In this document: positions 1-64,000 of the stretch, one piece after another
Numbering within the stretch: the first letter of the stretch is position 1
Layout of the letters: each line of letters opens with the position of its first letter
Virus record (IMG/VR): IMGVR_UViG_3300023243_000009
Span: 32,001-96,000 of that record
Direction: 5' to 3' (one strand)
From: a virus
DNA: 64,000 nucleotides
The notes under the pieces: generated by a model
Database searches by the model: none
What the model saw: the letters and a program-made list of their open reading frames with translations, nothing else
What the model was told of the DNA's origin: nothing
Program-made: the position numbers and the translations under genes

Positions 1-1
1 A

Positions 2-817
2 TGATCCTGTGAGATAAGGATACAAATTCCCTTGGCTTCCTGAAATTGTTGTTGGGTTAAGGGAATAATTAAATTCATTTTCTGTTAAAGTACATTTATA
101 TTGGGTCTCAAATAATTCATATGAACTTGAGAATGAACAAGTTACTTCACTAGATGAGATAAAGGAATTTATAAGTGTTTCATTTTGATAAATTCCTAAA
201 TTATATAATGCTTCGCCATATGTAACATCGGGTTTGTTAGATATTGTTATGATACCATGTTGGTATACAATATTACCTAATATATAATTGTAATTTGAAC
301 TACCATTGGGGGCCCAAAGTAATCTACCCTCACCATCGTCTTTAATAGAACCAGAAGTATTATGTTTTAATAAAAAGGATTGAGGTTGGATATAATCCCC
401 ATAAAGTTTAGAGGGTATTGAAATAATACCTATTGAATGTGTTGGTAATACCTTATTAGACCAAACAGTGTTTTGCTCGTAATTATAGTAGTTTGTTTGT
501 TGGATTGGGCCTGTAATAGTACCATCAGTATTAAAACTGGCAGTTACCGCATCTTGGATAAACCCCCTACTACCAGAAATATAGTTTCCGTAGTAGAGGT
601 GTTTTACAGAATTATACAATAAAACTTCATACTGCTCAGACCCAGATATTTTCCCAGTTATTGTTTTGGTTGATAAAAAATTACCATTTTGACCAATAAA
701 TCTGTCAATACCAACATCTGAGCCTGTTAAATTATCTCCAGAAAATGAAAATCCTTTATTAACTTCAAATGGAGTTATAATTATGTCCTGTGAATTGAAT
801 TGTTTGTAAGCGCCCAT
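2..817 (-). CDS. Virion structural protein, paralog of the 823-1896 protein (partial, runs off the window edge)
   Basis: Hand-translated from ATG at 817 (MGAYKQFNSQDIIITPFEV...), open to the edge; shares the EFNYS.NP..ISGS.G motif with the next ORF. Missing from the ORF track, probably because its stop is outside the window. Confidence 0.7.
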   Translation of the reverse strand, partial: MGAYKQFNSQDIIITPFEVNKGFSFSGDNLTGSDVGIDRFIGQNGNFLSTKTITGKISGSEQYEVLLYNSVKHLYYGNYISGSRGFIQDAVTASFNTDGTITGPIQQTNYYNYEQNTVWSNKVLPTHSIGIISIPSKLYGDYIQPQSFLLKHNTSGSIKDDGEGRLLWAPNGSSNYNYILGNIVYQHGIITISNKPDVTYGEALYNLGIYQNETLINSFISSSEVTCSFSSSYELFETQYKCTLTENEFNYSLNPTTISGSQGNLYPYLTGS

Positions 818-822
818 TCATT

Positions 823-1896
823 TTAGAAATCTAATTTAACTCTTATAAGTGCTTCTTTTGTAAAATCCTTAGTAAGAGGTTTGGATAATTTAGCTACAGC
901 TAATAATTCATTTGAATCGTTATACATCCCAACAGTAGTAGGGAACGTTTGAGGGTTATCTATAAAATAATCATAAATAATTTCTCCAGTTGAACCCGAT
1001 ATAAAAGATGGATTTTCTGAATAGTTAAATTCTGAGTTTCTTGTTCTTACAAATATAAAGTCTGAAGTGATTGTTTCTTGAGAATTTAATTGAAATATGC
1101 TACCACTAGCATCCCCAACTGACCCTGAAATGTGTAGAAAAAGTTTAGAAGGATTATCAGCTGCGGTATTTGAACCTGTATTAGTTAACAAGTTAATCCC
1201 ACACCCATTATCAGTACCAGATAATCCTGGAGGTGAATTATCGTCTAAAGCTGAGGCATTTAATAGAATTGTTGAGATATCGGGGAGGAATAAACCGTAG
1301 GACCCACTATGTGAGTACCCATTTCCTTTATAAGGAAGTCCATCTGATCCACTAATAATTTGATATGCTCTTTGAGTACCATAATATGTGGGTAAATTTA
1401 CATATCTTGAATCATCAGTTAAATGTAAAGGTGATGTTAAATTACTATTACTACTTGATAGTACTAAATTTAAAGAACCAGGAAATAATTTTTCTTTATA
1501 TCTTGCTCTTTCTATACTTATAACATAAAAATCATTGTTTGGGGCTCCAGTAAATGTAGGACCAAATGTAAAATCGGAGTTTTCGTCTTCTAATACTAAG
1601 GTACGATATTGACCATAGATTGTTGTGGTTGGAGAAACATTTGTAACTGAGGTGTCAAAATTTAAACCACCACCCCCTAAAGAATTGGCATAAGCTATGG
1701 AAAATTGAACCGCGGATGATTCTTCAGTTGAAGAAGTTTGATAAACATTCAAATAATAGGGTCCAGAGGATCCTTCTTTTTGTACAGATGAAGTATGATA
1801 AGTGTCTAGTGATACTGAGTTGTTAGACCATACTGTAGAGGTAATGGTATTGGCACTTATTACAAAATCCTCAGGGTCAAATCTTTTAAAGCTCAT
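823..1896 (-). CDS. Virion structural (baseplate/tail-collar associated) protein
   Basis: C-terminal TTVGMYNDSNELLAVAKLSKP resembles the DUF3751 tail-collar-fibre motif; baseplate operon context. Confidence 0.65.
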   Translation of the reverse strand: MSFKRFDPEDFVISANTITSTVWSNNSVSLDTYHTSSVQKEGSSGPYYLNVYQTSSTEESSAVQFSIAYANSLGGGGLNFDTSVTNVSPTTTIYGQYRTLVLEDENSDFTFGPTFTGAPNNDFYVISIERARYKEKLFPGSLNLVLSSSNSNLTSPLHLTDDSRYVNLPTYYGTQRAYQIISGSDGLPYKGNGYSHSGSYGLFLPDISTILLNASALDDNSPPGLSGTDNGCGINLLTNTGSNTAADNPSKLFLHISGSVGDASGSIFQLNSQETITSDFIFVRTRNSEFNYSENPSFISGSTGEIIYDYFIDNPQTFPTTVGMYNDSNELLAVAKLSKPLTKDFTKEALIRVKLDF

Positions 1897-1897
1897 A

Positions 1898-2575
1898 TTA
1901 TGTTAATTGATTTTGTGTTATTATTACGGGGATTGTTACTCTTGCTCCACTATCTAAACCAATTACGGTTAATGTAGTTTTTAATTGGTTTTTATCTGGG
2001 TTAGAACTAAACAAGGTATTAATAGTTGTAGCTGTTATATTAAATTGGGTTCCAATTATAGTTTTAGATACATTTGTACCTAAAGTAGTAGTAGAAGTTT
2101 GGTTTTGAGTAGTTGCTGCTGTTGTATTAATACCTACACCATTATATTGAGATAATAATCTTATATCTCCTATAGTAGCGGCATAACCTCTAGTTTCAAA
2201 TGCTTGAGTATTACCTAAATAATTTAAGGTTTGAGGGGTTATAGATAATTGAGCACCTTGTTTTAAATTAATGGTAGCATACCCTAAATTAAGTACAGGT
2301 AATTTAGCTGTACCCCTAGGTAAAGTAACTAATTTATATTTCATGATTTGTTGCTCATCAGGAAATGCTTCTAGAAGAGGCATATTATCAATTGCTTCTC
2401 CATAGTAGGCAGAACCTGAAGGGTGAGTTGGATTATAAAGAGTATAATCTATCTCATCATCCGATAGTGCGAATTGTGTGATTCTAAAAGAACCATCATT
2501 TTTTGCTAGTAATTCTCTACCTTTTTTGGTAAGTATAGCGTCTACTGTTAGCACGCTGTTATTTAAATATCCCAT
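1898..2575 (-). CDS. Virion structural protein (baseplate region)
   Basis: N-terminal ILTKKGRELLA...ITQFALSDDEIDY motif typical of large-phage baseplate-associated proteins; context. Confidence 0.6.
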   Translation of the reverse strand: MGYLNNSVLTVDAILTKKGRELLAKNDGSFRITQFALSDDEIDYTLYNPTHPSGSAYYGEAIDNMPLLEAFPDEQQIMKYKLVTLPRGTAKLPVLNLGYATINLKQGAQLSITPQTLNYLGNTQAFETRGYAATIGDIRLLSQYNGVGINTTAATTQNQTSTTTLGTNVSKTIIGTQFNITATTINTLFSSNPDKNQLKTTLTVIGLDSGARVTIPVIITQNQLT

Positions 2576-2605
2576 TTTGTTATATAATTATATGTTATAA
2601 ATATG

Positions 2606-5600
2606 TTATTTTATTACTCCTTTATCAATTAAATCCGTTACTATTGAAGATCCACTATTTTTAATATAATCCGTTGGAAAAGTTGGATAAATTATACCAT
2701 TAGCTTCAGACCCAGATGATTCTGCTGAATATGGGAATTGGGTATCTAAGATGAAACTGCTAGCTTTTGGAGTAAATCTTCGTATTAAAAAGAAATCTTT
2801 ATTTATACTTTCAGGTACTTCACTATCTAGTACTATTTTTATTTTACCTATTCCATCCACTATATTATTTTCAGGTGGTACTACTGATTTGATAATGTAA
2901 GTATAATTTTCGTTATTTCCAAATCGTATTTCATCTCCTGGGAAAAATTCTATAGGTGATGTAATTTTTGGGAATTGTGTTCCAGATGGTTCTACTCCAC
3001 TATCAAAATATTCACTAGGGCCGGGGACATATTTAAGTGGGCCCTGGTAGAATTTGCCACCATATGCTTCATTTATATTTGAAGAAGACATTATTAGTAT
3101 ATTTTTATCTGTAGAGTTTGGATATACCCAAAATGGAGAAGTTCCTTTATTGTCTCCTGCTAATAAAGATGTTCTTTCTCCAATTGTAGAAAGTTTAGAT
3201 GGAAATTTAAGACCTTCATAATCCGCGGGATATAATATATTGGGTCCAAATTTCTCTTTTTTAGGTTTTTGTATTTCTATTTTTACTTTAAAGTGTATAG
3301 AATCATTAGTTTTAAATAAAAATTCACCACTATTTGCTTTTATAACAAATTCTAAACCATTAATATCCCCTTTGAAAAAAGCACCACCTTTACCTTGAGT
3401 ATATACTCCTTTTTGTGTTAAAAATGAATTTAGAGGTACATTTTCAATTAATGCATAGTAACTTCCTCTTTGGGGGTTGTAAGCATTTATTGTGTCTGTT
3501 TTATATAAATTTCTTTTGCGTGTAAATGTGGTAGAGATTGGGCTAACAAATCTTATTAAATTATTAATTCCTGAACCTATTATGCTACCAGCATTAAATG
3601 GTTCTTTACCTGTTCTATGTACTATTAAACTTATATCTTCTAAATTAAATTCTACAGGAGTACTACCACTTACCATTTGAACATCAAAGGCTAATTCAAC
3701 TCCACCTGATTCATTTAAGAAACTAGTAGCAAATGAAGTTTGCATTGAAATACGTTGTGGGTTTTTATCAACACTTTCGCTGCCGTTGTCTCCAAATATT
3801 ATACTACCATTTACTGTAGTATAAGGATCTATATAGTTTGAACCAGCATTAAAAGGATCAATAACAACTTCTTCCGTAGGGTTTATTATTTGTGTATAAT
3901 TTGATGTTTTGCTGGTATATATTATGTTATTATTATCATAAGAGGATGTACCTTGAGCCGTGAAAGAATAATCTACGATTGTATTTATATCATTGTTATC
4001 ATACATACTAATACGTCCTGACCCTGTTAATGGGATTTCAAGAGCATAACCTGCACTTGAAGTTTGAGAATATAATATAGGGGTGGGTTTTGAAGCTAAT
4101 TTATAAATAGGATAACTATCATCTAGTTCCTGAGCATATTGGCTTGAAGATATAAAACCGATTGATATAGGGTTAGATATAGGGAATGTTTTTTCTAATA
4201 TATTGACACCATATCCCTCTAAACTTGGAGGTACGGCGTTGCTTTGTTGGTCTAATAAGTATGTTAATTCTAAAGATATTTTATCGTTTACTAAAGGATA
4301 TAAATCTTTTATGTTTTTAAAATAACCAAAATAAGCATCTTTTAATTCAATTACAGGGTTTTTACCATAAGTATCTACATCTTTAATACTCCATATATTG
4401 TATTGATTCCCGGTTGTTTTAGTACCATTATACCTAGGTCTAATAGATCGGGTGCTAGTATAATTTGAATCTGGGGTTTGAGCCTTATCTGCTGTGTTGT
4501 TTAATATTTGATCAAAATTAACAGGTGAAATTGAACCACTGATGTTATTATAACTGACATCCATTATAAATGAGTTATCTCTAATATCATTATAGTTATT
4601 TAATGTTGGTTGACAATCTAAAGCTAAATTAAATGGTAAAATACCTTCACCAAAATATGAAGGAATTATAAATCCACTTGAAGTTGGGATTTTATAAATA
4701 TTATTTGTTGGTGGTGATGATAAAGGAGCATATATAGATGAACTAGGTGATATGCTCATAGTATAACTTGTAATAGCTAAACCGGAATTAAATGTTGGTT
4801 TTATGACTTCTACAGCCATTCTAAATACATCATCATATTCAAAGGGGAATTCAAATGAACCTGTTAAAGTCACGTTCCCAGAAGATGATGAGTTTGGTAC
4901 TATAAATTGTTGGGATAATATTACATCCCCCATTTGGGTTGGGTTATCATAATTTCCTTTTTCTATTAATAATGAACCAGTTAAATTGTAAGCCCCGTCC
5001 TCTGAAGATGTTAATGCTTGTGTGATTAAAATTTTAGATTCTAAATCACCTGTTTCTAAAAAAGCAACATTAAAAGATTCATTATTTGTATCAGAATTGT
5101 AATCATAGTTACTCATTGAATATTCAATAAAGTACATATCATCTATACTATTTATATCAACTATATTAATAGTTGGAGAGTCAGGAAATATAAACTCTTT
5201 ACCTCCAAAAATAGGTTCTAAAATTGGGGTATCAGATGATGCGATAGTACTTACTGTACCAGTAGAATTAATCTTTTTTAAATGAGCCTGGATTTTGATT
5301 TCTGGGTGTCTACCCCCAGGTGATGAGAAGGAAGAGGTGAATCGTTGTGGATTAGATGGTGTTCCTTGGAAAGTAGTAGAATTAAAGGTATTTGGGATTG
5401 ATAAATATGAATTATTACCACTAAACCTTGCGTAAACTGACCCGTTAAAGGTAGATATGCGGTATTCAAAACTAGGTTCGGGGGATTTTAGTACTATTCT
5501 AAAAGCCATATGATTATAAGTAATACCAGAAAAAGTAGGTGGTTCTGGGATTTCGCCATTACTAATAACTATTTGTTTATTAGCATTGGATTGATAAATT

Positions 5601-8600
5601 TGGGGTAGTGTATACCAATTCTGGGTATTATTTGTGCTTCCGTATGCACGAGTTTGGATAGAAGCAGTATAATTAGATATACTAGCAGATATATTAAGAT
5701 TATATTTTATATAAATGTCATTTAAACTATCATTGTCTCTTAAAAAATATTCTTCAACACCATCATAAGATACTTCAATAGCTCCATCTTGATATACACC
5801 TTGTTTATTATTGGGGGAAACGGAACTTGACCAATTTACAATCGTGTCTTCAGGAAAAGATGAGGTAAAATTAGCATTTGGAGTAGATGACATTGTAGTT
5901 AAATCACTCCCAGATAATGGAGTCCAACCCGGAATAGCGGGAGATAAAATTCTAGGGGTTCCACCAATTTTTAATCTTGGAAAATGGAAATCTATAGATG
6001 CTGTTCCTGCTATTTTAATTTTGGGGTGACCTCCAATTTGATTAACAGATGAACCAGAATCCCCAGGGATTTGATTATTGTACTCTGATTTGAAAAAAGT
6101 ATTACTTACATCTACAGTTAAGGGTGAGGGTTTAAATACACCACTTTCAACCCCAAAATTAGAAAATGTAAAATTTTGATCCGTTAATGTAGCTCCGGTA
6201 TATTTGGATGATGAGTGGTAAATATTATTTTCGGAAATTATAACCCCCCCAGTTCCTAGAGAGGATGCGCTATATGATATGGATGCAGAAAAAAACCAAG
6301 GAATATTTGAAGTTCTTTTTGGATTATATGAACCAAAATTAAACTTTGATATGTCTGAAGTTATATTATTTTGGGGTGTTAAATCAGATCCGGAGTTAAA
6401 GAAAGATTGGGAATCATTCCCTGGATTATCCCAACTCCAAAAATATTGTTTTTGATAGTTATCACTTCTAATAAAATTACCCTGTTGGAGATTGTCATTG
6501 CCTACACCTATAGAGTCAGAGGTTCTATAATCCCCACTGACATTTAAACTCCAATTTTCTGAACCGGCACTAGTTGATGAAGTTATAGGGTAAAATTCAG
6601 TTACAATATCAGTAGTTAGGTCGGTAGTAGATGTTTTTATGTTATCTCCTTGAGTTTGTGAAATTCTTAATAAAGTACTATTTGCAAATTCAGTTACACC
6701 CTCAATTACATATTCTGCTACATTATTGTTGCTTCTAACAACAGCATCGGGAGTGATCCATTTAATTGAATTAGAATTAATTAAAAAATCTCCAATAGAT
6801 TTATTATTAATATCTTTATTAGATAACTTTATATATTTTACTTTAGCAATAGGAGGAGAAATAGAAATTTGTTCGGAAATGATCCACGCATCCCCGGATT
6901 TTGGGGAATTTTTGTTAAGTAAAATTTCAGTTTCGGTAGTAGTACCTTGAAAATAAGTACCATCTCCACTTGTTAAACTAAAAACAATAGGATTAAAAGA
7001 AATGGAATTATCTGTTACTTTTAAGTAAGGACCACATCCAGGGTTTAGGATTTGATCTGTTACTATTAAACTAGACCCACTAAATTCCCCATTATATAAT
7101 TCTCTTTGATCATGTATTTCTATATTTCCATATCCTACAAATTCTCCACTATTATTAATAGTATTAGATATTGAACCCTCAATAGTTTCACTATAGCTTT
7201 GAGTTAAGTTAAATTGATTATTTAAACCATATGCAGAGGCTGAGGGTGAGGTTTGTAAACCATTATAACGTTCTAAAGATCCCCCAGTTCCACCTGTGAA
7301 TTTATATATCGAAGAACCACCATTAGCTTCATATTGACCCACATCACCGGAACCTGTACTATAGTTTCGGGATTGGGGTTTTATTGAGCCACTATAAGTT
7401 TCATTAGACCAAGATACTTGAGCAGGTCTTTGTTTATTTCTTTCTAAAATATGTTGTTTTACTACTACACCCGAGCTTAAACTTGTACGTGCGGGAGTGA
7501 AATCTTTAATCATCTTAAATAAAGAATTATCAAAGAATTTTATTAATCTAATGAAATCAACAACGTTATAACTGTTAATATATTTTTCAAAATAAGCGTT
7601 TCTTAATGTATCTAAAGCAGGATAACTACGTTCATTCGAAGATATATGTCTAGGGTCTCCAATATAATCACCTATGTTAAAATACCCGAGTTGTGCATTA
7701 ATGTCATCATTAATTTGATCTTGAGGTGAGAATGCTACCTCTAAATAATTTACATCAGGTGTGTAGCTTGAACTTACAAAAGATTCTTGTTGTACTGATT
7801 GGAATGGGGATAATACTTTAATATCTCCATTTGACCCCGATGGAGATTCTGCAATGTCGTTACCTATAAGAGCAATTTTATCTGTTACTCTACTTTTTAT
7901 ACCTGATGGAACTTGGTCTTGGTATGTGTTTTCTATATTAGATACCCATTCAGCATTATTAATATAGAATGAACTATTGCTAGAAAAAGATTGGGTAATT
8001 TGAGATAAAGATCCTGTTACTTTTGGATGTATAGATGTTCTACTTTCTGTATTCAATTCCGTTCCTAAATCTGCTCTAAAAAATAATTCATTAGGGGTAC
8101 TATTAGTTGTAGTACCTTCAATAGAATAGGGGTTTAATACAAAATCATGAAAAGTATTTTGTGGTATAGCAGCATTAAAATATCTTAACTCTTGGAATGA
8201 ACCAGAGAAGGGTTGATATACATTAGAACCCAGAATAACATTTGTATCTTTATTTAAGAAACCTACCGTAGATTGTGAATAATGTGAAGAATCATATCCT
8301 GAAATATAATCTGACATATTAAATCCTACCCTACCATTAATTTCATTGGCTACATATAAAGTAGAGTTTGTGTTGGTATCCCCCATCGTAACTTGTACTG
8401 ACCACCAATCTTGGTTAAAGGCAGGGAAGTATATGCTAGAGGATATTGTAGGGTCGCTCGCATAAGCAGGTATCCATTTTAAAGTACCCCAAGTGTCATA
8501 TTGGTCAATAGATGAACCCGAATATGAACTACTAACTAAGCCTGAGCCTGTGTATTCTAATATTAGATTTCCCCCATCATCTGTTGACCATAACGATTGT

Positions 8601-10582
8601 GAATATCTAATATCGGTACTAGCTACGTTATTAATAGCTGGAGGGATACCTGGGGTTTTGAATCTAAGTTGAATAGTTTGTGGGGTTCCACCTCCGAAAT
8701 TGACATTTGAAAGTAAGGAAGATGATAAAAAGTTGTCTGATGTTTCTCCTGTATTAAATGCGTAGTTAAATACATTTTGTTTTAGATCCCAGTCTTGAGA
8801 CTCATTTCTATCTTTACCCCCAAATTCGTTTACTCTTAAAATAGTATCAGGAATACCATATGAAGTAATTAATGCTCTTAAACCAGCTACTGTACCTTTA
8901 GTTTTAAGTAAATATGGTAAATTATGATAAATACGTTTATAAATGCGTTTGTTTACATCACTTAATGGCACTATATCATTTGAAGCAGAAATTTGAGTAT
9001 CAACGTATTCATACCCAGAAGGAGTAGGTAAACTACTTGTAATTTCAGGGAAGGGAAATAAACTACCTGAAGGAGTTATTCCTAAAAATGCGGAGTATAA
9101 ATCATCATTATTAAAGTTATTAGAATATAGTTTAACTCCAAAATCTTTAATGGCATCAGCTATTAAATCTTTAGATATACCATAATCTAAACGGTTATCA
9201 GCATTAAATTTATTTGTAATGTCTTTAGTATACAACCAAATATTATCATAATGTTGAGCCACCATATCAATAAAAAGTTCATACTTTATATTTTCAGAAT
9301 CTTCTTTTAAATACTCAGGAATGGAATTATATAGTCTATCTGGGTTTTCTTCATCAAATAAAGAAGCGGATAGAGCTAACCCACCATAATTGACATTACT
9401 TTCATCTGCACTACCTAACCAAGTTAAAACTTCTAGGTTTTCTGTTGGATATAAAATAAAGGGAGGGGTAGAGTTAGATTTTGGGTAGGAATAACTTGAA
9501 CCACTATTAAAATACATAAAATATTCAAAACCATCAAAGTTCTGGATTAGTGTGTCTATGTTTGAATTTAATAGACCAACACTTGAAATATAAGATACAG
9601 AAGAAGTTGTAGCACTTGTTATATTTGAAGATATAGTATTTAATTGGTTACTATAATTTTCAATTAGTCCTACTTTATAATAGAAATTTTCTAATCTAGT
9701 TAATACTGATGAGAAATGAGTGAAATCATTGAAATCTTCATAATTAACGTTTATGTTAATTTCCTTAGTATTTAGTAAATTTTTAATTTGGTTAACTGAA
9801 CTAGTTACGTTTGAGTTTAATAATTCACTATATGAAAAAAGTTGACTAGAGTTCCCAGTTTCTTGTTTTACGTTTAAATTGAAATTAGGACCTGCTATAA
9901 ATTCAAAATCATCTTCAATAGTAGGAGTAAAGGGGAAATCAACTTGATATGCCTGGGGTGTAGATAATATTTCAACAACCCATAATTGTGATTTTAAATC
10001 AAATTCCTCAGGTAAGGGTTCGTATAATTTTATTAGAACCGTAGGGTCTTCAGTATTATTATTATCTAAGGATATATTATTAGCTATTACAATTTTATTA
10101 TCTCCAAAATTAAGATAAAAATCAGCAAAATAGGGAGTATTATCTCTATACCCTATAAATTCATTAGTAGAAGATACAATAGAAGTATTAGTAATAGTAT
10201 TACTATCTAACCTAATTTCAGTTCTATCAGAGGAAACTTCAGATATAAAATATGTTTCATTTATGTTAGAACTTAATCTTTTTCTATAAAAATTATAAAC
10301 GATAGAATAAATACCTATATCATATCCTAAATTTTCAAGATCTAATTGAGGGTTTAATAATACATCTCCTTGTTTAACATTAAAAGATGTTAAAGGGATA
10401 GTACTTGAAGGGTATATTTTAGTTTGATTTTCATCATATATATAAAACTCTATATAATCCGTTGATGATGAAAATTCTGTGTCTAAATCAGACACGGCTA
10501 TTAACTCGACATCAGAAGTTTTATAATCTTGAACTTCAAATGTAGTTGGGTCTAATTGTAATATTGTAATTTCCTCGTTCAT
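2606..10582 (-). CDS. Very large (2658 aa) virion/baseplate protein
   Basis: Uninterrupted ORF, Ser/Thr/Asn-rich, inside the baseplate module. Confidence 0.65.
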   Translation of the reverse strand: MNEEITILQLDPTTFEVQDYKTSDVELIAVSDLDTEFSSSTDYIEFYIYDENQTKIYPSSTIPLTSFNVKQGDVLLNPQLDLENLGYDIGIYSIVYNFYRKRLSSNINETYFISEVSSDRTEIRLDSNTITNTSIVSSTNEFIGYRDNTPYFADFYLNFGDNKIVIANNISLDNNNTEDPTVLIKLYEPLPEEFDLKSQLWVVEILSTPQAYQVDFPFTPTIEDDFEFIAGPNFNLNVKQETGNSSQLFSYSELLNSNVTSSVNQIKNLLNTKEININVNYEDFNDFTHFSSVLTRLENFYYKVGLIENYSNQLNTISSNITSATTSSVSYISSVGLLNSNIDTLIQNFDGFEYFMYFNSGSSYSYPKSNSTPPFILYPTENLEVLTWLGSADESNVNYGGLALSASLFDEENPDRLYNSIPEYLKEDSENIKYELFIDMVAQHYDNIWLYTKDITNKFNADNRLDYGISKDLIADAIKDFGVKLYSNNFNNDDLYSAFLGITPSGSLFPFPEITSSLPTPSGYEYVDTQISASNDIVPLSDVNKRIYKRIYHNLPYLLKTKGTVAGLRALITSYGIPDTILRVNEFGGKDRNESQDWDLKQNVFNYAFNTGETSDNFLSSSLLSNVNFGGGTPQTIQLRFKTPGIPPAINNVASTDIRYSQSLWSTDDGGNLILEYTGSGLVSSSYSGSSIDQYDTWGTLKWIPAYASDPTISSSIYFPAFNQDWWSVQVTMGDTNTNSTLYVANEINGRVGFNMSDYISGYDSSHYSQSTVGFLNKDTNVILGSNVYQPFSGSFQELRYFNAAIPQNTFHDFVLNPYSIEGTTTNSTPNELFFRADLGTELNTESRTSIHPKVTGSLSQITQSFSSNSSFYINNAEWVSNIENTYQDQVPSGIKSRVTDKIALIGNDIAESPSGSNGDIKVLSPFQSVQQESFVSSSYTPDVNYLEVAFSPQDQINDDINAQLGYFNIGDYIGDPRHISSNERSYPALDTLRNAYFEKYINSYNVVDFIRLIKFFDNSLFKMIKDFTPARTSLSSGVVVKQHILERNKQRPAQVSWSNETYSGSIKPQSRNYSTGSGDVGQYEANGGSSIYKFTGGTGGSLERYNGLQTSPSASAYGLNNQFNLTQSYSETIEGSISNTINNSGEFVGYGNIEIHDQRELYNGEFSGSSLIVTDQILNPGCGPYLKVTDNSISFNPIVFSLTSGDGTYFQGTTTETEILLNKNSPKSGDAWIISEQISISPPIAKVKYIKLSNKDINNKSIGDFLINSNSIKWITPDAVVRSNNNVAEYVIEGVTEFANSTLLRISQTQGDNIKTSTTDLTTDIVTEFYPITSSTSAGSENWSLNVSGDYRTSDSIGVGNDNLQQGNFIRSDNYQKQYFWSWDNPGNDSQSFFNSGSDLTPQNNITSDISKFNFGSYNPKRTSNIPWFFSASISYSASSLGTGGVIISENNIYHSSSKYTGATLTDQNFTFSNFGVESGVFKPSPLTVDVSNTFFKSEYNNQIPGDSGSSVNQIGGHPKIKIAGTASIDFHFPRLKIGGTPRILSPAIPGWTPLSGSDLTTMSSTPNANFTSSFPEDTIVNWSSSVSPNNKQGVYQDGAIEVSYDGVEEYFLRDNDSLNDIYIKYNLNISASISNYTASIQTRAYGSTNNTQNWYTLPQIYQSNANKQIVISNGEIPEPPTFSGITYNHMAFRIVLKSPEPSFEYRISTFNGSVYARFSGNNSYLSIPNTFNSTTFQGTPSNPQRFTSSFSSPGGRHPEIKIQAHLKKINSTGTVSTIASSDTPILEPIFGGKEFIFPDSPTINIVDINSIDDMYFIEYSMSNYDYNSDTNNESFNVAFLETGDLESKILITQALTSSEDGAYNLTGSLLIEKGNYDNPTQMGDVILSQQFIVPNSSSSGNVTLTGSFEFPFEYDDVFRMAVEVIKPTFNSGLAITSYTMSISPSSSIYAPLSSPPTNNIYKIPTSSGFIIPSYFGEGILPFNLALDCQPTLNNYNDIRDNSFIMDVSYNNISGSISPVNFDQILNNTADKAQTPDSNYTSTRSIRPRYNGTKTTGNQYNIWSIKDVDTYGKNPVIELKDAYFGYFKNIKDLYPLVNDKISLELTYLLDQQSNAVPPSLEGYGVNILEKTFPISNPISIGFISSSQYAQELDDSYPIYKLASKPTPILYSQTSSAGYALEIPLTGSGRISMYDNNDINTIVDYSFTAQGTSSYDNNNIIYTSKTSNYTQIINPTEEVVIDPFNAGSNYIDPYTTVNGSIIFGDNGSESVDKNPQRISMQTSFATSFLNESGGVELAFDVQMVSGSTPVEFNLEDISLIVHRTGKEPFNAGSIIGSGINNLIRFVSPISTTFTRKRNLYKTDTINAYNPQRGSYYALIENVPLNSFLTQKGVYTQGKGGAFFKGDINGLEFVIKANSGEFLFKTNDSIHFKVKIEIQKPKKEKFGPNILYPADYEGLKFPSKLSTIGERTSLLAGDNKGTSPFWVYPNSTDKNILIMSSSNINEAYGGKFYQGPLKYVPGPSEYFDSGVEPSGTQFPKITSPIEFFPGDEIRFGNNENYTYIIKSVVPPENNIVDGIGKIKIVLDSEVPESINKDFFLIRRFTPKASSFILDTQFPYSAESSGSEANGIIYPTFPTDYIKNSGSSIVTDLIDKGVIK

Positions 10583-10601
10583 ATATTAAAATCTATTCTA
10601 T

Positions 10602-11036
10602 TTAAGAAGGAATGTTTGTTATTTGGTCTGTTATACTTTTTAATTCAGAATTTAATTTTTGAAATTCGTTAGTTTCTGAAGCTGATATGGTTTCGGAAAT
10701 TGAACCTGAGAGGGCCTGTATGTTTGCTTTTAATAAATCTTGGCGTAATAAAGTGATTTCGGCTTGTAATGCTTCTATTTCTTCATTGTTTTGATTGAAG
10801 TTAATATATTCCCCACTTTGTTCTACTAAGTATCTATGGGAATTGGTAGACCCTTCAGGTGAGATTTCATAGAATAATTCATTATATAAATTAAAAAATT
10901 CCGTAAGGGTAATTTGATTTTGAATATCTTCTTGGATAGTAGTTACCCCCAATTCTCTAAAGCTAGTGTTTATAGTTTTAGTGTATTGAGATTTACTAAA
11001 TACTTCTTTTTTTAAATCTATTTTAGATTCTACCAT
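10602..11036 (-). CDS. Hypothetical protein with C-terminal coiled coil
   Basis: ORF track; tightly packed in the structural operon. Confidence 0.6.
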   Translation of the reverse strand: MVESKIDLKKEVFSKSQYTKTINTSFRELGVTTIQEDIQNQITLTEFFNLYNELFYEISPEGSTNSHRYLVEQSGEYINFNQNNEEIEALQAEITLLRQDLLKANIQALSGSISETISASETNEFQKLNSELKSITDQITNIPS

Positions 11037-11038
11037 AA

Positions 11039-12187
11039 TTATCCATTAATAACTTTAAAGTAATATTTATCATCTTTTATAATAGTGCTACCTGAGATAG
11101 TAGTTTGTATTAAAATCTTATAATATCTTTCAGGTTCTAACCCATTCATATATATATCAAAGTAATTTCCTTCTTCATTGCATGATATTTTAGTAGAATT
11201 AGGATCGAAATCTATAATATATTCATTAGTATCCAAATCCTGCAGGGCGTATAAAGAGTCACTATTTAAAAACTTATTATTAGTATAAATAGAAGAGGTT
11301 TGATAGGCACGGGTAGGGTATTCTTCTCTAACATTTAATTTAAACCTATTAATGCTGTTAATATTAAAAGTTCCAGGATTGTTATTTACAGAAACGTGTA
11401 AATCGGGTGTTGTTATTTCTTTTAAACTCCCAGTTAAGAATGATTGGTCATCCCACTTAAGTTCTAATTGTGGTGGGTATATAGTATTGGTATCTACAGA
11501 ATAAAATTGCATAATAGGTTGAACACTATCGTTTTGATTAAATTCTATAACATCCTCCCATTTCACAATAAACCCATTGTTAGGAATAGAGGTATAACCT
11601 CCTATTGAATTCGAGCTTGAGTACCAAACCTTTACAATATCACTTACATCTACATCTAGATCTTTATTAGATCTTAAATCAAAGGTTTGAGATGGGTTTA
11701 ACAAAGTATTATTTGGGTCTGAGGATCCTGTGAACCAGGTTCCACCACCTAAATAACTTCCAGAGAAGGAAGAGGTTATATAACTACCAAATCCACTAGT
11801 AGGCCATAAATTACCATTTTCAAAATCCGAATACCTCCAACTTACACCATTAACCGTAAAGGGTGAGTCTAAATATGTTCCAGTACCATTATTCCATTCG
11901 CGTGCTACAGGATATACTTCTAGATTAGTGTTAGATATAATCCCTTGAGCTGTAGCTATATAAGTTTTTAATCTACTAGAGAAGTTAGTGTTTCCTATTT
12001 TATTATTAATAACGTCTTCAATTTCACTTTGACTAAATTTTATTAGGAATCTGAATACTTGGGGTAAAGATTTATAGTTTAAATTTAAATTTCCTATCTC
12101 TATAATAGGATCTATCCCAGCATTCATTGTAGGGTAAAATGAATATATAGATGCGTCTTGAATGGGGAATAATTTATATACTGCCAT
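11039..12187 (-). CDS. Putative virion protein, DNRLRE/CBM96-like beta-sandwich
   Basis: QDASIYS..P..NAG N-terminus and PQLELKWDD motif resemble the DNRLRE domain. Confidence 0.5.
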   Translation of the reverse strand: MAVYKLFPIQDASIYSFYPTMNAGIDPIIEIGNLNLNYKSLPQVFRFLIKFSQSEIEDVINNKIGNTNFSSRLKTYIATAQGIISNTNLEVYPVAREWNNGTGTYLDSPFTVNGVSWRYSDFENGNLWPTSGFGSYITSSFSGSYLGGGTWFTGSSDPNNTLLNPSQTFDLRSNKDLDVDVSDIVKVWYSSSNSIGGYTSIPNNGFIVKWEDVIEFNQNDSVQPIMQFYSVDTNTIYPPQLELKWDDQSFLTGSLKEITTPDLHVSVNNNPGTFNINSINRFKLNVREEYPTRAYQTSSIYTNNKFLNSDSLYALQDLDTNEYIIDFDPNSTKISCNEEGNYFDIYMNGLEPERYYKILIQTTISGSTIIKDDKYYFKVING

Positions 12188-12200
12188 TTTTATTTTTTTA

Positions 12201-14036
12201 TTATAATGTTATTACTCTACCTTTAATATCCTCATTTGGGAATTTAACTTCAAATATACTAGGGTCTAATGAAGGGTAAATTACTCCGTTTTGGGTTGCT
12301 CCTTCTATACTATATGCATATTGGGAATATCCTGATAAAGCACCAGTTTTATTATGGATTTGGATGTTTTTAACTGTTTGTACTCCCATAATATTGTCTA
12401 GTAAATTATATAAATCTCTTAATACTATAGGTTGGTTTATCTGCCACCTGTTTATATTAAAGTAATCTTGTAGGGAACTTATACATTTAGCTAAAACCTC
12501 ATTGTTGTTATAATTAGGTAAAGTTAGGATTTCAAATTCACACCCTATATTAAGTATAAAAGCATCTTTAATACTCAAAGAATCCCCTATCATTCTATAT
12601 TGATTTATATAAGTTTTTAGGTTATTCTTTAAGGTAGAGGAAGCGGTAATTAATTTTTTAAGAGAATCATAAGTTAAAACATATAAATCTAGTGTTGAAT
12701 TTGCTTCATTTGCTTTTGGTTTTTGAATAAATGCCTTAGAAATAACCCCGTATCTACCTGACATGCTAAGTGCTCTAACTAAATAGTCATCAGCGGTTAC
12801 ATTACGTAACTGGCTATTGAAGTTGGATATTGTATTTTGTCTTAATTCTTCTATATTATCCCCATCTTGCCCCCCGCTTGCGGCTAATTCGTTATTAGCT
12901 GCTAGTGAACTAAAAATATAATCTGCAGTAGTTGGGTTTAAATTAGTATTTAAAAATGTAATATTATTTGTATTTAAATTAGTTAAAGTATTTGAAGAAA
13001 CATTAGAAGTTACACCACCACCCACTAAGTACCTTACTGTTAAGGTAGTATTAGAAGGGGCAATACCATAAGTATTTGTAAAAATAAAGTTAGTTGGGCT
13101 ATATGCTGTGGTTAATTTATTTTTTTCAAATGGTAAACCTAAACCCACATTATTAGGATTAGGTAAAATTTCCTCATCATTATCTCCAGGCTTCCCAGCA
13201 CCAAATTGAAGTTGGAGGGTAGTAGGGGATAAAAAACGAGTCGCAAATCTACGTTGTACTTGCTTTGTTTGTAATATGTAAGGAGTATCTAAATTAGAGG
13301 AGTTATTAGGATTATTTACGTTAGTATTTTTAATACCGTCAAATATTAATTCCTGTCCTAAATAATCTACCTCATACCATTTATTATTTTCAGAATCAAA
13401 TACATCTATTATTTCAGCAATATTAGAGTTATTTATTTCTACCGTTGGAAATTCTTGATAATTCCCGAAGCTAATGTTAGTACTACTTATGTTACCGGAT
13501 GTTGCTTTTCGTGTTTTCTTTAATAGAAAATATGTAGGTTCACCAGAAGAAATTTGGGCAATTGATACTGTAGTAAGATCTAAGGAATTGGATACTGAGA
13601 AATCAATTGTGTCTTCTATAATGAAGCTAACCCCAGTTGTTGAAGTTACAGTAGTATTTTCATTTACATATAAGGCATAAGTATAATCGGGAACCATCTC
13701 ACTATTAATATTAATAGAAGGCAATAATTGGTAAAAATCAATATTTACTATTGCTAGACCTGTAACTTTAGGTCTATAACCAAACATATATGCAAGTTCA
13801 TATAAATTATTATCTTGACGAGCGTATTGTAAAAATGTTTCTTGTACTTGGTTATCCAAATAAAAAGATAAAACATCCCCTACATACGCCGCTTGTTCCA
13901 TAAACATAATACCGGGGGATGCCGGGGAAAAATCTGTATATGTGTTAGGGAAATAAGTTTGGGAAAAATTAATAAGTTGTGACCTATAGTCATTAAAATC
14001 CTTATTAATATAATTTATGTCTCTATTTATTGCCAT
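12201..14036 (-). CDS. Baseplate wedge subunit, T4 gp6 / baseplate J-like
   Basis: KDFNDYRSQLINF, DVLSFYLDNQVQETFLQYA, GGQDGDNIEELR and RNVTADDY motifs. Confidence 0.85.
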   Translation of the reverse strand: MAINRDINYINKDFNDYRSQLINFSQTYFPNTYTDFSPASPGIMFMEQAAYVGDVLSFYLDNQVQETFLQYARQDNNLYELAYMFGYRPKVTGLAIVNIDFYQLLPSININSEMVPDYTYALYVNENTTVTSTTGVSFIIEDTIDFSVSNSLDLTTVSIAQISSGEPTYFLLKKTRKATSGNISSTNISFGNYQEFPTVEINNSNIAEIIDVFDSENNKWYEVDYLGQELIFDGIKNTNVNNPNNSSNLDTPYILQTKQVQRRFATRFLSPTTLQLQFGAGKPGDNDEEILPNPNNVGLGLPFEKNKLTTAYSPTNFIFTNTYGIAPSNTTLTVRYLVGGGVTSNVSSNTLTNLNTNNITFLNTNLNPTTADYIFSSLAANNELAASGGQDGDNIEELRQNTISNFNSQLRNVTADDYLVRALSMSGRYGVISKAFIQKPKANEANSTLDLYVLTYDSLKKLITASSTLKNNLKTYINQYRMIGDSLSIKDAFILNIGCEFEILTLPNYNNNEVLAKCISSLQDYFNINRWQINQPIVLRDLYNLLDNIMGVQTVKNIQIHNKTGALSGYSQYAYSIEGATQNGVIYPSLDPSIFEVKFPNEDIKGRVITL

Positions 14037-14443
14037 TATGAAAAGCTTAATTGTAATTCATCATTAATTGTAGTATTGGGTATACTATAGTTAATAATAA
14101 CGTTAATACTATTATATGTTAAATTTTCTAACACTTCTATAGAATCTACAAGAATATTAGGAAAATTTTGATTAATTTTATCTTGAATGTCTTCCTTAAT
14201 AAATTCAAGATTCCCTTCGGTTATTTGAGTAAAAATATATTGTCTTAATCCGGCACCAAATGTAGGATTCCCGGGACGTTCTCCAGGATTTGTTAGAAAA
14301 TAATTTATTAGATTATTTTTAATCGCATCTTTAGTTAAAAAGTTAGAAGAAAAAGCAACCTCACCATTAAATGGAATATCTACTCCTAAAGCTTTTCTAG
14401 GATTTAAATCTTCGGGAAATATTTGCTTTGAACCAAATGCCAT
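14036..14443 (-). CDS. Baseplate wedge subunit, gp25/GPW-like
   Basis: IKNNLINYFLTNPGERPGNPTFGAGL motif, adjacent to the gp6-like gene. Confidence 0.9.
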   Translation of the reverse strand: MAFGSKQIFPEDLNPRKALGVDIPFNGEVAFSSNFLTKDAIKNNLINYFLTNPGERPGNPTFGAGLRQYIFTQITEGNLEFIKEDIQDKINQNFPNILVDSIEVLENLTYNSINVIINYSIPNTTINDELQLSFS

Positions 14444-14451
14444 TTTTTATT

Positions 14452-14844
14452 TTATTTTTTCATTAAATTCATTATTTGATCCATTGATACCTCTCCTTGT
14501 GGTAAACTACTATTTGGGTTTGAGGTATCCATGTTACTATTTATTTGTAATGGCATATTATTGGTTGTTGCTGATATAGTACCATTTGCTCCCGGAGTCA
14601 TTCCTCCTAATATATTTTGGATATTTTCTCTCATAGCCATTCTATTATCTTCGGACATAGAAGTTTGCATTATAGGGTTCATTTTACTTGGAGGGGCTAC
14701 ATCGGTTGTAGGAATTCCCATTCTGTTTTCATAAACAGTTTGTTTTGGAGAACGTATAGCTTCCATAAGAATATCTTTAATTTCTTCTTGGATTGCTTCT
14801 TTTACTGCCTCTTTTACGATAGTTTTCAATTGACTCAGTTTCAT
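14452..14844 (-). CDS. Hypothetical protein
   Basis: ORF track; operon packing. Confidence 0.6.
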   Translation of the reverse strand: MKLSQLKTIVKEAVKEAIQEEIKDILMEAIRSPKQTVYENRMGIPTTDVAPPSKMNPIMQTSMSEDNRMAMRENIQNILGGMTPGANGTISATTNNMPLQINSNMDTSNPNSSLPQGEVSMDQIMNLMKK

Positions 14845-14872
14845 ACGTATATGATTTATTATAAATATTAAA

Positions 14873-16261
14873 TTAGTTAGCTTTTAAATTATTACTTTGA
14901 ATGTAGAATATAAGTTCATCAATTAAAATTTGATCACTTGCACTAAAAGATGGTTCTCCTTTTAATAAAATAACTCCTTGTTTATCTTTAGCAATTGCAA
15001 ACCTACGCTTTAAAGTACCAACTTCATCTTTATCTTCTACAACACTAAAATAAAACCCGTTTAAATACGGTTTTGGGGTTTCTATATTATCTCTTTCATT
15101 TTCTTCTCTTAAGGCTATTAGTTCGGGGGAAAGTGATTCTAAATCTGCTTCTAGAGAACATTCCCCAATCATATTATCTATTTTTTTAAGATAAATTAAA
15201 ACTATTACTAAAGCCGCTACTAAAAATGCCAATGAAATTATAATCTGTTTATTTAATTTTTTATTATCTTCAGCAATTTTATCTAATTTATCCTTTATCC
15301 TATCAAAAGCCCCTATTATTGAATAAGGTAAACCAACTCCTGGGGGTACTGCTAAAGGGAAAGCTAGGGATTGAATTTGATTTATAATGCCTTTTAGTAT
15401 AAATGAAATATTTAATACTGCTACCGCTAACGCACTATTTACTACTATAGTAGAGTATATTTGATTTAATTGTCTTACAATTCTATTTCTTTTTCTAATG
15501 GCATCCTTTAAGGAATCAGGTGAAGGACAACTTATACCTTTAGTTATATCTTGGGTTTTTACTACCCCGAATATTATAAATATTTGAATTGCTAGGGGTA
15601 TTAATCTTAATTTAATAACATTTGTAAGTTTACTTATAGCTTGACGTCGTAATATAATAATATTATCAACAGCTCCTAAGGATATTTTAGTAAGTTCATT
15701 TATTCCAGCATCTAAAGCAATTTGAACCTTTTTATCTTCATCCTCTGAGAGTTTATTTATATTAATTAAGCCAAAGGTAGGTAAATCTGTTTTAATATTA
15801 TTACCTCTATTAATTAAAATTTGTTGTGAGGGGGCAAAATTTTCTTTAGTATAAAAAAATTGTGTTTTTAATACTGATTTTTCGCTATTTTGTTCTTGAT
15901 TTCCTACTATTGCAACTTCTATTATAGTTTTATATTTTCCTTGAAAATCTGTTATTGGTGGTGTACCAATAATATTACACAATATTGGAACTATTTTTAC
16001 ACCCTCTAGAGGTTCACCTATACTTTGATCAAATATTCTACCGGAGATTTCATACTGTTTAATTCTAGGAGTGTTTTCTTTTATAAATTGTTTTCTTCTT
16101 TCTTTATCTCGAAGAAATAATTCTAATTCTACATCACTAACATCTAATAGACGTAGTCCAGATTCAGTATTAAGATATGATGTAGCCAAATCAATTAAAC
16201 CTTTTTTTGAAGATTTTAATGCTTTACCAGCTTTGGTTTCTTTCTTTTCTTCTTCAGCCAT
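14873..16261 (-). CDS. Hypothetical protein; N-terminal carboxypeptidase-regulatory-like domain and hydrophobic helices
   Basis: ISGRIFDQSIGEPLEGVKI...TDFQGKY motif; several hydrophobic segments. Confidence 0.5.
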   Translation of the reverse strand: MAEEEKKETKAGKALKSSKKGLIDLATSYLNTESGLRLLDVSDVELELFLRDKERRKQFIKENTPRIKQYEISGRIFDQSIGEPLEGVKIVPILCNIIGTPPITDFQGKYKTIIEVAIVGNQEQNSEKSVLKTQFFYTKENFAPSQQILINRGNNIKTDLPTFGLININKLSEDEDKKVQIALDAGINELTKISLGAVDNIIILRRQAISKLTNVIKLRLIPLAIQIFIIFGVVKTQDITKGISCPSPDSLKDAIRKRNRIVRQLNQIYSTIVVNSALAVAVLNISFILKGIINQIQSLAFPLAVPPGVGLPYSIIGAFDRIKDKLDKIAEDNKKLNKQIIISLAFLVAALVIVLIYLKKIDNMIGECSLEADLESLSPELIALREENERDNIETPKPYLNGFYFSVVEDKDEVGTLKRRFAIAKDKQGVILLKGEPSFSASDQILIDELIFYIQSNNLKAN

Positions 16262-16264
16262 AAT

Positions 16265-17512
16265 TTATATAGTTTTAGTTGTTTTTGATAGAAAAGAATC
16301 TACATTTTTTAATATTTTTTCTATAGTAATTTGTGTAGAAGAAGCGGCTAAAGCCGCAGGACCTAGAGTTGGTTCTAATGTTAATGCTCTACACAATATA
16401 CTTAGGGAATTTAAGAGGAATTCAAATTCTTTTACAAAATTATCCCCCAATATTAGGGATTGATTAGCTTTCGTATCTCCTAATTTAACTAAATTTGCTT
16501 GGATATTAATATTTCCTTTTTTAGAATATAACCCAATATCCTCAATAGATGAAAGTGAAATCGACTTTTTAGAGTTTAATATAAGATGGTCACTATTAGT
16601 ATTAAACACTAACCTCCCAGAATTTAATATAACTTGATTTTTTTTATATTGTCCTATAATTTCAGGTGATGTTGATGAAATAGCAGGGAATGAATTAATA
16701 TCGGTGTTTAATGGTATATTTTGTGTAGAAGTTAAATATATAGACCCTAAATCTTTATTTATATTTTCTGTAAGTGGGATCCATCCTTCTTCGGATGAAT
16801 CAAGAGGTTGACCATTGCGAATTATAGTAATAGGATCTCCATCTTTACTACTACCTCCTGACCAGTTGTTTTTAATACTTCCTTGGGTTTTAGCGGTACT
16901 ACCTAAACGTATAGAAGTTCCAAATCTTCCTTCAAATATGTTATCACCCGCAAAGGGTAATAAAGGGTGAATATCAGATTTTTCTACAAAACTCCCCCCA
17001 ATTTTGGGTGAGTTAAGATTTATTTCAGTTGAATTGTCTGTTACTCTACGTACCGAGCCTTGTTCTATGGATTCGTAGTCTTTTTGTTGTGACTCAGGAG
17101 TTAGAGTTGCATGAATAACATTAGGGTATGCATTATGGTGGGGATGATTCCATAAATTTAAAGGGTTCAGATAATAATACGAAGTTGTGTTGCTTACTTG
17201 ATCTATATTTCTATCTGAGAGTTCGAATATTAAGACTATTTCGTTTATTAGGGGGTAATTTTTTAAATATGGGATTAAGGGGGTAGCAGAAGTAGTAGTA
17301 ATATCACCCCCCGCATTTATGTCAATGGATTCAAATTCAATTGTACCGATACCATTCCATTCTCCATACTTTTTAAAATTAGGGTGAGTATTATCTAATA
17401 TAATATCTTTAACTCTATAGGATTGAATTTTATTTTCAGTAGAGGAAAATATATTATTTGAAGAAGATTCGTTTTTTGTTGTAAAATTAGCAAGCCCAAA
17501 TTTAATCGCCAT
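16265..17512 (-). CDS. Baseplate hub/spike, gp5-like
   Basis: N-terminal OB-fold-like segment (PLIPYLKNYPLINEIVLI), GDNIFEGRFGTSIRLGST, beta-repeat C-terminus; context. Confidence 0.6.
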   Translation of the reverse strand: MAIKFGLANFTTKNESSSNNIFSSTENKIQSYRVKDIILDNTHPNFKKYGEWNGIGTIEFESIDINAGGDITTTSATPLIPYLKNYPLINEIVLIFELSDRNIDQVSNTTSYYYLNPLNLWNHPHHNAYPNVIHATLTPESQQKDYESIEQGSVRRVTDNSTEINLNSPKIGGSFVEKSDIHPLLPFAGDNIFEGRFGTSIRLGSTAKTQGSIKNNWSGGSSKDGDPITIIRNGQPLDSSEEGWIPLTENINKDLGSIYLTSTQNIPLNTDINSFPAISSTSPEIIGQYKKNQVILNSGRLVFNTNSDHLILNSKKSISLSSIEDIGLYSKKGNINIQANLVKLGDTKANQSLILGDNFVKEFEFLLNSLSILCRALTLEPTLGPAALAASSTQITIEKILKNVDSFLSKTTKTI

Positions 17513-17852
17513 CTTTTTCTTTAAAATTTTTATTTAAATTTTCTAATTCTGCCATTAATTCCGCCTTTTCATCCTCCGTAATACCATCGCTACTATCGCT
17601 TGTAGTATTATTTAATACACGCTGTATTATAGTTGCCATTTTAATTAATTGTTCATCGTTTTTTATGCCAATTTCCATATATTCTTTAATGAGTGGAACA
17701 AGTAACATAGCATCACCTATATCTTTAATAAGAGGCTTCAATTCCGAAATTAATCCCGATATTTGTTTTTCTTTGGATTTTTGATTATCATATATTTCCC
17801 CCAAAATGTCGGAGAATTTCTTTTTTTTAAATACAACTTTATCTAATGACAT
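17502..17852 (-). CDS. Hypothetical protein
   Basis: ORF track; overlaps its neighbour. Confidence 0.6.
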   Translation of the reverse strand: MSLDKVVFKKKKFSDILGEIYDNQKSKEKQISGLISELKPLIKDIGDAMLLVPLIKEYMEIGIKNDEQLIKMATIIQRVLNNTTSDSSDGITEDEKAELMAELENLNKNFKEKDGD

Positions 17853-17883
17853 AATGTAATTTTATTATAAATATAAAGGATAA

Positions 17884-18597
17884 TTAAAATTTAGTATAAC
17901 CGTTATCTAAATAAAAAGCATATTGAGATTTAAATATGGTATGGAGTTGATTTGATATTTTTGTAATTTTTGGTGTTTTGACATCTATTATTTCTCTTAT
18001 ATAGATATAAAGTGCTTTTTTATTAAATATTTTAATTTCTTCTCTTCTTCTAAATAACTCTAATATTGCATCTGCTACCTGGGCATCATTCTTTTTGGGG
18101 AAGAATTTAAATAAATTTTCTTCAACATGGGTTACATATAAATCCATATATTTGTCTAAATCACTTTTAGCTTCTTCATCTCCTATATTGTATATATAAT
18201 TTGAATCTTCATTAGTTAAAACAGTAAGATCTACTTTGTTTATTTTTTTAGTATAATTCTTAGTATTATACAATATAAGCCATCTTTTTACTATAGTACC
18301 AAAATAAGAATATGCTTTTGAACCTCGAGAGACATCAAACATGTGAATTTTAGATAAGAGAAAAGTAATTATCTCATGTTGTAAATGTTCTAAATTCTCA
18401 ACTTCAGTATGGTAGAATTTAAAGGTATGGATTATATTTTGAGTAAGTTTAAAAAATGCGTAGTGAATATATTCTCCATATATTTTACTTCGATATTCGA
18501 AGTCAGTTGACAGGTTATATAGTACAATATAATCTTCTGTTTCTTGTGTAAAATAATTTTTACTTTTTGGTTTTCTTTTTTTTGGAACAGTTTCCAT
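17884..18597 (-). CDS. Late-transcription sigma factor, T4 gp55-like
   Basis: KNYFTQETE N-terminus and SKAYSYFGTIVKRWL region-2-like motif. Confidence 0.7.
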   Translation of the reverse strand: METVPKKRKPKSKNYFTQETEDYIVLYNLSTDFEYRSKIYGEYIHYAFFKLTQNIIHTFKFYHTEVENLEHLQHEIITFLLSKIHMFDVSRGSKAYSYFGTIVKRWLILYNTKNYTKKINKVDLTVLTNEDSNYIYNIGDEEAKSDLDKYMDLYVTHVEENLFKFFPKKNDAQVADAILELFRRREEIKIFNKKALYIYIREIIDVKTPKITKISNQLHTIFKSQYAFYLDNGYTKF

Positions 18598-18603
18598 AAT
18601 TTT

Positions 18604-18876
18604 TTATTTGATTATAAGTTGAGAAAGTTGATTGTGGAGTATTTTAATCTCATTAAAAAACCACCCAATTTCATCATCACCTCTAAATGTTTCCTTAGCA
18701 TCAATCTCTAATAATCTTGCTTCCGTATATTCTAATTGGGTTTTGAGGTTTTCCAAAAAATTAGATTGGGATATCATTATGTCTTCTGCTTTTTCTAGTT
18801 TACGTAAAAGGTTAAAGGTCGTATATCCTAAGATTACGACCAATATTCCTAATGTACTTAATATTATGTATATCAT
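18604..18876 (-). CDS. Hypothetical membrane-anchored coiled-coil protein
   Basis: N-terminal hydrophobic helix followed by coiled coil. Confidence 0.55.
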   Translation of the reverse strand: MIYIILSTLGILVVILGYTTFNLLRKLEKAEDIMISQSNFLENLKTQLEYTEARLLEIDAKETFRGDDEIGWFFNEIKILHNQLSQLIIK

Positions 18877-19652
18877 AAACTGTCTAACATGCTTTTTAAC
18901 CCCGAACTTGATTTAGTGCTAAGAGCTTTTGATTTGATATTGGGTTTTGTATCCAATATAAAATTCTTCTTTGGCGACCCCACACTATCTTTAACATCTC
19001 CCCGTAACTTTGGCAACCACTCGATTTCAAATTCAATTCTTGCGGCCATTAAATCGGCTTGATGCAAAATAAAGGGTAGAGATGTACGAGGTTTTTGCTC
19101 TACCATATAACCCATTAAATATTTCTTATTAGCATCATCGTATAAACCATCATGGGTCTGGATTGCTACCATCTCATTGAATGAATATGGAATCCCGTGG
19201 GATTGAAGTAAAAATAACCCTCTATCAGGAACTGAGGCAAAATCTATTTTGGTATTAAACATGTAATCTTCACCCAATTTATCTCTTCTCCACTGATCTG
19301 TCTGAGGTATATATGAATCATGTTTTTCATCACCCATTTTACCTAAATCATGATTCAGGGCGGAAAATACCAATTCTTCAACGGTGAAAGTAGACATATC
19401 AGCACCCTCACTGTCCCATAATCTTGCTTGCTTTAAAGCACAACGTATAACACGATTAACATGATCTACATACCCACCAGGAAATGCATTATGGTATTCC
19501 TTCTTATGGGCTGCGGGCATTAATATGATGCGATCCTGAAATTTATTGTAAAATTCATGTAATTTTTCTTTACGTGGGGAACTAACATAGGTATCAATAT
19601 ATTTTTTTAAAGTATCCCAGTTTAATTGTATTTGCTCTGCTGTTAAGGTCAT
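18873..19652 (-). CDS. HD-domain metal-dependent phosphohydrolase
   Basis: HNAFPGGYVDH, NHDLGK, HDG and HQAD motifs. Confidence 0.85.
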   Translation of the reverse strand: MTLTAEQIQLNWDTLKKYIDTYVSSPRKEKLHEFYNKFQDRIILMPAAHKKEYHNAFPGGYVDHVNRVIRCALKQARLWDSEGADMSTFTVEELVFSALNHDLGKMGDEKHDSYIPQTDQWRRDKLGEDYMFNTKIDFASVPDRGLFLLQSHGIPYSFNEMVAIQTHDGLYDDANKKYLMGYMVEQKPRTSLPFILHQADLMAARIEFEIEWLPKLRGDVKDSVGSPKKNFILDTKPNIKSKALSTKSSSGLKSMLDSL

Positions 19653-19773
19653 AACCTATTTTTTCGTTTATTTTTTATTATAATTAACTTAATTAGTCGT
19701 ACTAAAATTCTAACCAATTCCCCTGTAGGGTTGTGGGCTATATATCTAGTTCTAGATTTTTCGGGGAAAATCA

Positions 19774-19971
19774 TTAAAACCTATTTATTTCATTTGGGGA
19801 TATAGGTTCGTTTTCCACTTTGTCTCTTAATTCTTCTACTATATCCAAAGCCTTATTAATACTTAACTTATATACTTCTATTGGCTCTTGGGTGTTTACT
19901 ATTCTTTGTAGATTTATTAAAGTTGATTCCAAATTATCCAACTTCTTATTTATTAAATTTCTATTTCTCAT
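19774..19971 (-). CDS. Hypothetical protein
   Basis: ORF track. Confidence 0.55.
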   Translation of the reverse strand: MRNRNLINKKLDNLESTLINLQRIVNTQEPIEVYKLSINKALDIVEELRDKVENEPISPNEINRF

Positions 19972-20015
19972 TTTTTCTTCTTTTTTTATTTCTCATTATT
20001 ACCTTTTTAAAACAT

Positions 20016-20465
20016 TTATGTTTCTAAGTTACAAAGAGAGTTTTGAGTAGGCACGTTATTTTTTATAACTTGTTGAATTTTGAAAAGATGTGAACATTTT
20101 TCATATTCTTCATATTCTTGAAAATAAAAAATAGAGTCATTTAGTGATTTATTAAGATAATTTGAATTAAATTCTAAAATACAAGATATATCTACTTTAT
20201 CCTCTGGGTCTATGTCTTTGATAAAACCCCATGCCCTATTAAAAATAATATATTCAGAAGCCTCTTTAGTAGATACCATATCATACTCAGGTTGTTCCTT
20301 TTGAAGAAATTTTTCTAACTTACTGTGGAATATATAGTGATTTAAAATTAACTTGGTAAACATTCCTATTTTTTTATATTTGGGGTTTATATCTACCATT
20401 TTAATAGTATTTTCTATGTTTTTATCTTCAAATAATCTAAATATTTTTTCTTTATCTATTTTCAT
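20016..20465 (-). CDS. Hypothetical protein with UVR-like helical end
   Basis: EYEEYEKCSHL motif, echoed in 36528-36836. Confidence 0.55.
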   Translation of the reverse strand: MKIDKEKIFRLFEDKNIENTIKMVDINPKYKKIGMFTKLILNHYIFHSKLEKFLQKEQPEYDMVSTKEASEYIIFNRAWGFIKDIDPEDKVDISCILEFNSNYLNKSLNDSIFYFQEYEEYEKCSHLFKIQQVIKNNVPTQNSLCNLET

Positions 20466-20975
20466 TATTTTTTAATTTATAATAAACAACCCCTTTTATT
20501 TTACCCCAAGATGGTTTATTTTTAACCAAATAAATAAAACCCAATAACAAACCCCACCCCGTATAACAACTTTCGTTATTTATAAATTCTGAGTTGGGGT
20601 TGTTGTGGGGGGGGGTAAAATATTTCATATATTATAAATATGTGTTAATCAAACCCATCTATGTTGGAGATTATTTCACTTTTACATTTATTTAAAACAT
20701 CGTATTCACACACAACATCCCCTTTATTAGGGTTAAGGGGGTGATATCCCCATAATTTCTCCATTTCTAACTCAATATCTATTAATTCTTGTATTAATTC
20801 TAGTTTATTCATATTTTATTATTAAAAAGTGATTTTAAAAATATTATTAGGGTTAAAGGCCATATCATTATATTTAATATTTTTTCTAAAGGGGTGATTT
20901 CACCCTCCATTTTACAAATTATATATTCAAACCAAATCCCCCACATTAAAGCAAAAGTAAAATAATATATCATAT

Positions 20976-21449
20976 TTATTTAAATTTATTACCAATTTCT
21001 TCTATTGATCTTATAGCTTCTTCTAACTCAATATGGAAAAATTCCCTTTTATTATTTATCCTATAAGATTCTAATTTTTTATGGGTTGTTCTTTCTACCA
21101 TCTCCCCATTAAAACATTTATATGCCCATTCCACTATAAAGGGTCTAATAACACCTGTTGATGAAGAAATCTGTTTTGCTCTTTCCTCAGGTAACAATTT
21201 TGTATATCCTATTTTTAAATGGGTTTTGGGCAAGTCTGGGTTAGATAAAATATAAACCCATTGATCTCCTTCACTTTTATCAGCATACAATCCATATTTT
21301 TTATTGGTAAAATACGTTACTTTTTCCCACCCCTCACCCCTGTTACTAGGGGTGATAGTATAAAAAGAGGCATTGGTAATTTCCTCATTCCCATAATTCT
21401 CTTTTAAAGGTATAAAACCTTTTGCTTCTTGTTCTGTAATTTTTTTCAT
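20976..21449 (-). CDS. GIY-YIG superfamily T5orf172/MUG113 domain protein
   Basis: VYILSN...LKIGYT...ERAKQISSSTGV...REFF. Confidence 0.85.
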   Translation of the reverse strand: MKKITEQEAKGFIPLKENYGNEEITNASFYTITPSNRGEGWEKVTYFTNKKYGLYADKSEGDQWVYILSNPDLPKTHLKIGYTKLLPEERAKQISSSTGVIRPFIVEWAYKCFNGEMVERTTHKKLESYRINNKREFFHIELEEAIRSIEEIGNKFK

Positions 21450-22252
21450 TATACAGCGAATTCTAAAGCTTTAGAAAACATTTTCATATTCAAATCTTGA
21501 TCTTGTTTGAAGTTTTTAATACCTCTAGCTTGACGAGATTTACCTTTAATTGTAAGATATGAAAAATTACCTTCTATAATATTTTCCTGTACACGATTAA
21601 AAACAGTCCATAAATCAGATCCTTTATCTTCTGAACGTTGATATTCCAAAACCTCATCAACTGCTGATTCTGAATAAGTATTGCTTGTACCCTTGATTCT
21701 TAGGTCAAGAAAAGATTTTGCAAGATTAAACATTTGTTCCTCTTGAAGTTGAATTCCTTTCATAGTATTCATAGCTTCAACAGTTAATGGTAATCTTTCA
21801 ACCATCTCACGAATTGTAACTTGTAATTTTTCAAATGTATAACCCATATGACGAATCTTATAATTCTCAAACTCCTCAGTAGATATAACTAAACCATTCT
21901 CACAAATCATCCTAAACAATCCCGCTGTAAATTGAAATGAATTTTTACCATCATGTGAATTAGTAAGTAAAATTTGAGGAAACACTTCATCCCCATCTTT
22001 ACCATTAATAACAACCTCAGGATTTCTAAACACAACCAAATGTTTTTGAAAACCTATATTCTTACGTGCTTTAACTTCCTTAACATCGACTACTCCCCAC
22101 CCTAATAATTCCATATCTTTAATAACATGGTCTGTTGGAATATGAGTATACTTTTCAGATGTAGATGCAGAACCTATCTTAGTAAAAATACTAGGTGCAA
22201 TTACTTTTAACTCCTCTAAACTCTTAAACTCTAAATTTCTTAAATCTAACAT
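21449..22252 (-). CDS. DUF932/DUF945 family protein
   Basis: ILLTNSHDGKNSFQFTAGLFRMICENGL, WTVFNRVQEN. Confidence 0.9.
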   Translation of the reverse strand: MLDLRNLEFKSLEELKVIAPSIFTKIGSASTSEKYTHIPTDHVIKDMELLGWGVVDVKEVKARKNIGFQKHLVVFRNPEVVINGKDGDEVFPQILLTNSHDGKNSFQFTAGLFRMICENGLVISTEEFENYKIRHMGYTFEKLQVTIREMVERLPLTVEAMNTMKGIQLQEEQMFNLAKSFLDLRIKGTSNTYSESAVDEVLEYQRSEDKGSDLWTVFNRVQENIIEGNFSYLTIKGKSRQARGIKNFKQDQDLNMKMFSKALEFAV

Positions 22253-22315
22253 ATACCTTTATTGTTTTAATTGATTAACATACCGGAATATACGAATTAC
22301 CTCCGGTGTATCCAA
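22250..22315 (-). promoter_or_regulatory. Repeated promoter+leader module, copy 1
   Basis: Minus strand TTGG...TTCGTATATT...AATTAAAACAATAAAGGTATATG. Confidence 0.8.
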
Positions 22316-22429
22316 GCCTAGTGTGCATTACTTTTAAAAACAACCGTAAACTCTGTCTTTACATTCTCCCACACCCCAATCAAAATATCCGTATATACTA
22401 ACCTCATGTTATATTTCTTATAAAATTAT

Positions 22430-22873
22430 GTGGAAACCCACATTTTCTTATTTATATTACCGCAAAAACATAACACAAACATGGAAATATTATTTTTTAT
22501 TAACGGTATATTATTTTTAGGAATGATTGGTGGAATACTATTATTACGCCAAATGAACATTTCTAATAAGGATTTGGAAAAACAAATCCAAGATCAAATC
22601 AATTCCTCATACATTAATAATGGTAATTTGTGGGATGAATTAACATATATAAAAAATTTAGTACTGGATATACAATTTAATATGGAAAAAGACCAATACG
22701 AAAATTTAAGCAATTTGAAAAAGGGTATGGAAATATTACAAAGTGATACTAAAAAGGATAGGGAAAGGATTAATTTCCTATATACTAATAGTGATAAAAT
22801 AAATGGGTCGGTCTTTAGTGAAATCCAACAATTAAAACAAAACATTAAATCCATAAGCCAAAATTATAACTAA
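22430..22873 (+). CDS. Membrane-anchored coiled-coil protein (the only credible plus-strand gene; start may be the Met at 22481)
   Basis: TM helix plus coiled coil; no overlapping minus-strand gene. Confidence 0.55.
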   Translation: METHIFLFILPQKHNTNMEILFFINGILFLGMIGGILLLRQMNISNKDLEKQIQDQINSSYINNGNLWDELTYIKNLVLDIQFNMEKDQYENLSNLKKGMEILQSDTKKDRERINFLYTNSDKINGSVFSEIQQLKQNIKSISQNYN

Positions 22874-23152
22874 ATTTAATGGGGGTGTAAACTCTACGTT
22901 ATTTTGGGTTTTATTCGTTTTATATGGTTATGTAGATAGAAGCATGTGTAATTGTATTGAGACAACCATTTATATTTTAAATAACGTGTTAAACGTAAAT
23001 GAATTTTATGTTCACTTTGTTTAACTGAGTATATATGAGTGGGGAAACGGGTTTATAGGTTGTAGGTAGTATATATTTTCCTCGACGCCAAAAAGGTTTT
23101 AGAAAAAAAAGGTTGCAATTTTTATGTTTTTTAAATATTTGGCGTTAAATGG

Positions 23153-23180
23153 AAAAAAGGCCCCCTTTATGGGGGCTTTT
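23153..23180. terminator. Bidirectional rho-independent terminator
   Basis: AAAAAAG-GCCCCC-TTTAT-GGGGGC-TTTT between convergent genes. Confidence 0.75.
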
Positions 23181-23425
23181 AATATTGTGTGGTATATGCG
23201 TATATATTAATCGGTGGTGAGAGGTTGTAAAAGAGTTGTATGTGTGCATACACCCCTCCTTTTACATATACCCCATATATGGACGCCAACGCGCATGGGA
23301 TAATATATATAATATTGCGCAACGCATATATGCGCCCGTACGGGGTACCGTATAATGGATTTATAAGTAATTCAACCATACCCCCCAGGGGCTTTAACTA
23401 CAGCCCCCCTCCTTTATACATGGCC

Positions 23426-23719
23426 TTAATATTCATTTACACCCATATACAATTTTAAATCCTCATATCTATATTTTACAGTAACCTGCTTCCCCATCAC
23501 ATACACAAACCCAAGAAATGCCTTGGGACCAATTACCTCTATATTTAGGTGATAATCGTTTATCACAATATCCCCACTGATAGATGATCTGAGTTGCTTA
23601 TATATACTACCTGGCATTTTAACATTCTCCCCCGACACGTAGTTGTATGTTGATTCACCCCTATAGGTATTAGGTGATATTGTAAATTCTTTTCCAATGA
23701 TAAATTCCTCTCTAGTCAT
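23426..23719 (-). CDS. Hypothetical protein
   Basis: ORF starts exactly at the repeated leader. Confidence 0.75.
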   Translation of the reverse strand: MTREEFIIGKEFTISPNTYRGESTYNYVSGENVKMPGSIYKQLRSSISGDIVINDYHLNIEVIGPKAFLGFVYVMGKQVTVKYRYEDLKLYMGVNEY

Positions 23720-23781
23720 AACCTTTATTGTTTTAATTAATTTCTATACCCGAATATATGACTCCCCTATTGGGGAGCCAA
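23717..23781 (-). promoter_or_regulatory. Repeated promoter+leader module, copy 2
   Basis: TTGGCTCCCC...TCATATATTCGGGTATAGAAATTAATTAAAACAATAAAGGTTATG. Confidence 0.8.
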
Positions 23782-23793
23782 TTTTAATATTAG

Positions 23794-24348
23794 TTATTTT
23801 AATGAACTTCTGTATCTGTAGTGTAAACATTGAACATCCCCACCACATAATGTTCCGAATGTGATGAATGCTTTGTTGTCCACTGTAGCATTTACTTCTG
23901 CTCCTACGCTTCTAACTCTAACATTAATGTTACTTGCAGTCATATCATTAGTTAAGTGTTTAGCCAAGGCACGTTCCAATTTAACCATATTTCCACTAAC
24001 GAATTCCTCTGTGTAACGTACTTCCCATCCATCACGAGATTGTGTTATAATGTTTTGTAACATGTAACCTAATGATTTGATGTTGTTTAATAGGGTATTA
24101 GCTTCCTTAGCATCATATGTAGTTGGGGTAACGTATTTTTCACCATCCCATTTTTTACACTGGGTCATATAAATGTATTTAACCGTACTAGCATATGGGT
24201 TGAAATTATCATAACTTACAACCCCCCCATCAACTTCCAACCATGATTTGTATTTATCATATTTGGATTTCATTGATACTACCTGTGTAGCCGCTAATTC
24301 ACTTACTATAACACCTGCCTGTAATTTAATATCATTTAATGCATTCAT
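23794..24348 (-). CDS. Hypothetical protein
   Basis: ORF starts exactly at the repeated leader. Confidence 0.75.
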   Translation of the reverse strand: MNALNDIKLQAGVIVSELAATQVVSMKSKYDKYKSWLEVDGGVVSYDNFNPYASTVKYIYMTQCKKWDGEKYVTPTTYDAKEANTLLNNIKSLGYMLQNIITQSRDGWEVRYTEEFVSGNMVKLERALAKHLTNDMTASNINVRVRSVGAEVNATVDNKAFITFGTLCGGDVQCLHYRYRSSLK

Positions 24349-24410
24349 AACCTTTATTGTTTTAATTAATTTCTATACCCGAATATACGAAAAGTAAATG
24401 CGGCAACCAA
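24346..24410 (-). promoter_or_regulatory. Repeated promoter+leader module, copy 3
   Basis: TTGG...TTCGTATATTCGGGTATAGAAATTAATTAAAACAATAAAGGTTATG. Confidence 0.8.
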
Positions 24411-24442
24411 ATTAATGGCGCCGCATTTTCTAATAATTAAAA

Positions 24443-24682
24443 CTACAGTTGGTTATGAAACATCTGTATTTTTTCGTTGTCATGTTCACTATATACTCTT
24501 AAATTTAAGTAAGCACCATACCTACTATAATCCCCAATATATGAGGTATCCATTCTAATATCCTTATTGTAACCAAAACAGAAATCATACTCCTCTTGAG
24601 TAAGATATTCCTGTGTGTTCATTATTTTTTCAAATCTAAAATATTCTTCTGCTGCTAAAAATAAACTTTCTTCACTTATCAT
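24443..24682 (-). CDS. Hypothetical protein
   Basis: ORF starts exactly at the repeated leader. Confidence 0.75.
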   Translation of the reverse strand: MISEESLFLAAEEYFRFEKIMNTQEYLTQEEYDFCFGYNKDIRMDTSYIGDYSRYGAYLNLRVYSEHDNEKIQMFHNQL

Positions 24683-24745
24683 AACCTTTATTGTTTTAAT
24701 GGATTAATATACCCGAATATACGAATCATTCATCGGGGAGCCTAA
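24680..24745 (-). promoter_or_regulatory. Repeated promoter+leader module, copy 4
   Basis: Same motif ending at the ATG of 24443-24682. Confidence 0.8.
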
Positions 24746-24746
24746 T

Positions 24747-24884
24747 TTATTTCATTATTCGTTTCATACGATCGTTAAATTTCTTCATTTCCTCCCCCAA
24801 CAACGTTTTATTACTTTTATTTAATTTTTTACTTGACCTGCCTGAATATTCGTTTTGGGCTGATGTGTGGGAGGGGTGTTTCAT
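24747..24884 (-). CDS. Small hypothetical protein (45 aa)
   Basis: Hand-translated MKHPSHTSAQ...RMKRIMK; ATGA overlap with the upstream gene. Confidence 0.45.
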   Translation of the reverse strand: MKHPSHTSAQNEYSGRSSKKLNKSNKTLLGEEMKKFNDRMKRIMK

Positions 24885-25648
24885 ATGTTACGGGTTAAAA
24901 ACGATTTTACGTTTGTCATTCTTACTTTGCAAAGTGTTAAAAAATATTCTTTTTCAATGTCGTACTTTTCTGTTTCTTTATTCCATTCTGACTTTATAGT
25001 TTTTAATTCTATAGTTGCGGATTTGCCTGATGGTGTTTTGCTTATAATCTTTATGCCCTTTATATTATTGACACATTGATTAAATCTAACATACATATCC
25101 CTTAAAGGAAACCCAAATTCAAACTCATTATTTTCATTTATAGTGGTTTCAGTAATTAGTTGTTCCAATGTTTCAACTTCTCTTATTAGAAGAAACTTTT
25201 CTTTATTACTGTTTCTAATATTATCTTGGAATTTTTCTATAATTTTATTGTAATCAAACAATATACTGCTCTTAAAATGCAACAATATGCTGCCTACCTT
25301 ACCAATCGTTATCATTCTTCTTAATTCAAATTCTGAATTAGTGAATGTTGAATAAAATGATGTCTCTATTTCATTTATAATTTCATCTTTAAAATTCTTT
25401 GTCTTAAAGTACAAGGTAATTATTTCTCTCCTACAATTAGAATCCTCTTGACATCTAATAAGCTCCGCCCTATCACGTGATACGCTAAGTATATCTCCTT
25501 TTTTTAATGTGCCCTCAAAATATTTATGTAAGCTTTTAGATAATTCCTCTTCCCTTAGGGATTTAAAAAATGATGAATTTATATTTGCTTCTTTTAATTT
25601 CCCATTTAATTGAACTAATTCCTTTTTTAAATTTTCAATATTTGACAT
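24881..25648 (-). CDS. Hypothetical coiled-coil protein
   Basis: ORF starts at the repeated leader. Confidence 0.75.
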   Translation of the reverse strand: MSNIENLKKELVQLNGKLKEANINSSFFKSLREEELSKSLHKYFEGTLKKGDILSVSRDRAELIRCQEDSNCRREIITLYFKTKNFKDEIINEIETSFYSTFTNSEFELRRMITIGKVGSILLHFKSSILFDYNKIIEKFQDNIRNSNKEKFLLIREVETLEQLITETTINENNEFEFGFPLRDMYVRFNQCVNNIKGIKIISKTPSGKSATIELKTIKSEWNKETEKYDIEKEYFLTLCKVRMTNVKSFLTRNI

Positions 25649-25711
25649 AACCTTTATTGTTTTAATTAATTTCTATACCCGAATATACGAATCACCCATC
25701 GGGGAGCCTAA
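25646..25711 (-). promoter_or_regulatory. Repeated promoter+leader module, copy 5
   Basis: Same motif ending at the ATG of 24881-25648. Confidence 0.8.
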
Positions 25712-25743
25712 TTTATTTCATTATTGTTTTATTCTCGTAAAAA

Positions 25744-25770
25744 CGCTTACACAAATAAGTTAGCAACAAG
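25744..25770 (+). repeat. Orphan attC-like right arm outside the array
   Basis: TTACAC-AAATAA-GTTAGCAACAAG followed by the stop of a minus-strand ORF, as in the array. Confidence 0.5.
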
Positions 25771-25771
25771 G

Positions 25772-25948
25772 CTACATTTCGTCTTCGATATGATTATACA
25801 TTAACTGCATCACCCAAGCGTTCTCAAACTCATACATACCACAAGTAGAGCAAGCCTCATCCATTGTGTCATAGTAGTTTATTTTACCTTCTTCATTTTT
25901 CATAAAGTCCATATTTCTAAGGTCTACTATTACATATTGTCCTTTCAT
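25772..25948 (-). CDS. Small hypothetical protein (58 aa)
   Basis: Hand-translated MKGQYVIVDLRNMDFMKNEEG...; stop sits next to an orphan attC-like arm. Confidence 0.6.
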   Translation of the reverse strand: MKGQYVIVDLRNMDFMKNEEGKINYYDTMDEACSTCGMYEFENAWVMQLMYNHIEDEM

Positions 25949-25953
25949 TCTAT

Positions 25954-26166
25954 TTATTTTTTATAATCTAATATTTCTTTTTCGGTTGCTTCTAACATAC
26001 GAATTAACTCATCTCTTAATTCCTCTAATGTATGCCCACCGGCTGTTATTCCGTTTTTAGTATAACCGTTAACCTCTCTTTTAGAGTCATAATGTACTTC
26101 GTGGATCTGATACCAATCGTCATCCCCATCAGCTTTTTCTTGTCTCATTACTCTATGATCCCACAT
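25954..26166 (-). CDS. Hypothetical protein
   Basis: MWDHRVM...YQIHEVHYD...TLEELRDEL, a common small phage protein type. Confidence 0.7.
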   Translation of the reverse strand: MWDHRVMRQEKADGDDDWYQIHEVHYDSKREVNGYTKNGITAGGHTLEELRDELIRMLEATEKEILDYKK

Positions 26167-26167
26167 A

Positions 26168-26320
26168 TTATTCTACTAATTCATTAATTTCTGTATCAAA
26201 ACAGGTATTTAGACTATCCCCATACTCGTAAGCAGCGGTTAATTTTTTAAAAGACTTTATGCCACCACGGTTTATATCTACTCCGTTACTTAAATATGGA
26301 ATTATTGTGTATATAATCAT
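26168..26320 (-). CDS. Small hypothetical protein (50 aa)
   Basis: Starts at the repeated leader; hand-translated. Confidence 0.6.
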   Translation of the reverse strand: MIIYTIIPYLSNGVDINRGGIKSFKKLTAAYEYGDSLNTCFDTEINELVE

Positions 26321-26383
26321 AACCTTTATTGTTTTAATTAATTTCTATACCCGAATATACGAAAGGTTTATTGGGGAGCCTAA
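26318..26383 (-). promoter_or_regulatory. Repeated promoter+leader module, copy 6
   Basis: Same motif ending at the ATG of 26168-26320. Confidence 0.8.
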
Positions 26384-26545
26384 TTTAATCTATAATATTT
26401 TACTTTATCAAACCCACCATTACTTAAAGTCCTAGTATAATGGGTTGGCTGGTACTTATCCGTTGATTGGTGATGTTTGGAGAGTACATTCATGTAAACT
26501 CTTTCAAACACCCCATCAACCTCTTCTTCAGTGATTTTTTCCATA

Positions 26546-26830
26546 CTAGATACTAACTAATGATAAACGGGTGCGCATTGAATTGCTTTTAATCCCCTCA
26601 TAAAATCGTTTACCCCCTATTACAACATTTGAATTACGTGTTGCTAATTCACTATTAAACTCCACACTTGAAAAGTGATAATAGGGTTGTTTATTAACTA
26701 ATACTTTTAATATACTTGTTCTACCCTTGATAACGGGCTGATCTACTGTTTTAATCTTCATTCCCTCTTTTACGATTGAAGATGTGTTTTCTACTGTTGG
26801 TGATTCCGAAATTTCAAAAATGTTTATCAT
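26546..26830 (-). CDS. Hypothetical protein
   Basis: Starts at the repeated leader. Confidence 0.7.
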   Translation of the reverse strand: MINIFEISESPTVENTSSIVKEGMKIKTVDQPVIKGRTSILKVLVNKQPYYHFSSVEFNSELATRNSNVVIGGKRFYEGIKSNSMRTRLSLVSI

Positions 26831-26892
26831 AACCTTTATTGTTTTAATTAATTATTATACTTGAATATACGAACAATATGCTGCTAATCCAA
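26828..26892 (-). promoter_or_regulatory. Repeated promoter+leader module, copy 7
   Basis: Same motif ending at the ATG of 26546-26830. Confidence 0.8.
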
Positions 26893-26935
26893 TATTTGTT
26901 GCAATAACAGCATACAAAATCTTTAATTTAATGTT

Positions 26936-27292
26936 TTAACTAAATGTAACCCATTCACCTTCTAAAGTGAATACTCTTCCATATTCTTCAAAATCGGAGC
27001 TTTCTAAACCACTTATCGAAGCCACAACCTCTGCTTTACTTAATACTTCACCTCTATCTCTATGATAAGCTACTGTTATACCCCTTCTAGGACTATTAAA
27101 TGAATGTCCACCTTCAATTGATACTTGTTCCCCTAAAATACTGATATCACCTAGGTTAATTAATGATTGAACTTTTTCTCTATTAGTATAGTGTTCTTTT
27201 AAAGTAACACCTACACCATCTTCACTACCATCATTGTGACAGTAAATTGAACTTACCGTTTTATCTTGATTTTCAATTGCAATTCTTGACCT
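26936..27292 (-). pseudogene. Start-less ORF (RSRIAIENQDKTVSSIYCHNDG...), 118 codons
   Basis: Hand-translated open frame resembling the common phage SIYCHxDG family; in-frame TAG three codons upstream and no start codon; begins at an A7 run inside 27253-27486. Confidence 0.6.
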
Positions 27293-27486
27293 TTTTTTAT
27301 AACCCTAAAATTTTTCTTAGGATCAATTTGGGCGTGCTTAATACCCACTATATCACCTAATCTAATAGATTCTTTAGTCCTCTGTGCTAATTGATTTTTT
27401 TTAATTTCAACCTTATTTTTAATCTGATTAAACTCATCTGGGTTTGAATTTATAATGAATTCTAACACTTCGTTTAAATTTAACAT
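27253..27486 (-). CDS. Hypothetical protein, probably truncated or fused at the A7 run
   Basis: Starts at the repeated leader; its tail overlaps the start-less ORF in the -1 frame. Confidence 0.6.
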   Translation of the reverse strand: MLNLNEVLEFIINSNPDEFNQIKNKVEIKKNQLAQRTKESIRLGDIVGIKHAQIDPKKNFRVIKKGQELQLKIKIKR

Positions 27487-27548
27487 AACCTTTGTTGTTT
27501 TAATTGATTCCTATACCCCAATATACGAAAGGTTTCCGAGATAACCAA
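27484..27548 (-). promoter_or_regulatory. Repeated promoter+leader module, copy 8
   Basis: Same motif ending at the ATG of 27253-27486. Confidence 0.8.
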
Positions 27549-27617
27549 ATGGGTATTAAGGGGATGACGCATGTGGGGATCATTACTATTCCAGTCACAA
27601 CCCTATTTAACATTTAT

Positions 27618-27736
27618 CTACATTTCTTTGCAATCTATAACACATTTACACCTATAATATGTGGCTGTCTATAACTCATGGTCATCTACAATATAAGGCC
27701 ATCTATAATATGTGGCTGTCTACAACTTTATTGTAT
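27618..27736. repeat. Degenerate 17-bp tandem repeat, 7 units
   Basis: Units start with CTA(C/T)A at 27618, 27635, 27652, 27669, 27686, 27703 and 27720; units 3 and 6 are identical. Confidence 0.75.
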
Positions 27737-28418
27737 TATGTTCCAACTTCCATATATTTTTTTGTGAATAATAAAAATGCTCACGTGTGGGGGAGGGGGA
27801 TAATGCAAGGGTGTGTATATACTTTTAGAGGTTTTAGAAATTGGTTGGAATCGATGTGGGAGGGTTAGCGTCTCCACCAACCCACCCCACATATTATTCC
27901 CACTTTGGTCACATACCCCATATGCTTTAAATATAGAATAACATATATTCATCTATCAACCCACACTTTAACAGTGTTGGTCACATTTACACATAAAAAT
28001 AAACATCCATTAATCTCAACACCCAATCATCTACATAATACGGGGCCATATACAACTAATAATCGAGGTTTGATATATCTCTTATAGGTACCACATTATC
28101 ATCAATTGGTTTGGGTTTAACACGTTGTATTTTTAATGTTTTCCTCCACTCCATAATTTGGTTAATACGTTGTTTTGCACTTGATTTACTCATGATTTAT
28201 TTATTTGATTTATTTGATTTATTTTTCTTCCCACACATATATTTCTCATCCCCGTCACTGGAATTTTATTTATATATCTCCTCTATGTTTGTTTTTGTTT
28301 TCCTCGTTTTGGTTTATATTCAGATACACCAGTATCCAATATTTTTTGACTATTATTTTCTGCTAGTATTTTTCTATACATTAATGACTCCATTTCGCAT
28401 CCCCAATAACTTTGCTTT

Positions 28419-28631
28419 TTATACATCTTCTATTATTTTAGCATCCTCTATTACCTCACATATAAGAAATTTACTACCCATTTGCAACACATGGTTACAA
28501 TTTTTCTCATGCACATACAAACCTAACACTTGTTGGTTTACACTTCCATCTTTATTTGCAAAATTATGAGTTGATATTTCCTCAATTATTTTGTATGCTT
28601 TACCCTCCTTGTACATTATGTTATAGTTCAT
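28419..28631 (-). CDS. Hypothetical protein
   Basis: ORF track; operon packing. Confidence 0.65.
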   Translation of the reverse strand: MNYNIMYKEGKAYKIIEEISTHNFANKDGSVNQQVLGLYVHEKNCNHVLQMGSKFLICEVIEDAKIIEDV

Positions 28632-28637
28632 GTTTGT

Positions 28638-28979
28638 CTAAAAATTTTCATTTAAATCATTATCAATTTCTAAACCATCCTCCCCATAATATTCATCTAA
28701 TAATTCTTCATCACTACATAAACATGCATCACATATGGGTCTCATAACCTGAGTGTTTAATAATTCATCATACACCAATAATTCTGCCTCTATCGCGGGA
28801 TCTAAATCAATAAAAGCCCAATTCGACTCCATTCCCCACACTTTGCTTCTCCCCAATTTATTTATCTTATCCTCCATAAATTCAAGGATAGGTATATACG
28901 GATTAGATGATGGTGGGTTGTTAGTTAAGCATCCACACCACCCACAATTGTTGGTATTTTTTGATTTATTTTCCTCCAT
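28638..28979 (-). CDS. Hypothetical Cys-containing (possible Zn-binding) protein
   Basis: CGWCGC and CDACLC motifs. Confidence 0.6.
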   Translation of the reverse strand: MEENKSKNTNNCGWCGCLTNNPPSSNPYIPILEFMEDKINKLGRSKVWGMESNWAFIDLDPAIEAELLVYDELLNTQVMRPICDACLCSDEELLDEYYGEDGLEIDNDLNENF

Positions 28980-28982
28980 ATT

Positions 28983-29213
28983 TTATAATAATAAATGTTT
29001 ATTTTCCAAATACATCCAAAATCTTTCAAGCCATAGGTTGATTTTTACTCCTTCTACTTCATCTTCTCCTAACATGCCATTGAGTTTTCTGCTAGCAGTA
29101 TATGCTATACCCATATCGATGCAGTCTCGAGCTTTATCCTTATCACCTAATTTAAAAAAATGTTTTGCTTGGGACAAACAGTGATGTAATATTTGTTTTT
29201 CTATTTTTGCCAT
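28983..29213 (-). CDS. Hypothetical protein
   Basis: ORF track. Confidence 0.6.
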   Translation of the reverse strand: MAKIEKQILHHCLSQAKHFFKLGDKDKARDCIDMGIAYTASRKLNGMLGEDEVEGVKINLWLERFWMYLENKHLLL

Positions 29214-29343
29214 AATTTTATTTTGTCTGTATTTATTTGAACTAAGTTATTATTCATTTTTACTAAAATATTACCGTTGAAATGAATGCCAAAGCATTTC
29301 TTTTTAATTCCCTCGAAGTTAACCCAATCTCCTTTCTTTACCA

Positions 29344-29751
29344 TTACAATTTATATTTTTGCTTGTAAACGTTGATTAAAGAATTCCCAACTCCTAATTC
29401 TAACACTTCAGCTGTATCCGGTATCCCTACTAACTTTAGGGAGGTTATGATATAGTCTATATTTTCATTAAAAATTTTCATTTTTATTTTAGAGTTAACA
29501 CGATTGGAATTTTTATATACTAAAACTACTACTTGGTTATTGTATGGTTTCTTTTTTTCAACCAATACCTTAGGATGTTTGTACCCCTTAGGTGGTGTAT
29601 ATTCTGTTTTATATGGACCATTAGGTACTTTATGTTTATTATAATACCATTTTGATACTCCCCCTATTTCAGGTTTTGAAGGAACTTCACACATAATCTG
29701 GGTGTACTTTATTAATGGTGATTTCTCTTCTATTGGTCTGCCTTTATTCAT
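29344..29751 (-). CDS. Hypothetical protein
   Basis: Starts at the repeated leader. Confidence 0.7.
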   Translation of the reverse strand: MNKGRPIEEKSPLIKYTQIMCEVPSKPEIGGVSKWYYNKHKVPNGPYKTEYTPPKGYKHPKVLVEKKKPYNNQVVVLVYKNSNRVNSKIKMKIFNENIDYIITSLKLVGIPDTAEVLELGVGNSLINVYKQKYKL

Positions 29752-29814
29752 AACCTTTATTGTTTTAATTAATTATTATACTTGAATATATGAAAAGTAA
29801 ATGTGGTAGCCCAA
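29749..29814 (-). promoter_or_regulatory. Repeated promoter+leader module, copy 9
   Basis: Same motif ending at the ATG of 29344-29751. Confidence 0.8.
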
Positions 29815-29861
29815 TTTGTTAGCGGATGTATTGTTTTTTAAGGTTGTGTGGGGTACCCATC

Positions 29862-29873
29862 GTTGTAAAAAAT
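29862..29873 (+). repeat. Lone GTT core (attI-like or secondary insertion site) at the array's left end
   Basis: GTTGTAAAAAAT without a left arm; complements the left core of the next site at 10/12. Confidence 0.55.
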
Positions 29874-30191
29874 TTAAATATTAAGTTCTTGATAGCTTAC
29901 CTTTTTCCCAAGCAATTTAACCTCTATAAACCAGTCAACATTATTACTTTTTAAAAATTTATTCCATTCTTTTTCTTTTTGCTTATAAACCGCTTTTGTT
30001 AAGTGTTTATGCCAATTTTCAAAATTCATTATATTAAACCGGTGTTCATTAATAACTATATTTTTACTATTTGCCTCACTTAACAAAAACTTCATATACA
30101 AGTCTTTTATATTAGCTTTATCGCATTCCCAAACATTGCTAACTTCTACCATATCCCATTGTTTATCGTGTATTTGTGTAATGTATATCAT
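29874..30191 (-). CDS. Cassette 1 hypothetical protein
   Basis: ORF track; stop abuts the GTT core box. Confidence 0.7.
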   Translation of the reverse strand: MIYITQIHDKQWDMVEVSNVWECDKANIKDLYMKFLLSEANSKNIVINEHRFNIMNFENWHKHLTKAVYKQKEKEWNKFLKSNNVDWFIEVKLLGKKVSYQELNI

Positions 30192-30198
30192 AATTTAA

Positions 30199-30341
30199 AC
30201 TTTTAACAACAACGTACAAAGAAAATAAACTACTATTCGCTTTCCGTTGTTCATTGTTTATTTGTGGGTTGTCGGTATTTCCGACATACCTCTATTTTTT
30301 TTAATCGTTTACTTTACTTGTACAAATCCGTTGGCAGTAAT
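30199..30341 (+). repeat. attC-like site 1
   Basis: ACTTTTAACAAC-AAC-GTACAA-AGAAAATAAAC ... GTTTACTTTAC-TTGTAC-AAATCC-GTTGGCAGTAAT. Confidence 0.8.
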
Positions 30342-30346
30342 AACTA

Positions 30347-30580
30347 CTAAGAGTACCATTTACCAATTTTCTCAAATTCTTCTACTACATCTTTACAATC
30401 TAATTGTTCTAATAAATCACAAAGCAATCCGTCAGCTATACAATGGCTTTTTGCATAATCCCTCTGTCCTTGTCTTTCTTTTAGTTCACTAATTACTGCT
30501 TTTTTAAAATCTAATTGTTTTTTGGTAAGTGCCATTTTATTAATATTTGTTTTTAATTTATCCGTTACTACTGCCAACAT
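30347..30580 (-). CDS. Cassette 2 hypothetical protein (start in the attC arm, or at the internal Met MALTKK)
   Basis: ORF track; MLAVV is encoded by the arm of site 2. Confidence 0.65.
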   Translation of the reverse strand: MLAVVTDKLKTNINKMALTKKQLDFKKAVISELKERQGQRDYAKSHCIADGLLCDLLEQLDCKDVVEEFEKIGKWYS

Positions 30581-30779
30581 CTTTTAAAGAAAAAAACTAA
30601 TTTATCCTTTTTAATAAACCAATTCTAACAAGTGGGTTATTGTTTTGGCTTTCAACTAATCTTTTACGATAATCTTGTAAACTTTCGTTTTTCTTTGGCA
30701 CTTTTATTAATTTTCCCATTTTTTACTTATTGTTTTAATTTATTCGTTTCTTTCCTTAAAAGGGTACGTTGTATTTAAT
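30567..30779 (+). repeat. attC-like site 2 (ORF in loop)
   Basis: ACTACTGCCAAC-ATC-TTTTAA ... TTAAAA-GGGTAC-GTTGTATTTAAT. Confidence 0.8.
30597..30719 (-). CDS. 40-aa ORF nested in the loop of site 2
   Basis: Hand-translated MGKLIKVPKKNESLQDYRKRLVESQNNNPLVRIGLLKRIN; A-rich leader. Confidence 0.5.
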   Translation of the reverse strand: MGKLIKVPKKNESLQDYRKRLVESQNNNPLVRIGLLKRIN

Positions 30780-30780
30780 G

Positions 30781-31038
30781 CTAATCTTTAGGCACATTAG
30801 CACAAACAGTTCCTTCTTCTTGGTGTGTTTGGTTAACAAGTGGATTGCCTCTTACGCTTAAATTAAATGGCTCAACATAACCTTCTTTAGCAAAATACCA
30901 TTTACCTTCATACTTAAATTCAAAACCGCTATCACGCATACAGATAGCCATTTCTTCACCATCACTTGTCTTTAATACAACAGATTTAAATACTTCTTCA
31001 AGTTGCATTATGTTTTTTTCGTTTACTGTAATTTTCAT
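30781..31038 (-). CDS. Cassette 3 hypothetical protein
   Basis: ORF track; stop 1 nt from the core box. Confidence 0.7.
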   Translation of the reverse strand: MKITVNEKNIMQLEEVFKSVVLKTSDGEEMAICMRDSGFEFKYEGKWYFAKEGYVEPFNLSVRGNPLVNQTHQEEGTVCANVPKD

Positions 31039-31068
31039 TTCATTTATAATTTATAGTTAATAACCCGC

Positions 31069-31213
31069 ACTAAAATACAACACCGTACAAAATTAATTGC
31101 TTGGTTTTGGTTTACTTGCGAACGTCCTCGCATCCTTTAACTTTATTTTTTATTTATTGGTTTTAGTGTTTTTTTTATCGCAACAAATCTTGTACGCGCA
31201 CGTTGTAACAAAT
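31069..31213 (+). repeat. attC-like site 3
   Basis: ACTAAAATACAAC-ACC-GTACAA-AATTAATTGC ... GCAACAAATC-TTGTAC-GCGCAC-GTTGTAACAAAT. Confidence 0.8.
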
Positions 31214-31257
31214 TATTTTTTATTAGGTTACTTTTCTGTTTGCAAATTATCGTAATT

Positions 31258-31377
31258 TCATTCCTCTTTTTCTTGGTCTGTTTGCAAAAAATCACTTGTA
31301 ACAACAACGTATAAATCATTATTACTGCTTAATGGGTTTCTAGAATAAAATTCATCTTTAAAATCTACTGGTCTCAT
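31258..31377 (-). CDS. Cassette 4 ORF (39 aa) starting inside site 4
   Basis: Hand-translated MRPVDFKDEFYSRNPLSSNNDLYVVVTSDFLQTDQEKEE. Confidence 0.45.
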   Translation of the reverse strand: MRPVDFKDEFYSRNPLSSNNDLYVVVTSDFLQTDQEKEE

Positions 31378-31435
31378 AATTAAGTTTTAGTTTATTTATC
31401 CGTAACAATGTTTATACGCATAAGTTGTAGTGCAT
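31294..31435 (+). repeat. attC-like site 4
   Basis: ACTTGTAACAAC-AAC-GTATAA-ATCATT ... AATGT-TTATAC-GCATAA-GTTGTAGTGCAT. Confidence 0.8.
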
Positions 31436-31440
31436 TAAAA

Positions 31441-31709
31441 CGACACCACAACAACGTGTATAGGTAATTATTGCCCTTGCTTCACTATCTTATAACCAAG
31501 TTCGTGCAAATCTTCAAGCAAACGAATAGTCATAGTTGTTTTAGGTGTTTTCTCAAAAAACTCATAACCTCGCTCTTTTATTATGTGCAGTAATATGTTT
31601 TGCTCTTCAGCATTTGCACCTCCAAATAATTGTTCTATCTCTTTCATAATTTATTTTATTTTAATTAAATCGGGCAAAAACTACCCATACATAAACCGTT
31701 AGCAGTAAT
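31441..31709 (+). repeat. attC-like site 5 (ORF in loop)
   Basis: CGACACCACAAC-AAC-GTGTAT-AGGTAATTATTGCCC ... GGGCAAAAACTACCC-ATACAT-AAACC-GTTAGCAGTAAT. Confidence 0.8.
31468..31647 (-). CDS. 59-aa ORF nested entirely in the loop of site 5
   Basis: Hand-translated MKEIEQLFGGANAEEQNILLHIIKERGYEFFEKTPKTTMTIRLLEDLHELGYKIVKQGQ; A-rich leader. Confidence 0.6.
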   Translation of the reverse strand: MKEIEQLFGGANAEEQNILLHIIKERGYEFFEKTPKTTMTIRLLEDLHELGYKIVKQGQ

Positions 31710-31710
31710 A

Positions 31711-31911
31711 TTAAATATCAATTGATTTAATTAATCCTTCCAGTTTTTCACGTGCGCCATCCCTAATGCTATGATAACCCCCAAGTTTGTTTTTACATAT
31801 ATCCATTGTGTTAATTAATGCATTTATCATTTGTGCTTTATCAGCCATACTAATGCTAACAACGTGTATATCACATTGCTGTTCTGTTTCTAGGTCTTTA
31901 CTTTTATCCAT
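31711..31911 (-). CDS. Cassette 6 hypothetical protein starting inside site 6
   Basis: ORF track; QCDIHVVSIS is encoded by the arm. Confidence 0.7.
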   Translation of the reverse strand: MDKSKDLETEQQCDIHVVSISMADKAQMINALINTMDICKNKLGGYHSIRDGAREKLEGLIKSIDI

Positions 31912-31989
31912 TTTATTTAGTTTATTACTTATTAAAAATTATTGTTTATCTACTCGCAACGCTACATACACAAATACGTTATATGCAAT
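31849..31989 (+). repeat. attC-like site 6
   Basis: ACTAATGCTAAC-AAC-GTGTAT-ATCACATTGC ... GCAACGCTAC-ATACAC-AAATAC-GTTATATGCAAT. Confidence 0.8.
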
Positions 31990-31990
31990 G

Positions 31991-32230
31991 CTAAATGTTT
32001 AATTGCTCTACTCGCCACGTTCGGTTTTTATGGTCTATCCATAGGCTTCTGCAATTTAATTGGTTTATTCTATCGCCGTAAATGTTTGTTACAAATCTAA
32101 AACCTCTCTTTTGTGCTTCTTCAGCGTCAATGCTTATAAATAATTGTCTGTACTTATCACGCACTTCAAATAACAACGTATAAAAAAAATTGCTACTTTC
32201 TCCATTTTTATAATCTAATTCTTTAAACAT
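31991..32230 (-). CDS. Cassette 7 hypothetical protein starting inside site 7
   Basis: ORF track; NFFYTLLFEV is encoded by the arm. Confidence 0.7.
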   Translation of the reverse strand: MFKELDYKNGESSNFFYTLLFEVRDKYRQLFISIDAEEAQKRGFRFVTNIYGDRINQLNCRSLWIDHKNRTWRVEQLNI

Positions 32231-32302
32231 AATTTATGATTTTATTTATTAATTTCACTATAATTAAACGCAACATTTCTTATACAATGCGTTGTAAACC
32301 AT
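32163..32302 (+). repeat. attC-like site 7
   Basis: ACTTCAAATAAC-AAC-GTATAA-AAAAAATTGC ... GCAACATTTC-TTATAC-AATGC-GTTGTAAACCAT. Confidence 0.8.
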
Positions 32303-32303
32303 A

Positions 32304-32471
32304 TTATTGTTTAGTTCCATCCATTAAATTACAAGCCTCGCATTGTCTTTGGCAAGTGCTTTCATAATGTGGGTTCTTGTGGTCATAACAATAAAACGAT
32401 TCAACAACACCGTATATAAAGCATTTTTTCTTTACTTTCTTTTTACTAAACAACCTACTAATCAAACTCAT
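32304..32471 (-). CDS. Cassette 8 Cys-rich 55-aa protein starting inside site 8
   Basis: Hand-translated MSLISRLFSKKKVKKKCFIYGVVESFYCYDHKNPHYESTCQRQCEACNLMDGTKQ. Confidence 0.6.
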   Translation of the reverse strand: MSLISRLFSKKKVKKKCFIYGVVESFYCYDHKNPHYESTCQRQCEACNLMDGTKQ

Positions 32472-32544
32472 TTTTTATCTATTAATTAGTTTTGTTGCTT
32501 AATTCAAGGTCGCAACGTACCTTATACAATTCGTTGGTAGTTAT
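32396..32544 (+). repeat. attC-like site 8
   Basis: ACGATTCAACAAC-ACC-GTATAT ... TTATAC-AATTC-GTTGGTAGTTAT. Confidence 0.75.
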
Positions 32545-32551
32545 TTTTTAT

Positions 32552-32698
32552 TTATAGATAATTAAAGATTATTATTAATAATAAAAAGCCTATTAATAGT
32601 AAAAAAGTAAATTTAATATCAAAAAAACAAATGCCAACATCTTTTATAACAAATTGCTTTTTATTTACTTTTTTACTAAATTGTTTATATTCTATCAT
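32552..32698 (-). CDS. Cassette 9 single-TM 48-aa protein starting inside site 9
   Basis: Hand-translated MIEYKQFSKKVNKKQFVIKDVGICFFDIKFTFLLLIGFLLLIIIFNYL. Confidence 0.55.
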   Translation of the reverse strand: MIEYKQFSKKVNKKQFVIKDVGICFFDIKFTFLLLIGFLLLIIIFNYL

Positions 32699-32766
32699 TT
32701 ATGTTATATTTATTTACTAATTATTAATTTACGCAAAATGCAATAAAAGGGTACGTTGTAAGTAAT
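32627..32766 (+). repeat. attC-like site 9
   Basis: ACAAATGCCAAC-ATC-TTTTAT-AACAAATTGC ... GCAAAATGCA-ATAAAA-GGGTAC-GTTGTAAGTAAT. Confidence 0.8.
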
Positions 32767-32774
32767 ATTATTTA

Positions 32775-33074
32775 CTATCTTTTTGCTGCACTTGTAGAGC
32801 TACTGCTTAACGCGCCTATACCTAATATAAATCCGAAGTCATACCAACCTCCGTTATTATTTACAGCATATATTGCTATATCGCTACTAAACAAACTACC
32901 TATCCATGCAAATGGTGCAATCATTCCGTGCCAAAGTCCTCCCCAAAATCCATAAGGAGCAACTGTGGTACACGCTTCTATATTAGAGACATCGGCACAT
33001 CCCGTAAATAAGACTACAACCAACAACGTGTATAAAAAATACTTACTAATTCTGTTTAAATTTACTTTTTTCAT
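32775..33074 (-). CDS. Cassette 10 lipoprotein-like membrane protein starting inside site 10
   Basis: LFTGC lipobox; GFWGGLWHG...NNNGGWYDFGF motif. Confidence 0.75.
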   Translation of the reverse strand: MKKVNLNRISKYFLYTLLVVVLFTGCADVSNIEACTTVAPYGFWGGLWHGMIAPFAWIGSLFSSDIAIYAVNNNGGWYDFGFILGIGALSSSSTSAAKR

Positions 33075-33154
33075 CTTTACTTATTTTAATTATTAATATT
33101 AAATTCTATTTATTTTTACTCGTACATTTTATACACAAATACGTTGGCAGTCAT
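33013..33154 (+). repeat. attC-like site 10
   Basis: ACTACAACCAAC-AAC-GTGTAT-AAAA ... TTTT-ATACAC-AAATAC-GTTGGCAGTCAT. Confidence 0.8.
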
Positions 33155-33183
33155 TATTGTAAAAAGGCCACATATATTACGGC

Positions 33184-33393
33184 CTATATCGTGTCTAAAT
33201 GATAACTAATTATTCTTTCTTTTATTTCTTTGTCAGACAATTCTTTTATGGATTGACAATTAAATATGTATTTTTTATTATCAAATAAATCAATTAAATT
33301 ATATTCTGCTGAATAAGTATAACTACCGTGATTAACAAAAATTCTAAAATTTTCATTATCATTATTGTGTTTTACTACTAGATTATTTATCAT
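33184..33393 (-). CDS. Cassette 11 hypothetical protein c
   Basis: ORF track. Confidence 0.6.
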   Translation of the reverse strand: MINNLVVKHNNDNENFRIFVNHGSYTYSAEYNLIDLFDNKKYIFNCQSIKELSDKEIKERIISYHLDTI

Positions 33394-33450
33394 TTTTTTT
33401 TAATATATACTTATTTAAAATAGCTTTTAATTTTAATTTTTTTATTCATT

Positions 33451-33672
33451 TTATTTACCGCAATGCATTTCACAAAGACCATGTTTATTTTCAAATATAA
33501 CTCCTTTATTTGTTTTATTACAATCGTGTTCCACTATACAAGCAAACATATTAGTAGCTTCATTAGAAGCTCCTTGGTTTATCTTATTCCAAGGATGTTT
33601 AAATAACTCAATTTGGTTTTTACAATTACAACAGCATTCACCACTATGCCATCCTTTATCACATTTTATCAT
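33451..33672 (-). CDS. Cassette 11 Cys-rich protein b
   Basis: GECCCNCKNQ...HGLCEMH motifs. Confidence 0.65.
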   Translation of the reverse strand: MIKCDKGWHSGECCCNCKNQIELFKHPWNKINQGASNEATNMFACIVEHDCNKTNKGVIFENKHGLCEMHCGK

Positions 33673-33800
33673 TAGTTCTGGTTTTGTTTTTTATCAAAAA
33701 TATTTAGCATATCTATTAAGTAGTAGATGGTCATAATTAAAAAATACACCCAAAATATAGGGTTGGTTAAAATAAAAAACTTATCTCCGTTTGTGTTCAT
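33672..33800 (-). CDS. Cassette 11 small TM protein a (42 aa)
   Basis: Hand-translated MNTNGDKFFILTNPIFWVYFLIMTIYYLIDMLNIFDKKQNQN; TAATG overlap. Confidence 0.5.
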   Translation of the reverse strand: MNTNGDKFFILTNPIFWVYFLIMTIYYLIDMLNIFDKKQNQN

Positions 33801-33849
33801 ATATTATGTATTTTAATTTTAAATAAAATTAATGGGGTTTTATAAAATA

Positions 33850-33981
33850 ACTGCAACCAACAGCGTGTATAATTTATTAACAAATTTACTAAATTAACAT
33901 CAATCTACCAAATCTATTTTTATAGTGTACTTTTATTAATCACATAGTTAACAAACTATACACGCATAAGTTATATGCAAT
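33850..33981 (+). repeat. attC-like site 11
   Basis: ACTGCAACCAAC-AGC-GTGTAT-AATTTATTAAC ... GTTAACAAACT-ATACAC-GCATAA-GTTATATGCAAT. Confidence 0.8.
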
Positions 33982-34169
33982 TAATCGGTGGTCTGTGTTA
34001 TTTTAACACCTCCTTGTATGCTGCCAAACGCACACCCTGCAAATAATAACCAATTCCATCCATATTCAAATGTTCCGTTTATAAAATCAACAATATGTAA
34101 TGCTAATCCTATTCCGCATACAAGAAGTAGCGTCATTCCCCAAATAAAAGTTCTTGTTTCTTTAGTCAT
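33981..34169 (-). CDS. Cassette 12 two-TM membrane protein
   Basis: ORF track; stop overlaps the core box. Confidence 0.65.
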   Translation of the reverse strand: MTKETRTFIWGMTLLLVCGIGLALHIVDFINGTFEYGWNWLLFAGCAFGSIQGGVKITQTTD

Positions 34170-34224
34170 TTTTATAAGTTTTATTTATTAATTAATATTT
34201 GTTTCTATTTATACGCTACTAGGC

Positions 34225-34247
34225 ATACACAATGCTTTGTAAAAAAT
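34225..34247 (+). repeat. Degenerate attC-like right arm (GTT mutated to TTT)
   Basis: ATACAC-AATGC-TTTGTAAAAAAT; left arm not confidently located. Confidence 0.55.
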
Positions 34248-34390
34248 TAAACCTTACTTACTGTTTTTTTAATAAAGTAATCGTATTGTCCTTTTAATTC
34301 TATTAATTCTTTAGAGGCTTGTCTTCTGCAAGCTTTCCTATAAGCTGGGTTTTCTTGCTCCCACCATTTAAATCCTGTAAATCCTTTCAT
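34247..34390 (-). CDS. Cassette 13 hypothetical protein (47 aa)
   Basis: Hand-translated MKGFTGFKWWEQENPAYRKACRRQASKELIELKGQYDYFIKKTVSKV; stop overlaps the core box. Confidence 0.55.
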   Translation of the reverse strand: MKGFTGFKWWEQENPAYRKACRRQASKELIELKGQYDYFIKKTVSKV

Positions 34391-34397
34391 CTGTTTA

Positions 34398-34548
34398 AAA
34401 TTTCACAACAACGCACAAAGAAAATAAACTACTTATCGCTTTCCGTTGTTTAGTTATTATTAATTTACGTTCTAATAAGTATAATCTAAATTTATATTTT
34501 ATTTTATAAATCATCGTTTACGTTTTTTATATATTCCTTAAAAGGTAC
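34398..34548 (+). repeat. Degenerate terminal attC-like site 13
   Basis: Left arm and first part of the loop nearly identical to site 1; right arm broken, no GTT core. Confidence 0.6.
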
Positions 34549-34549
34549 T

Positions 34550-34969
34550 TTAACTACAATATTTAATAAAGTTATCCAGCAACCCTTTTATATTATCTGC
34601 ACCAACGGGGTTTGCGGAGTGTATAAATATCCTGGGTAATTTTTTCTGGTTGTCCATGCAATAATCTACTAACCATTGGGCACAATCCATTCCTGTTTTT
34701 TCCTTGTAACTCTCACCACGCCATTCTTGAAATTTTTTACTTTCATCATAATCTTCCCAAAAATATTCAGGTGTATAATGCTCATCCGCTAAATCGTGGT
34801 CGAAAGAAATAGCATCAGGTAACCCAAATATTCCAATCCATTTTACAAACTGTTCATAATTCAAAACCCAATTTATATTATAATCTCCACCATCCGCATC
34901 TGTTGGTACTTTACCTTCTTCATTTATAAAAGGGTTTCTAATATCGTCTAACCAAAGTAAGTTCTTCAT
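34550..34969 (-). CDS. Cyclic-phosphate-processing receiver-like domain protein
   Basis: LWLDDIRNP, ISFDHDL, TGMDCAQWL and IHSANPVG motifs. Confidence 0.75.
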   Translation of the reverse strand: MKNLLWLDDIRNPFINEEGKVPTDADGGDYNINWVLNYEQFVKWIGIFGLPDAISFDHDLADEHYTPEYFWEDYDESKKFQEWRGESYKEKTGMDCAQWLVDYCMDNQKKLPRIFIHSANPVGADNIKGLLDNFIKYCS

Positions 34970-35003
34970 TTATTCTTTTTTTTATATTTAAATTAATTGT
35001 ATA

Positions 35004-35441
35004 TTATTTTTCAATACTTTTAATGTGGGTACAGCGTCCATCTTTTGCTCTAATAGCTCCAAAGCAGTTACAACTATATTTAATTGAACCATCTAATTGA
35101 GTTGATTCCTTAGTTAGATATTCTTTATCCCCTTTAGATGAAATAAATCTATGGGTTATTACTTCAATTTTAAATTTTGCTTTTGGTTTAGGTTTATCCC
35201 ATATGATATCCTTTAAGTTGGTTTTTGGGTGAACTTCAACCCAACCTGGCATTAAATAATGCTTGCCACCTATGTTGGTTAACATTGGAGGATTGAAACC
35301 ATTAATATGTTTATATGTAAATCTTTTGACATAATGTACCGGACCAAATCCATCACTTACACTTAAACTTCCTTCAGAGTGTACTATACGAGTTCTAAAA
35401 TTTCTATGCTTATTTAGAGTACTAATTTCCCAAAGTGCCAT
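35004..35441 (-). CDS. SWIM zinc-finger protein
   Basis: C-terminal YSCNC...CTHIK. Confidence 0.7.
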   Translation of the reverse strand: MALWEISTLNKHRNFRTRIVHSEGSLSVSDGFGPVHYVKRFTYKHINGFNPPMLTNIGGKHYLMPGWVEVHPKTNLKDIIWDKPKPKAKFKIEVITHRFISSKGDKEYLTKESTQLDGSIKYSCNCFGAIRAKDGRCTHIKSIEK

Positions 35442-35557
35442 TATTTGTAATCTTGAAGTTGAATTTCTGAATATTTAATTGCCTGAGCCTCAGTGAGACC
35501 TAGGTTCATTCCAATTCCAAACCAGTATTCTAAAATTTCTTGTTGATTTAATAACAT
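35441..35557 (-). CDS. Small hypothetical protein (38 aa)
   Basis: Starts at the repeated leader; TAATG overlap. Confidence 0.55.
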   Translation of the reverse strand: MLLNQQEILEYWFGIGMNLGLTEAQAIKYSEIQLQDYK

Positions 35558-35622
35558 AACCTTTATTGTTTTAATTGATTAACATGCCGGAATATACGAA
35601 GTAAAATTTACATATACAAGCC
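35555..35622 (-). promoter_or_regulatory. Repeated promoter+leader module, copy 10 (nearest recognisable promoter upstream of the cassette array)
   Basis: TTCGTATATTCCGGCATGTTAATCAATTAAAACAATAAAGGTTATG. Confidence 0.8.
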
Positions 35623-35631
35623 TTTCATTAT

Positions 35632-36144
35632 TTATTTTTTAAAAATTAATTCTCCTTTTCTTCTTGATATAGTCTGATATCCAGGTATTGTTTTCAGTTG
35701 ATGGAGAATGTATGCTTTATATAAATTAGATTTTTGAATTTTTTCTCCTTGTTTTTCTGTAGCTTCTATATAAAGTACATTAGGATCCTCAGATAATATA
35801 AAATCTTTTATAACGGAGATTACAGTTGATAAAATAGTTAATAAAGTTTTTATATCACTTTGAGCAAATTGGACCTCATCTCCACTTACATCATAACCCA
35901 CATTGTAAGTTTTATCCAAGTCTTGAAGATACCTTGGTAAATAGAATTGTTTTGATATTAAATCCGGATCAAAATTATCAAATTCTACTACAACTCTCTC
36001 ATTAAATCCCCCAATATTTACTGTAAATCCATACTTAGTAGGGCTTACCTGTTTCCAATCTAAGGGTGGAATATTTGATTCCCCTATTTCTTTAATTAGA
36101 ATTTCATTTAAAAGAGGAACCATTAAAGTTGACATTTTACTCAT
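35632..36144 (-). CDS. Hypothetical protein
   Basis: ORF track; degenerate leader/promoter upstream. Confidence 0.65.
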   Translation of the reverse strand: MSKMSTLMVPLLNEILIKEIGESNIPPLDWKQVSPTKYGFTVNIGGFNERVVVEFDNFDPDLISKQFYLPRYLQDLDKTYNVGYDVSGDEVQFAQSDIKTLLTILSTVISVIKDFILSEDPNVLYIEATEKQGEKIQKSNLYKAYILHQLKTIPGYQTISRRKGELIFKK

Positions 36145-36219
36145 AACATATACAGTTTTAGTTGATTAATGTACAGGAATATATGAAACACATCCCATGT
36201 AAAAAATAACCCCATATCT

Positions 36220-36450
36220 TTAGAATATGGGGTTTAAGAAATGCAAATCAAGAGATAGGGCGTAACAAAACACACCTAGTTTGTTGTGTTTATGAAGGTA
36301 AATAAGATCACTATCATTCATCTGTTTTAAGAGACTTTGAATAACCCTTTCTTCTTTATCTTCCTTGACCATTATAGCCTTTTTCATAATTTTTACTTTT
36401 TTTTGTTTTTGAAGTTTTGCTTTTTGAATGAACTCCTTTTCTTTTAACAC
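36220..36450 (-). CDS. Hypothetical protein
   Basis: ORF track. Confidence 0.5.
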   Translation of the reverse strand: MLKEKEFIQKAKLQKQKKVKIMKKAIMVKEDKEERVIQSLLKQMNDSDLIYLHKHNKLGVFCYALSLDLHFLNPIF

Positions 36451-36527
36451 TACCCTTAGGTGTAACAGTATTTACAATAGTTTTTGCCATATTTTTTTTT
36501 GTAATAAATATGGGTTAAAACCAATCT

Positions 36528-36836
36528 CTACCCTTTATTTTTAAAGATGGTGATAATATTTTGAATTTTAGTACATCTTTCATAATCCTCGTAGTTCTCC
36601 ATTATCTTTAGATTTTGCATTAATGTCTCAGGTATATCTTGGGGGTCAACACATATATCAAAATTCATCTTCGAATCCTTAGTATGAATGGATAATATAG
36701 GGATAGTTTTTTTCCTATTTCTATAATGCAATAAAACCTCATCCACAATTAAATTATGGAGGTTTTTATCATTTTCCATAAATAACATTTCCATTTCCTT
36801 TTCAGTTTCAATCTTCCACTTATGTTTAAATTTCAT
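36528..36836 (-). CDS. Hypothetical protein with UVR-like end
   Basis: ENYEDYERCTKIQ. Confidence 0.6.
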   Translation of the reverse strand: MKFKHKWKIETEKEMEMLFMENDKNLHNLIVDEVLLHYRNRKKTIPILSIHTKDSKMNFDICVDPQDIPETLMQNLKIMENYEDYERCTKIQNIITIFKNKG

Positions 36837-36992
36837 ATTAAAAATTTTTTAAAAAATTATCATTAATTTTCTTACCCCGTAATATATGAAATTTATCCTG
36901 GATATCCAACAATTTACTGGCAAGTTTTTTTAAAGTTTTGGATTTTTGTTTATCGTAGTCTTTAATTATTTTATTGTGGTTTTTATTCTTCA

Positions 36993-37634
36993 TTACATTC
37001 GACTAATATATTGGTTAGTACTATCTTCGTCATCATCCCCCAATCCTAATTCCTTTAAACGTTGTAAGTGATATTCATCCATTTCAAAATTAACAGCGTC
37101 TGTAGTATTATTTAAAGGTGTGTGGGATTCTATTTGTTTTTCATCAATAGCGTTAAAAACATCCCCAACATATAAAAAGTAATGGTTATAACATAGTAAT
37201 TCAATATTATTCTGGTTATAGTTATTCCCGTTTTTATCTTTAAAGTGTAATAAAAGTGGAACTCTATAATCTAATACTCTACGTTCACTGAATTTGCATA
37301 TTGAACATTCTTCTTCCAGATATCCTTCTTCAATTAAACGATATTTGATTTTAGAGGGATTAAAATGTGAAGGAGATATCTTACCTTCTATTATATCTAA
37401 TAACGCAGGATCTTTCTTACCATTATTTAAAAACTTAGGTATGCCTTTTCCACTTTGGTTTTTATGTTGGTCAAATAGATTTTCATAACCCTCCTTAGTA
37501 GCTTCATAATTTTTAGCATGTCTTTTATAATGTTGATATGAAACATGAAGGTAGCGGGCGCTAGCCATATTAGATTTTGTTTTAGCCATTGCTGCTAAAA
37601 TTTGAGTCTTACTTAAAGGTTTGGGTTGTGGCAT
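36993..37634 (-). CDS. HNH-like zinc-binding nuclease-domain protein
   Basis: CSICKF...LLLHFKDKNGNN...NIELLCYNHY. Confidence 0.65.
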   Translation of the reverse strand: MPQPKPLSKTQILAAMAKTKSNMASARYLHVSYQHYKRHAKNYEATKEGYENLFDQHKNQSGKGIPKFLNNGKKDPALLDIIEGKISPSHFNPSKIKYRLIEEGYLEEECSICKFSERRVLDYRVPLLLHFKDKNGNNYNQNNIELLCYNHYFLYVGDVFNAIDEKQIESHTPLNNTTDAVNFEMDEYHLQRLKELGLGDDDEDSTNQYISRM

Positions 37635-37636
37635 AT

Positions 37637-37879
37637 TTATTCTTCCTCTTCAATCCCAAATGTAATTTCATATCTCCCTTCGGGGTTAAAGTGGGTTTGG
37701 TATGTTTCTTCTTCCATTATTTCTGTTTCAACCCATGTATCTTCACCTGACCCCTTCATTATAGAAACTCCACGTTTAGTATTTACAGTTGAACAATTTA
37801 CACAAAAGTTATACCCATATTTAGTTAATCTAAGTTCGGGCATATCTCCTTTACATTTTATACATTTTATTTGTTTCAT
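37637..37879 (-). CDS. Zinc-finger protein
   Basis: CIKC...CVNC. Confidence 0.65.
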   Translation of the reverse strand: MKQIKCIKCKGDMPELRLTKYGYNFCVNCSTVNTKRGVSIMKGSGEDTWVETEIMEEETYQTHFNPEGRYEITFGIEEEE

Positions 37880-37921
37880 ATTTGTTTTAGAGTTTTTAAT
37901 AAATATAAAAAATAGGTTTTT

Positions 37922-38854
37922 TTAGGTTAGTTTTTTTACAATATTAATAAAATGTTTTGCTATTGTTAAATAGTTGTAGGTATTTAAAACATATTGCTGG
38001 CTTTGGGATAAATATTTTTCTTTATCAGTATTGATTAGCAAATCTAAGGATTTATTAAAGGAATTTATATTAGAAAATAAATAATCGGATAGATCCACAG
38101 TATTTAAAATATCCCTATATGAGGGGGTATTACTAGCTATACAAGGAATTCCTAGGGTAATAGCTAATGTTAATTTATTGGGGGATTTAATAAAGGTGTT
38201 GATATTATAATCTAAAGGAGAATGGGACAAAATACACCCATCAAATTTTTTAATATCCCCCATAAATGTAGAGGAATTAAAAGGGATGATTGGGAAGTTA
38301 GTGTTTAGTTTGGGGTCTGTAATTAAAGTGAATGACATCAACCCCTTATCAACATATGTTTTTATAATATGTTCATATCTCTGTATGCTTTTATAATAAG
38401 ATTCAGGATAACCAAACCAACATATTTGGGGAGTATTATTTTTCTGTAAGGGGGTATGGGATGAAATTAAGGCATAATCAATAGAGTCATTTAAAACTTC
38501 AACGGGGGTGTCTATTACAGATTCTATAAATAACTTATGCATTAGAGTAGGACACAAAATACAATCTGCAATTTTAGACCAATTTTGTAGTAAAAGATCT
38601 CCCCCAGGGTATACATCATTAAAAATTGTGATGATTTTAACCCCTTTAGATTTACAATCGGTTAGAAAGGAATTTAGTTCTAGAGAAGTAGGATCAAACC
38701 CCCCATTGGAAAATATAACATCCGGGTACGATGTTAAATCTTCTACAAATACACATTCAAAATCTAATTGGGAACTTGCTTTTACTATACTTGAAAATGT
38801 AATTCTATAAACTGCCTCATTTATATCCTTATTACATAAAATTCCTATTACCAT
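37922..38854 (-). CDS. GT-B fold glycosyltransferase-like protein
   Basis: CWFGYPES and KSPNKLTLAITLGIPCIAS motifs. Confidence 0.65.
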   Translation of the reverse strand: MVIGILCNKDINEAVYRITFSSIVKASSQLDFECVFVEDLTSYPDVIFSNGGFDPTSLELNSFLTDCKSKGVKIITIFNDVYPGGDLLLQNWSKIADCILCPTLMHKLFIESVIDTPVEVLNDSIDYALISSHTPLQKNNTPQICWFGYPESYYKSIQRYEHIIKTYVDKGLMSFTLITDPKLNTNFPIIPFNSSTFMGDIKKFDGCILSHSPLDYNINTFIKSPNKLTLAITLGIPCIASNTPSYRDILNTVDLSDYLFSNINSFNKSLDLLINTDKEKYLSQSQQYVLNTYNYLTIAKHFINIVKKLT

Positions 38855-38858
38855 GTTT

Positions 38859-39041
38859 TTATTTTTTTACCCATAACATTATATCATCATATCTCCCTTT
38901 AATCCCTCTTAAATCTATTATCTCAGAATCAAAATTTTTGGAGACTTCTTCCTTTAAGATATAGGCATTTTCAATATAGCTATGAAGGGTATTCTTATCA
39001 GTATTGTAATTTTTTAAATTATATTGATCTAATAAAGTCAT
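38859..39041 (-). pseudogene. SAM-dependent methyltransferase remnant with internal in-frame deletion
   Basis: Only the N-terminal TDKNTLHSYI and C-terminal IDLRGIKGRYDDI ends remain; no SAM-binding core. Confidence 0.55.
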
Positions 39042-39065
39042 TTGTTTATTGTTATTAATTTATTG

Positions 39066-39707
39066 TTATACTTTGTATTTTTGCCTACCTTTAGATTCAA
39101 TTCTGTCATATAAATCATTTTGTTGAATTTGACGGTTTAAATCCTTAAGGTGTAATATACAATACAATTCTTCCTTTGGGAGGGTTGAATATGATTTAAA
39201 TCCTACAATTCTACTATGGAGTAATCCTTCCCATTTAATGTTTGAGAGGTTTTTATATAACCTCATCTGATAATCTGGGAAGTTTACCCACCCCCTTTCG
39301 TTTATATTCCAACCCCATTTAGTTATATACTCTGAGGTTAAATCTGAGACGGTATTTATTCTAGGACAGTAAAACAATTCAATATCTGGGTTGGTAGTTA
39401 ATAGTTGAGGGAGGAATTCTATAAATTCCTTGCTTACTATTTCATCCGCATCTAATTGAAAAATATAATCCCCACTACATTCACTATTAAGATAATTTTT
39501 CTGGGTATGGTCCCCATCAAATTTTCTATAATTTAAATGGATTTCATTTTTATATTTTAGGAGTAATTCCACAGTTAATTCTTCTTCAGAAAAATCGTCT
39601 ACCACCACAATTTCATCTTGTTTCCTTTTATTTTTTATAAGAAAGGGAAGGAGTTTTTCGATATATTTTCCTTCATTATGTGTAAGTATTGCATAACTTA
39701 TTTTCAT
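39066..39707 (-). CDS. Glycosyltransferase family 2 (GT-A)
   Basis: ISYAILTHNE, VVVDDFS, YIFQLDADE, FPDYQMRL. Confidence 0.9.
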   Translation of the reverse strand: MKISYAILTHNEGKYIEKLLPFLIKNKRKQDEIVVVDDFSEEELTVELLLKYKNEIHLNYRKFDGDHTQKNYLNSECSGDYIFQLDADEIVSKEFIEFLPQLLTTNPDIELFYCPRINTVSDLTSEYITKWGWNINERGWVNFPDYQMRLYKNLSNIKWEGLLHSRIVGFKSYSTLPKEELYCILHLKDLNRQIQQNDLYDRIESKGRQKYKV

Positions 39708-39712
39708 ATTAT

Positions 39713-40156
39713 TTATTCTGGTATTACCCTGATATATGAAAGTGCTTCTATGAAATCACGTTCTTCGAAATGTCTTATTGTAGACATATCTGCTCTATAT
39801 TTTTTACCTTTGTATTTATCTTTCTCCTCCTCCGATACTAGAATTGCCTTAGCAGCACCCCACATCCAATTATCTCTTCCGGTTCCATCTGCAAATATTA
39901 TACCTTTATCTTCTACATTAATAGTAGAAGGCATCCAAACCTTACCTGTTTCTTCTTCTTCATCAAGCAATGCTTTATAAAGTTCAGGTAAAACTTCCAT
40001 CTGTTCTTTAAAAAATTCACTTCCTTGTTTCATTAAAGAATTAGAAATAAAACCACACCCATAACACATCTCTAAAGTAATGTCTTTAGTTACTTCTTGA
40101 GTATAACATGCATCGGAACTGCATCTTGAGCACTCTTTTAATTCGTCAAAATTCAT
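39713..40156 (-). CDS. Hypothetical zinc-ribbon protein
   Basis: CSRC...CYGCG. Confidence 0.6.
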   Translation of the reverse strand: MNFDELKECSRCSSDACYTQEVTKDITLEMCYGCGFISNSLMKQGSEFFKEQMEVLPELYKALLDEEEETGKVWMPSTINVEDKGIIFADGTGRDNWMWGAAKAILVSEEEKDKYKGKKYRADMSTIRHFEERDFIEALSYIRVIPE

Positions 40157-40162
40157 ATTATT

Positions 40163-41434
40163 TTATTTTTTTAATTTGGGTAATATTAATTCTACTTGTT
40201 TTGGAAATTCAGGAATATTTTTATCAAAAATACTCTCAACTAATTCTTTCATTTTCTCGTAACTAAAATTATTACGTACGTGGGACCCTTGACGCATTCC
40301 CATAGTTTTGTATTTTTGGTAATTATTAAAAACATCCTTTAACGATGTACCAATATGACCACTGTCAGGTTTAAACCATTTTGCTTCTTTAATTAACCAA
40401 TCATTAGCGGCGCTATCATGGACATTCTCCAAAACTCCAGGAATTAAATATGTAAAACTTGGATGTAAAAAATCTAATTGACCTGAAAATGCTGAGGCTA
40501 TTATAGGTTTGTTTGATAACCCGAATTCTAATAGTGGTCGTCCAAATCCTTCACCTTTAGTAAAACTTACCATAGATTTTACCTTAGGGTGGTTATATAA
40601 TTCATTCATTTCACTGTCATTAAACTCCCCATTCAAAACATAGATATTAGGTAAAGTATGGGATTTAACCGTTTTTCTTATTTGTTTTATACGTTTTAAA
40701 ATTTCATCTCGGCTTATATAAGAAGCAACTCCTACAGAAGTTTTTAATATTAAAGCGGGGGTGTTTTTTTTATTTTTAAATGTTTCATAAAAGGATTTTA
40801 CTAATACCGAAACATTTTTTCTATCATGCCCAAAACTACCTTGCATCCAATGTCCTACAAACAAATAACAAAACTTTTCAGGGATTGTATCTAAATTGAT
40901 ATTAGTGACTTCTGTAGGTTTTAAAGTTTTATAGATGTCTAGATTTGCACCTTCAAATACTACTTCAACATGTTTATTTAATTTGATTTCTCCTAATGTT
41001 CGGTTTGATTTTTGGTCTTTTTTAGCATACGATACCTCTTGTAATATCTTTTTAGAAAAATTAGAAGATACCAAATTCATATCCATTTTATTCATCCCTT
41101 CTATCCACTCATGCTTACATATGGTAGCTTCTATACCTGCGGTGCAACCTATATTATATTTTCCTATAGGTTGGAATTCATTTGGAATTGTGATTTGCAT
41201 CCAAATTTCGGGTTGTGACACCAATTGATTTTCAGGGAGTAAGTGTTGAAGTAAAAATTGCCATTCTTTATGGTCATCACAAAACCCCCAAGAAGTAGAA
41301 CCCCACCTTTGAGCCATTAATTTAACATCATATTTATCTGTTTCTATAATGGCTTTTATTATGTCTCGTGATCGGGCACCATACCCACTATAGGTATCCA
41401 TCGGTGAGGAAATTACAAATGTTGGTTTACTCAT
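40163..41434 (-). CDS. Glycosyltransferase family 4-like (GT-B)
   Basis: SGYGARSRD, DRKNV, KGEGFGRPLLE. Confidence 0.85.
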   Translation of the reverse strand: MSKPTFVISSPMDTYSGYGARSRDIIKAIIETDKYDVKLMAQRWGSTSWGFCDDHKEWQFLLQHLLPENQLVSQPEIWMQITIPNEFQPIGKYNIGCTAGIEATICKHEWIEGMNKMDMNLVSSNFSKKILQEVSYAKKDQKSNRTLGEIKLNKHVEVVFEGANLDIYKTLKPTEVTNINLDTIPEKFCYLFVGHWMQGSFGHDRKNVSVLVKSFYETFKNKKNTPALILKTSVGVASYISRDEILKRIKQIRKTVKSHTLPNIYVLNGEFNDSEMNELYNHPKVKSMVSFTKGEGFGRPLLEFGLSNKPIIASAFSGQLDFLHPSFTYLIPGVLENVHDSAANDWLIKEAKWFKPDSGHIGTSLKDVFNNYQKYKTMGMRQGSHVRNNFSYEKMKELVESIFDKNIPEFPKQVELILPKLKK

Positions 41435-42873
41435 TAGTATATTATATTATGTTTTAAAAATTTACCTTTATAATCGTTGGCATTTATTATTTCATATTTT
41501 TCTCTGGGTTCCCATGTTGAAAATAATTCATCAAACGCCCCCATAACTCTATTAGCCTGATGCTTAGAATTAAAACCTGCTTCTTCACTTAAAGCCCATT
41601 CTCTGCCTTTTAATCCTCTTGCTTTACGTTCTTCAGGATCTAAATCATATATTGCTTTAATTTGTTTAGAAGCGTCTTCCCATTCACATCTATCGTCAAA
41701 AATATAAGGTGTTTGAGATGAACCTTGGATAGATCTAGATGTTGGGTAAACGGGAAATGCCCATTCTCCATGTTCTTTATAAGTTCCTCTATGGTTAGAT
41801 GGGATTTCAGGTGAAGGGGTAAACCATTCCCCGTTTGAATCTACAAATCTCATTTGATCTTGCATACCTCCTGTAACATTAGCTATTATGGGGGTTCCAG
41901 ATAACATAGCTTCAGTTAAAGTTAAACCCCAACCCTCATTAGAAGTAAGTAATATCTGTACGTCTGCTATATTATATAAATAATTTAGTTGTGTTTGGTG
42001 GTATTTTTGAGTAGAAAATACAATTGTATCTTCATATTCTTCATCAAAAAAATATTCTTTAACCACTTCTAAATCTGTCCCGTGGTCTGATGTCAATTCA
42101 GTATGTAGTACCATTCTACATTTTAAAGCCTCTTCCTTAGGTAAACTATCTAAAAAATGTCTAAAGGCTAACATTGCATCCGGGATTTGTTTTCTTCTAA
42201 TATTTCTTGAGTTGAAAAACAGTACAAATTTGGGATCAAACCCACCAAATAATATCTTTTTAAATTGAACAAAACCCTGGTCTGTTTTAGATACAGGTTT
42301 GTATACATCCTCATTTAGACCATGGGGTATGTATTTAAAAATTTTATTTTTACCCTTATCACCTAAAACAATTTTATTAATGTTTACAGTTTGTTTTGAT
42401 ATTCCCATTAATAAATCACAAGCCTCATAGTAAGGTTGGTTGTACATTGGAGCAGGATAATCGTCCCAAATGTTTAGATAGGTAATAGGAATTTTACGAC
42501 GTATTTCATGTTCCATATTGAAAATCCAAGTAAAATATCTAGGATCTGTAATTAACATGATGGCATCAGGTTTTTCTGATGCTATTATTTGTCGTAATGT
42601 ATCGGGGTTGCCATATCCATCTTGTGGGTATAAAAATAGAGAAGAATCATCAATCTCCATTAAAGTATTAGTACTTTGACTTAAGTCTAATTTTTTCCCT
42701 TTTTCAGGATGATTAATGGCTCCTGCCATTTGCACCCAATTAAAGTGGTGTGATGTATGAGTTACAATTTCTTTGGCAATAGTTGCAACACCAGAATGTA
42801 CTCTAAGGTCATCACATAAGAGGAGTATTTTTTTCCTTTCTTTTTGTGGAAGATGTTTAAAACTTTTATTCAT
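41434..42873 (-). CDS. Glycosyltransferase family 4-like (GT-B)
   Basis: SRNIRRKQ, NEGWGLTLTEAMLSGTPII. Confidence 0.85.
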   Translation of the reverse strand: MNKSFKHLPQKERKKILLLCDDLRVHSGVATIAKEIVTHTSHHFNWVQMAGAINHPEKGKKLDLSQSTNTLMEIDDSSLFLYPQDGYGNPDTLRQIIASEKPDAIMLITDPRYFTWIFNMEHEIRRKIPITYLNIWDDYPAPMYNQPYYEACDLLMGISKQTVNINKIVLGDKGKNKIFKYIPHGLNEDVYKPVSKTDQGFVQFKKILFGGFDPKFVLFFNSRNIRRKQIPDAMLAFRHFLDSLPKEEALKCRMVLHTELTSDHGTDLEVVKEYFFDEEYEDTIVFSTQKYHQTQLNYLYNIADVQILLTSNEGWGLTLTEAMLSGTPIIANVTGGMQDQMRFVDSNGEWFTPSPEIPSNHRGTYKEHGEWAFPVYPTSRSIQGSSQTPYIFDDRCEWEDASKQIKAIYDLDPEERKARGLKGREWALSEEAGFNSKHQANRVMGAFDELFSTWEPREKYEIINANDYKGKFLKHNIIY

Positions 42874-42903
42874 ATAATAACTTTTTATTAATATAATAAA
42901 TTT

Positions 42904-43083
42904 CTATTCCGAGGCCAAATTATGGTTTGTTATTTTTCTCCTAAATTCCTCATCTTTCATATAAAGTTCAATAGCACGTTCAGATAGTTTTTGAAATGAG
43001 AATTTCCTTTTGATACACTCAATTTTAAATTCTTCCCATAGATTCCCATCTATTTTTACACTTGTTAATTTTTGATTACTCAT
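42904..43083 (-). CDS. Ribbon-helix-helix DNA-binding protein (59 aa)
   Basis: Hand-translated MSNQKLTSVKIDGNLWEEFKIECIKRKFSFQKLSERAIELY... Confidence 0.65.
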   Translation of the reverse strand: MSNQKLTSVKIDGNLWEEFKIECIKRKFSFQKLSERAIELYMKDEEFRRKITNHNLASE

Positions 43084-43131
43084 AGTTTGTATATTTGTAT
43101 GTTTGTATTGTTTAATATAAATATATATAAA

Positions 43132-44103
43132 TTATTCAAAACATATCCCTTCACCACAATTCTCCTTATCTAATTTAAATGGACAGAAACCACAATTCCA
43201 TTTGCTGGCGTTTTTAGGGTAGTCTATGTTTTTAATTTCCCCAGTTGAATTAAAACAGGTGGTTATGAAATGGTTTATAGCATTTTTAGCTTTATTTAAT
43301 TTAATTTTACCACTAGGGGGAACAAAAATTTGAACTCTGTATGATTGGTGTGGTGACATTAATTTCTCATCATCCCAATCCAATACTTTACGTTTAACTA
43401 TAAAAAATTCTATTTCTATGTTTTCTAACGGGATATTGTATTGTTCAGAGAAAAATTGCTTATATAAAAGTAATTGATATTGTTTATCTTCATTTTTTTT
43501 ATCTTGATCCCTCCACCCCCTAGTGCTTGTTTTAATGTCAATTATTTTAAAGGTGTTTGTAGGTTCATGGTATAACACAATATCTAAGTATCCGGTGTAT
43601 AGTACGTTATTATATCCCTTATTTGGTGCTATTACTAATGGGAGTTCACAACCCACTAAATAAGTACCTTTTTTTGTGAAATAAGAACTACGTTTTTTCT
43701 TAAACCAATTTAGAATACCTACCCCATCTTCAAAAAACTCCCTCATTTCAATTGCTGATGAGAAGTGTTCGTTTTTATTTGATTTATATTGTTTTTGGTA
43801 TTCTTCTATAAAGGTTTTTTGGAAAGTGTCTTCCATATCAATTTCCCTATCTGCGGCGGCAAATGATGTTTCGTACGCTACATTTAGATAATTTTGCATT
43901 ACTTCATGTATAGAGGTCCCAAAAACAGTATGTATTGAAGATGTGAATCGTTTAATTCTTTCTTTATACTGAAGTTTCCATCTGTGGGGGCAATTCCTAA
44001 AAATTGACATCTGAGAATGGGATACATTCTTTTGGTAAGCATAATTCACCAGTGAGGGTGGATTATTTCTTATTTCTTTTACTATTTTTGGGATCTTTTT
44101 CAT
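43132..44103 (-). CDS. PD-(D/E)XK exonuclease, Cas4/RecB-like with Fe-S Cys motif
   Basis: CPHRW, GYLDIV, IIDIKT, QLLLY, CGFCPF...C. Confidence 0.85.
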   Translation of the reverse strand: MKKIPKIVKEIRNNPPSLVNYAYQKNVSHSQMSIFRNCPHRWKLQYKERIKRFTSSIHTVFGTSIHEVMQNYLNVAYETSFAAADREIDMEDTFQKTFIEEYQKQYKSNKNEHFSSAIEMREFFEDGVGILNWFKKKRSSYFTKKGTYLVGCELPLVIAPNKGYNNVLYTGYLDIVLYHEPTNTFKIIDIKTSTRGWRDQDKKNEDKQYQLLLYKQFFSEQYNIPLENIEIEFFIVKRKVLDWDDEKLMSPHQSYRVQIFVPPSGKIKLNKAKNAINHFITTCFNSTGEIKNIDYPKNASKWNCGFCPFKLDKENCGEGICFE

Positions 44104-44108
44104 TCAAA

Positions 44109-44573
44109 TTATTTACGCCATTTATCTCTACCAACTAACAAACCTATTATTCCATAATTTGCTATATCTATAAATGTATCTTCCATCCCTTCACCCTCAA
44201 CAAAACTTTTTCCATTAACTAATAAATTTTTTAAACGTGATATTTTATCCGTTAATCTAATACACAACCCAGTTAGTGAAAACTTCTTGTCATTGCTATT
44301 ATTAACGATATCTCCGCCCAAAGCAATATTATTAAGTCCATAATCTAAGTGTTTTCTAGCAAATAACTCGTATTGTTCATGTTGTATTTGTTTAAACTCA
44401 TTGGATAGTGCCCCGTATTCGTTTTCAAATATTTGTACTGCATTTTGGGGTACTTCACCTCTCATATTTGTAGGGTGAGTAAGATTTTCCCAATATTTTT
44501 TCCCTATGGGGAATTGGTTATGAGGTAATTTATTTTCCACATTCTCGAAATGTTTTGTTACAGCGCTACCCAT
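44109..44573 (-). CDS. DUF1599 / nucleotide-modification-associated domain 1 protein
   Basis: RKHLDYG, IRLTDKISRL, EDTFIDIANYGII. Confidence 0.8.
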   Translation of the reverse strand: MGSAVTKHFENVENKLPHNQFPIGKKYWENLTHPTNMRGEVPQNAVQIFENEYGALSNEFKQIQHEQYELFARKHLDYGLNNIALGGDIVNNSNDKKFSLTGLCIRLTDKISRLKNLLVNGKSFVEGEGMEDTFIDIANYGIIGLLVGRDKWRK

Positions 44574-44793
44574 TTATTTGTGTAAATTTTAAAAATTGAA
44601 TTTTTAGTTTTTCTATTCTCTCATCAGCATCAATCAACATCCTAAGTGTCTCTTCAGCATTTTTATAAAAATCTTCGGTTGAATGATCACCAATTCCTGC
44701 TGCCTTATTTCCTAATAAATCAAAGGATAGCATGGCTTTTGCTCTATCTGCTTCTGCAGAAGTTAATAACATTTTGTATAATAATGGGTTCAT
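44566..44793 (-). CDS. Hypothetical protein
   Basis: ORF track; overlapping operon. Confidence 0.6.
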   Translation of the reverse strand: MNPLLYKMLLTSAEADRAKAMLSFDLLGNKAAGIGDHSTEDFYKNAEETLRMLIDADERIEKLKIQFLKFTQING

Positions 44794-45203
44794 TTTATAA
44801 TTTTTTTAATTTCTTTATTATCTAATCCTCTATTTGTTAATATACGAACAATATGTTCATTATCCAAAAAATATAAATATTCTTTTACTTCTCTTATAGA
44901 TAGTTTAAAATGGTCCTTTAAGTGTATTAATAATTCATTATTTCTTTCTTTAACTTTAGATTTAATGTATTTACTCCATTTATTATTTTTAGGAATAAAT
45001 TCGACATATACTGAGTATATTTCTTTTTTGTTTTGGGGAGGTATAACTTGTACCTCGTTCACCAATTCTAAAAAATCTTCATTCTGACTTAGAAATCTAT
45101 GAACCATATAACTATTCCAAGTCTCCCAATCTGATTCTGAAAATGAATCAGTGGGAGATTTGGTAGTATTAATTTGTTTTAGCCAATCAAATACAGTTTT
45201 CAT
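44790..45203 (-). CDS. Clamp loader small subunit, gp62-like
   Basis: NSYMVHRFLSQ...IPKNNKWSKYIK; next to the gp44-like gene. Confidence 0.7.
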   Translation of the reverse strand: MKTVFDWLKQINTTKSPTDSFSESDWETWNSYMVHRFLSQNEDFLELVNEVQVIPPQNKKEIYSVYVEFIPKNNKWSKYIKSKVKERNNELLIHLKDHFKLSIREVKEYLYFLDNEHIVRILTNRGLDNKEIKKIIK

Positions 45204-45204
45204 T

Positions 45205-45453
45205 CTAACACAACTCTTCTTTAAGTTCCTCTCTTAAATCTTTTGGGACCGAGTCTTTTAAGATTTTTTTTGTTACAGGATCAAAAAACACAGGGATAGG
45301 AAGAAGAGCATCCTCATCTGTTCCGGTAATAAATTTGGATACTTTACGTAAAATTACTCCTTGTACAAATACACTCCCTCCATCAGAGTTTTTAACTTCG
45401 GTAGTGTTTTTCAAATCAATTGGTGGCATTTGTGCCGATTGTGGGTTTTGCAT
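45205..45453 (-). CDS. Hypothetical protein
   Basis: ORF track. Confidence 0.65.
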   Translation of the reverse strand: MQNPQSAQMPPIDLKNTTEVKNSDGGSVFVQGVILRKVSKFITGTDEDALLPIPVFFDPVTKKILKDSVPKDLREELKEELC

Positions 45454-45454
45454 A

Positions 45455-46375
45455 TTATTTGTTGTTTATTAAATTTTGGATTAAGGACAGGGCATTTATT
45501 TCTTTATCTATACGGAAATTTGCTTTATATTGGTGGTCGTTTATTAACATAGCAACAGTACCCCCTCTATTTGGTAAATATTCTTCAGACCTTTCATATA
45601 GTGATTTAAATAATTCTTCATAATCATTAATATTAGAATCGGCAATAATTTGTCTTATAACTTTAAATTGTGGTTTTGGTTTTGCCAATTCCGTTAAAAC
45701 ATCGTATATATAACTTGAAGAAATAATTAAATCATCATCCAATATTAATACTCCATCTATAGAACTAGATTGTATGGTATTTATCATCTTCCTAATATCA
45801 GGATATGTTTTATTTACGATTTTAGCTATATCTATTAAGTCATAGCTTATTTTCTCTTTATCACATATTCCTGCTATATGAACCGCAACTTCTTTTTTAG
45901 TTGGGGGTTCTACTTTAAAAGTTTGACATCTAGATTGGATTGGATCAATAATACGTTCAATATAATTGCAAGTTAAAATAAATCTAGTACTACGTGAAAA
46001 GGTTTCAATCACATTCCTTAAAGATGCTTGTGCATTTATTGTTAAATAATCCGCTTCATCCAAAATAACCACTTTAAGAGGTTTAAATGATGCCATTGAA
46101 GCAAACCCTGATACTTTATCCCTAATAGTTTCAATACCTCTTTCATCTGAGGCATTTATGTATAGGGATTCGCAATCAAGATTGTTTACTATAATTTTAG
46201 CTAGGGTTGTTTTACCTGTACCCGCCCCGGCATAAAATAGATAGTTTTGTATGTCATTATTCTTTAACTGTCTATCAATTGAAGATTTTAAGGTAGCATT
46301 ACCTACAAAGTTTTCTAAAGTATTAGGTCTATAACGTTCATTAAGCAAAGTTTGTTCTCTATCAAAACTCCCCAT
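45455..46375 (-). CDS. Clamp loader large subunit, gp44/RFC AAA+ ATPase
   Basis: [29 protein letters not shown]. Confidence 0.92.
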
Positions 46376-46628
46376 AAATTGAATATTTTTTAATTGGTTT
46401 AGGTTCTATTTCTTTTTCTGATGTTGCAATAGTATATAATTCTCCTTTAAGTGGGGATAATTTAAAATCCCCAACAAACTTAGTTTTTACAATATAAGCC
46501 TCTAAGGTATTGGTTAAAGATGTATAGATTTTACCTTCAGGACCGTCAGATACTAAGCGATATCTATCACCGGGGGCTTGTCTTATAGCTATTAATTCTA
46601 TTTTGATTTTGTCTATTTTTATTTCCAT
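46362..46628 (-). CDS. Hypothetical protein
   Basis: ORF track; promoter core upstream. Confidence 0.6.
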
Positions 46629-46650
46629 AGATATAATATACGAAAAAATA

Positions 46651-46677
46651 ATGGGGAAGCCATAAAAACTTCCCCAT
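46651..46677 (-). terminator. Hairpin terminator overlapping the next promoter
   Basis: ATGGGGAAG-N9-CTTCCCCAT. Confidence 0.65.
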
Positions 46678-46682
46678 ATATT

Positions 46683-46850
46683 TTATTTGCTTTCAGCCAC
46701 GGATGCCTTTCGGTATTCGGTTACTAGGTTTTTTATATTACCTAGACTTTTTCTAGCTTCTTGTTGTGATTTTTTTGTAGTTTTATTATGTTTTTCTACA
46801 AAAATGTTAAATAATTCTGTAATCTGTTCAAAAATTTCCTGCTTATTCAT
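46683..46850 (-). CDS. Histone H1-like (Hc1-type) small basic protein, 55 aa
   Basis: Hand-translated ...KKSQQEARKSLGNIKNLVTEYRKASVAESK, resembling Bacteroidota H1-like proteins. Confidence 0.6.
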   Translation of the reverse strand: MNKQEIFEQITELFNIFVEKHNKTTKKSQQEARKSLGNIKNLVTEYRKASVAESK

Positions 46851-46872
46851 TGTTATAATCTAGTTTAAAATT

Positions 46873-48495
<1,623 letters not shown>

Positions 48496-48514
48496 TTTTT
48501 ATTTTGTAAATTTA

Positions 48515-48661
48515 TTATTTATATTTCCATTTATAACCATGTCGTTTTCCGTTTGAATATAAAACATCGTATATGTTTCCGGGAAATGCTAGATTTATAT
48601 CTTTAGCAGAATCCCATTCTTTTATAGGATTTGATTCTAAATATGCAAAGATTTGATTTTC
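48515..48661 (-). pseudogene. Start-less NUMOD1-like homing-endonuclease C-terminal remnant
   Basis: Hand-translated ...PIKEWDSAKDI...GNIYDVL...GYKWKYK; upstream stop and a 13-bp direct repeat at the broken end. Confidence 0.5.
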
Positions 48662-48684
48662 TTACAAAAATTTGATTTTCTTGA

Positions 48685-48978
48685 CTAATTAGAGTTTATT
48701 TTTGCTAAGACACTATTCTCAGGACCTACATAATATTCCTCACCATTGTATGGTAATTTAGTAAACCCCATGGTAGGTAATACTACTATGTCACCTGTTT
48801 TTAATTGTGTAGGTAGAAGTTTACCTGAAATTGTATATCTCCCTGGACCTACAGCGATTACTTCTCCTGTTTCATTTTTTTCTTTACCTAAGTCAGGTAC
48901 AATAATTCCACCATACGTGGTTTCTTCTGCTTCTATAGGTTTAACTATAACTGCATCAAACAATGCTTCTAATGCCAT
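48685..48978 (-). CDS. groES: Co-chaperonin GroES
   Basis: TTYGGIIVPD...GEVIAVGPG...LKTGDIV. Confidence 0.95.
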   Translation of the reverse strand: MALEALFDAVIVKPIEAEETTYGGIIVPDLGKEKNETGEVIAVGPGRYTISGKLLPTQLKTGDIVVLPTMGFTKLPYNGEEYYVGPENSVLAKINSN

Positions 48979-49279
48979 CTGTGTATTTTTTAATGTTATT
49001 ACTTATTGTTATATAATTGTTTATATACTCTTCTAATGAACTTACATCTTCTATATCCGCTTTCAAATTTGAAATTTTTACTAAAGCTTGATCTAAATTT
49101 GTGAAATAATATAAAGATTTTTCATAAGTTTTTGTTTTTCCTTTGCTCCTAAAATGAGAAGAATCAGATGTTACATTTTGTTTTACTGTGTAACTATATT
49201 CATCCTTTGTTATAAAAAAGGGTTCTAATAGAGGATCAGTAATAGTTTGGATTGATTTTCTTTGTTTAACTTCAGACAT
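48956..49279 (-). CDS. Hypothetical protein
   Basis: ORF track. Confidence 0.6.
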   Translation of the reverse strand: MSEVKQRKSIQTITDPLLEPFFITKDEYSYTVKQNVTSDSSHFRSKGKTKTYEKSLYYFTNLDQALVKISNLKADIEDVSSLEEYINNYITISNNIKKYTDGIRSIV

Positions 49280-49345
49280 ATGACTTGTTTATTTAGATGT
49301 CAATATACGAAAAATAATGTGCTAAGACACGCTATTTTGGTGAAG

Positions 49346-50071
49346 TTATTCATTTCTAGCTAGAAAATATTCACTTTCTATATCTGGAGATTTGAAATCT
49401 AATTTTAAGGTAGATTTTGAAGAAAGTGTTAAGATACAGGTTTCTTGGTCTTTGTTAGCAGCGAGTATATCTTTAAATATACTAGAATTGTAAGGGATTT
49501 CTAATTCTAAATCCTTTATATCTCCACCACCAATTTGGTATGTAATTTTATTTGAAAACCCTGTATTATCTCCAAATATGAATTCACATATTGGGTTTTT
49601 ATCTAAATCAGTAGTGGTTCTGATTAGCATGTTTTCAACTTCCCCTAAAGCATTTTTTGCTTTAATTAAATGGTCAATGTCTTCACTGTTAAGTTTTAAC
49701 TTAAAATTGTAATCTTGGGGTTCGTCATACCATATATTTTTCCCTAAAATTAAAACATCAGCTAAAGAATATGTTAAATCGAAATGAGAATCTTTAATAT
49801 ATAATTTTGTAAATATAGATTTAAGTTTTTCCACCCCTAACATTAAATCCCCACTTGTAATAGACATTAGTTTTGACAATTTCCCGGTATCAAATATCCC
49901 TAATTCACCATCCCCTAATGGGAAATCTTTCAATACTACTTTACACACTTTACCTGATTCCCCTGCATATATTGTAAGTTGATTATTTTTAATTCTCCAT
50001 TTTGCTTGATTATTCAACCCATTTAAATAATACTTAGAAATTAGAGATGTTAACTTTACTTTATTAATCAT
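49346..50071 (-). CDS. Sliding clamp, gp45-like
   Basis: Size, two-domain alpha/beta pattern, position between polymerase and clamp loader. Confidence 0.7.
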   Translation of the reverse strand: MINKVKLTSLISKYYLNGLNNQAKWRIKNNQLTIYAGESGKVCKVVLKDFPLGDGELGIFDTGKLSKLMSITSGDLMLGVEKLKSIFTKLYIKDSHFDLTYSLADVLILGKNIWYDEPQDYNFKLKLNSEDIDHLIKAKNALGEVENMLIRTTTDLDKNPICEFIFGDNTGFSNKITYQIGGGDIKDLELEIPYNSSIFKDILAANKDQETCILTLSSKSTLKLDFKSPDIESEYFLARNE

Positions 50072-50110
50072 TTTATTGTTTTTTATATTAGTGAATATAC
50101 AAAAGATATT

Positions 50111-51061
50111 TTATATCTCAAAGGATTTTAACACATTTAGGTGAGGATTTAAGTTAAGTTCCCATGAAAGGTCTGAAAAGAATCCTTCTAATTTGTTAAG
50201 TAAGATAGTTTCAAAGACTCTTTGTCTATTAGCATAAAGGGTTAGAAAGTTTTGGATTTTATCAGGGATTTCATAATCAAAAAATGCTAATGCCTCTATT
50301 TTATATGGGTTATCTTTTAAGTAAATCCATTTAACTTTATCAGACATAGTAACTAAATTATAAGTTCTATCCAACTGCCACAGTCTTAATAAATCATTAT
50401 AGCGAATTGCTGCTCTAACGGGTGCTGGTGCACGTTTTTTTATTTCCGTGAAAATCTCACCGGATCTGGGGGTATTTCCTGAATATTTTTCTAGCTTTTT
50501 GACTGAGGTAGGGTTTCCCAATTTTGCTAGTGGGATTGTACCGTCTAAAATTTGTTTTTTAAAAACTTTAATCTGATCTAGAATATCAATTTTTTCACCA
50601 CCTTTAAGTACTTGGTGTAGTATATCATTAAAAAATTCTCCTAAAATAGGTGGGAAATTAGCTTTCATAAATTCCAACCCCTTAATTTCTAATTCTTCCT
50701 TAGCTATACCTTCCTTTTTAGTAATCCATTGGGCATAACGACGAGTTGCCCTAAAGTATGCAGATCGGATAACAGCTTCTGTTTTCATCTCTAATCTATG
50801 TTTATTAACTACACCATTAGGTACGTTAAAACATTCTTTAGCTAAAGTGTTATATTGGTGTGTGATTATGTCTTGATATTCTAATGCTACCCCCTCTAAT
50901 AAATCATCTTTTTTACTATCTTCTAAACCTTCAAAATTGGGGTATAAAAAGTTTAATAGGGGTTCAGCATTAATGTATACTGAGTCTGTGTCCATGTAAG
51001 CGCAATAATTTTCATCATCACTATCACAGATAAACCAAGGTGTATCTTCTAAATGTTTCAT
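50111..51061 (-). CDS. Family B DNA polymerase, C-terminal part (motif C, thumb)
   Basis: YMDTDSVY, RRYAQW, KGLE. Confidence 0.9.
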   Translation of the reverse strand: MKHLEDTPWFICDSDDENYCAYMDTDSVYINAEPLLNFLYPNFEGLEDSKKDDLLEGVALEYQDIITHQYNTLAKECFNVPNGVVNKHRLEMKTEAVIRSAYFRATRRYAQWITKKEGIAKEELEIKGLEFMKANFPPILGEFFNDILHQVLKGGEKIDILDQIKVFKKQILDGTIPLAKLGNPTSVKKLEKYSGNTPRSGEIFTEIKKRAPAPVRAAIRYNDLLRLWQLDRTYNLVTMSDKVKWIYLKDNPYKIEALAFFDYEIPDKIQNFLTLYANRQRVFETILLNKLEGFFSDLSWELNLNPHLNVLKSFEI

Positions 51062-51107
51062 AACTTATTTCTTTTCATTTGGTATTTCTACTAACATAAA
51101 CTTTAAT

Positions 51108-51371
51108 TTAAAATGATCTTTCTCCTGGGGAGAGGGGTAAATTAATGGGTTTGTTTCCATTGGAGTCTAAGTCATCTCTTCGTTCTATACTTACCTTATA
51201 TTGAACTTTATTTACATTAAAAGTACCTCCTTGTTTAATCATTTTTTTAAAAAATAATTCTTGGGGTTCAGACCAATTTTCACTTTCCTTTATTAATTCT
51301 TCCTTTGTAACTAGTTTGTTATTAGCTAAAATCATCATATTTTTTCTAATAGATTGTTTTTTTAATGTCAT
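51108..51371 (-). CDS. Hypothetical protein inserted between the polymerase halves
   Basis: ORF track; ATGA overlap with the upstream polymerase half. Confidence 0.65.
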   Translation of the reverse strand: MTLKKQSIRKNMMILANNKLVTKEELIKESENWSEPQELFFKKMIKQGGTFNVNKVQYKVSIERRDDLDSNGNKPINLPLSPGERSF

Positions 51372-53101
51372 ATTTTTAATTTTCTTTTAAACTCTGTAGC
51401 TAAATTATTATCCCTCATAAGTTTATTCATGTGTGTGTTTGCACATAACGCCGATTCCTGAATGATTCTGTGGCCAGATAATGTAATAGCTTCACTAAGG
51501 ATGGATAAATTCATTCCGTATCTAAAAGAAGGTAAAGCTGTAGCACCATAGAGTGAATTCAAGAGTATTTTCATAGTGTATTGCATTAGGTGATTGTATT
51601 CTCCAGCTTCTTTATCACCTGCTTTGTATGCTTCTTTCATACGGTTTTTATACAAAACACGTTCATCAAACCATTTTTTTAAAATAGTAGATAAAACAGA
51701 TTCTTTATCGGTTCTAAACATTGAACCATTAGCGGAGACTGCTAATTTTCCATTTTCAATTATGTTAATTAAATCTTTAACTTTGACACTAGTTTGTTGT
51801 CTCCTACCATTTTCAACTTCTAACAATTCATCTGGGTCTTTGGCTTTTAAATCATTGAGTCCTAGTCTATTGTTTCTATCATCCCCATCTATAATGCGGC
51901 CTATAAATGTTTCTTTACCTATATTTATAGTCATAATAATTGATGGATACAAAGAAGTTAAATCTTCATCAAACATATATTTATACAAACCCGCTTTAGG
52001 GCAAAATAAAAAACCACCAGCATAATTATTTTTTTTCTGTGGGTTTGGCTCTTTAGGTGGTGGAATTATACCTTTTGATAGTAAATAAGCTGAAATTGCT
52101 CCATCTTGGGTTTTACTGTTAGCATAAACTTCACTATAATTATGTTTTCCTTTATGTGATAAATTTTTGGTTAAAGATATATATTGGAGCTTTTCATCTA
52201 ATTTTTGAAGTATTTCTACGTCTCGAAAATTGTATTTTATAAAAGTATGAATATCTTTTTGGAATAATTGATCTAGATTTCCTTTATATTCAATTTTGCC
52301 TAAATTTACATACTTTGCCCCAATAGCATCTAATTTCCAACTTGGTTCATCTTTCCAACTGTATTTTTTATGTAATCTCATATAATCTAATGATTCCACA
52401 CCAATTAAATCAACATATTGATCTTGTTTATAGAAATAATCATTATTTTTCTTGACATTTACCAATCCTAAAGGAGATAACATATCCGCTAAATTTTTAC
52501 CTAACACATTACACATTCTATAATAAAGATAAGGAATGTCAAAAAAATCACTATTGTATCCCACTAAAATGTCTGGGTCTATTTCTCTAAAAAATTCTAA
52601 GAATTTATATAATAACTCTTTTTCGGTTTTAAGGGGAATTATTTTTGTATTCCCATTTTCAGTTAAAGTAACATTATTCTTTTTATCTAAAATTAAAATT
52701 ACCCATTCATCCGGGGTTTTATCCCAATAAGCGATAGAAGTAATAGGCATAGGAGCACCTTCTATATACTCTTCAGTTAAAGCCCCACCAATTTCACACT
52801 CAATATCAAAAAATAGTTCTCTATGACCTACCGAAGGAGTATCATTAATCCCATATTTCTCAATAAGGTATTTTTGTTCCGCTTTCATTTTATTAAAATG
52901 TAGATTAGGTGTATTTTTATCCCATTTTTGAATTTTTTTCAAGGATTCACCACTTAAACCTTTATAATTACCATCCCCAGGAGAACATACTTGGTAAGCA
53001 TAATCATACCATTCTATTTCATCGTAACCCGCTTCATCCCATAAGTGGATTTTATATTTATTGTTTCCTAATCTAGTAGAATAACATTTTTTATAAGACA
53101 T
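51368..53101 (-). CDS. Family B DNA polymerase, N-terminal part (3'-5' exonuclease, motifs A and B)
   Basis: FDIECE, GYNSDFFDIPY, YNFRDV, DLTSLYPS, KILLNSLYG. Confidence 0.92.
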   Translation of the reverse strand: MSYKKCYSTRLGNNKYKIHLWDEAGYDEIEWYDYAYQVCSPGDGNYKGLSGESLKKIQKWDKNTPNLHFNKMKAEQKYLIEKYGINDTPSVGHRELFFDIECEIGGALTEEYIEGAPMPITSIAYWDKTPDEWVILILDKKNNVTLTENGNTKIIPLKTEKELLYKFLEFFREIDPDILVGYNSDFFDIPYLYYRMCNVLGKNLADMLSPLGLVNVKKNNDYFYKQDQYVDLIGVESLDYMRLHKKYSWKDEPSWKLDAIGAKYVNLGKIEYKGNLDQLFQKDIHTFIKYNFRDVEILQKLDEKLQYISLTKNLSHKGKHNYSEVYANSKTQDGAISAYLLSKGIIPPPKEPNPQKKNNYAGGFLFCPKAGLYKYMFDEDLTSLYPSIIMTINIGKETFIGRIIDGDDRNNRLGLNDLKAKDPDELLEVENGRRQQTSVKVKDLINIIENGKLAVSANGSMFRTDKESVLSTILKKWFDERVLYKNRMKEAYKAGDKEAGEYNHLMQYTMKILLNSLYGATALPSFRYGMNLSILSEAITLSGHRIIQESALCANTHMNKLMRDNNLATEFKRKLKI

Positions 53102-53131
53102 TGTAAAACTTTTATTTTATTAAATATAACA

Positions 53132-53150
53132 AGGCTCCCTTAAGGAGCCT
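53132..53150 (-). terminator. Hairpin, probable terminator
   Basis: AGGCTCC-CTTAA-GGAGCCT. Confidence 0.55.
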
Positions 53151-53159
53151 AGTTTTTAT

Positions 53160-53720
53160 TTATTGGTTTGTATCTGATTTTAGATAATCTTTATCTAATT
53201 CCTCTTGTGTAAAGAATTGTCTTAGATCAGGTCGGAAGTATGAAATTGATTTCATGACCTTTCTATCTCTTGTTCTATATACTACGAATCTACCACCGAC
53301 TTTTTCGAAATGACATGACTCAAACTGTTCTTCGCTTCTTTTGGTGACAGTATCCATGGCTTCTTCCTCAGTTGCACAAGTTTTTGACATATTACTTGCC
53401 TGTACCTCTTGATACGCGGGCCATATCTTATCCTTAAGACCGTGTAGCATAGTAGCGTTCCCCAAGGTAACATAAGTAATATCACAAATAGCATCCAAAA
53501 CTTCCACGATGTTTCCACTTTCGCAAGCTTCTCTATATTCTTCAAGTTCTTCGAGTACGAAGTCGTAAACAAATTGCCATTCTTTTTTTTCGGGGATGAT
53601 TGATTCATAAGCATTTGGTTTTCCGAATGTGTGGTTAAAAATTTCTACTTCATTTACAAAGGGCACGTCAGCTATACTATTAGGGGAATAATAAAACCCA
53701 AAATCTAATTGTTTCCCCAT
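53160..53720 (-). CDS. MazG-like / PRA-PH-type NTP pyrophosphohydrolase
   Basis: EELEEYREA...EVLDAICDITYV...EVQASNMSK. Confidence 0.85.
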   Translation of the reverse strand: MGKQLDFGFYYSPNSIADVPFVNEVEIFNHTFGKPNAYESIIPEKKEWQFVYDFVLEELEEYREACESGNIVEVLDAICDITYVTLGNATMLHGLKDKIWPAYQEVQASNMSKTCATEEEAMDTVTKRSEEQFESCHFEKVGGRFVVYRTRDRKVMKSISYFRPDLRQFFTQEELDKDYLKSDTNQ

Positions 53721-53917
53721 TAAGCTATTATTTTTATAATTTTGGTTTTTACTATTTTATCTACTGTAAAATTGCTCTCACCCTCAAAGTCTTTGTACAC
53801 TTTGGATTCCGCATCTGTTGGTGAAATTGCTTCCACTAAATACTTTTCAGTAACTCTTTGTATTTTACCTTGTTCGTTTTCTAATGTAAGTTTTACATCT
53901 ACTTGCCAATAATTCAT
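53720..53917 (-). CDS. DUF4494-like protein
   Basis: VTEKYLVEAISPTDAE, resembling the Bacteroidota DUF4494 family. Confidence 0.65.
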   Translation of the reverse strand: MNYWQVDVKLTLENEQGKIQRVTEKYLVEAISPTDAESKVYKDFEGESNFTVDKIVKTKIIKIIA

Positions 53918-53945
53918 AATCTACTTGTTTTTAGTTTTTATTTAT

Positions 53946-54380
53946 TTAAAAAAATGTTTGATTTGGAGCTTCAACTTTAACAGCATCACCCAAATAATCT
54001 TGTATGTGGTTACTATCTGTTTTCTCCCAAGGGTAGATAAGCCACTCATCTCCTTTATGCTCCTCAGCCCATATTGTGGGTTTAAAACTACTAGTGTGGG
54101 GTTTATAGTGTAGTACTGCTGTATACACACCCGGTGAGTTATTTAATGTTGTTCCACTATCAGCAATATCATCTATTACTAAAGTATTAGGACCTACTAC
54201 GTATACATAAGGTAAATCTAACATATGTGAAACCATTACAGCAGGGATTAAACCTCCCCTAGCAATACCGTGTACTGAATCTATGTTTGGTGTCTCAGTT
54301 ATAATCTTCTCACATAATGTTTTAACTAATGTTTCTACATCACCCCAACTTAATATTAACTTATTATCTACCTTTAACAT
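53946..54380 (-). CDS. Type I phosphoribosyltransferase (purine PRT-like)
   Basis: ARGGLIPA and LVIDDIADSGTTL PRPP-binding motif; WLIYPWE. Confidence 0.9.
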   Translation of the reverse strand: MLKVDNKLILSWGDVETLVKTLCEKIITETPNIDSVHGIARGGLIPAVMVSHMLDLPYVYVVGPNTLVIDDIADSGTTLNNSPGVYTAVLHYKPHTSSFKPTIWAEEHKGDEWLIYPWEKTDSNHIQDYLGDAVKVEAPNQTFF

Positions 54381-55078
54381 GATTTTAAATATTTAAATTT
54401 ACTATTCTCGTCTTTCAACATAATATACATTTTCCTTTTATGTATTCCAAATTTTTCCATACATTTTTTAACTGAGGGGTATATTTCTCCAGTTTCTATA
54501 TTTTTAATATATTTACCTGTTTTTGGTCCTGCTCCTAATTTTAATTTTCCTTTACCCCCGGCACCAGGTTTAGGTTTTCCTCTTTGCTTCCAACAGGGTT
54601 TACCTTTTCTTTTACTAGGTATTCCCTTTTTTCCTAAACTTATATTCTTTTTATGTTCCTTTGTTTTAGGTTTTCCGAGCAATGCCTTACTTATTTTGGG
54701 TTTTTTAAGACCTTGAAGGGCTTCACTAACTAGAGGGTATGTTTTACCAGTTCGAGATTTGGAGATTTGCTTCCCTCTATTTAAATACTTTTGTGTTTTC
54801 GTAGGACCTCCGTCGCTCCCATAACTTTTATTAGTTAAATTATAAAAAAGAGGGTTATCCTTGGTATTATAATATTCTAACCAATAAACCTCTTTAATCT
54901 TTAAATCCTCAATAGATAAGCAAGTTTCAATTGTTTTTTTGATGAAATTATTTTTACCATACTTTTGAATATCTTCTTTTAAAAGAACCCCCCCACCTAA
55001 ATAGTAGGGGGAGTTATTTCTATCTTTACCTATATATTTCTTACCATTTACCAGATTAGTTGTTTCGTATATAATCAT
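54374..55078 (-). CDS. Free-standing GIY-YIG homing endonuclease with NUMOD3-like repeats
   Basis: IIYETTNLVNGKKYIG, YLGGG, FYNLT, HKKNISLGKKG. Confidence 0.85.
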   Translation of the reverse strand: MIIYETTNLVNGKKYIGKDRNNSPYYLGGGVLLKEDIQKYGKNNFIKKTIETCLSIEDLKIKEVYWLEYYNTKDNPLFYNLTNKSYGSDGGPTKTQKYLNRGKQISKSRTGKTYPLVSEALQGLKKPKISKALLGKPKTKEHKKNISLGKKGIPSKRKGKPCWKQRGKPKPGAGGKGKLKLGAGPKTGKYIKNIETGEIYPSVKKCMEKFGIHKRKMYIMLKDENSKFKYLKSC

Positions 55079-55143
55079 AATTTTTGTTATACATATATGA
55101 AACCCTAAGGAGAGTAATAAAAGTATACTAAGGGTTTAATTTA

Positions 55144-55845
55144 TTAATGACTATCTTTTAAATTATTAGCCATTGCAATAGAGTCGAAGTATTCTTTTCT
55201 TACTTCTGGTTTTTCCCTAAATACACCTGAGAGTTCATTGGTGACCATTGATGCTCCTCTATGTCCTGTACCTCTACATGATACACAGGAATGTGATGCT
55301 ATAATTGAAACTGCAACTCCGATATTTCCCTCGCATATCTTATTTATAGCCTGATGGATAGCCACAGTTAATTGTTCTTGAATTGCACCTCTACGTCCAA
55401 AGTGTTCTACAAGACGATTTAATTTACTTAAACCCACAACTTGACCCCCTTCACCCGGGATGTATCCTATATGGACTCTACCTAATATAGATTCGTGGTG
55501 GTGACTACACATACTTGTTAAAGGTATATTACATTCCAAAACCATCCCCTGATAACCATCTGAGGGGAAAGATGTAATTGAGGGTGGGGAATTATATCTC
55601 CCAGCCCATTGTTCTAAAACATATTTTTTAGCAATACGTTTTGGTGTTTCCATTGAATTTGGATCGTTTCTCCAATCGCATCTTAATGCATCTAGAAACT
55701 GACCGAATGCCGAGGCGGCATCCTCTATCATTTGTTGTTTTTCTAAATGGGATAAGGGAAAACCAGAGGCAACACCATTAGCAAATCCTTCTTTTACCAC
55801 TTCTAACTCTTCGTGGATTTTTCTTCTATCGTTAACATTGCTCAT
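55144..55845 (-). CDS. folE: GTP cyclohydrolase I
   Basis: SMCSHHH, VVGLSKLNR, IQEQLT, HSCVSCRG. Confidence 0.95.
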   Translation of the reverse strand: MSNVNDRRKIHEELEVVKEGFANGVASGFPLSHLEKQQMIEDAASAFGQFLDALRCDWRNDPNSMETPKRIAKKYVLEQWAGRYNSPPSITSFPSDGYQGMVLECNIPLTSMCSHHHESILGRVHIGYIPGEGGQVVGLSKLNRLVEHFGRRGAIQEQLTVAIHQAINKICEGNIGVAVSIIASHSCVSCRGTGHRGASMVTNELSGVFREKPEVRKEYFDSIAMANNLKDSH

Positions 55846-55969
55846 TTATATAACTTTTTATTTTATCTATTAAAACTAATACATCATCGGGGTCCATTGT
55901 TATTGCACAACAGACGTTAATATTCTCCTCTATTTCCTCCAATATACGAAGGGCTTCTTGCTTATCCAA
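55832..55969 (-). CDS. Small hypothetical protein (TTG start, 45 aa)
   Basis: Hand-translated (M)DKQEALRILEEIEENINVCCAITMDPDDVLVLIDKIKSYINEQC. Confidence 0.45.
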   Translation of the reverse strand: MDKQEALRILEEIEENINVCCAITMDPDDVLVLIDKIKSYINEQC

Positions 55970-55993
55970 ATTAATTGTTGTATTTAAACATTA

Positions 55994-56881
55994 TCATACG
56001 CATCGGTCTTGCTCAAATGCTATAATGTGTGGGCGCCAAGTCATGCGGTATCCGTTATCTCTAACCCAATCAAATACTAAAGGGTATGATTGAAATAATC
56101 CCTCCCTTGTATCACCACTAGGCATAAACCACACTTTTTCTTTAATCCAGTCATTCATCTCATCTACTGTATAAGCATCAGTCCAAGATGTTGTCCCGTA
56201 AGTTCTTTCATGTAATTTTTCTACTAACTGATTGATGAATTCTTTTATTTCAGCTAAAGCCACTTCATCTTTTCCGTCCCATACAGGTTTTAAATGGAAA
56301 TCTTGATGATAAACTATCGAATCAGCAATTGCATCTATATTTAACCTAAGTTTATTATGTTGTTTTATCATTTTTTCATCCGTAATACCACCTTGAGGTG
56401 TTCTAACACCAACAACGGGGACACTATTACTAAACTTAGGACTAATGCTAAGCAAATGAATAGGATAATCGGTAGCAAGAAAATGAGATCCCTCAGTTTC
56501 AATAGTAATATAAATATTTTTTTCATGTGCAAAATGTGTTAATTCATTTACTAAAGCAGCATGCATAGTAGGAGAACCCCCAGTAAGCATCATTTCTTTG
56601 ATGTGGGGATTATCTTTATACATATCAATTATAGATTGGAAATTGTAAATTCCTTTCTCGGGGTGTATCGATGTATAAAAAGAATCGCACCATCCACCTT
56701 CACCAAAATAACATCTGTGGGTACATCCTGTTGTACGTATAACTACTGTTGGGTATCCTGCTCTAGATCCTTCTGATTGTACAGCGGTGTAAACTTCTAC
56801 AATAGGTAAAACCTTATCATAGTCTGGTAATCGTTTTAATTGTTTTTGTTCCATAATTTTTTTAAGTGGTTTTTGTTTCAC
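55994..56881 (-). CDS. queE: 7-carboxy-7-deazaguanine synthase (radical SAM)
   Basis: QSEG, RTTGCTHRC...WCDS, LTGGSP, IETEG, SPK; adjacent to queD and folE. Confidence 0.9.
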   Translation of the reverse strand: MKQKPLKKIMEQKQLKRLPDYDKVLPIVEVYTAVQSEGSRAGYPTVVIRTTGCTHRCYFGEGGWCDSFYTSIHPEKGIYNFQSIIDMYKDNPHIKEMMLTGGSPTMHAALVNELTHFAHEKNIYITIETEGSHFLATDYPIHLLSISPKFSNSVPVVGVRTPQGGITDEKMIKQHNKLRLNIDAIADSIVYHQDFHLKPVWDGKDEVALAEIKEFINQLVEKLHERTYGTTSWTDAYTVDEMNDWIKEKVWFMPSGDTREGLFQSYPLVFDWVRDNGYRMTWRPHIIAFEQDRCV

Positions 56882-56887
56882 TATTTT

Positions 56888-57352
56888 TTATTCGCAATAA
56901 TAGGCAGCATTTTTTCCATGTTCCATGAACTTCACCTTAGTAACCCTAACTCTATTAAACGTTTCTGTTTTAACAAATACATTTAATTTACCAAAGATAT
57001 ACTCTGCGAATTTTTCTGCTCCTGTAGAAGGTATTACTCTTACCTGAGCAACTCCTGCTTCTCCCATTTGTTTAAATGCTTCTACTTCAGGATCATCTTC
57101 TGCTACAATCAAGGTATGATCGAAAGTATAATCCATCCAAGCTTTTGGTTGTTTACCATCAATTAAAGTAGATGCGCGTTTCATTCCACCGAAATCCCAA
57201 ACCCAATTCCTATCGTCTAATTCACCCTCAAAGTAAACTTTGAATGAAATTCCATAACCGTGTATGAATTTACACATTGTACCCTCTGCTCTCCATTGAC
57301 GGAATACAGTGCTGAATCCGTCGAATACTTTACTTGATTGAAATTTACCCAT
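56888..57352 (-). CDS. queD: 6-carboxy-5,6,7,8-tetrahydropterin synthase
   Basis: CKFIHGY, WVWDFG, FDHTL, STGAEKFAEY. Confidence 0.88.
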   Translation of the reverse strand: MGKFQSSKVFDGFSTVFRQWRAEGTMCKFIHGYGISFKVYFEGELDDRNWVWDFGGMKRASTLIDGKQPKAWMDYTFDHTLIVAEDDPEVEAFKQMGEAGVAQVRVIPSTGAEKFAEYIFGKLNVFVKTETFNRVRVTKVKFMEHGKNAAYYCE

Positions 57353-57596
57353 TATAGAAGTTTTGAATTGCTTGTTCTGTATTTAACCCTAATAATCTAT
57401 CTTTTGCTTCACCATTTTCTAGTAAGACTAGAGTGGGGATGTTTCGTATTGCGTATTTCGCCGTAAGCTCGGTATTTTGGTCTACATCAACTTTTTTGAA
57501 GTTGATTTTTCCTTCGGATTGTAATTTTTCCATTCGGGGTGCTAACTGTTTACATGGTCCACACCAGGTCCCTGTGAAGTACAATATTTCTCTCAT
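57345..57596 (-). CDS. trxA: Thioredoxin
   Basis: WCGPC active site; IPTL. Confidence 0.9.
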   Translation of the reverse strand: MREILYFTGTWCGPCKQLAPRMEKLQSEGKINFKKVDVDQNTELTAKYAIRNIPTLVLLENGEAKDRLLGLNTEQAIQNFYNG

Positions 57597-57621
57597 TTTT
57601 AGTTATTTAATTTATTTTGGT

Positions 57622-57786
57622 TTATACTAATTCTTCTACTATTCCTATTCCTTCACTTAATATAAGTAAACCTACTGCGAAATCCAAACTATAACATAAA
57701 GAAATGTAACCTAAGATACGGATACATGACTTAGTGAAGTTAATTCTTTGGTGAAGGTGGTCATTTGGGTTTTTTTGGTTGTTCAT
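57622..57786 (-). CDS. Small membrane protein (54 aa)
   Basis: Hand-translated MNNQKNPNDHLHQRINFTKSCIRILGY...EGIGIVEELV. Confidence 0.6.
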   Translation of the reverse strand: MNNQKNPNDHLHQRINFTKSCIRILGYISLCYSLDFAVGLLILSEGIGIVEELV

Positions 57787-57807
57787 AATTTATGTGTTAA
57801 TATACAA

Positions 57808-57835
57808 AAGAAGACTCGCATTGGCAAGTCTTCTT
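57808..57835 (-). terminator. Hairpin overlapping a promoter core at the end of the tRNA region
   Basis: AAGAAGACT-N10-AGTCTTCTT next to TTTGTATATT. Confidence 0.55.
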
Positions 57836-57869
57836 ATACATTTATTTGAGATATTGGATAAAATTATTG

Positions 57870-57942
57870 TGGTCCGTATAGGAATCGAACCTATGACCTT
57901 TTCGTTATGAGCGAACTTCTCTACCAGCTGAGATAACGGACC
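57870..57942 (-). tRNA. tRNA-Met/Ile2 (CAT)
   Basis: Cloverleaf, loop CTCATAA. Confidence 0.85.
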
Positions 57943-58004
57943 TTGCCTTTTTTAGAGTTTTTAGGATAGAACTCAAGGACAGAACGACCTGTAAAACTAT
58001 TTAG

Positions 58005-58075
58005 AAGCGGATTGAGGACTCGAACCTCGCCTCAGGGTTATGAGCCCTACATGCTGCCAATTACACCAAACCGCA
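58005..58075 (-). tRNA. tRNA-fMet (CAT)
   Basis: GGG/CCC anticodon stem, 1:72 mismatch. Confidence 0.8.
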
Positions 58076-58078
58076 ATT

Positions 58079-58153
58079 TGGCGGTCTATGAGGGTTTCGA
58101 TCCCTCTACTCTACCGTGACAGGGTAGCATGATAGCCAGTTCACAAATAGACC
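58079..58153 (-). tRNA. tRNA-Asp (GTC), CCA encoded
   Basis: Cloverleaf, loop CTGTCAC. Confidence 0.9.
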
Positions 58154-58369
58154 GGTTTTGCTTAGTGAGATTACTAAGCTAGATTTTAACGGTTTTATTT
58201 CCTTTCAAACAAACTCATAAGTGTCTTACCACATGAAACAAAGTCAAATTACTGGGAGACTCTATTACCCGTCTTTATTCCTCAGAGAGCGGCGTTAAGG
58301 ATGTCCACTCTAGTACCCCCATTTTGTTTATAGACTCCATGGATGTCTGTAAGTATCTCTTACTTATTG

Positions 58370-58442
58370 TGGAGTAGATGGGACTCGAACCCACATACTT
58401 TACCTTGCAAAGGTACTGCTAAGCCAATTTAGCTACAACCCC
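58370..58442 (-). tRNA. tRNA-Ala (TGC)
   Basis: Loop TTTGCAA, G3:U70. Confidence 0.9.
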
Positions 58443-58615
58443 AATTAATTAAAAACTCTTTGTCCAAATTTCAGTTATGGAATTACGCTCCTTTGTTTCA
58501 GAGAGTAGATAACCTCTACAATAAACACAACTGCTGATACAGCTTACATATTACTTGAGGTATTTTACAAGTCTGAATACTATTGTTTATCTTCAAGCAA
58601 AGAATTTTTAATTTG

Positions 58616-58687
58616 TATTCCTGGAGGGTATCGATCCCTCTACTCTACCGTGAAAGGGTAGTGACTTAGCCAGTTGTCGACAGGAAC
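58616..58687 (-). tRNA. tRNA-Glu (TTC)
   Basis: Loop CTTTCAC. Confidence 0.88.
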
Positions 58688-58693
58688 ATTCAG

Positions 58694-58775
58694 CGGAAGA
58701 GATAGGATTCGAACCTACAAAGCTTTTACACCCGACTGTTTTCAAGACAGCTTAACAACCATTGTCCACTCTTCC
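58694..58775 (-). tRNA. tRNA-Ser (TGA)
   Basis: Loop CTTGAAA, long variable arm, G73. Confidence 0.88.
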
Positions 58776-58954
58776 AATTGTAACTTTTAGAACACCTTAG
58801 AGTTACCAACTAATTCGACAAAACGATTCGAATGGCATCCGCGCCCATCTGTTTAACAATCCAATACTCGAAAGATATTGAGGTTTAATATTAAACAGAC
58901 CCGTCATCCGTGTGCTTCGTTCCCTATCCTATGCATCGGAATCAGGCCGTTTTG

Positions 58955-59026
58955 AGCGAATAGAGAGAATCGAACTCTCGTCCTCTGGTTGGAAGCCAGA
59001 TGTAATAGCCATTATACTACATTCGC
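58955..59026 (-). tRNA. tRNA-Gly (TCC)
   Basis: Loop CTTCCAA, U73. Confidence 0.9.
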
Positions 59027-59233
59027 GTAATAATTAAATTTTTTGTACTCAATGTACATCATAACTGTTGTTGTGTAAACAGTGAGTTAAGTTTTTATAA
59101 TATTACCATGTGTGCACTAGTAATAAATTGTTCTTTACTTAACCTCTACTCTCCCTAGTTTCTATTTCGAAATTCACCTAGCTATCTGAGATTTATATAC
59201 CAGGGGATCATACCCTAGTCTTCATTTAATTTG

Positions 59234-59305
59234 AGCCTCCACAAGGAATCGAACCCTGTTAATCCGGGTACAAACCGGGTACATTACCATTTATGCTTTG
59301 GAGGC
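59234..59305 (-). tRNA. tRNA-Thr (TGT)
   Basis: Loop TTTGTAC. Confidence 0.88.
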
Positions 59306-59729
59306 AAATATAAGAGAGGTTCGGGTCTTTCGAGGTTTCTAGAAATATCTGGGACTGGAGATAAACCTTTATCTTATTCCAGCTTGTCCTAGCTTCACTT
59401 ACTCTCTTAATATTATAAGTTAGAATGGTTGTTTGAATCCCTTTTCAGTTCACCCTTGAACGTCTAACTTTATATTTTACTTCTAATTCTACCCAATACT
59501 TCTGTATGGACTAGTATCTAAACTTTTAACGCGTATTAATTATTTAGCGTAGTTATTAAATAAGTTTTCTCTTATCAGCAGGGCCGGCATATCTTCCTTG
59601 GTTGTTTATACCTTGGTTTCAAATCCTTAGCTTACTTTAATAACAATCAGAAGCTCTTTATCCTTACGGTCCCGTAGTTTTGGCTGCATACCAACTCCAC
59701 AGTTAGGCCAGGGCTTTAAAGAGATTTTG

Positions 59730-59881
59730 TAGTCCTAGTTGGAATCGAACCAACCTTTGATAAGTTACTTACTCTAATGCTTTAACTTTCTCTTCAAACT
59801 AGTATAAGAAGTGTTAAACCAAAAGCCGTAACGTTACCCCACTAGTAAGAGTAGGGGCGACCTACTACTACATATAGGACT
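59730..59881 (-). ncRNA. tRNA-like RNA with greatly expanded interior (152 nt)
   Basis: Perfect 7-bp acceptor AGTCCTA/TAGGACT and T arm GTTGG-TTCGATT-CCAAC around a long hairpin-rich interior. Confidence 0.6.
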
Positions 59882-59893
59882 ATTTTAATTTTG

Positions 59894-59996
59894 TAGCTAT
59901 GTTAGGATTTGAACCTAATCCGGCTTTACAATACTAAGTGAACTTATCGTTAAACTTAACCTTGGAGAGGTGCTATCAACCAATGATCTCACAGCT
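59894..59996 (-). ncRNA. tRNA-like RNA with oversized variable arm (103 nt)
   Basis: Acceptor AGCTGTG/CATAGCT, T arm TTAGG-TTCAAAT-CCTAA, 5-nt CTCCA anticodon-like loop, extra arm of about 40 nt. Confidence 0.6.
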
Positions 59997-60190
59997 ATAT
60001 TTTTTGCACTAACAGTAACTAGCTTATCCTTTTAAATCTGTTAATACTTCGGAATCTAACCGCTCATATCTCAAGTCCAGCGTAAGGACTAATGCTTATA
60101 TGTTCTTGATATGCAACCTTCTAGGTATAAAGTTCCCACCACTTCACATCTAGAGTAATAAGTCGTAGATGCTACTCGAGAAGTTTTTTG

Positions 60191-60272
60191 TACGTTTGGA
60201 GAGATTCGAACTCTCACACCTTAAGGCACTAGATTCTAAATCTAGCATGTCTACCAATTCCAACACAAACGC
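60191..60272 (-). tRNA. tRNA-Leu (TAG)
   Basis: Loop TTTAGAA, variable arm, A73. Confidence 0.9.
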
Positions 60273-60314
60273 AATTTAATCTTATCCAATTATGTCAATG
60301 ATCTTTTATTAATC

Positions 60315-60515
60315 TTAAAACCTAAGTTTTAATGTTTTTAATTCGCTTTCGATACGAATTATATTCTTATCAGTTAAGGGAATTTGTTTTTTTGTTTCCT
60401 TACAAGTTTTTGTTCCAGATTTTAATTGATCTGATAATCTTGAATAAACTGTTCTTCTTCTATCTTTTGCTGATAATAGCATACTATGTGAAACTCCATT
60501 ACTCTTTGATGACAT
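60315..60515 (-). CDS. Hypothetical basic protein
   Basis: ORF track; own promoter core. Confidence 0.65.
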   Translation of the reverse strand: MSSKSNGVSHSMLLSAKDRRRTVYSRLSDQLKSGTKTCKETKKQIPLTDKNIIRIESELKTLKLRF

Positions 60516-60544
60516 AACTTCTCGGTTTTTATATTTATTACTTA

Positions 60545-60580
60545 TACGTGAATATACGAAACATACCCCACGTATCCTAA
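60545..60580 (-). promoter_or_regulatory. Promoter core, near-duplicate of 60854-60880
   Basis: TTAGGATACGTGGGGTATGTTTCGTATATT upstream of 60315-60515. Confidence 0.7.
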
Positions 60581-60808
60581 TTATTCTTTAATTATTTTTA
60601 CAATATCATGATCAGTTTCTGGTATTCTATTTTTTAGAAATACAAACCCATCATGTGTTCTTGTTCCTTGACCTAATCCTTTATCTAAATAACCTACAAC
60701 ATGATCTAGATATTCAGTATCAGTTGTTGGTCTCAAATACATTAACTTAGCACCGTGTGAACTGATTAAAATATCACCTTTTTTACAATTTCTTAAATCT
60801 ACGCTCAT
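60581..60808 (-). CDS. Hypothetical protein
   Basis: Starts at the repeated leader. Confidence 0.7.
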   Translation of the reverse strand: MSVDLRNCKKGDILISSHGAKLMYLRPTTDTEYLDHVVGYLDKGLGQGTRTHDGFVFLKNRIPETDHDIVKIIKE

Positions 60809-60880
60809 AACCTTTATTGTTTTTAATGTTCGAACCTTACGAACACGTGAAGATACGAAACATACCCCACGTATCCTAAT
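60806..60880 (-). promoter_or_regulatory. Repeated promoter+leader module, copy 11
   Basis: TTAGGATACGTGGGGTATGTTTCGTAT...AAAACAATAAAGGTTATG. Confidence 0.7.
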
Positions 60881-60910
60881 ATTTTTGCAATTACTGTTTA
60901 ATTGCTTTTG

Positions 60911-60983
60911 AGAGTGAGACAGGAATCGAACCCGTTAAAAATTGGTTTTGCAAACCAACTGCCCAACCATGAACATCCCACTC
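60911..60983 (-). tRNA. tRNA-Cys (GCA)
   Basis: Loop TTGCAAA, U73. Confidence 0.85.
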
Positions 60984-60986
60984 TTT

Positions 60987-61496
60987 TTACATACCTAAAT
61001 ATGGTTTCCATTCATCCGGGATAAATGTTGTCTTTTTTAATAACATCAAATAATGCGGCCTTTGGGGTTTTGGTATTGGTTTACCATATTCCTTTAAAGT
61101 TAAATCCGCTTTTTCATTGTTACATCTTTTACAAGCAGTAACTAAATTATCCCATTTATTAGGCCCACCTTTAGATTGAGGTATAACGTGATCTAACGTT
61201 AGAGTCTTGCGGTTTTCACAACCACAATACACACACTCATACCCATCTCTTTTGAATATATTCTCACGTGTTAGAGGTACTTTATGAAAATTCATCTTCA
61301 CATAAGTGTGTACTCTAATAATAGAGGGTTTAAAGATTGTTAATTCTGGGTTTACTACACCAAATGTTTCTGGGTATTCCGTTACTACATCAGCATTTCC
61401 CTTATATGAGATTACGAATGCCCTTTCTGTAGTAATAATACTCCTAGCAATATAACTAGTGTCAATTACTAAGGTTTTGTCATAACGGTTTTTCAT
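60987..61496 (-). CDS. HNH endonuclease (McrA/HNH_5-like)
   Basis: RENIFKRDGYECVYCG...TLDHVIPQSKGG...WDNLVTACKRCNNEK. Confidence 0.9.
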   Translation of the reverse strand: MKNRYDKTLVIDTSYIARSIITTERAFVISYKGNADVVTEYPETFGVVNPELTIFKPSIIRVHTYVKMNFHKVPLTRENIFKRDGYECVYCGCENRKTLTLDHVIPQSKGGPNKWDNLVTACKRCNNEKADLTLKEYGKPIPKPQRPHYLMLLKKTTFIPDEWKPYLGM

Positions 61497-61506
61497 GATT
61501 AAATAA

Positions 61507-61686
61507 CTATGGTTTATATTGTGTGTTTCTAAACGTTTTCCAATTTATCTCTTTACGTTTATTCCTACCATTACATCCACTATTGGGACCACATAATGGA
61601 CACCCTAATACTTGTCCGGAGTGGTACATTTTGTACGTACGAGAATTGGTTGTTGTTTGTTGAAATTTTTTTACTTTTTTTAACAT
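61507..61686 (-). CDS. Small basic Cys-containing protein (59 aa)
   Basis: Hand-translated ...GCPLCGPNSGCN...NWKTFRNTQYKP. Confidence 0.5.
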   Translation of the reverse strand: MLKKVKKFQQTTTNSRTYKMYHSGQVLGCPLCGPNSGCNGRNKRKEINWKTFRNTQYKP

Positions 61687-61760
61687 GTTTGCTCTGTTTT
61701 TAGGTTAATTTACCTAAAGAGCATCGAATTTTTTTTTCATTTTTAAATTATTTAATTTTG

Positions 61761-61829
61761 CACGCCATCAAAGAATCGAACTCTGTCCTACGGGGTTGGA
61801 ATCCGTTTGGTTACCATAACCTATGACGC
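61761..61829 (-). tRNA. tRNA-Trp (CCA)
   Basis: Loop TTCCAAC, 31:39 mismatch, short D arm, G73. Confidence 0.7.
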
Positions 61830-61899
61830 ATATAGAAAAACTGTTCAGATTCAATCCTGCCGAAGCTGTCCAGATTGGGGATCCTGTTTTTCTATTTTG

Positions 61900-61972
61900 A
61901 ACCCCTGCCCAGATTCAAACTGGGATTGGAAGGATAGAAGCCTACTGTTTTATTCAGTTAAACTACAAGGGC
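61900..61972 (-). tRNA. tRNA-Arg (TCT)
   Basis: Loop CTTCTAT. Confidence 0.8.
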
Positions 61973-61979
61973 ATTAATG

Positions 61980-62052
61980 AATTCCCGGAGAGATTCGAAC
62001 TCTCAATCTCTCGATTCGTATTCGAGGGCATTGCCATTTATGCTACGGAAAT
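61980..62052 (-). tRNA. tRNA-Arg (ACG)
   Basis: Loop ATACGAA. Confidence 0.85.
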
Positions 62053-62074
62053 ATTTGGAGGTTTTTCCTTATTG

Positions 62075-62154
62075 TACCCGTGATAGGATTCGAACCTACA
62101 AGCCGAAGCAATCGCGTTTAAGACGACCATGTTTTCCAATTTCATCACACGGGC
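62075..62154 (-). tRNA. tRNA-Leu (TAA)
   Basis: Loop CTTAAAC, variable arm. Confidence 0.85.
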
Positions 62155-62253
62155 ATAAAGCCAACCCCGTAGGTTAGCAGGACATCTTTAGGTAATGTCT
62201 TTGCAAGAATTTTCATCTCTGACCAATTCGATCACCCTTTGGGCGTCAATAGG

Positions 62254-62327
62254 GGTGTAAGGTGGGTTTCGATCCCACTACCCTTCGGATCACAACCGAA
62301 CGCTCTTCCGATTGAGCTACAAACACC
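62254..62327 (-). tRNA. tRNA-His (GTG)
   Basis: Loop TTGTGAT, G-1:C73. Confidence 0.88.
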
Positions 62328-62428
62328 ATATTTGTAAGGCTCCCACTTTCCTTACTTGTTAGTCTAAAGTTTTATCTTTGCAGAAGCAGGTGACTAAATT
62401 ATCCTTTAACCCGAGTGGTTTTAAATAG

Positions 62429-62500
62429 TATCAATAGATAGGATTGAACCATCGACCTGTTCCATATGAAAGAACCGCTCTACCACTGAGCTATATTGAT
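62429..62500 (-). tRNA. tRNA-Met (CAT), irregular T arm
   Basis: Loop TTCATAT; T loop TTCAAT with a bulge. Confidence 0.75.
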
Positions 62501-62506
62501 GTTTTG

Positions 62507-62592
62507 AGGAAGAAATCGGAATCGAACCGAATGCCTTTTACAGCACGATTATCTTAGCAGGATACCCTAATCACCATCATAGTTTATCTTCC
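62507..62592 (-). tRNA. tRNA-Ser (GCT)
   Basis: Loop CTGCTAA, long variable arm. Confidence 0.85.
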
Positions 62593-62597
62593 TTTTG

Positions 62598-62670
62598 TCG
62601 AAGTGGTAGGTTACGATCCTACTACCTTTGTCGTATCAGGACAATGCTCTACCAATTGAGCTACACTCCG
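62598..62670 (-). tRNA. tRNA-Ile (GAT)
   Basis: Loop CTGATAC. Confidence 0.88.
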
Positions 62671-62676
62671 GAATTG

Positions 62677-62750
62677 CTCCTCAGGTAGGGTTCGAACCTA
62701 CTACCTACGCATTAACAGTGCGCCGCTCTAACCAGATGAGCTACTGAGGA
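62677..62750 (-). tRNA. tRNA-Asn (GTT)
   Basis: Loop CTGTTAA, G73. Confidence 0.92.
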
Positions 62751-62758
62751 ATTTTTAG

Positions 62759-62837
62759 TTACGATTAAAGGACTCGAACCTTCATTGGACATATCTGCCG
62801 CTACTGCTCATGAGACAGTCAACGCACCTGCATCGTA
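62759..62837 (-). tRNA. Atypical tRNA: CAT anticodon, long variable arm, reduced D arm
   Basis: Acceptor TACGAT/ATCGTA, loop CTCATGA, V-arm GGCA-GATA-TGTC, T arm GAAGG-TTCGAGT-CCTTT. Confidence 0.55.
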
Positions 62838-62843
62838 ATGTAA

Positions 62844-62919
62844 TGGTGGTACTGATTGGTATCGAACCAACTACACCTAGATTTTCAGTCTAGTGCTCTA
62901 CCGTTTGAGCTACAGTACC
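62844..62919 (-). tRNA. tRNA-Phe (GAA), CCA encoded
   Basis: Loop CTGAAAA. Confidence 0.93.
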
Positions 62920-63006
62920 AAATAAGAATGTGGTGGGACCCGATGTAATTTAACCACACCCTTTATACATTGTCCTAGGTTGTATAAAGGTACATCTTCA
63001 CTATCG

Positions 63007-63087
63007 TGGGCGATGGTGGACTCGAACCACTCCCTTTCGGACGGAATTTACAGTCCCGCTGTCGTATCCGAACGACTTTCAACCCCC
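63007..63087 (-). tRNA. tRNA-Tyr (GTA)
   Basis: Loop CTGTAAA, variable arm. Confidence 0.82.
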
Positions 63088-63162
63088 ATTTTCTAATCTT
63101 AAAATAATCTTTACCAAGACTTTTACACCTTGTTTTATTTCTAACGTTTAAAACTAGAATTA

Positions 63163-63234
63163 GTTAACGTACAAGAATCGAACTTGCTTCTCCCGGCTCA
63201 TTGCCGGGCGTGGTCACCATTCCACTAACGCCAA
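63163..63234 (-). tRNA. Atypical tRNA, loop CAATGAG (ATG, A33), C73
   Basis: Full cloverleaf with a non-canonical anticodon loop. Confidence 0.55.
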
Positions 63235-63333
63235 AAACTATAATTAATTGGAACTACAATTCCTAACCTCTATAGAGTAGTCTGTGTTTAGATCACTATT
63301 GTAGTAATGATTCTCTTCACCCAACTATTTTTG

Positions 63334-63404
63334 TACCTCCTGATGGAATCGAACCATCGCACTTTGCATGTAAAACAAATACGCTACCATTACGTCAAAG
63401 AGGT
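63334..63404 (-). tRNA. tRNA-Val (TAC)
   Basis: Loop TTTACAT. Confidence 0.88.
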
Positions 63405-63417
63405 AAGTTTAATTTTT

Positions 63418-63482
63418 TAGTTATGATAGGATTCGAACCTATATCTTGCGGACCGCCATGTTAACCGTTACACCACACAACC
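63418..63482 (-). tRNA. tRNA-like RNA with collapsed anticodon arm (65 nt)
   Basis: Acceptor, D and T arms intact; anticodon arm reduced to GCG-GTC-CGC. Confidence 0.55.
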
Positions 63483-63514
63483 CCGGAAATTAATAACCTC
63501 AACTTGCAAATTTG

Positions 63515-63586
63515 TACCCCTGTTAGGAGTCGAACCTAACCCCACTGTTTAAAAGACAGTTGCCTACACCGGTTTGCTACAGGGAT
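63515..63586 (-). tRNA. tRNA-Lys (TTT)
   Basis: Loop CTTTTAA. Confidence 0.9.
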
Positions 63587-63782
63587 AGAAGTAAATAAAA
63601 GATTGGTGTATCAATAACCTCCATTTAAATGTTTTGATATCATTACATTTAAACCTGTTTCACAGTTACCCCTTTGGCTAAGAGAGCTTATTATGATATT
63701 AAGCTTAATCTTTTATTAAAACTATTGCGGACTCTTTTCGAACTTTGCGGGCTCGTATCATTCCTTCTTTTGATAGTTTTTG

Positions 63783-63854
63783 TCGGGTAGACAGGAGTCG
63801 AACCTGCCGCCTCTCGCTTCCAAAGCGAGCTTCTCACCTCGAGAATACTACCCG
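63783..63854 (-). tRNA. tRNA-Pro (TGG)
   Basis: Loop TTTGGAA. Confidence 0.88.
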
Positions 63855-63921
63855 AATTAATCTACTTTTAGCCTGGTTATTTTAGCTAAGCCTTTTAGCC
63901 AGGTTATTTTGTAAATTATTG

Positions 63922-63993
63922 TTGGTCTGGAGAGAATCGAACTCCCATTAATTGAGTCAAAGTCAAATGTAATAACCGTTATACCACAGACCA
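63922..63993 (-). tRNA. tRNA-Gln (TTG)
   Basis: Loop CTTTGAC, U1:A72. Confidence 0.88.
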
Positions 63994-64000
63994 ATAATGT

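Follow-up and report, generated by a model that had tools for sequence, protein, structure and literature searches.

Integrons, especially the sedentary chromosomal type with homogeneous attC sites, are built from foldable sites in the order R''-L''...L'-R', in which the AAC/GTT cores are invariant and the central spacer stays unpaired. Their cassettes are bounded at G|TT, the R'' of each site can pair with the R' of the site before it, each array keeps one polarity and the bottom strand folds better. All of these traits recur in a locus within a 64,000-nt stretch of viral DNA, the window (positions 32,001 to 96,000 of IMG/VR record IMGVR_UViG_3300023243_000009), and in relatives of its array a recombinase gene likewise lies at one array end, with insertion at the adjoining GTT. 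There are, however, differences to integrons: the window has neither integrase nor attI, the enzyme linked elsewhere to its site family is a Xer-like protein of ~270 aa far below the cut-off of the IntI model, the genes lie on the opposite strand and a site overlaps the 5' end of its gene instead of trailing the 3' end, the spacers measure 3 and 5–6 nt, and the long loops stay open and are coding in part.

Among phages, a two-site CALIN was reported in Polaribacter phage P12002L by Qi et al. (2023; PMC9892861), who, using integron tools, recognised a pair of sites in each phage and interpreted these as phage-carried integron components. IntI1 recombined P12002L_attC2 at G|TT, and the top strand gave no recombinants (Qi et al., 2023; PMC9892861). 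This case and the window array have in common an integrase-less cluster of attC-type sites in a virulent flavobacterial phage, and the P12002L sites belong to the window site family: in our own scan, sites of this family surround methyltransferase genes of P12002L with the chain rule described below kept, P12002L_attC2 is located at the edge of that array, and the attC1 primer sequence reads AAC-N3-box-CATTAAAACGA-box-N6-GTT. The window array is, however, far larger, with 11 full sites, and the paper reports no phage-encoded Xer-type recombinase, attI, antisense or loop-start gene layout (PMC9892861).

The mobile regulatory PeSL cassettes that T4-type phages carry (Arbiol et al., 2010, PMC2839356; Comeau et al., 2014, PMC4122927) also comprise small genes of unknown function in the variable region of a large phage, with a repeated motif flanking each gene, at which genes are swapped between phages. 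PeSLs are direct repeats with a promoter and a terminator stem-loop that recombine by homology, whereas the window sites form inverted repeats over a long range, their arms covary, their flanks show chain complementarity and the crossover is fixed at G|TT. Xer/dif and XerA-type systems share with the window family a recombinase best matching XerA, XerC and XerD, but the array-side enzyme scores below every family cut-off and, instead of acting at a chromosomal dif site, is found beside a phage cassette array.

Extent and content of the array

The phage record comprises 138,667 bp and is estimated to be 85% complete. It thus represents a large flavobacterial-type phage, not a jumbo phage as the initial annotation had it. 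The array occupies window positions 29862–34996 (~5 kb) in a variable region of this virulent-type phage, and its small same-strand ORFs form ~13 small cassettes bounded by sites. Eleven intact inverted-repeat sites of one architecture had been described at the outset; all were recovered together with three partial, degenerate ones, in one polarity throughout. A search of the whole 138.7-kb record revealed no second cluster outside this array. In the following list, sites are given as C of the left AAC/G of the right GTT on the plus strand.

29344–29751, minus: left backbone gene, 135 aa, no family (homologue in L131/L132, 51% aa identity)
29844–29871, plus: s0, right half-site only, GGGTAC..CCATC|GTT, with G at 29862; left array boundary
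29863–30330, minus: cassette 1, ORF 29874–30191 (105 aa) and s1 (30210/30330; AAC 30208–30210, GTT 30330–30332)
30331–30768, minus: cassette 2, ORF 30347–30580 (probably starting at an internal Met at 30535) and long s2 (30578/30768) enclosing ORF 30597–30719 (40 aa)
30769–31202, minus: cassette 3, ORF 30781–31038 (85 aa) and s3 (31081/31202)
31203–31424, minus: cassette 4, short ORF 31258–31377 (39 aa) and s4 (31305/31424)
31424–31452, plus: "empty" 29-nt unit, R' and R'' separated by nothing but a loop, GTTGTAGTG - CATTAAAACG - ACACCACAAC
31425–31698, minus: cassette 5, the empty unit and long s5 (31452/31698) enclosing ORF 31468–31647 (59 aa)
31699–31978, minus: cassette 6, ORF 31711–31911 (66 aa, start in loop) and s6 (31860/31978)
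31979–32291, minus: cassette 7, ORF 31991–32230 (79 aa, phrog_35589) and s7 (32174/32291)
32292–32533, minus: cassette 8, ORF 32304–32471 (55 aa, Cys-rich) and s8 (32405/32533), by chain score and model match
32534–32755, minus: cassette 9, ORF 32552–32698 (48 aa, hydrophobic) and s9 (32638/32755; TTTTAT/ATAAAA box type), by strict pattern and model match
32756–33143, minus: cassette 10, lipoprotein ORF 32775–33074 (99 aa, phrog_30702) and s10 (33024/33143)
33144–33970, minus: cassette 11, ORFs 33184–33393, 33451–33672 and 33672–33800 and s11 (33861/33970)
33971–34238, minus: cassette 12, ORF 33981–34169 (62 aa, membrane) and degenerate s12 (core TTT at 34236)
34239–34551, minus: cassette 13, ORF 34247–34390 and degenerate s13 (AAC 34407–34409; right arm TTAAAAGGTAC, core TTT 34549–34551)
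34550–34996, minus: last cassette, cREC_REC gene 34550–34969 (139 aa, PF20274) and ~27 nt upstream, no site after it
35004–35441, minus: right backbone gene, 145 aa (homologue in L131/L132, 38% aa identity, syntenic with genes further right)

The left arm of s10 encodes part of the lipoprotein signal peptide; in the lipoprotein homologue of phage phi17:2, no arm motif was found at the corresponding codons. The cREC_REC gene (Pfam match of 72 bits) is the sole gene that the window genome shares with nine unrelated viral contigs (76–87% nt and 68–87% aa identity), and in one contig (L004) it is bracketed by GTTAACTAC ... GTAGTTAAC. The 29-nt empty unit recurs in L004, in G012 at 52 nt from the recombinase start, and as the loop of P12002L_attC1.

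Site anatomy, covariation and chain complementarity

From left to right, a site starts with YAAC, 3 nt and a box of 6–10 bp, continues with the ATTGC/GCAAC helix and a loop, and ends with the box complement, 5–6 nt and GTT. The AAC/GTT cores are invariant, and the conserved cores are only ~13 nt long. The distance from C to G is 109–128 nt in nine sites; s2 (190 nt) and s5 (246 nt) are longer, and each encloses one ORF, as the initial annotation had recognised. The strict pattern AAC-N3-X6...rcX6-N5-6-GTT has nine matches clustered in 30210–33970, compared with ~5 per 64 kb per strand in shuffles. The long s2 was found as an inverted repeat by repeat search (chain score 9). Both it and s12 lie outside the training set and were matched by the model with 26.7 and 25.6 bits, respectively (s12 at 34112–34248), whereas s3, a training member, reached 93.9 bits; s6 was matched with 101 bits.

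The arms covary. In a set of 24 sites from nine sources, 79.5% of the pairing cells are complementary versus 68.4% in shuffles (0/500 shuffles as high), and pairing falls to 23–45% when the register is slid. Compensatory changes occur in three helices. L-box covariation is partly built in, since box complementarity served to pick the sites; the inner helix was unused in choosing them, and five of its five pairs have changed on both sides. The second TTGC/GCAA clamp that had been noticed in several sites is thus real and covarying.

In addition, the sequence that follows a GTT is complementary to the one just ahead of the next AAC rather than to its partner in the same site (permutation p<1e-5): the mean score of R'(n) against R''(n+1) is 6.54, versus 0.91 for own partners and 0.90 for all other pairs, and none of 100,000 permutations reached the observed value. 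For example, R' of s0 pairs with R'' of s1 at 17 of 20 nt by our reading (chain score 10), while the chain scores of s4 and s6 are 11 and 5. Inverted repeats of 9–20 nt thereby bracket each gene body. Such chain pairing is the mark left by cutting cassettes at G|TT.

The sites had also been proposed to fold as hairpins. This holds for the basal 15–20 bp, which pair, but not for the AT-rich loops of 70–90 nt, which stay open, and the hairpins are thermodynamically weak: the ssDNA folding energies of 17 of 18 folds lie within the shuffle range, the exception being s11 on the minus strand (z = -3.6). The non-Watson-Crick cells of the L box comprise A.C in 21 cases and G.T in one; therefore, the minus (bottom) strand is the better folder. 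The designed stem was recovered in six of nine sites on the minus strand versus two to three of nine on the plus strand, and for s4 on both. The genes sit on this better-folding strand, antisense to site polarity, and in several cases the site loop contains the start codon; on the mRNA, the plus-strand A.C mismatches become G.U pairs. At the right end of the array, the core G has changed to T in s12 and s13 (TTT), and the left arm of s13 is a copy of that of s1 (85.5% identity with the s1 copy of contig L121 across 69 nt).

Shared cassettes, breakpoints and the linked recombinase

In the backbone relatives L131 and L132, the homologues of the two flanking genes (29344–29751 and 35004–35441) are adjacent, with one 124-aa ORF between them. 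By sequence comparison, the block 29862–34996 is an insert relative to these phages. Homology to other genomes breaks off at G|TT. The block 29862–30336 with cassette 1 is 99.4% identical in L121, L155 and L146, which share no further gene of 80 aa or more with the window genome; it starts exactly at the G of the s0 GTT (29862) and ends at the next GTT core. Cellulophaga phage Nekkels_1 matches 31980–32254 at 83%, beginning 1–2 nt after the G of s6; homology to L095 spans 31959–32293, ending at 32293; that of the cREC_REC gene to viral contigs starts at 34547; and both ends of cassette 5 are common to L036 and L106. Metagenome contigs from the same habitat frequently break at AAC and GTT cores: by our count, such a core is no more than 10 nt away from 13 of the 24 listed loose ends, and loose ends occur at 30575 and 30774 (s2), 31423 (s4), 32293 (s7, three runs) and 33859 (s11, two runs). 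Neither a cassette circle nor a clean single-cassette deletion was seen in the assembled metagenome contigs, as distinct from raw reads, aligned to the window.

The s2 unit (30566–30774) is 96% identical in L121 behind a different gene body, and it stands behind different gene bodies in two metagenome contexts as well; similarly, the first 28 aa of the cassette 6 ORF are found in G012 on a different gene body. As the same site unit is found behind different gene bodies, exchange must therefore also occur at or near the AAC side, which is unexplained by a single G|TT crossover.

The initial annotation found no integrase in the window. This is borne out and extends to the whole 138.7-kb record, in which neither an IntI-like nor any other type of tyrosine recombinase is encoded. 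In three other viral contigs with sites of the family (G012, L154 and L164/L165), a PF00589 protein of 267–271 aa starts ~50 nt from the first GTT, and the site polarity is directed away from its gene in all three. Such a small recombinase lies beside the array in only three of ~25 site-bearing viral records tested, and it is lacking in three site-bearing records rated 100% complete. It matches the IntI model TIGR02249 with 92 bits versus a cut-off of 265, the match being split, and the solved IntI4 chain aligns over residues 12–166 only. Its best matches are models and structures of XerA, XerC and XerD, all scoring below the family cut-offs; on these similarities, the enzyme linked to the site family is classified as Xer-like and not as IntI.

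The cultured Polaribacter phages Freya_1 and Freya_10 are 99.8–100% identical except for a 4.9-kb array, which sits exactly at G|TT upstream of a 271-aa integrase. The sequence is GGGGTG|TTGTAAACAAT at the empty site; with the array in place, it is GGGGTG|TTAGCAAC at the proximal and ..TATCCG|TTGTAAACAAT at the distal junction. Subsets of this array are present in other Freya and Danklef isolates.

Origin and mobility of the array

We consider it probable that 29862–34996 is an orphan array of ~13 mobile gene cassettes belonging to an integron-like system of Bacteroidota-type phages. The original assignment as integron attC sites stands as far as these are cassette-bounding, recombination-type sites that follow integron logic in their cores, box covariation, chain and G|TT breakpoints; it does not extend to membership among the integrons, the enzyme linked elsewhere to these sites being Xer-like, nor to the genes, which are antisense and in several cases start in the loop.

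Shuffling without a dedicated recombinase, as in T4-type phages, would be an unlikely explanation. The arms would then be promoter/terminator modules of the PeSL type between small early genes, and genes would be exchanged by homologous recombination. Small same-strand ORFs in the variable region of a large virulent-type phage without recombinase, loops just upstream of start codons, exchange points on the AAC side as well as the GTT side and the documented shuffling of PeSLs, circles included (PMC2839356; PMC4122927), all agree with this. However, homologous exchange between direct repeats leaves the chain complementarity of variable flanks and the compensatory changes in three helices unexplained, the conserved cores are short, and the Bacteroidetes -7 box TAnnTTTG is present in only two of the 11 site units; moreover, a dedicated recombinase is encoded beside such sites in three contigs, and the Freya insertion lies exactly at G|TT. 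It is quite improbable that the stems act at the RNA level, closing gene bodies and inter-gene units in minus-strand mRNA for processing, stabilisation or start-codon hiding, with core breakpoints as a by-product of microhomology. The position of the genes on the better-folding strand, the A.C mismatches turned G.U on the mRNA and start codons within loops would fit this, but no Rfam family matched in the window, stems across 100–800 nt of coding sequence would be unusual, and invariant GTT/AAC cores with exact G|TT insertion next to a recombinase gene are a DNA-level signature; in addition, unrelated phages share one 99.4% identical cassette cut exactly at the cores.

A genuine bacterial CALIN, with classical attC cassettes that stem from a chromosomal integron of the host and are acted on by the host IntI, is very unlikely: the R''-L''...L'-R' layout with AAC/GTT cores and the recombination by IntI1 of one site of the related array in P12002L (Qi et al., 2023; PMC9892861) argue for it, whereas the antisense genes starting inside sites, the recurrence of window cassettes in phage contigs instead of host contexts and the low IntI score of the linked enzyme argue against it, and the one flavobacterial chromosomal recombinase homologue examined has a housekeeping context with no array seen. 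Miniature transposon-like elements, in which a transposase would move gene bodies between terminal inverted repeats (GTT.../...AAC), are scarcely credible despite the inverted repeats flanking each gene body, as outside the 3–4-nt core these vary by cassette and offer no common transposase-binding end. Furthermore, the units are contiguous and of single polarity, neither target duplications nor a transposase are present, and no isolated scattered copies with target-site duplications were seen in the window genome.

In the array, each cassette begins on the plus strand with the TT of a GTT core, ends with the G of the following one and carries one small minus-strand gene, occasionally none or three, with a foldable site at the gene's 5' side. 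This site consists of an R box (..YAAC/GTTR..), an asymmetric unpaired spacer of 3 versus 5–6 nt and an L box of 6–10 bp, followed inward by an inner helix of 4–5 bp (ATTGC/GCAAC) and an open loop that often holds the start codon and the first ~15–20 codons. A tyrosine recombinase would cut the folded site between G and TT, like IntI at attC, and cassettes would exit as circles and enter at the GTT beside the recombinase gene; this would account for the complementarity between the sequence behind each GTT and that ahead of the next AAC. That a Xer-like enzyme acts on the window array, that folded ssDNA is its substrate and what the cargo does are our inferences.

The capture platform proposed initially is not supported for this phage, as no attI-like sequence was recognisable at the left junction (p = 0.09–0.6), and s0 does not significantly resemble the attI-like regions found in arrays that bear a recombinase. 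The G-to-T cores suggest that the array is decaying at its right end. Since the record encodes no recombinase, the array would either be serviced in trans, with the enzyme supplied by a prophage, by another phage infecting the same cell or from a gene within the ~15% of the genome that the record lacks, or be no longer active. The window array is thus CALIN-like, but of a phage integron analogue.

Anatomy and pairing of the sites

Between positions 29862 and 34551 the window carries 11 complete (s1–s11) and 3 partial sites (s0, s12, and s13), all of one polarity on the + strand, which confirms the 11-site attC-type array observed in the initial annotation. Each site consists of a left arm ending in YAAC, 3 nt (mostly AAC), a 6–10-bp box, about 4 nt, ATTGC, the loop, GCAAC, the complementary box, 5–6 nt, and GTTR. 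The boxes are of the types GTACAA, GTATAA, GTGTAT or TTTTAW, and the AT-rich loops span 60–90 nt; s2 and s5 measure 190–246 nt overall and each encloses a whole ORF. This is the attC layout R''(..AAC)-spacer-L''...L'-spacer-R'(GTT..), in which the fold is conserved while the paired sequences differ. A strict pattern recovered nine sites clustered within 3.8 kb, against approximately 5 per 64 kb and strand in shuffled sequence. A covariance model (R1), built from 24 sites and scanned over the record and other phages, found the one window cluster and further sites in other viral contigs. Neither the strict pattern nor R1 revealed a second cluster in the 138.7-kb record; R1 matched s2 and the degenerate s12, both absent from its training set, and nothing else new. 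Untrained sites were also matched in the cultured Polaribacter phage Freya_10 and in the viral contigs L004, L164, G012, L095, L155, L148, and L025; with default filters, R1 misses the short-loop sites of Polaribacter phage P12002L and the long-loop s5. No curated covariance model, Flavo-1 included, matched the region: Rfam, which contains no attC family, returned only tRNAs and no family on the sites at gathering and permissive thresholds, and within 29000–35500 no match below E = 2.9, only tRNAs reaching the gathering threshold. A plain 14-mer scan of viral contigs yielded mostly chance matches and was useful only once filtered for clustered sites. On L095 (IMGVR_UViG_3300033388_003553, 71 kb, 20% complete), the model placed at least 25 sites on one strand across positions 1–12942 (12.9 kb), a much larger array of the same site family in what must be a very large phage.

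Covariation was assessed in an alignment of 24 sites, comprising nine window sites and 15 taken from a further seven viral contigs. In this alignment 79.5% of the pairing cells pair, compared with 68.4% in shuffles, and only 23–45% do so when the register is slid by one to three columns. The covariation score was 0.324 (shuffles, 0.135), a value reached by 0 of 500 shuffles. Covariation of the outer box is partly built in, because this box served to pick the sites; in the inner helix, which is independent of site selection, all five of five pairs changed on both sides (e.g., TTGC/GCAA, GGGG/CCCC). The arms thus covary, the absence of which had been named initially as grounds for rejecting the array. 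The two R flanks of the same site show no pairing beyond YAAC/GTTR in the 24-site alignment. Folded as free ssDNA, the sites have no energy advantage over shuffled sequence; the one exception is s11 folded on the minus strand (z = −3.6). Stable hairpins are therefore not claimed. The designed closing stem was recovered for 6/9 sites on the minus strand and for 2–3/9 on the plus strand. Non-Watson–Crick box cells comprise 21 A.C and one G.T; A.C mismatches on the plus strand are G.T wobbles on the minus strand, so that this 21:1 ratio favors the minus strand, and the spacers are asymmetric (3 vs. 5–6 nt). By integron convention, the minus strand here is the bottom strand, which in integrons serves as the folded substrate, extrahelical bases setting the choice of strand.

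The array as an insert of mobile gene units

The record comprises 138,667 bp with 31% G+C and is estimated to be 85% complete; it thus belongs to a large phage, and the label "jumbo phage" was not borne out. Single genes are common to it and Cellulophaga phages, and every gene between 28.4 and 44 kb of the window lies on the minus strand. A dense array at 57869–63993 comprises 24 minus-strand tRNA genes as called by ARAGORN; 22 of these reach the Rfam threshold. The backbone relatives L131 and L132 share 30–64% amino acid identity over twelve genes with this phage. In both, the homologs of ORF 35004–35441 and ORF 29344–29751 are neighbors separated by one 124-aa ORF and there are no sites, so on this comparison the array block is an insert relative to these relatives. 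At the matching spot of L131 (9618–9992) the single 124-aa ORF is Cys-rich and gave us the impression of being HNH-like; judged from this ORF, the position is variable in other ways too.

The boundaries of the moving units were traced by homology to other viral contigs and to Cellulophaga phage Nekkels_1, cassette n being the one that bears site s(n):

29862–30336: cassette 1; 99.4% identical in contigs L121, L155, and L146; the block runs from the G of s0 to the GTT core of s1
Cassette 7: homology to Nekkels_1 starts 1–2 nt after the G of s6
Cassette 7: homology to L095 extends up to 32293
34550–34969, minus strand: cREC_REC gene (PF20274, cyclic-phosphate processing receiver domain); homology starts at 34547

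Homology blocks thus start at 29862, 31980, and 34547 and stop at 30336 and 32293, which places the predicted crossover between the G and the TT of R'. Apart from cassette 1, L121, L155, and L146 share no gene of ≥80 aa with the window genome; the near identity of the cassette in otherwise unrelated phages shows that it has moved between such phages recently. The cREC_REC gene is the only gene in common with nine otherwise unrelated viral contigs (L003–L011, 68–87% identical), which share no other gene from 21.4 to 44.1 kb of the window. Among them, sites around the gene occur only in L004, L009, and L011, and in L004 it is flanked by GTTAACTAC ... GTAGTTAAC. A RadC/JAB-like ORF adjoins the gene in L004. 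A counter-defense role of cREC_REC is possible.

A further footprint links consecutive sites: each GTT is followed by 17 nt that are complementary, read in reverse, to the 17 nt leading up to the next AAC. Under this chain rule, next-site pairs had a mean anchored score of 6.54, whereas own partners scored 0.91 and every remaining combination 0.90 on average; 0 of 100,000 permutations reached the observed score. Such a pattern would be expected if each unit had once been circular, with its site cut open between the G and the TT, and it is the hallmark of integron cassettes. Used alone as a scan (9/11 matches), it is unspecific genome-wide, with 21 matches vs. 9–22 in shuffles.

Contigs assembled from four salt-lake metagenome runs were aligned to the array region, and 13 of the 24 listed loose ends fell ≤10 nt from a core (30575, 30774, 31423, 31432, 31462, 32293, and 33859, several in two or three runs). 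Like the shared blocks, these ends lie at or near the AAC or GTT cores; breakpoints away from GTT had been named initially among the grounds for rejecting the array. No clean single-cassette deletion or circle was found among these contigs. The joints 31469>32171 and 32192>32271 were rejected as cassette events, being 22-nt arm matches from other sites. Two further joints do not lie at a G|TT pair: 33179 continues back to 30208 in run X19, and 34192–34578 is skipped in run X17. The left arms of s1 and s13 (30205–30250 and 34404–34450) are near-identical direct repeats that bracket almost the whole array, which would be lost if the two repeats recombined by homology. There is also a recurrent 29-nt "empty unit," GTTGTRnnn-CATTAAAACG-nnnnYACAAC, found at window positions 31424–31452, in L004 (about 10660–10690), 52 nt from the recombinase start in G012 (L158 7491–7519), and as the loop of P12002L_attC1 (L171, about 30020–30035); it may be a minimal cassette or a protein-binding hairpin.

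All cassette genes are encoded on the minus strand, antisense to the site polarity, and have the site at their 5' rather than their 3' end. In at least six cassettes (s4, s6–s10) the ORF has its start within the loop and continues across the left arm, always in frames that give T-L-L or H-V-V; the site loop seems to supply start codon and leader. In the lipoprotein of cassette 10 the arm codes for part of the signal peptide, where the phi17:2 homolog has ordinary sequence. The gene body preceded by site unit s2 differs between the window, L121 and two metagenome contexts. Likewise, s6 and a site of G012 supply a common 28-residue leader to unrelated bodies: the products of ORF 31711–31911 (−) and L158 13272–13490 (−) are alike only in this N-terminal stretch (54% identity), which the site unit encodes. 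One site unit with different bodies is not accounted for by a single crossover at G|TT; it would be if site types are homogeneous, as they are in chromosomal integrons, or if a second exchange takes place on the AAC side. The cargo consists of small proteins without family, among them membrane and Cys-rich proteins, one lipoprotein and the cREC_REC protein, and a role in counter-defense or superinfection is our guess. Just downstream of ORF 33184–33393, a GGCC..GGCC hairpin with a T run (33162–33219, −), which matches MicA weakly (E = 2.9), resembles an intrinsic terminator and lies within cassette 11.

Array-linked recombinases in other phages

No tyrosine recombinase was detected in the 138.7-kb record by PF00589, tblastn or the phage recombinase family HMM, which extends the initial statement that the window lacks an integrase to the full record. 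The array thus corresponds to a CALIN, defined as a run of at least two attC-type sites that has no neighboring integron integrase; its 11 full sites in 3.8 kb were identified by our own pattern and model, not by IntegronFinder. About 25 other site-bearing viral records were tested as well. Most contain no recombinase, and two have ordinary 395–399-aa integrases far from the sites. In three (G012, L154, and L164/L165), a PF00589 protein of 267–271 aa is encoded directly beside the array; about 50 nt separate its start codon from the first GTT, this intervening region is conserved among the three (p ≤ 0.005), and the sites are oriented away from the gene. An alignment of the window's left junction with these attI-like regions was suggestive of an attI remnant but not significant (p = 0.09–0.6). 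The best match of the recombinase is a XerA-type model (147 bits, cut-off 220); on the integron-integrase model TIGR02249 (cut-off 265) it scores 92–107 bits, G012 and P0022 giving a match in two separate parts, and its best solved relatives are XerC-like and XerA chains. The array-linked recombinase is therefore Xer-like and not of the IntI type. Homologs are annotated as "integrase" in cultured Polaribacter and Cellulophaga phages. A locus search with the recombinase as single protein returned the query's own contig only, and a 357-aa flavobacterial chromosomal homolog (Aquimarina) was dismissed as array enzyme, as it has a housekeeping context and no array was seen.

Apart from a 4.9-kb insert at one place, the cultured Polaribacter phages Freya_1 and Freya_10 are 99.8–100% identical over the compared region, which takes in about 3 kb on one side of the insert and 1.9 kb on the other. 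The empty site reads GGGGTG|TTGTAAACAAT, the recombinase-proximal junction GGGGTG|TTAGCAAC and the distal junction ...CCATACCATATCCG|TTGTAAACAAT; the insertion point is exactly G|TT. The insert holds ten small genes, and its sites agree with those of the window array in boxes, inner helix and a span of 118–119 nt. Other Freya and Danklef isolates carry subsets of this array. In the Danklef Polaribacter phages MT732458-62, positions 38012–40580 cover 38% of the Freya_10 array (compared with Freya_10 1–4200) at 97% identity in three pieces, which suggests cassette sharing between Polaribacter phage species. The paper on the Freya phages interprets the enzyme as pointing to a possibly temperate lifestyle and leaves the cassettes unmentioned (PMC8776804).

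A probable phage-borne analog of the integron

CALINs in phages have been found with integron tools, and IntI1 recombines a site of P12002L at G|TT (Qi et al., 2023; PMC9892861). In our scan, P12002L carries sites of the window's family around methyltransferase genes that obey the same chain rule; the attC1 primer of Qi et al. has the AAC-N3-box-loop-box-N6-GTT design, with a CATTAAAACGA loop that recurs in the window array. AttC-type clusters in flavobacterial phages are therefore already known. A published description of the phage-encoded Xer-type enzyme, its docking site or the gene layout was not found within an incomplete coverage of the literature.

The integron reading holds for the logic of the array, namely the attC layout, the R'/R'' footprint of circular cassettes and, as judged from sequence comparison, the G|TT crossover, but not for membership in the integron family. 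In the common view, bacteria invented the integron, and it relies on a single specialized enzyme, IntI. Beside the window array there is no IntI-type recombinase with the IntI-specific extra domain and no recognizable attI, and the genes are antisense, at least six starting in the loop, whereas integrons have an attI site and a Pc promoter, and their genes are co-oriented with the site, mostly promoterless and have the attC site at their 3' end. The array resembles the phage Xer systems of the Freya, G012, and L164 type in that its sites fit the family model, share one polarity and accompany antisense genes; it differs in that its record lacks the recombinase of approximately 270 aa with the first GTT about 50 nt away that is present in G012, L154, L164/L165, and Freya.

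Several other explanations account for part of these observations. Regulatory repeats similar to the promoter-early stem-loop (PeSL) cassettes of T4-type phages would make the sites promoter/terminator modules, but PeSLs are direct repeats with a promoter and a terminator stem-loop, whereas the conserved parts here are inverted arms, and the Bacteroidetes −7 promoter box occurs in only 2/11 site units without useful enrichment, this being a host-type box from which phage-specific promoters may differ. RNA structures, a true bacterial CALIN and transposon-like units likewise explain part of the picture, but none of the four accounts at once for the chain rule and for insertion exactly at G|TT next to the gene of a recombinase. 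We consider the window array to be, most likely, an orphan array of a phage-borne integron analog with a Xer-type enzyme, which is either serviced in trans or no longer active.

On the left, this orphan array ends in a half-site only, beside a backbone gene. On the right, s12 and s13 have TTT in place of GTT as their core, and the cREC cassette has lost its site. If cassettes entered at the left, recombinase-proximal end as in Freya, the oldest would lie on the right, and the decay there would fit this order.

With about even odds, the observations extend to a general scheme, in which Bacteroidota phages would run their own integron analog with a small Xer-type recombinase, a docking GTT approximately 50 nt off and hairpin-bounded cassettes. 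The folding site would also carry start codon and leader, so that leaders re-pair with different bodies, enzyme-less arrays would draw on the recombinases of co-infecting phages, and unrelated phages would share a pool of small accessory, probably counter-defense, genes. The same cassette logic, with a site that folds, crossover at G|TT and insertion next to the gene of the recombinase, appears in virulent-type phages, linked to a simpler Xer-like enzyme and a different gene layout, and the window shows that such arrays persist without their enzyme. If true, the scheme would account for how large phages gain and exchange many small orphan genes, would provide defined boundaries for finding mobile accessory and counter-defense genes of phages, and would bear on the origin of integron-type recombination.

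Follow-up and report, generated by a model that had tools for sequence, protein, structure and literature searches.

A likely integron-type cassette array without integrase in a T4-like phage, and related arrays in Flavobacteriaceae chromosomes

The superintegron of Vibrio cholerae is a sedentary chromosomal cassette array whose attC sites, the VCRs, measure about 120–130 nt; sedentary chromosomal integron cassette arrays have been reviewed (PMC8618304). Clusters of attC sites without integrase (CALINs) have also been described in virulent phages, including the Polaribacter phage P12002L, and IntI1 recombined attI1 with five of the six phage attCs put to the test in a conjugation assay (Qi et al. 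2023, Front Microbiol, PMC9892861). In T4-type phages, the mobile regulatory cassettes named PeSL reportedly combine an early promoter with a short hairpin and are shuffled by homologous recombination (Arbiol et al. 2010).

The locus described here lies in a window of 64,000 nucleotides, the whole stretch of DNA analysed, from a 138.7 kb phage contig. We consider it likely that positions 29862–34549 are an integrase-less integron-type cassette array (CALIN) in a T4-like phage, whose cassettes moved via G/TT. As a footprint of integrons this kind of movement is textbook knowledge, and virulent phages with small CALINs were published in 2023; of more weight here is the context.

Layout of the array and of its sites

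The whole array (29862..34549, +) comprises 12 intact G/TT boundaries and two degenerate ones. Its carrier is a large, lytic-type marine T4-like phage of about 140–160 kb from salt-lake metagenomes, in which the array occupies a variable spot: a relative (L002) is devoid of the entire array between its homologues of 29344–29751 and 35004–35441. The intact boundaries delimit the cassettes 29863–30330, 30331–30768, 30769–31202, 31203–31424, 31425–31698, 31699–31978, 31979–32291, 32292–32533, 32534–32755, 32756–33143 and 33144–33970; past them, cassettes with degenerate ends span 33971–~34236 and ~34237–34549. Throughout the array, ORFs are carried by the − strand.

The sites consist of an outer R'' box with AAC at its end, 3 nt of spacer, the L'' box, about 90–100 nt of loop, the L' box, 5–6 nt of spacer and an R' box starting with GTT. 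Both AAC + 3 nt + L'' and L' + 5–6 nt + GTT are present in 11 sites, and core-to-core length is 111–127 nt in nine of these 11. The sequence of L boxes differs from site to site with complementarity kept. The window sites satisfy the attC criterion of an inverted-repeat layout with asymmetric spacers, and of the 12, which together fall within 4.1 kb, 10 retain all core features. A covariance model, R1, built solely from 39 repeats of marine Flavobacteriaceae chromosomes, matches nine window sites from end to end, with E values between 3e-19 and 1e-7. These nine are on the + strand and inside the array; elsewhere in the 138.7 kb contig there is a single weak match (21 bits).

All sites are given here on the + strand. 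Site 1 (29840..29873), at the junction of phage backbone and first cassette, is a right half-site only, GGGGTACCCATC-G/TTGTAAAAAAT; its left arm was searched for and none was found. Site 2 (30199..30341; R'' core AAC at 30208, G at 30330) scores 54.1 bits with R1 (E 1.2e-10). Two sites are long: site 3 (30567..30779), with 192 nt from AAC to G and the L box TTTTAAAG/CTTAAAAG, encloses in its loop a 40-aa minus-strand ORF (30597–30719), and site 6 (31441..31709; 248 nt) holds a 59-aa ORF (31468–31647, −) entirely between L'' and L', R1 matching only its halves, and weakly (31438–31511 and 31667–31709). Site 4 (31070..31213; 90.8 bits, E 3.4e-19, full length) is the closest of all to host sites and has a non-coding loop. 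R1 also matches site 5 (31294..31435; 49.2 bits, E 1.6e-9), site 7 (31849..31989; 68.5 bits, E 5.2e-14), site 8 (32163..32302; 58.0 bits, E 1.4e-11), site 9 (32397..32544; 41.0 bits, E 1.3e-7), site 10 (32627..32766; 52.8 bits, E 2.4e-10), site 11 (33013..33154; 55.3 bits, E 6.2e-11), whose left arm falls within the signal-peptide codons of a 99-aa lipoprotein gene (32775–33074, −), and site 12 (33850..33981; 42.4 bits, E 6.3e-8).

Past the array end given by a first-pass annotation of the sequence, two more degenerate sites with TTT cores were found, near 34236 and 34549. One, identified by sequence reading and missed by R1, is the right arm CATACACAATGC-TTT-GTAAAAAAT (34210..34247), with T for the core G at 34236. 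The other, site 14 (34396..34560), has the right arm CCTTAAAAGGTAC-TTT, whose mutated core overlaps the stop codon of gene 34550–34969; the left halves of sites 14 and 2 share 85% identity.

An attC site should form a stable single-stranded hairpin, preferably from the bottom strand, with extrahelical bases; the folds obtained here are weak. Nearest-neighbour folds of the 140-nt sites are no better than those of shuffles (z −1.7 to +2.2). The bottom-strand fold is more stable than the top-strand one in 11 of 11 sites, with small energies, and circularised sites gain only about 0.7–0.9 kcal/mol.

Core boxes, cassette boundaries and shared cassettes

The first-pass annotation, made from sequence alone, had claimed that the right arm of a site usually matches the left arm of the next site, across the cassette, better than its own partner, and had read this as a footprint of units excised or inserted as circles at G/TT. 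Its 12 boundaries all held, each being G followed by TT. Anchoring left arms as AAC + 3-nt spacer + L'' and right arms at GTT, the 12-mer scores of right arm i against left arm i + 1 are 10, 11, 10, 10, 8, 10, 9, 6, 9, 8 and 7 of 12, versus own-site scores for sites 2–12 of 7, 7, 7, 6, 3, 6, 5, 6, 7, 8 and 8 of 12. The claimed across-cassette scores for sites 1, 2, 4, 6, 7 and 9 were exactly reproduced, and sites 10 and 11 are indeed near-ties. The own-partner scores held in part, some being off by 1–3 depending on the left-arm register. It is also correct that certain sites share an inner right arm and diverge right after GTT; only the site numbers were wrong, these pairs being, in 1-based numbering, 7/11 (ATACACAAATAC-GTT) and 5/12 (ATAC..GCATAA-GTT) instead of 6/10 and 4/11.

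A permutation test leaving out the invariant AAC/GTT (99 non-core positions, 200,000 shuffles) gave clear support. Adjacent pairs total 65/99 versus 40.8 ± 4.4 (sd) for random ones, with a maximum of 63, and 0/200,000 permutations reach 65; own pairs total 37/99, which is the random level (p = 0.78). Right-arm core boxes pairing with the left arm of the next site, and not with their own, is a real observation. Under recombination between G and TT of R', the bases 3' of GTT belong to the next cassette and were once paired with its own R''; therefore the match is found across the cassette and not within the site. A weak exception is the step from site 8 to site 9 (6/12). The across-cassette match also exists in host arrays and in another phage contig (L012), and the corresponding integron criterion, an R' remainder complementary to the R'' of the downstream site, is satisfied.

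The same cassettes were found elsewhere. Cassette 29863–30330 is 99.4% identical in three IMG/VR viral contigs (L152–L154), the identity running from the G of GTT (29862) to within the next GTTGGCA (30336), with flanks and the remainder of the 16.5 kb contig unrelated. One of them (L152) shares a further block, 30575–30772, at 96% identity, limited on one side by the AAC of R'' and on the other by the GTT of R' in site 3. For cassette 31979–32291, Cellulophaga phage Nekkels_1 carries an 84% homologue whose left end is within 1–2 nt of G/TT (31979/80), and salt-lake metagenome contigs depart from the window sequence at 31423/4, 32293, 30771 and 33142, all R' cores. Cassette-sized homology blocks do end at G/TT. 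The integron criterion of homologous cassettes bounded by G/TT is satisfied, though several breaks fall at the R'' AAC (30575, 33859, 30208) instead.

Of the three checks that the first pass had proposed for cassette movement at G/TT, the permutation of arms and the search for cassettes elsewhere are clear, and circularising and folding in silico adds little; the interpretation is supported. Excision or insertion as circles remains an inference from the mechanism established for integrons; a circular junction was not observed.

Gene orientation, host arrays and the missing recombinase

Window sites belong to the repeat family of chromosomal arrays of Flavobacteriaceae. In these bacteria, the likely hosts of the phage (Olleya, Polaribacter, Kordia, Aquimarina, Mangrovimonas), repeats of about 145 bp, at least 20 in Olleya and at least 64 in Polaribacter, lie beside a Xer/IntI-like recombinase: in 5/5 genomes checked, the best IntI-like tyrosine recombinase is directly upstream of, and co-oriented with, the arrays. 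The bacterial sites show compensatory changes at 8 of 13 stem pairs. For 120 host cassettes, the across-cassette match amounts to 8.7 Watson-Crick pairs of 12, against 6.5, and 100/120 host as well as 13/16 phage cassettes have a conserved A·C at position 11 of the R box, which on the bottom strand is G·T. No description of these arrays was found in the literature searched.

Gene orientation is where phage and host part. ORFs are antisense to attC in 16/16 cassettes of the window and L012, and in 39/42 cassettes of other phage contigs, whereas they are sense to attC in 101/120 host cassettes. Many phage cassette ORFs begin inside attC. The criterion of a typical cassette, a promoterless ORF upstream of attC in the same orientation, is not satisfied. 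This opposite orientation is not predicted from simple capture of host cassettes and counts against our preferred explanation. Reading the sites in gene orientation, we saw by eye no common promoter-like motif, without a formal scan.

Genes for a tyrosine recombinase, a serine recombinase or a Y1 transposase are absent from the 138.7 kb contig, which has no match to PF00589 or TIGR02249; a complete 95.7 kb phage with at least 11 such sites also lacks all three enzyme types and has neither of these matches. The criterion of a complete integron, an adjacent intI, is not satisfied. Since its contig lacks a recombinase, the array is a CALIN, meeting the requirement of at least two consecutive attC sites and no integron integrase nearby.

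The host enzyme is itself atypical. The Olleya protein (L144:634–1821) reaches 193 bits with TIGR02249 (cut-off 265), in two pieces skipping model positions 182–237, and 214 bits with NF040815 (cut-off 220); its best PDB matches are XerA/XerC-like, followed by VchIntI4 in two stretches. It fails the criterion of a canonical IntI, which asks for the extra domain between the conserved patches and a score over the TIGR02249 / NF011946 cut-offs. A host array recombinase without the IntI-specific domain is a new aspect. As the phage encodes no recombinase, activity of a host enzyme on the phage array during infection is only inferred.

Possible origins and comparison with known systems

In the likely scheme, an integron-type array in a T4-like phage, crossover would take place between G and TT of R', by a putative array-associated Xer/IntI-like tyrosine recombinase of the host supplied in trans during infection. 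The substrate of this enzyme would be the bottom strand in its folded form, and each cassette would go through a circular stage, as inferred from the established mechanism. Besides gene orientation, several points speak against this explanation: a phage without recombinase, a host enzyme under the IntI cut-offs and devoid of the IntI-specific insertion, weak folds, some breaks at the R'' AAC, TTT cores at both terminal sites and the circular junction not seen.

Among rival explanations, a fossil array survives best, although we find it unlikely. G/TT assembly would have occurred elsewhere or long ago, leaving an inert array and a footprint that is only a scar. The recombinase-free contig, the TTT core at both end sites, the low score of pair 8 to 9 and the thermodynamically weak hairpins favour it. 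Against it, the 99.4% identity of 29863–30330 in an unrelated backbone points to recent transfer of a cassette, metagenomes from this habitat contain several alternative R'-core junctions, and 10/12 sites keep intact core features, nine being at E < 1e-7 by the host model.

Homologous recombination between dispersed repeats of about 145 bp, PeSL-like and with no site-specific enzyme, appears very improbable. Inter-site identity does reach 85–96%, some breaks are at the R'' AAC and not at G/TT, and T4-like phages recombine avidly. But the breakpoints 29862, 30330–36, 31423/4, 31979, 32293 and 33142 are on the 3-nt core and not random in the repeats, homologous recombination would neither make nor preserve a 12-nt complementarity across each gene, and the same repeats adjoin a tyrosine recombinase in 5/5 bacterial genomes. 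Lastly, an RNA-level element, in which the 12-mers flank each ORF as mRNA processing or stability stems covarying by selection on RNA pairing, can be virtually discarded: the strand permitting G·T/U at position 11 is mRNA-sense in the phage and bottom-strand folds are the more stable in 11/11 sites, but in bacteria the sites are on the other strand with respect to the genes, with identical pairing and position-11 pattern, the stems in question do not include the start codons, Rfam gives no match and the cassette-sized homology blocks are left unexplained.

Returning to the integrase-less integron-type array, a bolder reading is that marine Flavobacteriaceae phages keep their own cassette pool. 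Unrelated lytic phages would swap cassettes via a borrowed, non-canonical host recombinase without the IntI extra domain, the units being compact (250–500 bp) with antisense genes, and the attC loop providing the 5' leader and the coding sequence of the N terminus. We are slightly inclined to doubt it; if true, integron-type recombination would regularly drive the turnover of accessory genes in phages and not be an occasional stowaway.

The footprint being expected for integrons, confirming it mainly certifies a genuine cassette array. Similar arrays exist in several other viral contigs, one of them complete (95.7 kb). Phages take part in cassette exchange, and their hypervariable regions may be shaped by integron-type recombination well beyond the 2–3-site CALINs illustrated so far. 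The large, apparently undescribed integron-like array family of marine Flavobacteriaceae, with a recombinase devoid of the hallmark IntI domain, is relevant to the definition and detection of integrons, and antisense ORFs overlapping attC raise a testable question on cassette birth and expression.

Like PeSL, the window elements accompany small ORFs in a T4-like hyperplastic region, each preceded by a repeated stem-loop thought to mediate shuffling; unlike PeSL, they have distant arms, AAC/GTT cores, cassette-specific outer arms and relatives in bacteria that are linked with a tyrosine recombinase. With chromosomal integrons, the array shares the R''-L''...L'-R' order with AAC/GTT cores, a uniform core-to-core length of about 120–125 nt, G/TT crossover with the R' remainder moving with the next cassette, and many small ORFs of unknown function. 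It differs in having no integrase, attI or Pc, in being carried by a lytic-type phage, in a loop mostly unpaired instead of a near-perfect palindrome, and in antisense ORFs that overlap the site. The Flavobacteriaceae arrays are closer relatives, with sites of the same family, the R-box rule, the position-11 mismatch and the box spacing in common. Yet their cassettes are longer (median 1145 bp vs 426 bp in phages), they adjoin a recombinase as the phage array does not, and their loops contain G+C-rich internal hairpins lost from most phage sites. The CALINs of PMC9892861 are likewise integrase-less attC clusters in lytic phages, one infecting Flavobacteriaceae, but as illustrated they hold 2–3 attC sites detected with generic attC models. 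Beyond them, we report clear across-cassette statistics, a shared cassette at 99.4% identity and a specific host repeat family. What is new is the array of 12–14 sites, the near-uniform antisense phage ORFs often starting inside attC, and a host recombinase without the IntI-specific domain.

Matching of core boxes across cassettes

Between window positions 29862 and 33981 lie 11 two-armed sites and one right half-site, all on the + strand and in uniform orientation. The left arm begins with a variable stretch of 9 nt ending in AAC, followed by a 3-nt spacer (A-N-C) and the L'' box (GTRTAYA, GTACAA or TTTTAAAG), and the right arm comprises the L' box, complementary to L'', a 5-6-nt spacer, then GTT and 9 variable nt, usually with AT at the end. 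GCAA preceding L' also pairs with TTGC following L''. From one core to the other, nine sites span 111-127 nt, and the remaining two span 192 and 248 nt. Beyond them, near 34236 and 34549, are two degenerate TTT-core sites, the left half of the second being 85% identical to site 2. A strict regex and structure scan demanding a perfect 7-bp L box recovered only three sites and was dropped; it was superseded by HMMs of the arms and later by a covariance model built exclusively from bacterial array repeats. An Rfam search of 27000-37000 matched no family, and no consistent Bacteroidetes -33/-7 promoter motif could be seen by eye in the sites read in gene orientation.

The first-pass annotation had claimed that the right arm of a site usually matches the left arm of the next site better than its own partner, and its across-cassette scores were reproduced. 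With the invariant cores left out, adjacent pairs match at 7, 8, 7, 7, 5, 7, 6, 3, 6, 5 and 4 of 9 positions, a sum of 65, whereas random left-arm assignments give 40.8 ± 4.4 (maximum 63) and own-site pairs, scored in the same way, sum to 37, the chance level. The permutation test proposed as a check thus held, as none of 200,000 shuffles reached the adjacent-pair sum. The claim that sites sharing an inner right arm lose their similarity immediately past GTT held as well, only the site numbers being wrong, by one. In integrons, such a match across cassettes is the classic outcome of G|TT recombination. We consider the array feature to be real and its interpretation as a footprint of G|TT recombination to be, in all likelihood, correct. 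Circular excision itself remains inferred: no circular junction was seen in metagenome contigs (fragmented Logan contigs only), and the joints listed in the search for circular junctions or single-cassette deletions were not used, having short sides (22-38 nt) located within repeats.

Cassette ends in other genomes

Cassette a (29863-30330) is present at 99.4% identity in three other contigs (L152-L154). The aligned sequences are unrelated through the base before G29862, near-identical across the whole cassette, and diverge past GTTGGCA at 30336. In the 16.5 kb contig of this set, the cassette sits between two full sites within another array, and no other match to the phage backbone around our array was found. 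Its boundaries show the behaviour predicted for a cassette carrying its own R' remainder. The expectation that homology elsewhere would start and stop at G/TT was consequently met for cassette a at both ends, with the reservation that breaks at the R'' AAC also exist.

Cellulophaga phage Nekkels_1 carries an 84% homologue of cassette g (31979-32291), with homology starting at most 1-2 nt from G|TT and covering the gene and the greater part of the attC loop; the L'/R' end is missing. In contigs from other salt-lake runs, agreement with the reference ends at R' cores, namely 31423/4, 32293, 30771 and 33142. Cassette-gene homologues in phi17:2, LR756500 and L151 were set aside, as they lie outside any attC context.

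In cassette a and the Nekkels_1 block, the gene travels together with the attC loop downstream of it, and a crossover at the left-arm AAC is therefore rejected in these two cases. Blocks bounded by AAC nonetheless exist: a second class of breaks falls at the R'' core (30575, 33859 and 30208), and the block 30575-30772, 96% identical, comprises the inner attC of site 3 including its internal 40-aa ORF, while the outer R'' 12-mer differs. These breaks are not predicted by the simple G|TT model. Either almost identical inner attCs carried by different cassettes or less frequent exchanges at R'' could account for them.

The phage locus and its relation to host arrays

The array lies in an IMG/VR viral contig of 138.7 kb, of which the window covers bases 32001-96000. 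Completeness of the contig is estimated at 85%, GC content is about 30%, and the minus strand carries nearly all ORFs. Its gene content includes GroEL, glycosyltransferases and a baseplate wedge protein, and its PolB is 30-34% identical to gp43 of T4-like cyanophages. From sequence alone, we infer that it is probably a distant T4-like myovirus of lytic type. Near-identical DNA is present in many salt-lake metagenome runs, and homologues of two cassette genes occur in Cellulophaga phages.

The array terminus coincides with the stop codon of a gene for a cREC_REC domain (cyclic-phosphate processing receiver; 34550-34969, - strand; PF20274, E 5e-20). A relative phage (L002/L003), with 51% aa identity in a flanking gene, lacks the entire array; there, homologues of window 29344-29751 and 35004-35441 are almost adjacent (positions 9187-10408), so the array together with the cREC gene constitutes a variable spot. 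In the same surroundings, a gene 2.4 kb further along (36993-37634, - strand) has a weak match to an HNH endonuclease PHROG, and an unexplained 74-nt direct repeat of 78% identity (35527-35600 and 27459-27529) lies on either side of the array in the wider region.

An exact structural pattern derived from the phage sites was used to search viral contigs and bacterial genomes. It matches 10 other viral contigs and more than 120 bacterial genome stretches, nearly all from marine Flavobacteriaceae (Polaribacter, Mangrovimonas, Olleya, Kordia, Aquimarina, Tenacibaculum, Winogradskyella, Psychroserpens and Psychroflexus). The repeats of these bacterial arrays, seen in the Olleya, Polaribacter and Kordia loci (L144, L145 and L146) and in the five genomes checked (G006-G010), are attC-like and about 145 bp long. 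In each of the five genomes, the integron-integrase model best matches a tyrosine recombinase of 380-430 aa, encoded directly upstream of the site array and co-oriented with it. In Olleya (L144, G006:C1:518500-532500), the recombinase gene occupies 519436-520248 and the co-oriented sites extend from 521206 to 543579; a co-oriented site follows every ORF, and the across-cassette rule is obvious (11/12 in consecutive pairs). In Polaribacter (L145), a recombinase gene at 145617-146426 is co-oriented with at least 64 sites across 90 kb.

Alignment of 39 diverse bacterial sites yields a consensus stem in which 8 of 13 pairs show compensatory changes. The covariance model built from them detects nine window sites at full length (41-91 bits, E 3e-19 to 1e-7), all on the + strand, and nothing elsewhere in the window. 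Because a model made only of bacterial sequences finds them, the phage sites belong to the host repeat family and are not look-alikes. On the rest of the contig the model gave a single weak match (21 bits, E 0.007), a solitary one on the opposite strand, at genome positions 28719-28822 (-), about 3.2 kb upstream of the window start, which might be a lone degenerate site.

Left arms start with AC and right arms end with AT (e.g. window 30340 versus 30568), giving a conserved A·C opposition on the top strand (G·T on the bottom) at R-box position 11 in 100 of 120 cassettes of the hosts and 13 of 16 of the phages. In 11 of 11 sites, the bottom strand folds more stably than the top strand. Both features are compatible with bottom-strand recognition, a tentative reading given that the folding energies are too small for proof. 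Single sites folded as ss DNA did no better than shuffles, and in silico folding of circularised sites, a further check proposed by the first-pass annotation, differed only slightly from that of array-form sites, providing no evidence either way.

The contig encodes no tyrosine recombinase, serine recombinase or Y1 transposase, and neither does a complete 95.7 kb phage with terminal repeats, of which a near-identical partial copy (L013) shows at least 11 sites. The 135-aa gene beside site 1 was rejected as a recombinase candidate, having no Pfam or PHROG match and a 51% homologue at a site-free locus of L002/L003. The most economical interpretation has the host array recombinase acting in trans during infection; this activity is inferred.

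Phage cassettes compared with host arrays and known integrons

Orientation was scored on the longest ORF of each cassette for the host arrays. There, the ORF is sense to attC in 101 of 120 cassettes (median cassette 1145 bp), whereas in the window and L012, another array-bearing contig, all 16 cassettes are antisense (median 426 bp). Five further viral contigs have 39 of 42 antisense, about half of those ORFs starting within attC. Antisense phage cassettes were drawn from window 30567-33154, L012, L013, L048, L004 and L152. A single phage-like contig, assigned to an archaeal MAG by binning, accounts for seven of the 14 antisense cases in host arrays. The 5.7 kb L048 (JAVEPM010000137.1, binned as a Methanolobus MAG) has 12-13 sites and short antisense cassettes exactly like phage arrays, and is likely to be a mis-binned phage fragment.

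The shortest phage cassettes are 255 bp long, with ORFs of 66-69 aa, and two genes lie wholly within attC loops (sites 3 and 6). As many phage ORFs start inside attC, the recombination arm doubles as coding sequence: the left arm falls within the N-terminal codons of several window genes, for instance ..YTLLV.. in the signal peptide of a 99-aa lipoprotein, whose phi17:2 and phi4:1 homologues lack an attC. Between cassette g and Nekkels_1, differences by codon position are 11/8/21 and the 79-aa frame is intact in both copies, indicating that this antisense ORF is a genuine gene. A shared, orientation-locked pool of phage cassettes may account for the uniform orientation, which is otherwise unexplained.

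The host array recombinase is not a canonical IntI. It scores under the TIGR02249 and NF011946 cut-offs, its match omits the model positions of the IntI-specific insertion, in the PDB it best matches XerA/XerC-like proteins, and it has an additional N-terminal region of about 100 aa; sources annotate it mostly as 'tyrosine-type recombinase/integrase' or XerD. No description of these Flavobacteriaceae arrays was found in the literature searched. In Bacteroidetes, IntegronFinder 2 reported only In0 elements and one complete integron (Salinibacter). CALINs have been described in virulent phages, a Polaribacter phage among them (Qi et al. 2023, PMC9892861); they contain at least two predicted attCs each, with 2-3 sites in the illustrated examples, and five of the six phage sites tested recombined with attI1 under IntI1.

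Follow-up and report, generated by a model that had tools for sequence, protein, structure and literature searches.

Palindromic sites and antisense small genes in a large flavobacterial phage suggest a recombinase-less, integron-like cassette array

The region at 30.2-34.5 kb of the window, that is, of positions 32,001-96,000 (64,000 nucleotides) of record IMGVR_UViG_3300023243_000009, is probably a cassette array that lacks a recombinase and belongs to an integron-like system of phages of Flavobacteriia and other Bacteroidota (our rough probability is 0.6). The record is an 85%-complete genome of 138.7 kb from a large lytic-type phage whose host group is marine or salt-lake Flavobacteria. 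Sequence comparisons suggest that the system differs from integrons in its enzyme and in the reading direction of its genes, which is opposite. It is neither a canonical IntI/attC integron nor a strict one-sided cassette system, because the arm inside the ORFs is a joint too, at which N-terminal modules have been exchanged within two protein families. Our literature search found no paper describing an integron-like phage system with an Xer-like recombinase.

The array sits in a hyperplastic region with the structural module on one side and the replication module on the other, and it comprises at least 11 hairpin sites within 4.3 kb (Table 1). From 30.2 to 34.5 kb all genes are minus-strand, so the ORF map bears out the claim of an earlier note on this DNA that every cassette ORF is antisense. 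The same note placed most stops 0-8 nt from a GTT...AT box; we found a GTT-N7-AT box -1 to 8 nt from the stop in nine ORFs, with ends at 29874, 30347, 30781, 31711, 31991, 32304, 32552, 32775 and 33981. The small accessory genes are separated by imperfect palindromes with AAC and GTT triplets at the base. The mapped hairpins have a left arm of the pattern xxAAC(AAC)G-TGTATA and a right arm of the pattern TATACA-N5/6-CGTTG-N6-AT. Both triplets are conserved in the outer (R) boxes, as in integrons, and the extended integron consensus RYYYAAC/GTTRRRY is retained only as GTTR. Matches to the left-arm motif exceed chance in the window (16 versus 7.1 expected); ten of the 16 are on the plus strand at 30208-33871, and within the 138.7-kb genome the motif clusters solely at the array. 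A search of the hairpins against Rfam, which lacks the attC covariance models of IntegronFinder and HattCI, matched no family, and a promoter and terminator scan with a sigma-70 model, unsuited to Bacteroidota, found no enriched consensus.

Table 1 Features of the array (positions in the window)
Feature	Position	Strand	Remarks
Lone GTT box GTTGTAAAAAAT	29862-29873	+	Left array end, recombinase-proximal by polarity; abuts stop of ORF 29874-30191
Short hairpin a, AACAACG..CTTTCCGTTGTT	30208-30250	-	Near-identical to hairpin n
Box b GTTGGCAGTAATAAC	30330-30344	+	14/15 positions complementary to 30564-30578, across the 77-aa gene
77-aa ORF	30347-30580	-	MLAVV start in arm of unit d; likely true ATG 30535 (MALTKK)
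Unit d (site 2), CAAC...GTACGTTG	30575-30771	-	Whole hairpin; encloses 40-aa ORF 30597-30719
85-aa cassette ORF	30781-31038	-	Stop 1 nt from box d
Hairpin e (site 3)	31075-31213	-	Loop 92 nt; 29-aa ORF 31044-31133 starts in loop
Hairpin f (site 4)	31297-31435	-	ATG 31377 in loop; ORF 31258-31377 through left arm (DLYVVV)
Hairpin g (site 5)	31444-31709	-	219-nt loop contains whole 59-aa gene 31468-31647
Hairpin h (site 6)	31852-31989	-	ATG 31911 in loop; ORF 31711-31911 through arm (QCDIHVVSIS)
Hairpin i (site 7)	32166-32302	-	ATG 32230 in loop; ORF 31991-32230 through arm (NFFYTLLF)
Hairpin j (site 8)	32400-32544	-	ATG 32471 in loop; Cys-rich 55-aa ORF 32304-32471 through arm (FIYGVV)
Hairpin k (site 9)	32624-32766	-	ATG 32698 in loop; ORF 32552-32698 through arm (IKDVG)
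Hairpin l (site 10)	33016-33154	-	ATG 33074 in loop; lipoprotein ORF 32775-33074 (FLYTLLVVV)
Hairpin m (site 11)	33853-33981	-	Entirely upstream of ATG 33800
Short hairpin n	34407-34450	-	Twin of hairpin a
cREC_REC gene	34550-34969	-	Highly mobile cassette; stop codon inside end box GTAGTTAA

Loops are of uniform length (83-98 nt) except in hairpins d (163 nt) and g (219 nt), each of which has a complete small gene inside. Where the ATG stands relative to the hairpin differs among sites: within the loop, past the hairpin, or inside it together with the entire gene. At seven hairpins (e, f and h-l, corresponding to sites 3, 4 and 6-10 of the earlier note) an A-rich leader and the ATG lie within the loop, the ATG 12-20 codons ahead of the left arm, and the ORF continues through that arm. 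This arrangement, previously noticed at sites 4 and 6-10, thus extends to site 3. The long form of the hairpin measures approximately 125-140 nt, its loop containing leader, ATG and the first 12-20 codons, and its distal arm of approximately 25-30 nt is overprinted by coding sequence in each gene's own frame.

All six arm-encoded peptides reported previously (DLYVVVTS, QCDIHVVSIS, NFFYTLLFEV, FIYGVVES, IKDVGIC and FLYTLLVVV) are present in the translations. The arm motif is read in all three frames, two in the window and the third in L083, which argues that it is a nucleotide-level element. A 28-nt arm is identical in hairpin h of the window and in L082, with different loops and bodies; in the family of hairpin h the conserved core begins right after the arm, at SMADKAQ. 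The ORFs that pass through the arm are probably real coding sequence, because the signal-peptide h-region and lipobox (LFTGC) of the lipoprotein ORF 32775-33074, whose h-region contains the arm, require the upstream start, and because the start and frame of ORF 31991-32230 are identical in Nekkels_1 and three IMG/VR contigs. The ORF at hairpin k, whose arms are similar to those of unit d, encodes a small membrane protein. On the other hand, the MLAVV start proposed at site 2 is probably not real, since its ATG falls in the terminal arm of the autonomous unit 30575-30771, and it is the internal, likelier ATG that follows an A-rich leader.

Approximately 11 independent mosaic joints were identified in related metagenome contigs, with homology switching exactly at the (C)GTT of the plus-strand right arm; in three cases the module on the left matches one partner and that on the right another, and the switch is confined to 3-5 nt. 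In an all-versus-all comparison of L087-L093 and the window, homology started at GTTGGCATCACA, GTTGTAAACAAT, GTTATGTGTAAT and CGTTGTACACAA and ended with CCGTT, ACGTTT, ACGTT, CCGTTG and CAGTTA; the hairpin core always kept the variable spacer, and the right-hand module always kept the N7 box. A CGTT was at most 3 nt away from 22% of breakpoints, compared with 5% of random positions. These joints, together with agreeing loose ends of reads from four salt-lake runs (30333, 30771, 31432, 32293 and 33972), place the crossover between G and TT (between AA and C on the folded strand), as in integrons. The exchange point is thus probably the right-arm (C)GTT, which corresponds to AAC, cut before its C, in the 5' arm of the well-folding sense strand.

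The end boxes suggest the same polarity. When the 11 boxes of the window are compared, seven of its ten cassettes have their best complement in the box on the far side of the gene; in 13 arrays with 64 boxes in total, the right-hand complement is the better one 31 times and the left-hand one 13 times, and matches of at least 7/8 number nine to the right and none to the left. The right-arm joints and the complementary end boxes agree with the earlier choice of plus as the recombination top strand, for which the shared arms of cassettes 2 and 9 had also been cited; those arms are real but alone insufficient to fix polarity. Furthermore, the minus (sense) strand folds far better and is more stable at every site of the window and at approximately 18 of 19 sites from many phages, and also in recombinase-adjacent arrays. 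As folding energies favour minus, minus as the folded strand fits a plus top strand. The earlier note had counted a reactive minus-strand hairpin against its own polarity, which was mis-specified, given that with plus as top strand the minus strand is the folded, reactive one by integron rules.

A cassette, written on the plus strand, runs from TT and a variable box through the antisense gene body to a complementary box ending in AAC, followed by an inner arm, the loop, the second inner arm, a 5-7 nt spacer and G; the hairpin therefore stands at the 5' end of its own gene. In the cassette 31991-32230 (cassette i), common to Nekkels_1 and L021-L023, hairpin core, loop, start and body move as one between unrelated neighbours, the downstream box N7+AAC is shared, and homology breaks after it. 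This cassette and the right-arm joints favour the previous proposal that the hairpin belongs to the cassette on its left, so that start and body travel together, but the proposal stands only in part, as the in-ORF arm is also a joint.

This left arm is a second joint, less well resolved than the right one, and joints were seen there for unit d, hairpins a and m, and N-terminal swaps in two families. One conserved gene body is combined with eight unrelated N-terminal modules in family h, and with four in family i; at the in-ORF arm, 5' modules (leader, start and N-terminal peptide) are exchanged against gene bodies, many of which have their own ATG directly after the GTT box. Unit d is an autonomous module of 197 bp, 98-99.5% identical in eight copies with mixed flanks (at least five different left and at least five right flanks, and two copies in one contig). 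Hairpins a and m are likewise shared as AAC-to-GTT units, and the unit 33859-33972 of hairpin m recurs in different surroundings within the same lake. Left-arm joints of these kinds are not predicted by a single-crossover integron mechanism, and the conserved arms of 25-30 nt together with a RecA/UvsX-like gene could permit homologous exchange at left arms.

Neither a tyrosine or serine recombinase gene nor a Y1-HUH gene was found in this 85%-complete record, which also gave no PF00589 match; such genes were likewise absent from the 99%-complete Nekkels_1 and from a relative that is 95% complete. A RecA/UvsX-like gene is present in this phage. Danklef_1 and five IMG/VR phages (L097, L098, L100, L101 and L103) carry an Xer-like recombinase of 265-271 aa, with three to six same-strand hairpins of the family in the 4 kb upstream of it and none downstream. 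Of the 12 long hairpins in these relatives, 10 have the ATG in the loop, and the terminal junction reads stop, box-AAC, TATATAT, an attI-like site. In these relatives the array lies directly upstream of the recombinase gene, with integron-like site polarity and genes pointing toward it. Since the recombinase has the orientation of intI with respect to the array although the cassette genes are read toward it, the genes are truly inverted relative to classical cassettes, as had been proposed. Against the integron-integrase model TIGR02249 the enzyme scores 156 bits in two stretches (cut-off 265); its best match is XerA-type (197 bits, cut-off 220), below every NCBIfam cut-off, and the IntI-specific insertion (extra domain) is absent. 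Taken as a whole, the interpretation of the earlier note is largely upheld as to polarity, and not as to a one-sided cassette or a canonical attC site; its MLAVV start is doubtful.

We propose that a small Xer-like tyrosine recombinase would perform structure-specific strand exchange on the folded sense strand; in the relatives its gene would stand directly downstream of the array, behind the AAC-TATATAT site. For this phage the enzyme would be supplied in trans by a co-infecting phage or the host, because the record holds none.

That the palindromes are instead PeSL-like regulatory hairpins, kept for transcription or mRNA processing and shuffled as a by-product of UvsX/RecA-type homologous recombination, as proposed for T4-type phages, is unlikely, although several observations fit. 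The array occupies a hyperplastic small-gene region between structural and replication modules, a RecA/UvsX-like gene is present in the phage and a site-specific recombinase is not, the hairpins start immediately after stop codons, and a strong G.U-type sense-strand bias is compatible with an RNA role. Conserved arms of 25-30 nt are long enough to anneal, N-terminal swaps at the in-ORF arm are compatible, and circle integration within the palindromic core would likewise yield complementary end boxes. However, all 11 right-arm joints that could be resolved switch in the 3-5 nt (C)GTT and not in the much longer conserved inner arm, the ATG is placed inconsistently relative to the hairpin, and in relatives the same hairpins are stacked beside the Xer-like recombinase; the missing Rfam match and, weakly given the sigma-70 model, the lack of an enriched promoter or terminator consensus point the same way. 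More improbable still are autonomous palindromic elements (MITE-like or ultra-small phage elements) transposing into intergenic sites, with the genes merely between them. Unit d, with its terminal inverted repeats and near-identical copies in varied flanks, and the common units of hairpins a and m would suit such elements, but gene-body modules are mobile too, with joints at the same triplets, neither target-site duplications (none seen at the unit d copies) nor a transposase gene were found, and end-box complementarity across genes would be left unexplained.

Canonical attC sites in classical orientation, with the sense strand on top, an attC after each ORF, crossover at the in-ORF GTT and a host IntI, are very improbable. 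The sense-strand 5' arm holds the extra unpaired bases, so an attC finder would pick that top strand (cf. P12002L_attC1, PMC9892861), R'' would directly follow the stop codon as in classical cassettes, and N-terminal modules are exchanged at the in-ORF arm. Nevertheless, the downstream hairpin parts from the upstream gene, homology ending at AAC in six cREC contexts, in cassette i and at 11 joints; the start and body of most ORFs would be split, with arm frames differing between genes; and the well-folding strand is the sense strand, not plus. There is also no IntI, the relatives' enzyme lying at 156 bits versus the 265-bit integron-integrase cut-off, and P12002L_attC1 did not recombine with IntI1 (PMC9892861).

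Several features are shared with integrons and CALINs: single-gene cassettes between imperfect palindromes ending AAC...GTT, crossover at the GTT/AAC triplet, an outer-box variable part that belongs to the neighbouring cassette and hence complementary cassette ends, one strand that folds better than the other, and, in relatives, a tyrosine recombinase gene facing the array across an attI-like site. Like a CALIN, this array has no recombinase of its own. Unlike in integrons, the relatives' enzyme is Xer-like and without the IntI insertion, the genes run antisense to the polarity of the sites and point to the recombinase rather than away from attI/intI, the second arm is also a joint, and loops reach 220 nt and can contain whole genes. 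Moreover, the site is at the gene's 5' end and may include the start codon and 12-20 codons, whereas a classical ORF ends before attC. Modules bounded by Xer-type sites of alternating orientation and found in many contexts also occur as the pdif modules of Acinetobacter plasmids; the pdif sites, however, are 28-bp double-stranded sites used by host XerC/D, whereas those described here are folded palindromes of 60-140 nt in phage genomes. Polaribacter phage P12002L is among the virulent phages for which CALINs have been reported; in it, a hairpin of the same geometry as the compact sites here (attC1; AAC, 6 nt, stem-loop, 3 nt, GTT) was called by HattCI and failed to recombine with IntI1 (PMC9892861). 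On the crossover arm the unpaired spacer measures 5-7 nt, versus 0-3 nt on the other, unlike attC, in which extrahelical bases lie near L'' on the uncleaved arm (PMC5027507); this difference counts as counter-evidence, as does the failure of P12002L_attC1 with IntI1. As with the PeSLs of T4-type phages, the small ORFs of hyperplastic regions in large lytic phages have short conserved stem-loops on their flanks, which mark the borders of insertions, deletions and swaps between related phages, there with no dedicated recombinase identified (PMC2839356, PMC4122927). PeSLs are intergenic and consist of an early promoter and a terminator (PMC2839356, PMC4122927), whereas the hairpins here enclose start codons, are partly coding and yielded no promoter or terminator consensus in the sigma-70 scan; the joints sit at a single triplet, and a dedicated recombinase is encoded by relatives. 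Work on synthetic attC sites placed in coding sequence demonstrates that a hairpin recombined in a structure-specific way can at the same time encode protein (PMC7439510); the overprinting there was engineered, whereas here it is natural, N-terminal and in three frames.

Tentatively, and with less than even odds in our judgement, the hairpin may have a dual use, as a structure-specific recombination site and as an expression head (leader, start codon and N-terminal peptide), allowing both whole-gene shuffling and swaps of 5' heads against bodies. If so, each swap at the in-ORF arm would create new in-frame N-termini, and the body would stay expressible after any swap, because many bodies keep their own ATG right after the GTT box. 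This would be a natural, recombinase-driven exchange of N-terminal domains and leaders in lytic phages.

The source record, of which bases 32001-96000 form the window, is a 138.7-kb IMG/VR virus genome, estimated to be 85% complete, whose nearest cultured relatives, by single genes, are Cellulophaga phages. Genes in the window include those for baseplate proteins, a DNA polymerase, a clamp loader, GroEL (a full-length chaperonin of this type) and glycosyltransferases, and many salt-lake metagenome runs contain window DNA. The array belongs to a run of small genes on the minus strand, 4.5 kb long, that is flanked by the structural and the replication module. Antisense to these genes, a GC-rich stem-loop (TGTCGGTATTTCCGACA) followed by a T run looks like a terminator for opposite-strand transcription.

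Positions of features in the window and in related phage and metagenome contigs (L-numbers)
Feature	Record	Positions	Strand	Remark
2658-aa ORF	window	2606-10582
Stem-loop with T run	window	30267-30305	plus
Unit d	window	30575-30771		197 bp, encloses 40-aa ORF
Box h	window	31978-31989
Cassette i ORF	window	31991-32230	minus
Cassette j ORF	window	32304-32471	minus
Lipoprotein ORF	window	32775-33074	minus
Box m	window	33970-33981
cREC gene	window	34550-34969
GroEL-type chaperonin	window	46873-48495
Lipoprotein family member	L002	2959-3306
Unit d, two copies	L087	1050-1246, 2253-2380		2.4-kb metagenome contig
Joint	L090	2537-2540
Joint	L093	10880-10882
Joint	L092	4465-4469
Recombinase fragment	L086	1347-2496		Polaribacter phage Danklef_1

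Eleven long sites and two short hairpins were mapped. Two motifs, AACAACGTRTATA in the left arm and ACGTTG..AGTAAT in the right arm, are over-represented and concentrated at 30.2-33.9 kb of the plus strand; a whole-genome scan found no second cluster of the left-arm motif. The earlier note had described minus-strand ORFs that stop beside a GTT box, start within a hairpin loop and cross its arm, and this anatomy was confirmed. Nine ORFs have their stop codon -1 to 8 nt away from a GTT-N7-AT box. Seven hairpins (e, f, h, i, j, k and l) hold the ATG, preceded by an A-rich leader, in their loop (87-98 nt); from there 12-20 codons lead up to the left arm, and the ORF continues through it. Every arm-encoded peptide quoted in that note was found, and its proposed MLAVV start at site d was judged doubtful. 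The loops of d and g enclose an entire small gene, and at m the ATG lies downstream of the whole hairpin. Boxes h and m share one sequence (GTTATATGCAAT) despite having unrelated genes on their right.

Alignment of eight long sites gave a sense-strand 5' arm of AT-N7-AAC-G-N4/5-TGTATAAG-N-AATGTTGCG and a 3' arm of GCAAT-N-TTTTTATACA-CGTTGTTG, and the coding overprint therefore amounts to approximately 8-10 codons. In the window, two different reading frames run through the arm motif, and in a related contig (L083) the third does; what is constrained is thus the nucleotide sequence rather than the peptide. At least two upstream starts are genuine: that of the lipoprotein, whose signal peptide and lipobox require it, and that of the ORF of cassette i, whose start and frame are kept in four other phages. 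The lipoprotein occurs widely in large phages, its family having 52 loci in IMG/VR; L002 and L024 also carry members. Its signal-peptide codons bear a faint likeness to the arm in phi17:2, a greater one in L024 and a full one in the window; judging from these sequences, the arm seems to have arisen by point changes inside pre-existing coding sequence.

The cREC gene (cREC_REC, cyclic-phosphate processing receiver) is all that seven otherwise unrelated phage contigs have in common, with a nucleotide identity of 72-97%. Its stop codon falls within its own end box, GTAGTTAAC, and homology stops at that AAC in six contexts. Two of the contigs (L011 and L012) have a box upstream of the gene, GTTAACTAC, which is the reverse complement of the end box; the copy in L013 has no upstream hairpin. 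Cassette i is present in the Cellulophaga phage Nekkels_1 and three IMG/VR contigs. Compared with contig L021, its homology begins just past the AAC of the upstream arm, spans the inner arm, leader, ATG and ORF, and stops at N7+AAC beyond the stop codon, while both neighbouring genes are unrelated. Its in-ORF and after-stop boxes co-vary (GTTA/TAAC versus GTTG/CAAC).

Further, a 31-mer from the 40-aa gene of unit d, whose protein (MGKLIKVPKK...) has no family match, retrieved seven metagenome contigs. The eight copies of the unit are 98-99.5% identical, have at least five different left and at least five different right flanks in mixed combinations, and one contig (L087) carries the unit twice. 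Given that a 197-bp unit is found at 99% identity in at least five salt-lake contexts, exchange is recent and frequent. All-versus-all comparison of these seven contigs and the window revealed approximately 11 independent joints, at which homology begins or stops precisely on the (C)GTT of the right arm, in plus orientation. In L090, L093 and L092, left and right modules occur with different partners and the switch takes place within 3-5 nt. At all resolvable joints, the variable spacer accompanies the hairpin core, and the right-hand module keeps the N7 box. A CGTT lies at most 3 nt away at 22% of breakpoints; for random positions the share is 5%. In four runs, loose ends coincide with joint triplets; the run data behind them are contigs, whose uncovered parts carry no weight. 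Module order differs between the window and L092.

For seven of ten window cassettes, the best complement of the left-arm box among all 11 right-arm boxes is the box across the cassette's own gene, and summed matches of the window boxes were 59 for across-gene versus 39 for within-site pairing. A wider set of 64 boxes was drawn from 13 arrays, and the best complement of each was sought up to 600 nt away on either side; the right one beat the left 31 to 13, and matches of at least 7 of 8 numbered nine on the right versus none on the left. Complementary end boxes are the pattern expected of circular cassettes entering a palindromic site at a fixed point. End boxes alone do not give polarity, because both flank the gene symmetrically.

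When whole sites were folded as DNA, the minus (sense) strand was more stable in every case. Owing to G.T/G.U pairs, it also had the better arm-only duplex energy at approximately 18 of 19 sites from many phages, with a margin of 3-15 kcal/mol, and it likewise folds better in recombinase-adjacent arrays. In integrons, the folded and reactive strand is the bottom one, with AAC in the cleaved 5' arm (PMC5027507). As minus folds here, plus is the top strand by this rule, in agreement with the polarity in the earlier note. That note had, mistakenly, set a reactive minus-strand hairpin against its own polarity; minus is the expected folded strand when plus is the top.

No tyrosine recombinase, serine recombinase or Y1 transposase was found in the phage record, which carries a RecA/UvsX-like gene, and no tyrosine recombinase was found in a 95%-complete relative or the 99%-complete Nekkels_1. 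Danklef_1 has the same hairpins, with a Xer-like recombinase fragment right after the last cassette; a search of the phage record for a homolog of it found none. In Danklef_1, only a 43-aa recombinase piece is annotated (as 'integrase'), the open frame covers the C-terminal catalytic half only, an in-frame TGA lies within the HMM match and an HNH endonuclease gene follows directly. The Danklef_1 gene may be broken or interrupted. Its homologs in IMG/VR are ORFs of 265-271 aa. The recombinase scored below every curated cut-off, with a XerA-type model as best match (197 bits versus 220), and reached 156 versus a cut-off of 265 on the integron-integrase model, in two stretches.

In five independent phages, three to six strong hairpins of the family lie at most 4 kb upstream of the recombinase on the same strand and none lies downstream. 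The cassette ORFs of these arrays point to the recombinase, with the ATG in the loop, 17-22 codons ahead of the 3' arm, in 10 of 12 long hairpins (109-128 nt); short hairpins (57-88 nt) precede the ATG. The array ends in the order stop, box-AAC, TATATAT(G), recombinase start. The recombinase faces the array as intI does, the crossover arm is distal, again as in integrons, but the genes are reversed. This arrangement lends independent support to the central inference of the earlier note.

The proposal that start and body move together held for cassette i, whose shared segment includes both, but is too simple for families h and i, in which N-termini are swapped. In family h, the conserved core starts with arm-coded V-S-G-S, after which comes an invariant Met (MADKAQ...). 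Eight unrelated N-terminal extensions, 20-55 residues long, occur ahead of this core, each open to an upstream ATG. In family i, the body and the arm-coded NxFYTLLF are conserved and the first approximately 13 residues occur in four unrelated versions; the protein closest in body (P0020, approximately 93%) differs at its N-terminus. In related arrays, numerous gene bodies start GTT-ATG, and many right-hand boxes in the L100, L103 and L098 arrays read GTT-ATG-TGT. With such a box, the gene-body module brings an in-frame ATG directly after the crossover triplet. The swaps, the in-ORF ATGs, unit d and hairpins a and m indicate that the in-ORF arm is a joint too, so start and body need not move as one. 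This second joint may be made by the same enzyme on the opposite strand or by homologous exchange in the 25-30-nt arm.

Among the cassette proteins, the sole match in Pfam, PHROGs and NCBIfam was cREC_REC. Protein j had no homologs except itself, the h-family alignment gave 0 confirmed loci among viral sequences, and the cREC protein found one short MAG contig and no host chromosome array among genome contigs. A site-pattern scan of IMG/VR gave 10 matches, approximately half by chance. Those in L076 and L079 adjoin tRNA-like sequence (GGTTCGA.TCC) and are probably chance, not sites; those in L077 and L078 (within an ORF) and L080 were set aside as chance. A generic AAC...GTT hairpin search of the whole genome was far too unspecific and was dropped.

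Integrons are regarded as bacterial and IntI-based, with promoterless cassettes transcribed from one promoter. The phage arrays follow the same logic of stacking and exchange but differ in enzyme family, site geometry and gene polarity, and their recombination site belongs to the coding sequence. The compact sites here have the exact geometry of P12002L_attC1, a phage CALIN site. CALINs are known from virulent phages, and P12002L_attC1 was the one site that IntI1 failed to recombine (PMC9892861). The paper on Nekkels and Danklef is silent on hairpins, cassettes and integrons, and our literature search found no description of such a phage cassette system.

The chief rival is a regulatory hairpin like the PeSLs of T4-type phages, combined with homologous exchange; PeSLs are the closest phage analogue of the modular shuffling. 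An Rfam search of 29000-35500 at E<=1 returned no family, and scans for sigma-70 promoters and intrinsic terminators showed no enrichment. We favour, with a probability of roughly 0.6, an integron-like phage cassette system in which the array has no recombinase of its own, gene polarity is inverted and the hairpins both code for protein and carry the start codons. The interpretation in the earlier note is supported in part: its polarity and gene inversion are kept, and strict co-travel of start and body is given up. Lytic-type phages of a major marine bacterial group would thus stack and swap small accessory genes by integron logic, a concrete mechanism behind hyperplastic regions in large phages. 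The sites also provide a testable natural case of a structured DNA site overprinted by protein-coding sequence in any frame, and, as exchange in the salt-lake population is recent and frequent, cassette mobility is directly measurable.

Follow-up and report, generated by a model that had tools for sequence, protein, structure and literature searches.

A probable integron-like, integrase-less cassette array in a Flavobacteriaceae-type phage, with whole genes in two hairpin loops

A minus-strand array of attC-like hairpins in a phage genome

The window analyzed here is a stretch of 64,000 nucleotides that forms part of a virus record of 138,667 bases (139 kb), a Flavobacteriaceae-type phage estimated to be 85% complete; unless a contig is named, coordinates are those of the window. 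Its G+C content is ~30%, almost every gene lies on the minus strand, and Cellulophaga phages give matches to single small window ORFs. Between 29862 and 33156, on the minus strand, we find a core array of about 11 attC-like sites within 3.3 kb, designated e0 to e10. Read along that strand from 33.16 to 29.86 kb, an element consists of CAACG, a 5-6-nt bulge, a variable box, a loop, the complement of the box, 2-3 nt, and TGTTG. When the G|TT positions of e0 to e10 (29862, 30330, 30768, 31202, 31424, 31698, 31978, 32291, 32533, 32755, and 33143) are used as borders, all minus-strand ORFs of the array fall within single cassettes. Degenerate or chimeric sites, e11 to e13, follow at 33851..34560 on the same strand.

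Inverted AAC/GTT triplets are present in all 10 window sites as well as in 44 bacterial sites described below. Eight normal-sized window elements can be aligned, and their consensus fold has 16 pairs, 8 of which show compensatory changes, so that both the anatomy of the sites and their covariation are shown directly. The AAC-to-GTT length is 125-133 nt in the normal neighbors, compared with 198 nt in site 2 and 255 nt in site 5. A covariance model built from the eight window sites was scanned against the 139-kb genome and against Flavobacteriaceae loci; within the phage genome, the array region was the sole place with sites. The model replaced a loose arm-pair scanner, which was dropped as its hits (~160-200) were about equal in number to those in shuffled sequence. 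An Rfam search of 29500-34800 returned no match, and Rfam is without any attC family. A promoter reading of the sites was rejected, as the Bacteroidetes -7 promoter motif TAnnTTTG occurs in just two sites of the array; T-run terminators were looked for at the sites, and none was found.

Several other features of the region were recorded. Upstream of the array, at 27617-27718, is an unexplained 51-nt direct repeat in three overlapping copies with offsets of 34 and 17 nt (motif TCTATAAC...). Just past the array, a cREC_REC domain (PF20274, E = 5e-20), a type of receiver domain linked to cyclic-phosphate processing, is found in a 139-aa protein encoded at 34550-34969. Cassette 10 holds a 99-aa predicted lipoprotein (32775-33074), with a signal peptide that, read by eye, ends in LFTGC and a hydrophobic signal segment that is encoded by the hairpin arm; the protein matches PHROG 30702 and genes of Cellulophaga phages phi17:2 and phi4:1. 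The 79-aa gene of cassette 7 (31979-32291) is 83% identical to one in the unrelated, 53-kb Cellulophaga phage Nekkels_1 (L007, 3012-3251). There, the right-arm motif is kept within the coding sequence with no pairing left arm, and the similarity stops at the ATAAC core of the next site.

Two oversized hairpins enclose complete reading frames

Site 5, an oversized attC-like hairpin on the minus strand (31442..31710), measures 255 nt from AAC to GTT. In gene sense, its upstream arm occupies 31672-31700 and its downstream arm 31449-31476; these pair over 4+13+6 bp in a single-strand DNA fold, and the stem is retained in the centroid structure. Nested within it is a complete minus-strand gene of 59 aa (31468..31647), of unknown function and with an A-rich leader, whose stop codon (31468-31470) and last codons are encoded by the 20-bp distal stem (31457-31476). 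With the G|TT crossovers of sites 4 and 5 as its borders, cassette 5 (31425..31698, minus strand) is 274 bp long; the hairpin accounts for 255 nt of it, and the "body" is reduced to 11 nt (31433-31443) lying between the two sites' 9-bp core arms.

Site 2, likewise oversized and on the minus strand (30568..30781), spans 198 nt from AAC to GTT (30575-30771) and pairs over 6+17 bp in the minimum-energy fold. It encloses a complete, basic minus-strand ORF of 40 aa with an A-rich leader (30597..30719), the stop codon of which adjoins the stem. Cassette 2 (30331..30768, minus strand) comprises this hairpin and a body with a second minus-strand ORF (30347-30580) of 77 aa, or of 62 aa from a start at 30535.

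A sequence-only reading of the locus had reported complete minus-strand ORFs with A-rich leaders in the two oversized sites, and both held, in coordinates as in length. It had placed the stop codon within the left stem, which held for the 59-aa ORF, whereas that of the 40-aa ORF merely abuts its stem. The claims that about 5 nt separate sites 4 and 5 and that cassette 5 has no coding space outside its hairpin also held, the former equating to the 11 nt between core arms that make up the whole body.

The 59-aa gene is conserved, with 39 homologue clusters at 67-98% identity that are mostly 57-60 aa in length and conserved end to end, and with dN/dS values of 0.07 against its counterpart in viral contig L008 and 0.11 against that in contig L009. 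AlphaFold2 gives a confident model of three helices (pLDDT 89). This had no Foldseek match in the PDB, and a wide VIA search gave Z scores of 4.1 or less; the fold is uninformative. A tblastn search of cultured phage records found no match to the protein, which was also not found in the 401 Flavobacteriaceae genomes searched, and PHROGs and Pfam returned nothing for either the 59-aa or the 40-aa ORF. Five clusters are related to the 40-aa ORF, 39-43 aa in length except for one relative of 63 aa in which the stop codon is lost and the frame reads through the arm; blocks at both the N and the C terminus are invariant. That this ORF is a gene is probable on support that remains thin, and expression of both nested ORFs is inferred only.

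Homologues of the 59-aa protein occur in three contexts: inside the same stems, in a cassette body, and without any site. In L008, the gene lies between the same arms as in window site 5, with a G-C pair of the stem changed to A-T on both sides, and the coding-side change turns a Gln codon into a stop. The window and L008 are 85.8% identical over the unit that runs from the C of the first AAC up to the AA of the following one, and identity falls to 45-50% outside it. Elsewhere in the same contig (L008:2720-2965), a cassette ORF begins with a GTPase P-loop-like stretch, GHIGHGKT; judged by eye alone, its start may resemble the N terminus of elongation factor Tu. In contig L059, a 64%-identical homologue of the 59-aa protein is found in the cassette body, behind a compact 75-nt site with a fold of -17.7 kcal/mol (z = -5.3). 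The copy in L009 has no site and is flanked by a 21-nt direct repeat. This repeat, which brackets the gene within L009:2380-2600, is AAACCAAAACAAAGAAGATGA, and it suggests that the gene was inserted via short-homology recombination.

The hairpin of site 2 and its ORF recur in viral contig L094 with 195/197 bases identical, exactly from CAACG to GATGTTG, between unrelated flanks; the body next to the site also differs from that of the window. Both hairpins, with their cargo, behave in other viral contigs as discrete modules ending exactly at the AAC/GTT cores.

Related arrays in Flavobacteriaceae adjoin a tyrosine recombinase gene

A pattern with 20 specified bases, derived from two window sites, was searched in a species-representative genome collection. 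It matched 43 stretches, 42 of them in Flavobacteriaceae-type records, where chance would yield about one per 596 Gb. The covariance model identified 86 sites in Flavobacteriaceae loci, forming dense same-strand arrays with units of ~143 nt, and among 44 bacterial sites, 10 of the 16 consensus pairs show compensatory changes. Genes in these arrays lie between the sites and are antisense to the site model. A tyrosine recombinase gene abuts the first array site in each of the three genomes checked (3/3), and the family link between the phage sites and recombinase-headed arrays is thereby shown. One array-adjacent recombinase ORF is located at L053:7332-8501.

The best match of this host recombinase is the integron-integrase model TIGR02249, at 213 bits, which is under the cut-off of 265, and XerA nearly ties. 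The protein aligns end to end with XerA (5hxy) and over two stretches only with IntI4 (2a3v); Xer/IntI-like, rather than IntI, is in all likelihood the proper term for it. No PF00589 tyrosine recombinase was found in the 139-kb phage record, which is estimated to be 85% complete. The phage sites belong to a Flavobacteriaceae family tied to an Xer-like recombinase and not to canonical IntI integrons.

Some bacterial sites are long as well. A conserved variant of ~206 nt was found at L015:1958-2163, L050:787-992, L034:4206-4412, L049:753-949, L053:8886-9091, and L010:4288-4496. These were ruled out as gene carriers: they contain no ORF, and the internal insert is a conserved, structured, and strongly palindromic one.

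Core extensions, folding strand, and chimeric sites

In the window, the pentanucleotide that follows a GTT agrees with the complement of the one preceding the AAC of the next site at 38/50 positions, whereas the control comparison with the site's own AAC arm gives 17/50 (permutation P = 2e-5). Across 30 adjacent pairs in the bacterial arrays, the corresponding values are 133/150 and 60/150. Crossover within the triplet would be expected to leave such a composite core; the pattern itself is shown, and the recombination behind it is inferred.

The gene-sense strand folds better than the other strand in 9/10 window sites and carries the G-T pairs, in agreement with the bottom strand that is published as the recombined one (PMC5027507). 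Phage genes are on this folding strand and start in the loop or lie wholly within it, the reverse of the host arrays, and the same orientation of gene and site is seen in phage contigs L008 and L059. The stem of the L box shows no consistent extrahelical base in the consensus, and the unpaired spacer is asymmetric, with 5-6 nt on one side and 2-3 nt on the other. Computed pairing probabilities of the core box are 0.035 for site 5 and 0.82 for site 2, with 0.003-0.75 for the normal-sized neighbors. We judge both large sites likely to be within the range of their neighbors in foldability, an assessment that rests on in silico folding probability alone. Their stems are longer, with about 23 paired positions versus 16 in normal sites.

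Cassette order varies among phages, with e9 followed directly by e1 in contigs L104 and L122. Not all rearrangements are of the simple kind. Site e13 (34400-34560) is a chimera of an e2/e9-type left arm, with TAAAG replacing CAACG, and an e1-type right half that is 82% identical to site 1 (30208-30262); its arms are unpaired, and it is probably the product of deletion or recombination inside loops. A second chimeric site, in contig L098, joins halves from different site types at a junction within the loop. The two chimeras show that other recombination also acts here, and together with the body swaps (site 2 versus L094, and L065 versus L073, described below) they need events beyond a single AAC crossover.

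The same stem holds different cargo

To find further copies of the stems, viral contigs were searched with exact 15-16-mers from the arms; most hits were due to chance, and a context filter was applied. The site-5 stem type is present in nine viral contigs, and the ORFs in their loops form five groups that show no significant similarity to one another. Over these contigs, the 20-bp stem retains 16-19 Watson-Crick and 2 G-T pairs, with compensatory changes at positions 17-19. Five of the sites are nested, with TAA and a T-T mismatch at stem position 14, while four are read-through sites, with AAA and pairing at this position, and there the ORFs run on into the body. The nested and read-through states thus differ by one base of the stem (TAA versus AAA).

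Among these contigs, L065:7551-7971 and L073:7893-8315 carry the same hairpin with a 90%-identical loop-encoded N-terminal module, fused in frame to unrelated body-encoded C termini; the hairpin, the cargo, and both core extensions are held in common, and the bodies differ. Conversely, the loop modules of L066 and L070 are unrelated and their Cys-rich bodies similar. A stem-encoded linker peptide containing KLPIH recurs among the contigs with this stem.

That the same stems hold different cargo is shown. We consider it likely that the loop serves as a cargo slot, the recombination and expression that this entails being inferred from sequence alone. The nesting of whole genes is the end of a continuum, as most phage cassette genes start inside their own hairpin. 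The sequence-only reading had proposed the terminal loop as a cargo slot, and this is both supported and sharpened by the conserved genes, the three contexts, the cognate arms, and the five unrelated cargos of one stem type. It had asked for a homologue search, which has now placed relatives of the 59-aa protein both inside and outside such sites, and had named two findings that would refute it: a lack of expression or conservation of the nested ORFs, and an origin of the long sites as two half-sites fused by a deletion. On the first, both ORFs are conserved, the 40-aa one with thin support, and their expression is inferred only; on the second, the arms are cognate over the 20-bp stem, with compensatory changes in nine contigs.

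Comparison with integrons and other exchange systems

The sites share with integron attC sites the AAC/GTT triplets at the hairpin base, inner boxes that vary but remain complementary, a spacer left unpaired, and a terminal structure that is variable. As in integrons, one of the two strands is the better at folding, the core extensions on either side of a cassette match each other, and, in the hosts, same-strand arrays adjoin a tyrosine recombinase. There are also differences. Published attC sites measure 57-141 bp, with terminal structures of 3-100 nt (PMC5371416, PMC7439510, PMC4889954), and the classical set compared here includes Vibrio VCR-type sites with large terminal structures, whereas sites 2 and 5 reach 198 and 255 nt, and entire proteins are encoded in their loops of roughly 150-200 nt. 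A classical cassette gene is adjacent to its site, on the strand that does not fold (the top strand), while phage genes occupy the folding strand and begin within the site. In attC, extrahelical bases near L'' mark the recombined strand (PMC5027507); here, no clear bases of this kind are seen, and asymmetry is found instead in the spacer and in the G-T pairs of one strand. In contrast to a complete integron, there is no adjacent IntI with the IntI-specific extra domain: the host recombinase does not reach the integron-integrase cut-off, and no recombinase was matched in the phage record. The suggestion, made with the cargo-slot idea, that the arrangement is unlike classical integrons held, with the refinement that the sites form a Flavobacteriaceae family associated with an Xer-like recombinase and that nesting is the end of a continuum.

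Qi et al. (2023) described CALINs, clusters of attC sites without an integrase, in virulent phages, including a phage of Polaribacter (Flavobacteriaceae), and some of the phage sites recombined with attI1 under IntI1 (PMC9892861). Like a CALIN, our array brings at least two attC-type sites into close proximity without a nearby integrase gene, although here site identity comes from our own covariance model and not from IntegronFinder. The published CALINs have 2-4 sites with ORFs between them, and the passages of that paper bearing on the question make no mention of genes inside a site, oversized sites, or shared stems with different cargo. Cassettes without genes, and transcription that starts within attC, are known (bioRxiv 10.1101/2023.11.21.568050), but in the literature that we searched, no paper describes whole genes inside an attC loop.

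Nivina et al. (2020) embedded synthetic attC sites, with terminal loops of 3-21 nt, in protein-coding sequence (PMC7439510). As in those constructs, the site arms here double as coding sequence, and an arm can serve as an in-frame peptide linker. The present sites differ in being natural, in having a loop that holds a whole ORF or N-terminal module, and in having a stem that encodes a recurring peptide (KLPIH). A further parallel is offered by the PeSL (promoter-stem-loop) motifs of T4-type phages (PMC2839356, PMC4122927): these, too, recur on either side of small, variable ORFs within a plastic part of a large phage genome, and the gain and loss of individual genes is linked to them. PeSLs, however, consist of a conserved promoter consensus and a terminator-like stem-loop and work by way of homology. 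The sites described here vary in sequence, covary in structure, have AAC/GTT cores, and belong to a family common to recombinase-headed bacterial arrays.

Proposed model and alternative explanations

The region is most likely an integrase-less, integron-like phage cassette array with whole genes in two hairpin loops. In our model, each cassette would end where an imperfect hairpin has its base, at the conserved AAC/GTT triplets. A tyrosine recombinase of host type, Xer/IntI-like, would act on the hairpin in trans and would need only the hairpin base (core box, unpaired spacer, and inner box), and the loop would therefore be free. As phage genes are on the folding strand, the hairpin lies upstream of its own gene, and the terminal loop would supply an A-rich translation start and often the first codons. 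For very short genes, the whole gene would fit into the loop, as it does in cassettes 2 and 5; in the latter, the last residues and the stop codon would be encoded by the distal stem. Gene and recombination site would in this way become one inseparable module of about 200-270 bp, with the usual gene position shrunk to 11 nt in cassette 5. The folded cassette circle would be a stem with two loops, and coding sequence would be possible in either or both. Site-specific recombination, the action of a host enzyme in trans, and the ability of the long sites to recombine still are inferred, as there are no excision data.

The strongest alternative, which we nevertheless hold to be unlikely, is that the arms are short shared homologies for general or phage-encoded homologous recombination, as with the PeSLs by which ORFs are shuffled in hyperplastic regions of T4-type phages, and that the hairpin shape is incidental. 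In its favor, the phage record has no site-specific recombinase (no PF00589 match), the chimeric sites e13 and L098 combine halves of different site types at junctions inside the loop, and PeSL-mediated shuffling is documented in phages (PMC2839356, PMC4122927). Against it, module boundaries fall at AAC/GTT cores of 4-5 nt and not in long homology. The inner boxes vary between sites and covary within each, which homology-driven exchange does not require, and the core-extension signature and the recombinase-headed bacterial arrays point to site-specific exchange. Finally, the promoter motif TAnnTTTG is found in just two sites.

A second alternative, very unlikely but not exclusive with the cassette model, is that the arms around the nested genes matter chiefly as RNA, the 5' and 3' ends of a one-gene mRNA segment pairing to control stability, processing, or translation, with any recombination role being historical. 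It is in keeping with a phage mRNA that corresponds to the better-folding strand, G-T pairs (G-U in RNA) included, and with a start region in an unpaired A-rich loop. However, the site family is antisense to the genes in bacteria, so a role in sense RNA cannot explain its conservation; there is no Rfam family match, and the cassette signature and core-bounded modules are DNA-level features.

The view that the long sites are decayed relics without function as a unit, whether fused half-sites or normal sites split by accidental insertion, can draw on the fused chimera nearby (34400-34560) and on the 59-aa gene outside such sites in L009 and L059, but is again very unlikely, for the arms are specific partners over about 20 bp whose pairing is kept by compensatory changes in nine contigs, the hairpin and gene are intact at 86-99% identity in other phages with different neighbors, the longer stems of sites 2 and 5 suggest compensation for a large loop, and the arms of these sites do not match different normal sites better than each other.

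Implications for cassette biology and phage gene exchange

Integron biology treats the attC terminal loop as a short structural spacer, and the way in which genes come to be attached to attC sites in the first place is a long-standing question. The cassette array described here offers natural loops with whole genes under selection, identical stems with unrelated cargo, and the same loop module on different bodies, providing sequence pairs for testing cassette birth and module exchange, as well as natural counterparts to the engineered protein-coding attC sites. A bolder reading, which we raise only as a possibility, is that of a two-slot carrier, in which the terminal loop and the classical body are both loadable and exchange can take place on either side of the stem. 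If this is true, phages would shuffle loop-encoded N-terminal against body-encoded C-terminal modules in frame via a stem-encoded linker, which would amount to natural attC-based domain shuffling and give a live view of genes becoming paired with attC sites. More generally, we infer that nested cassettes may be a compact way for marine Flavobacteriaceae phages to trade very small genes, probably by borrowing the recombination system of their hosts.
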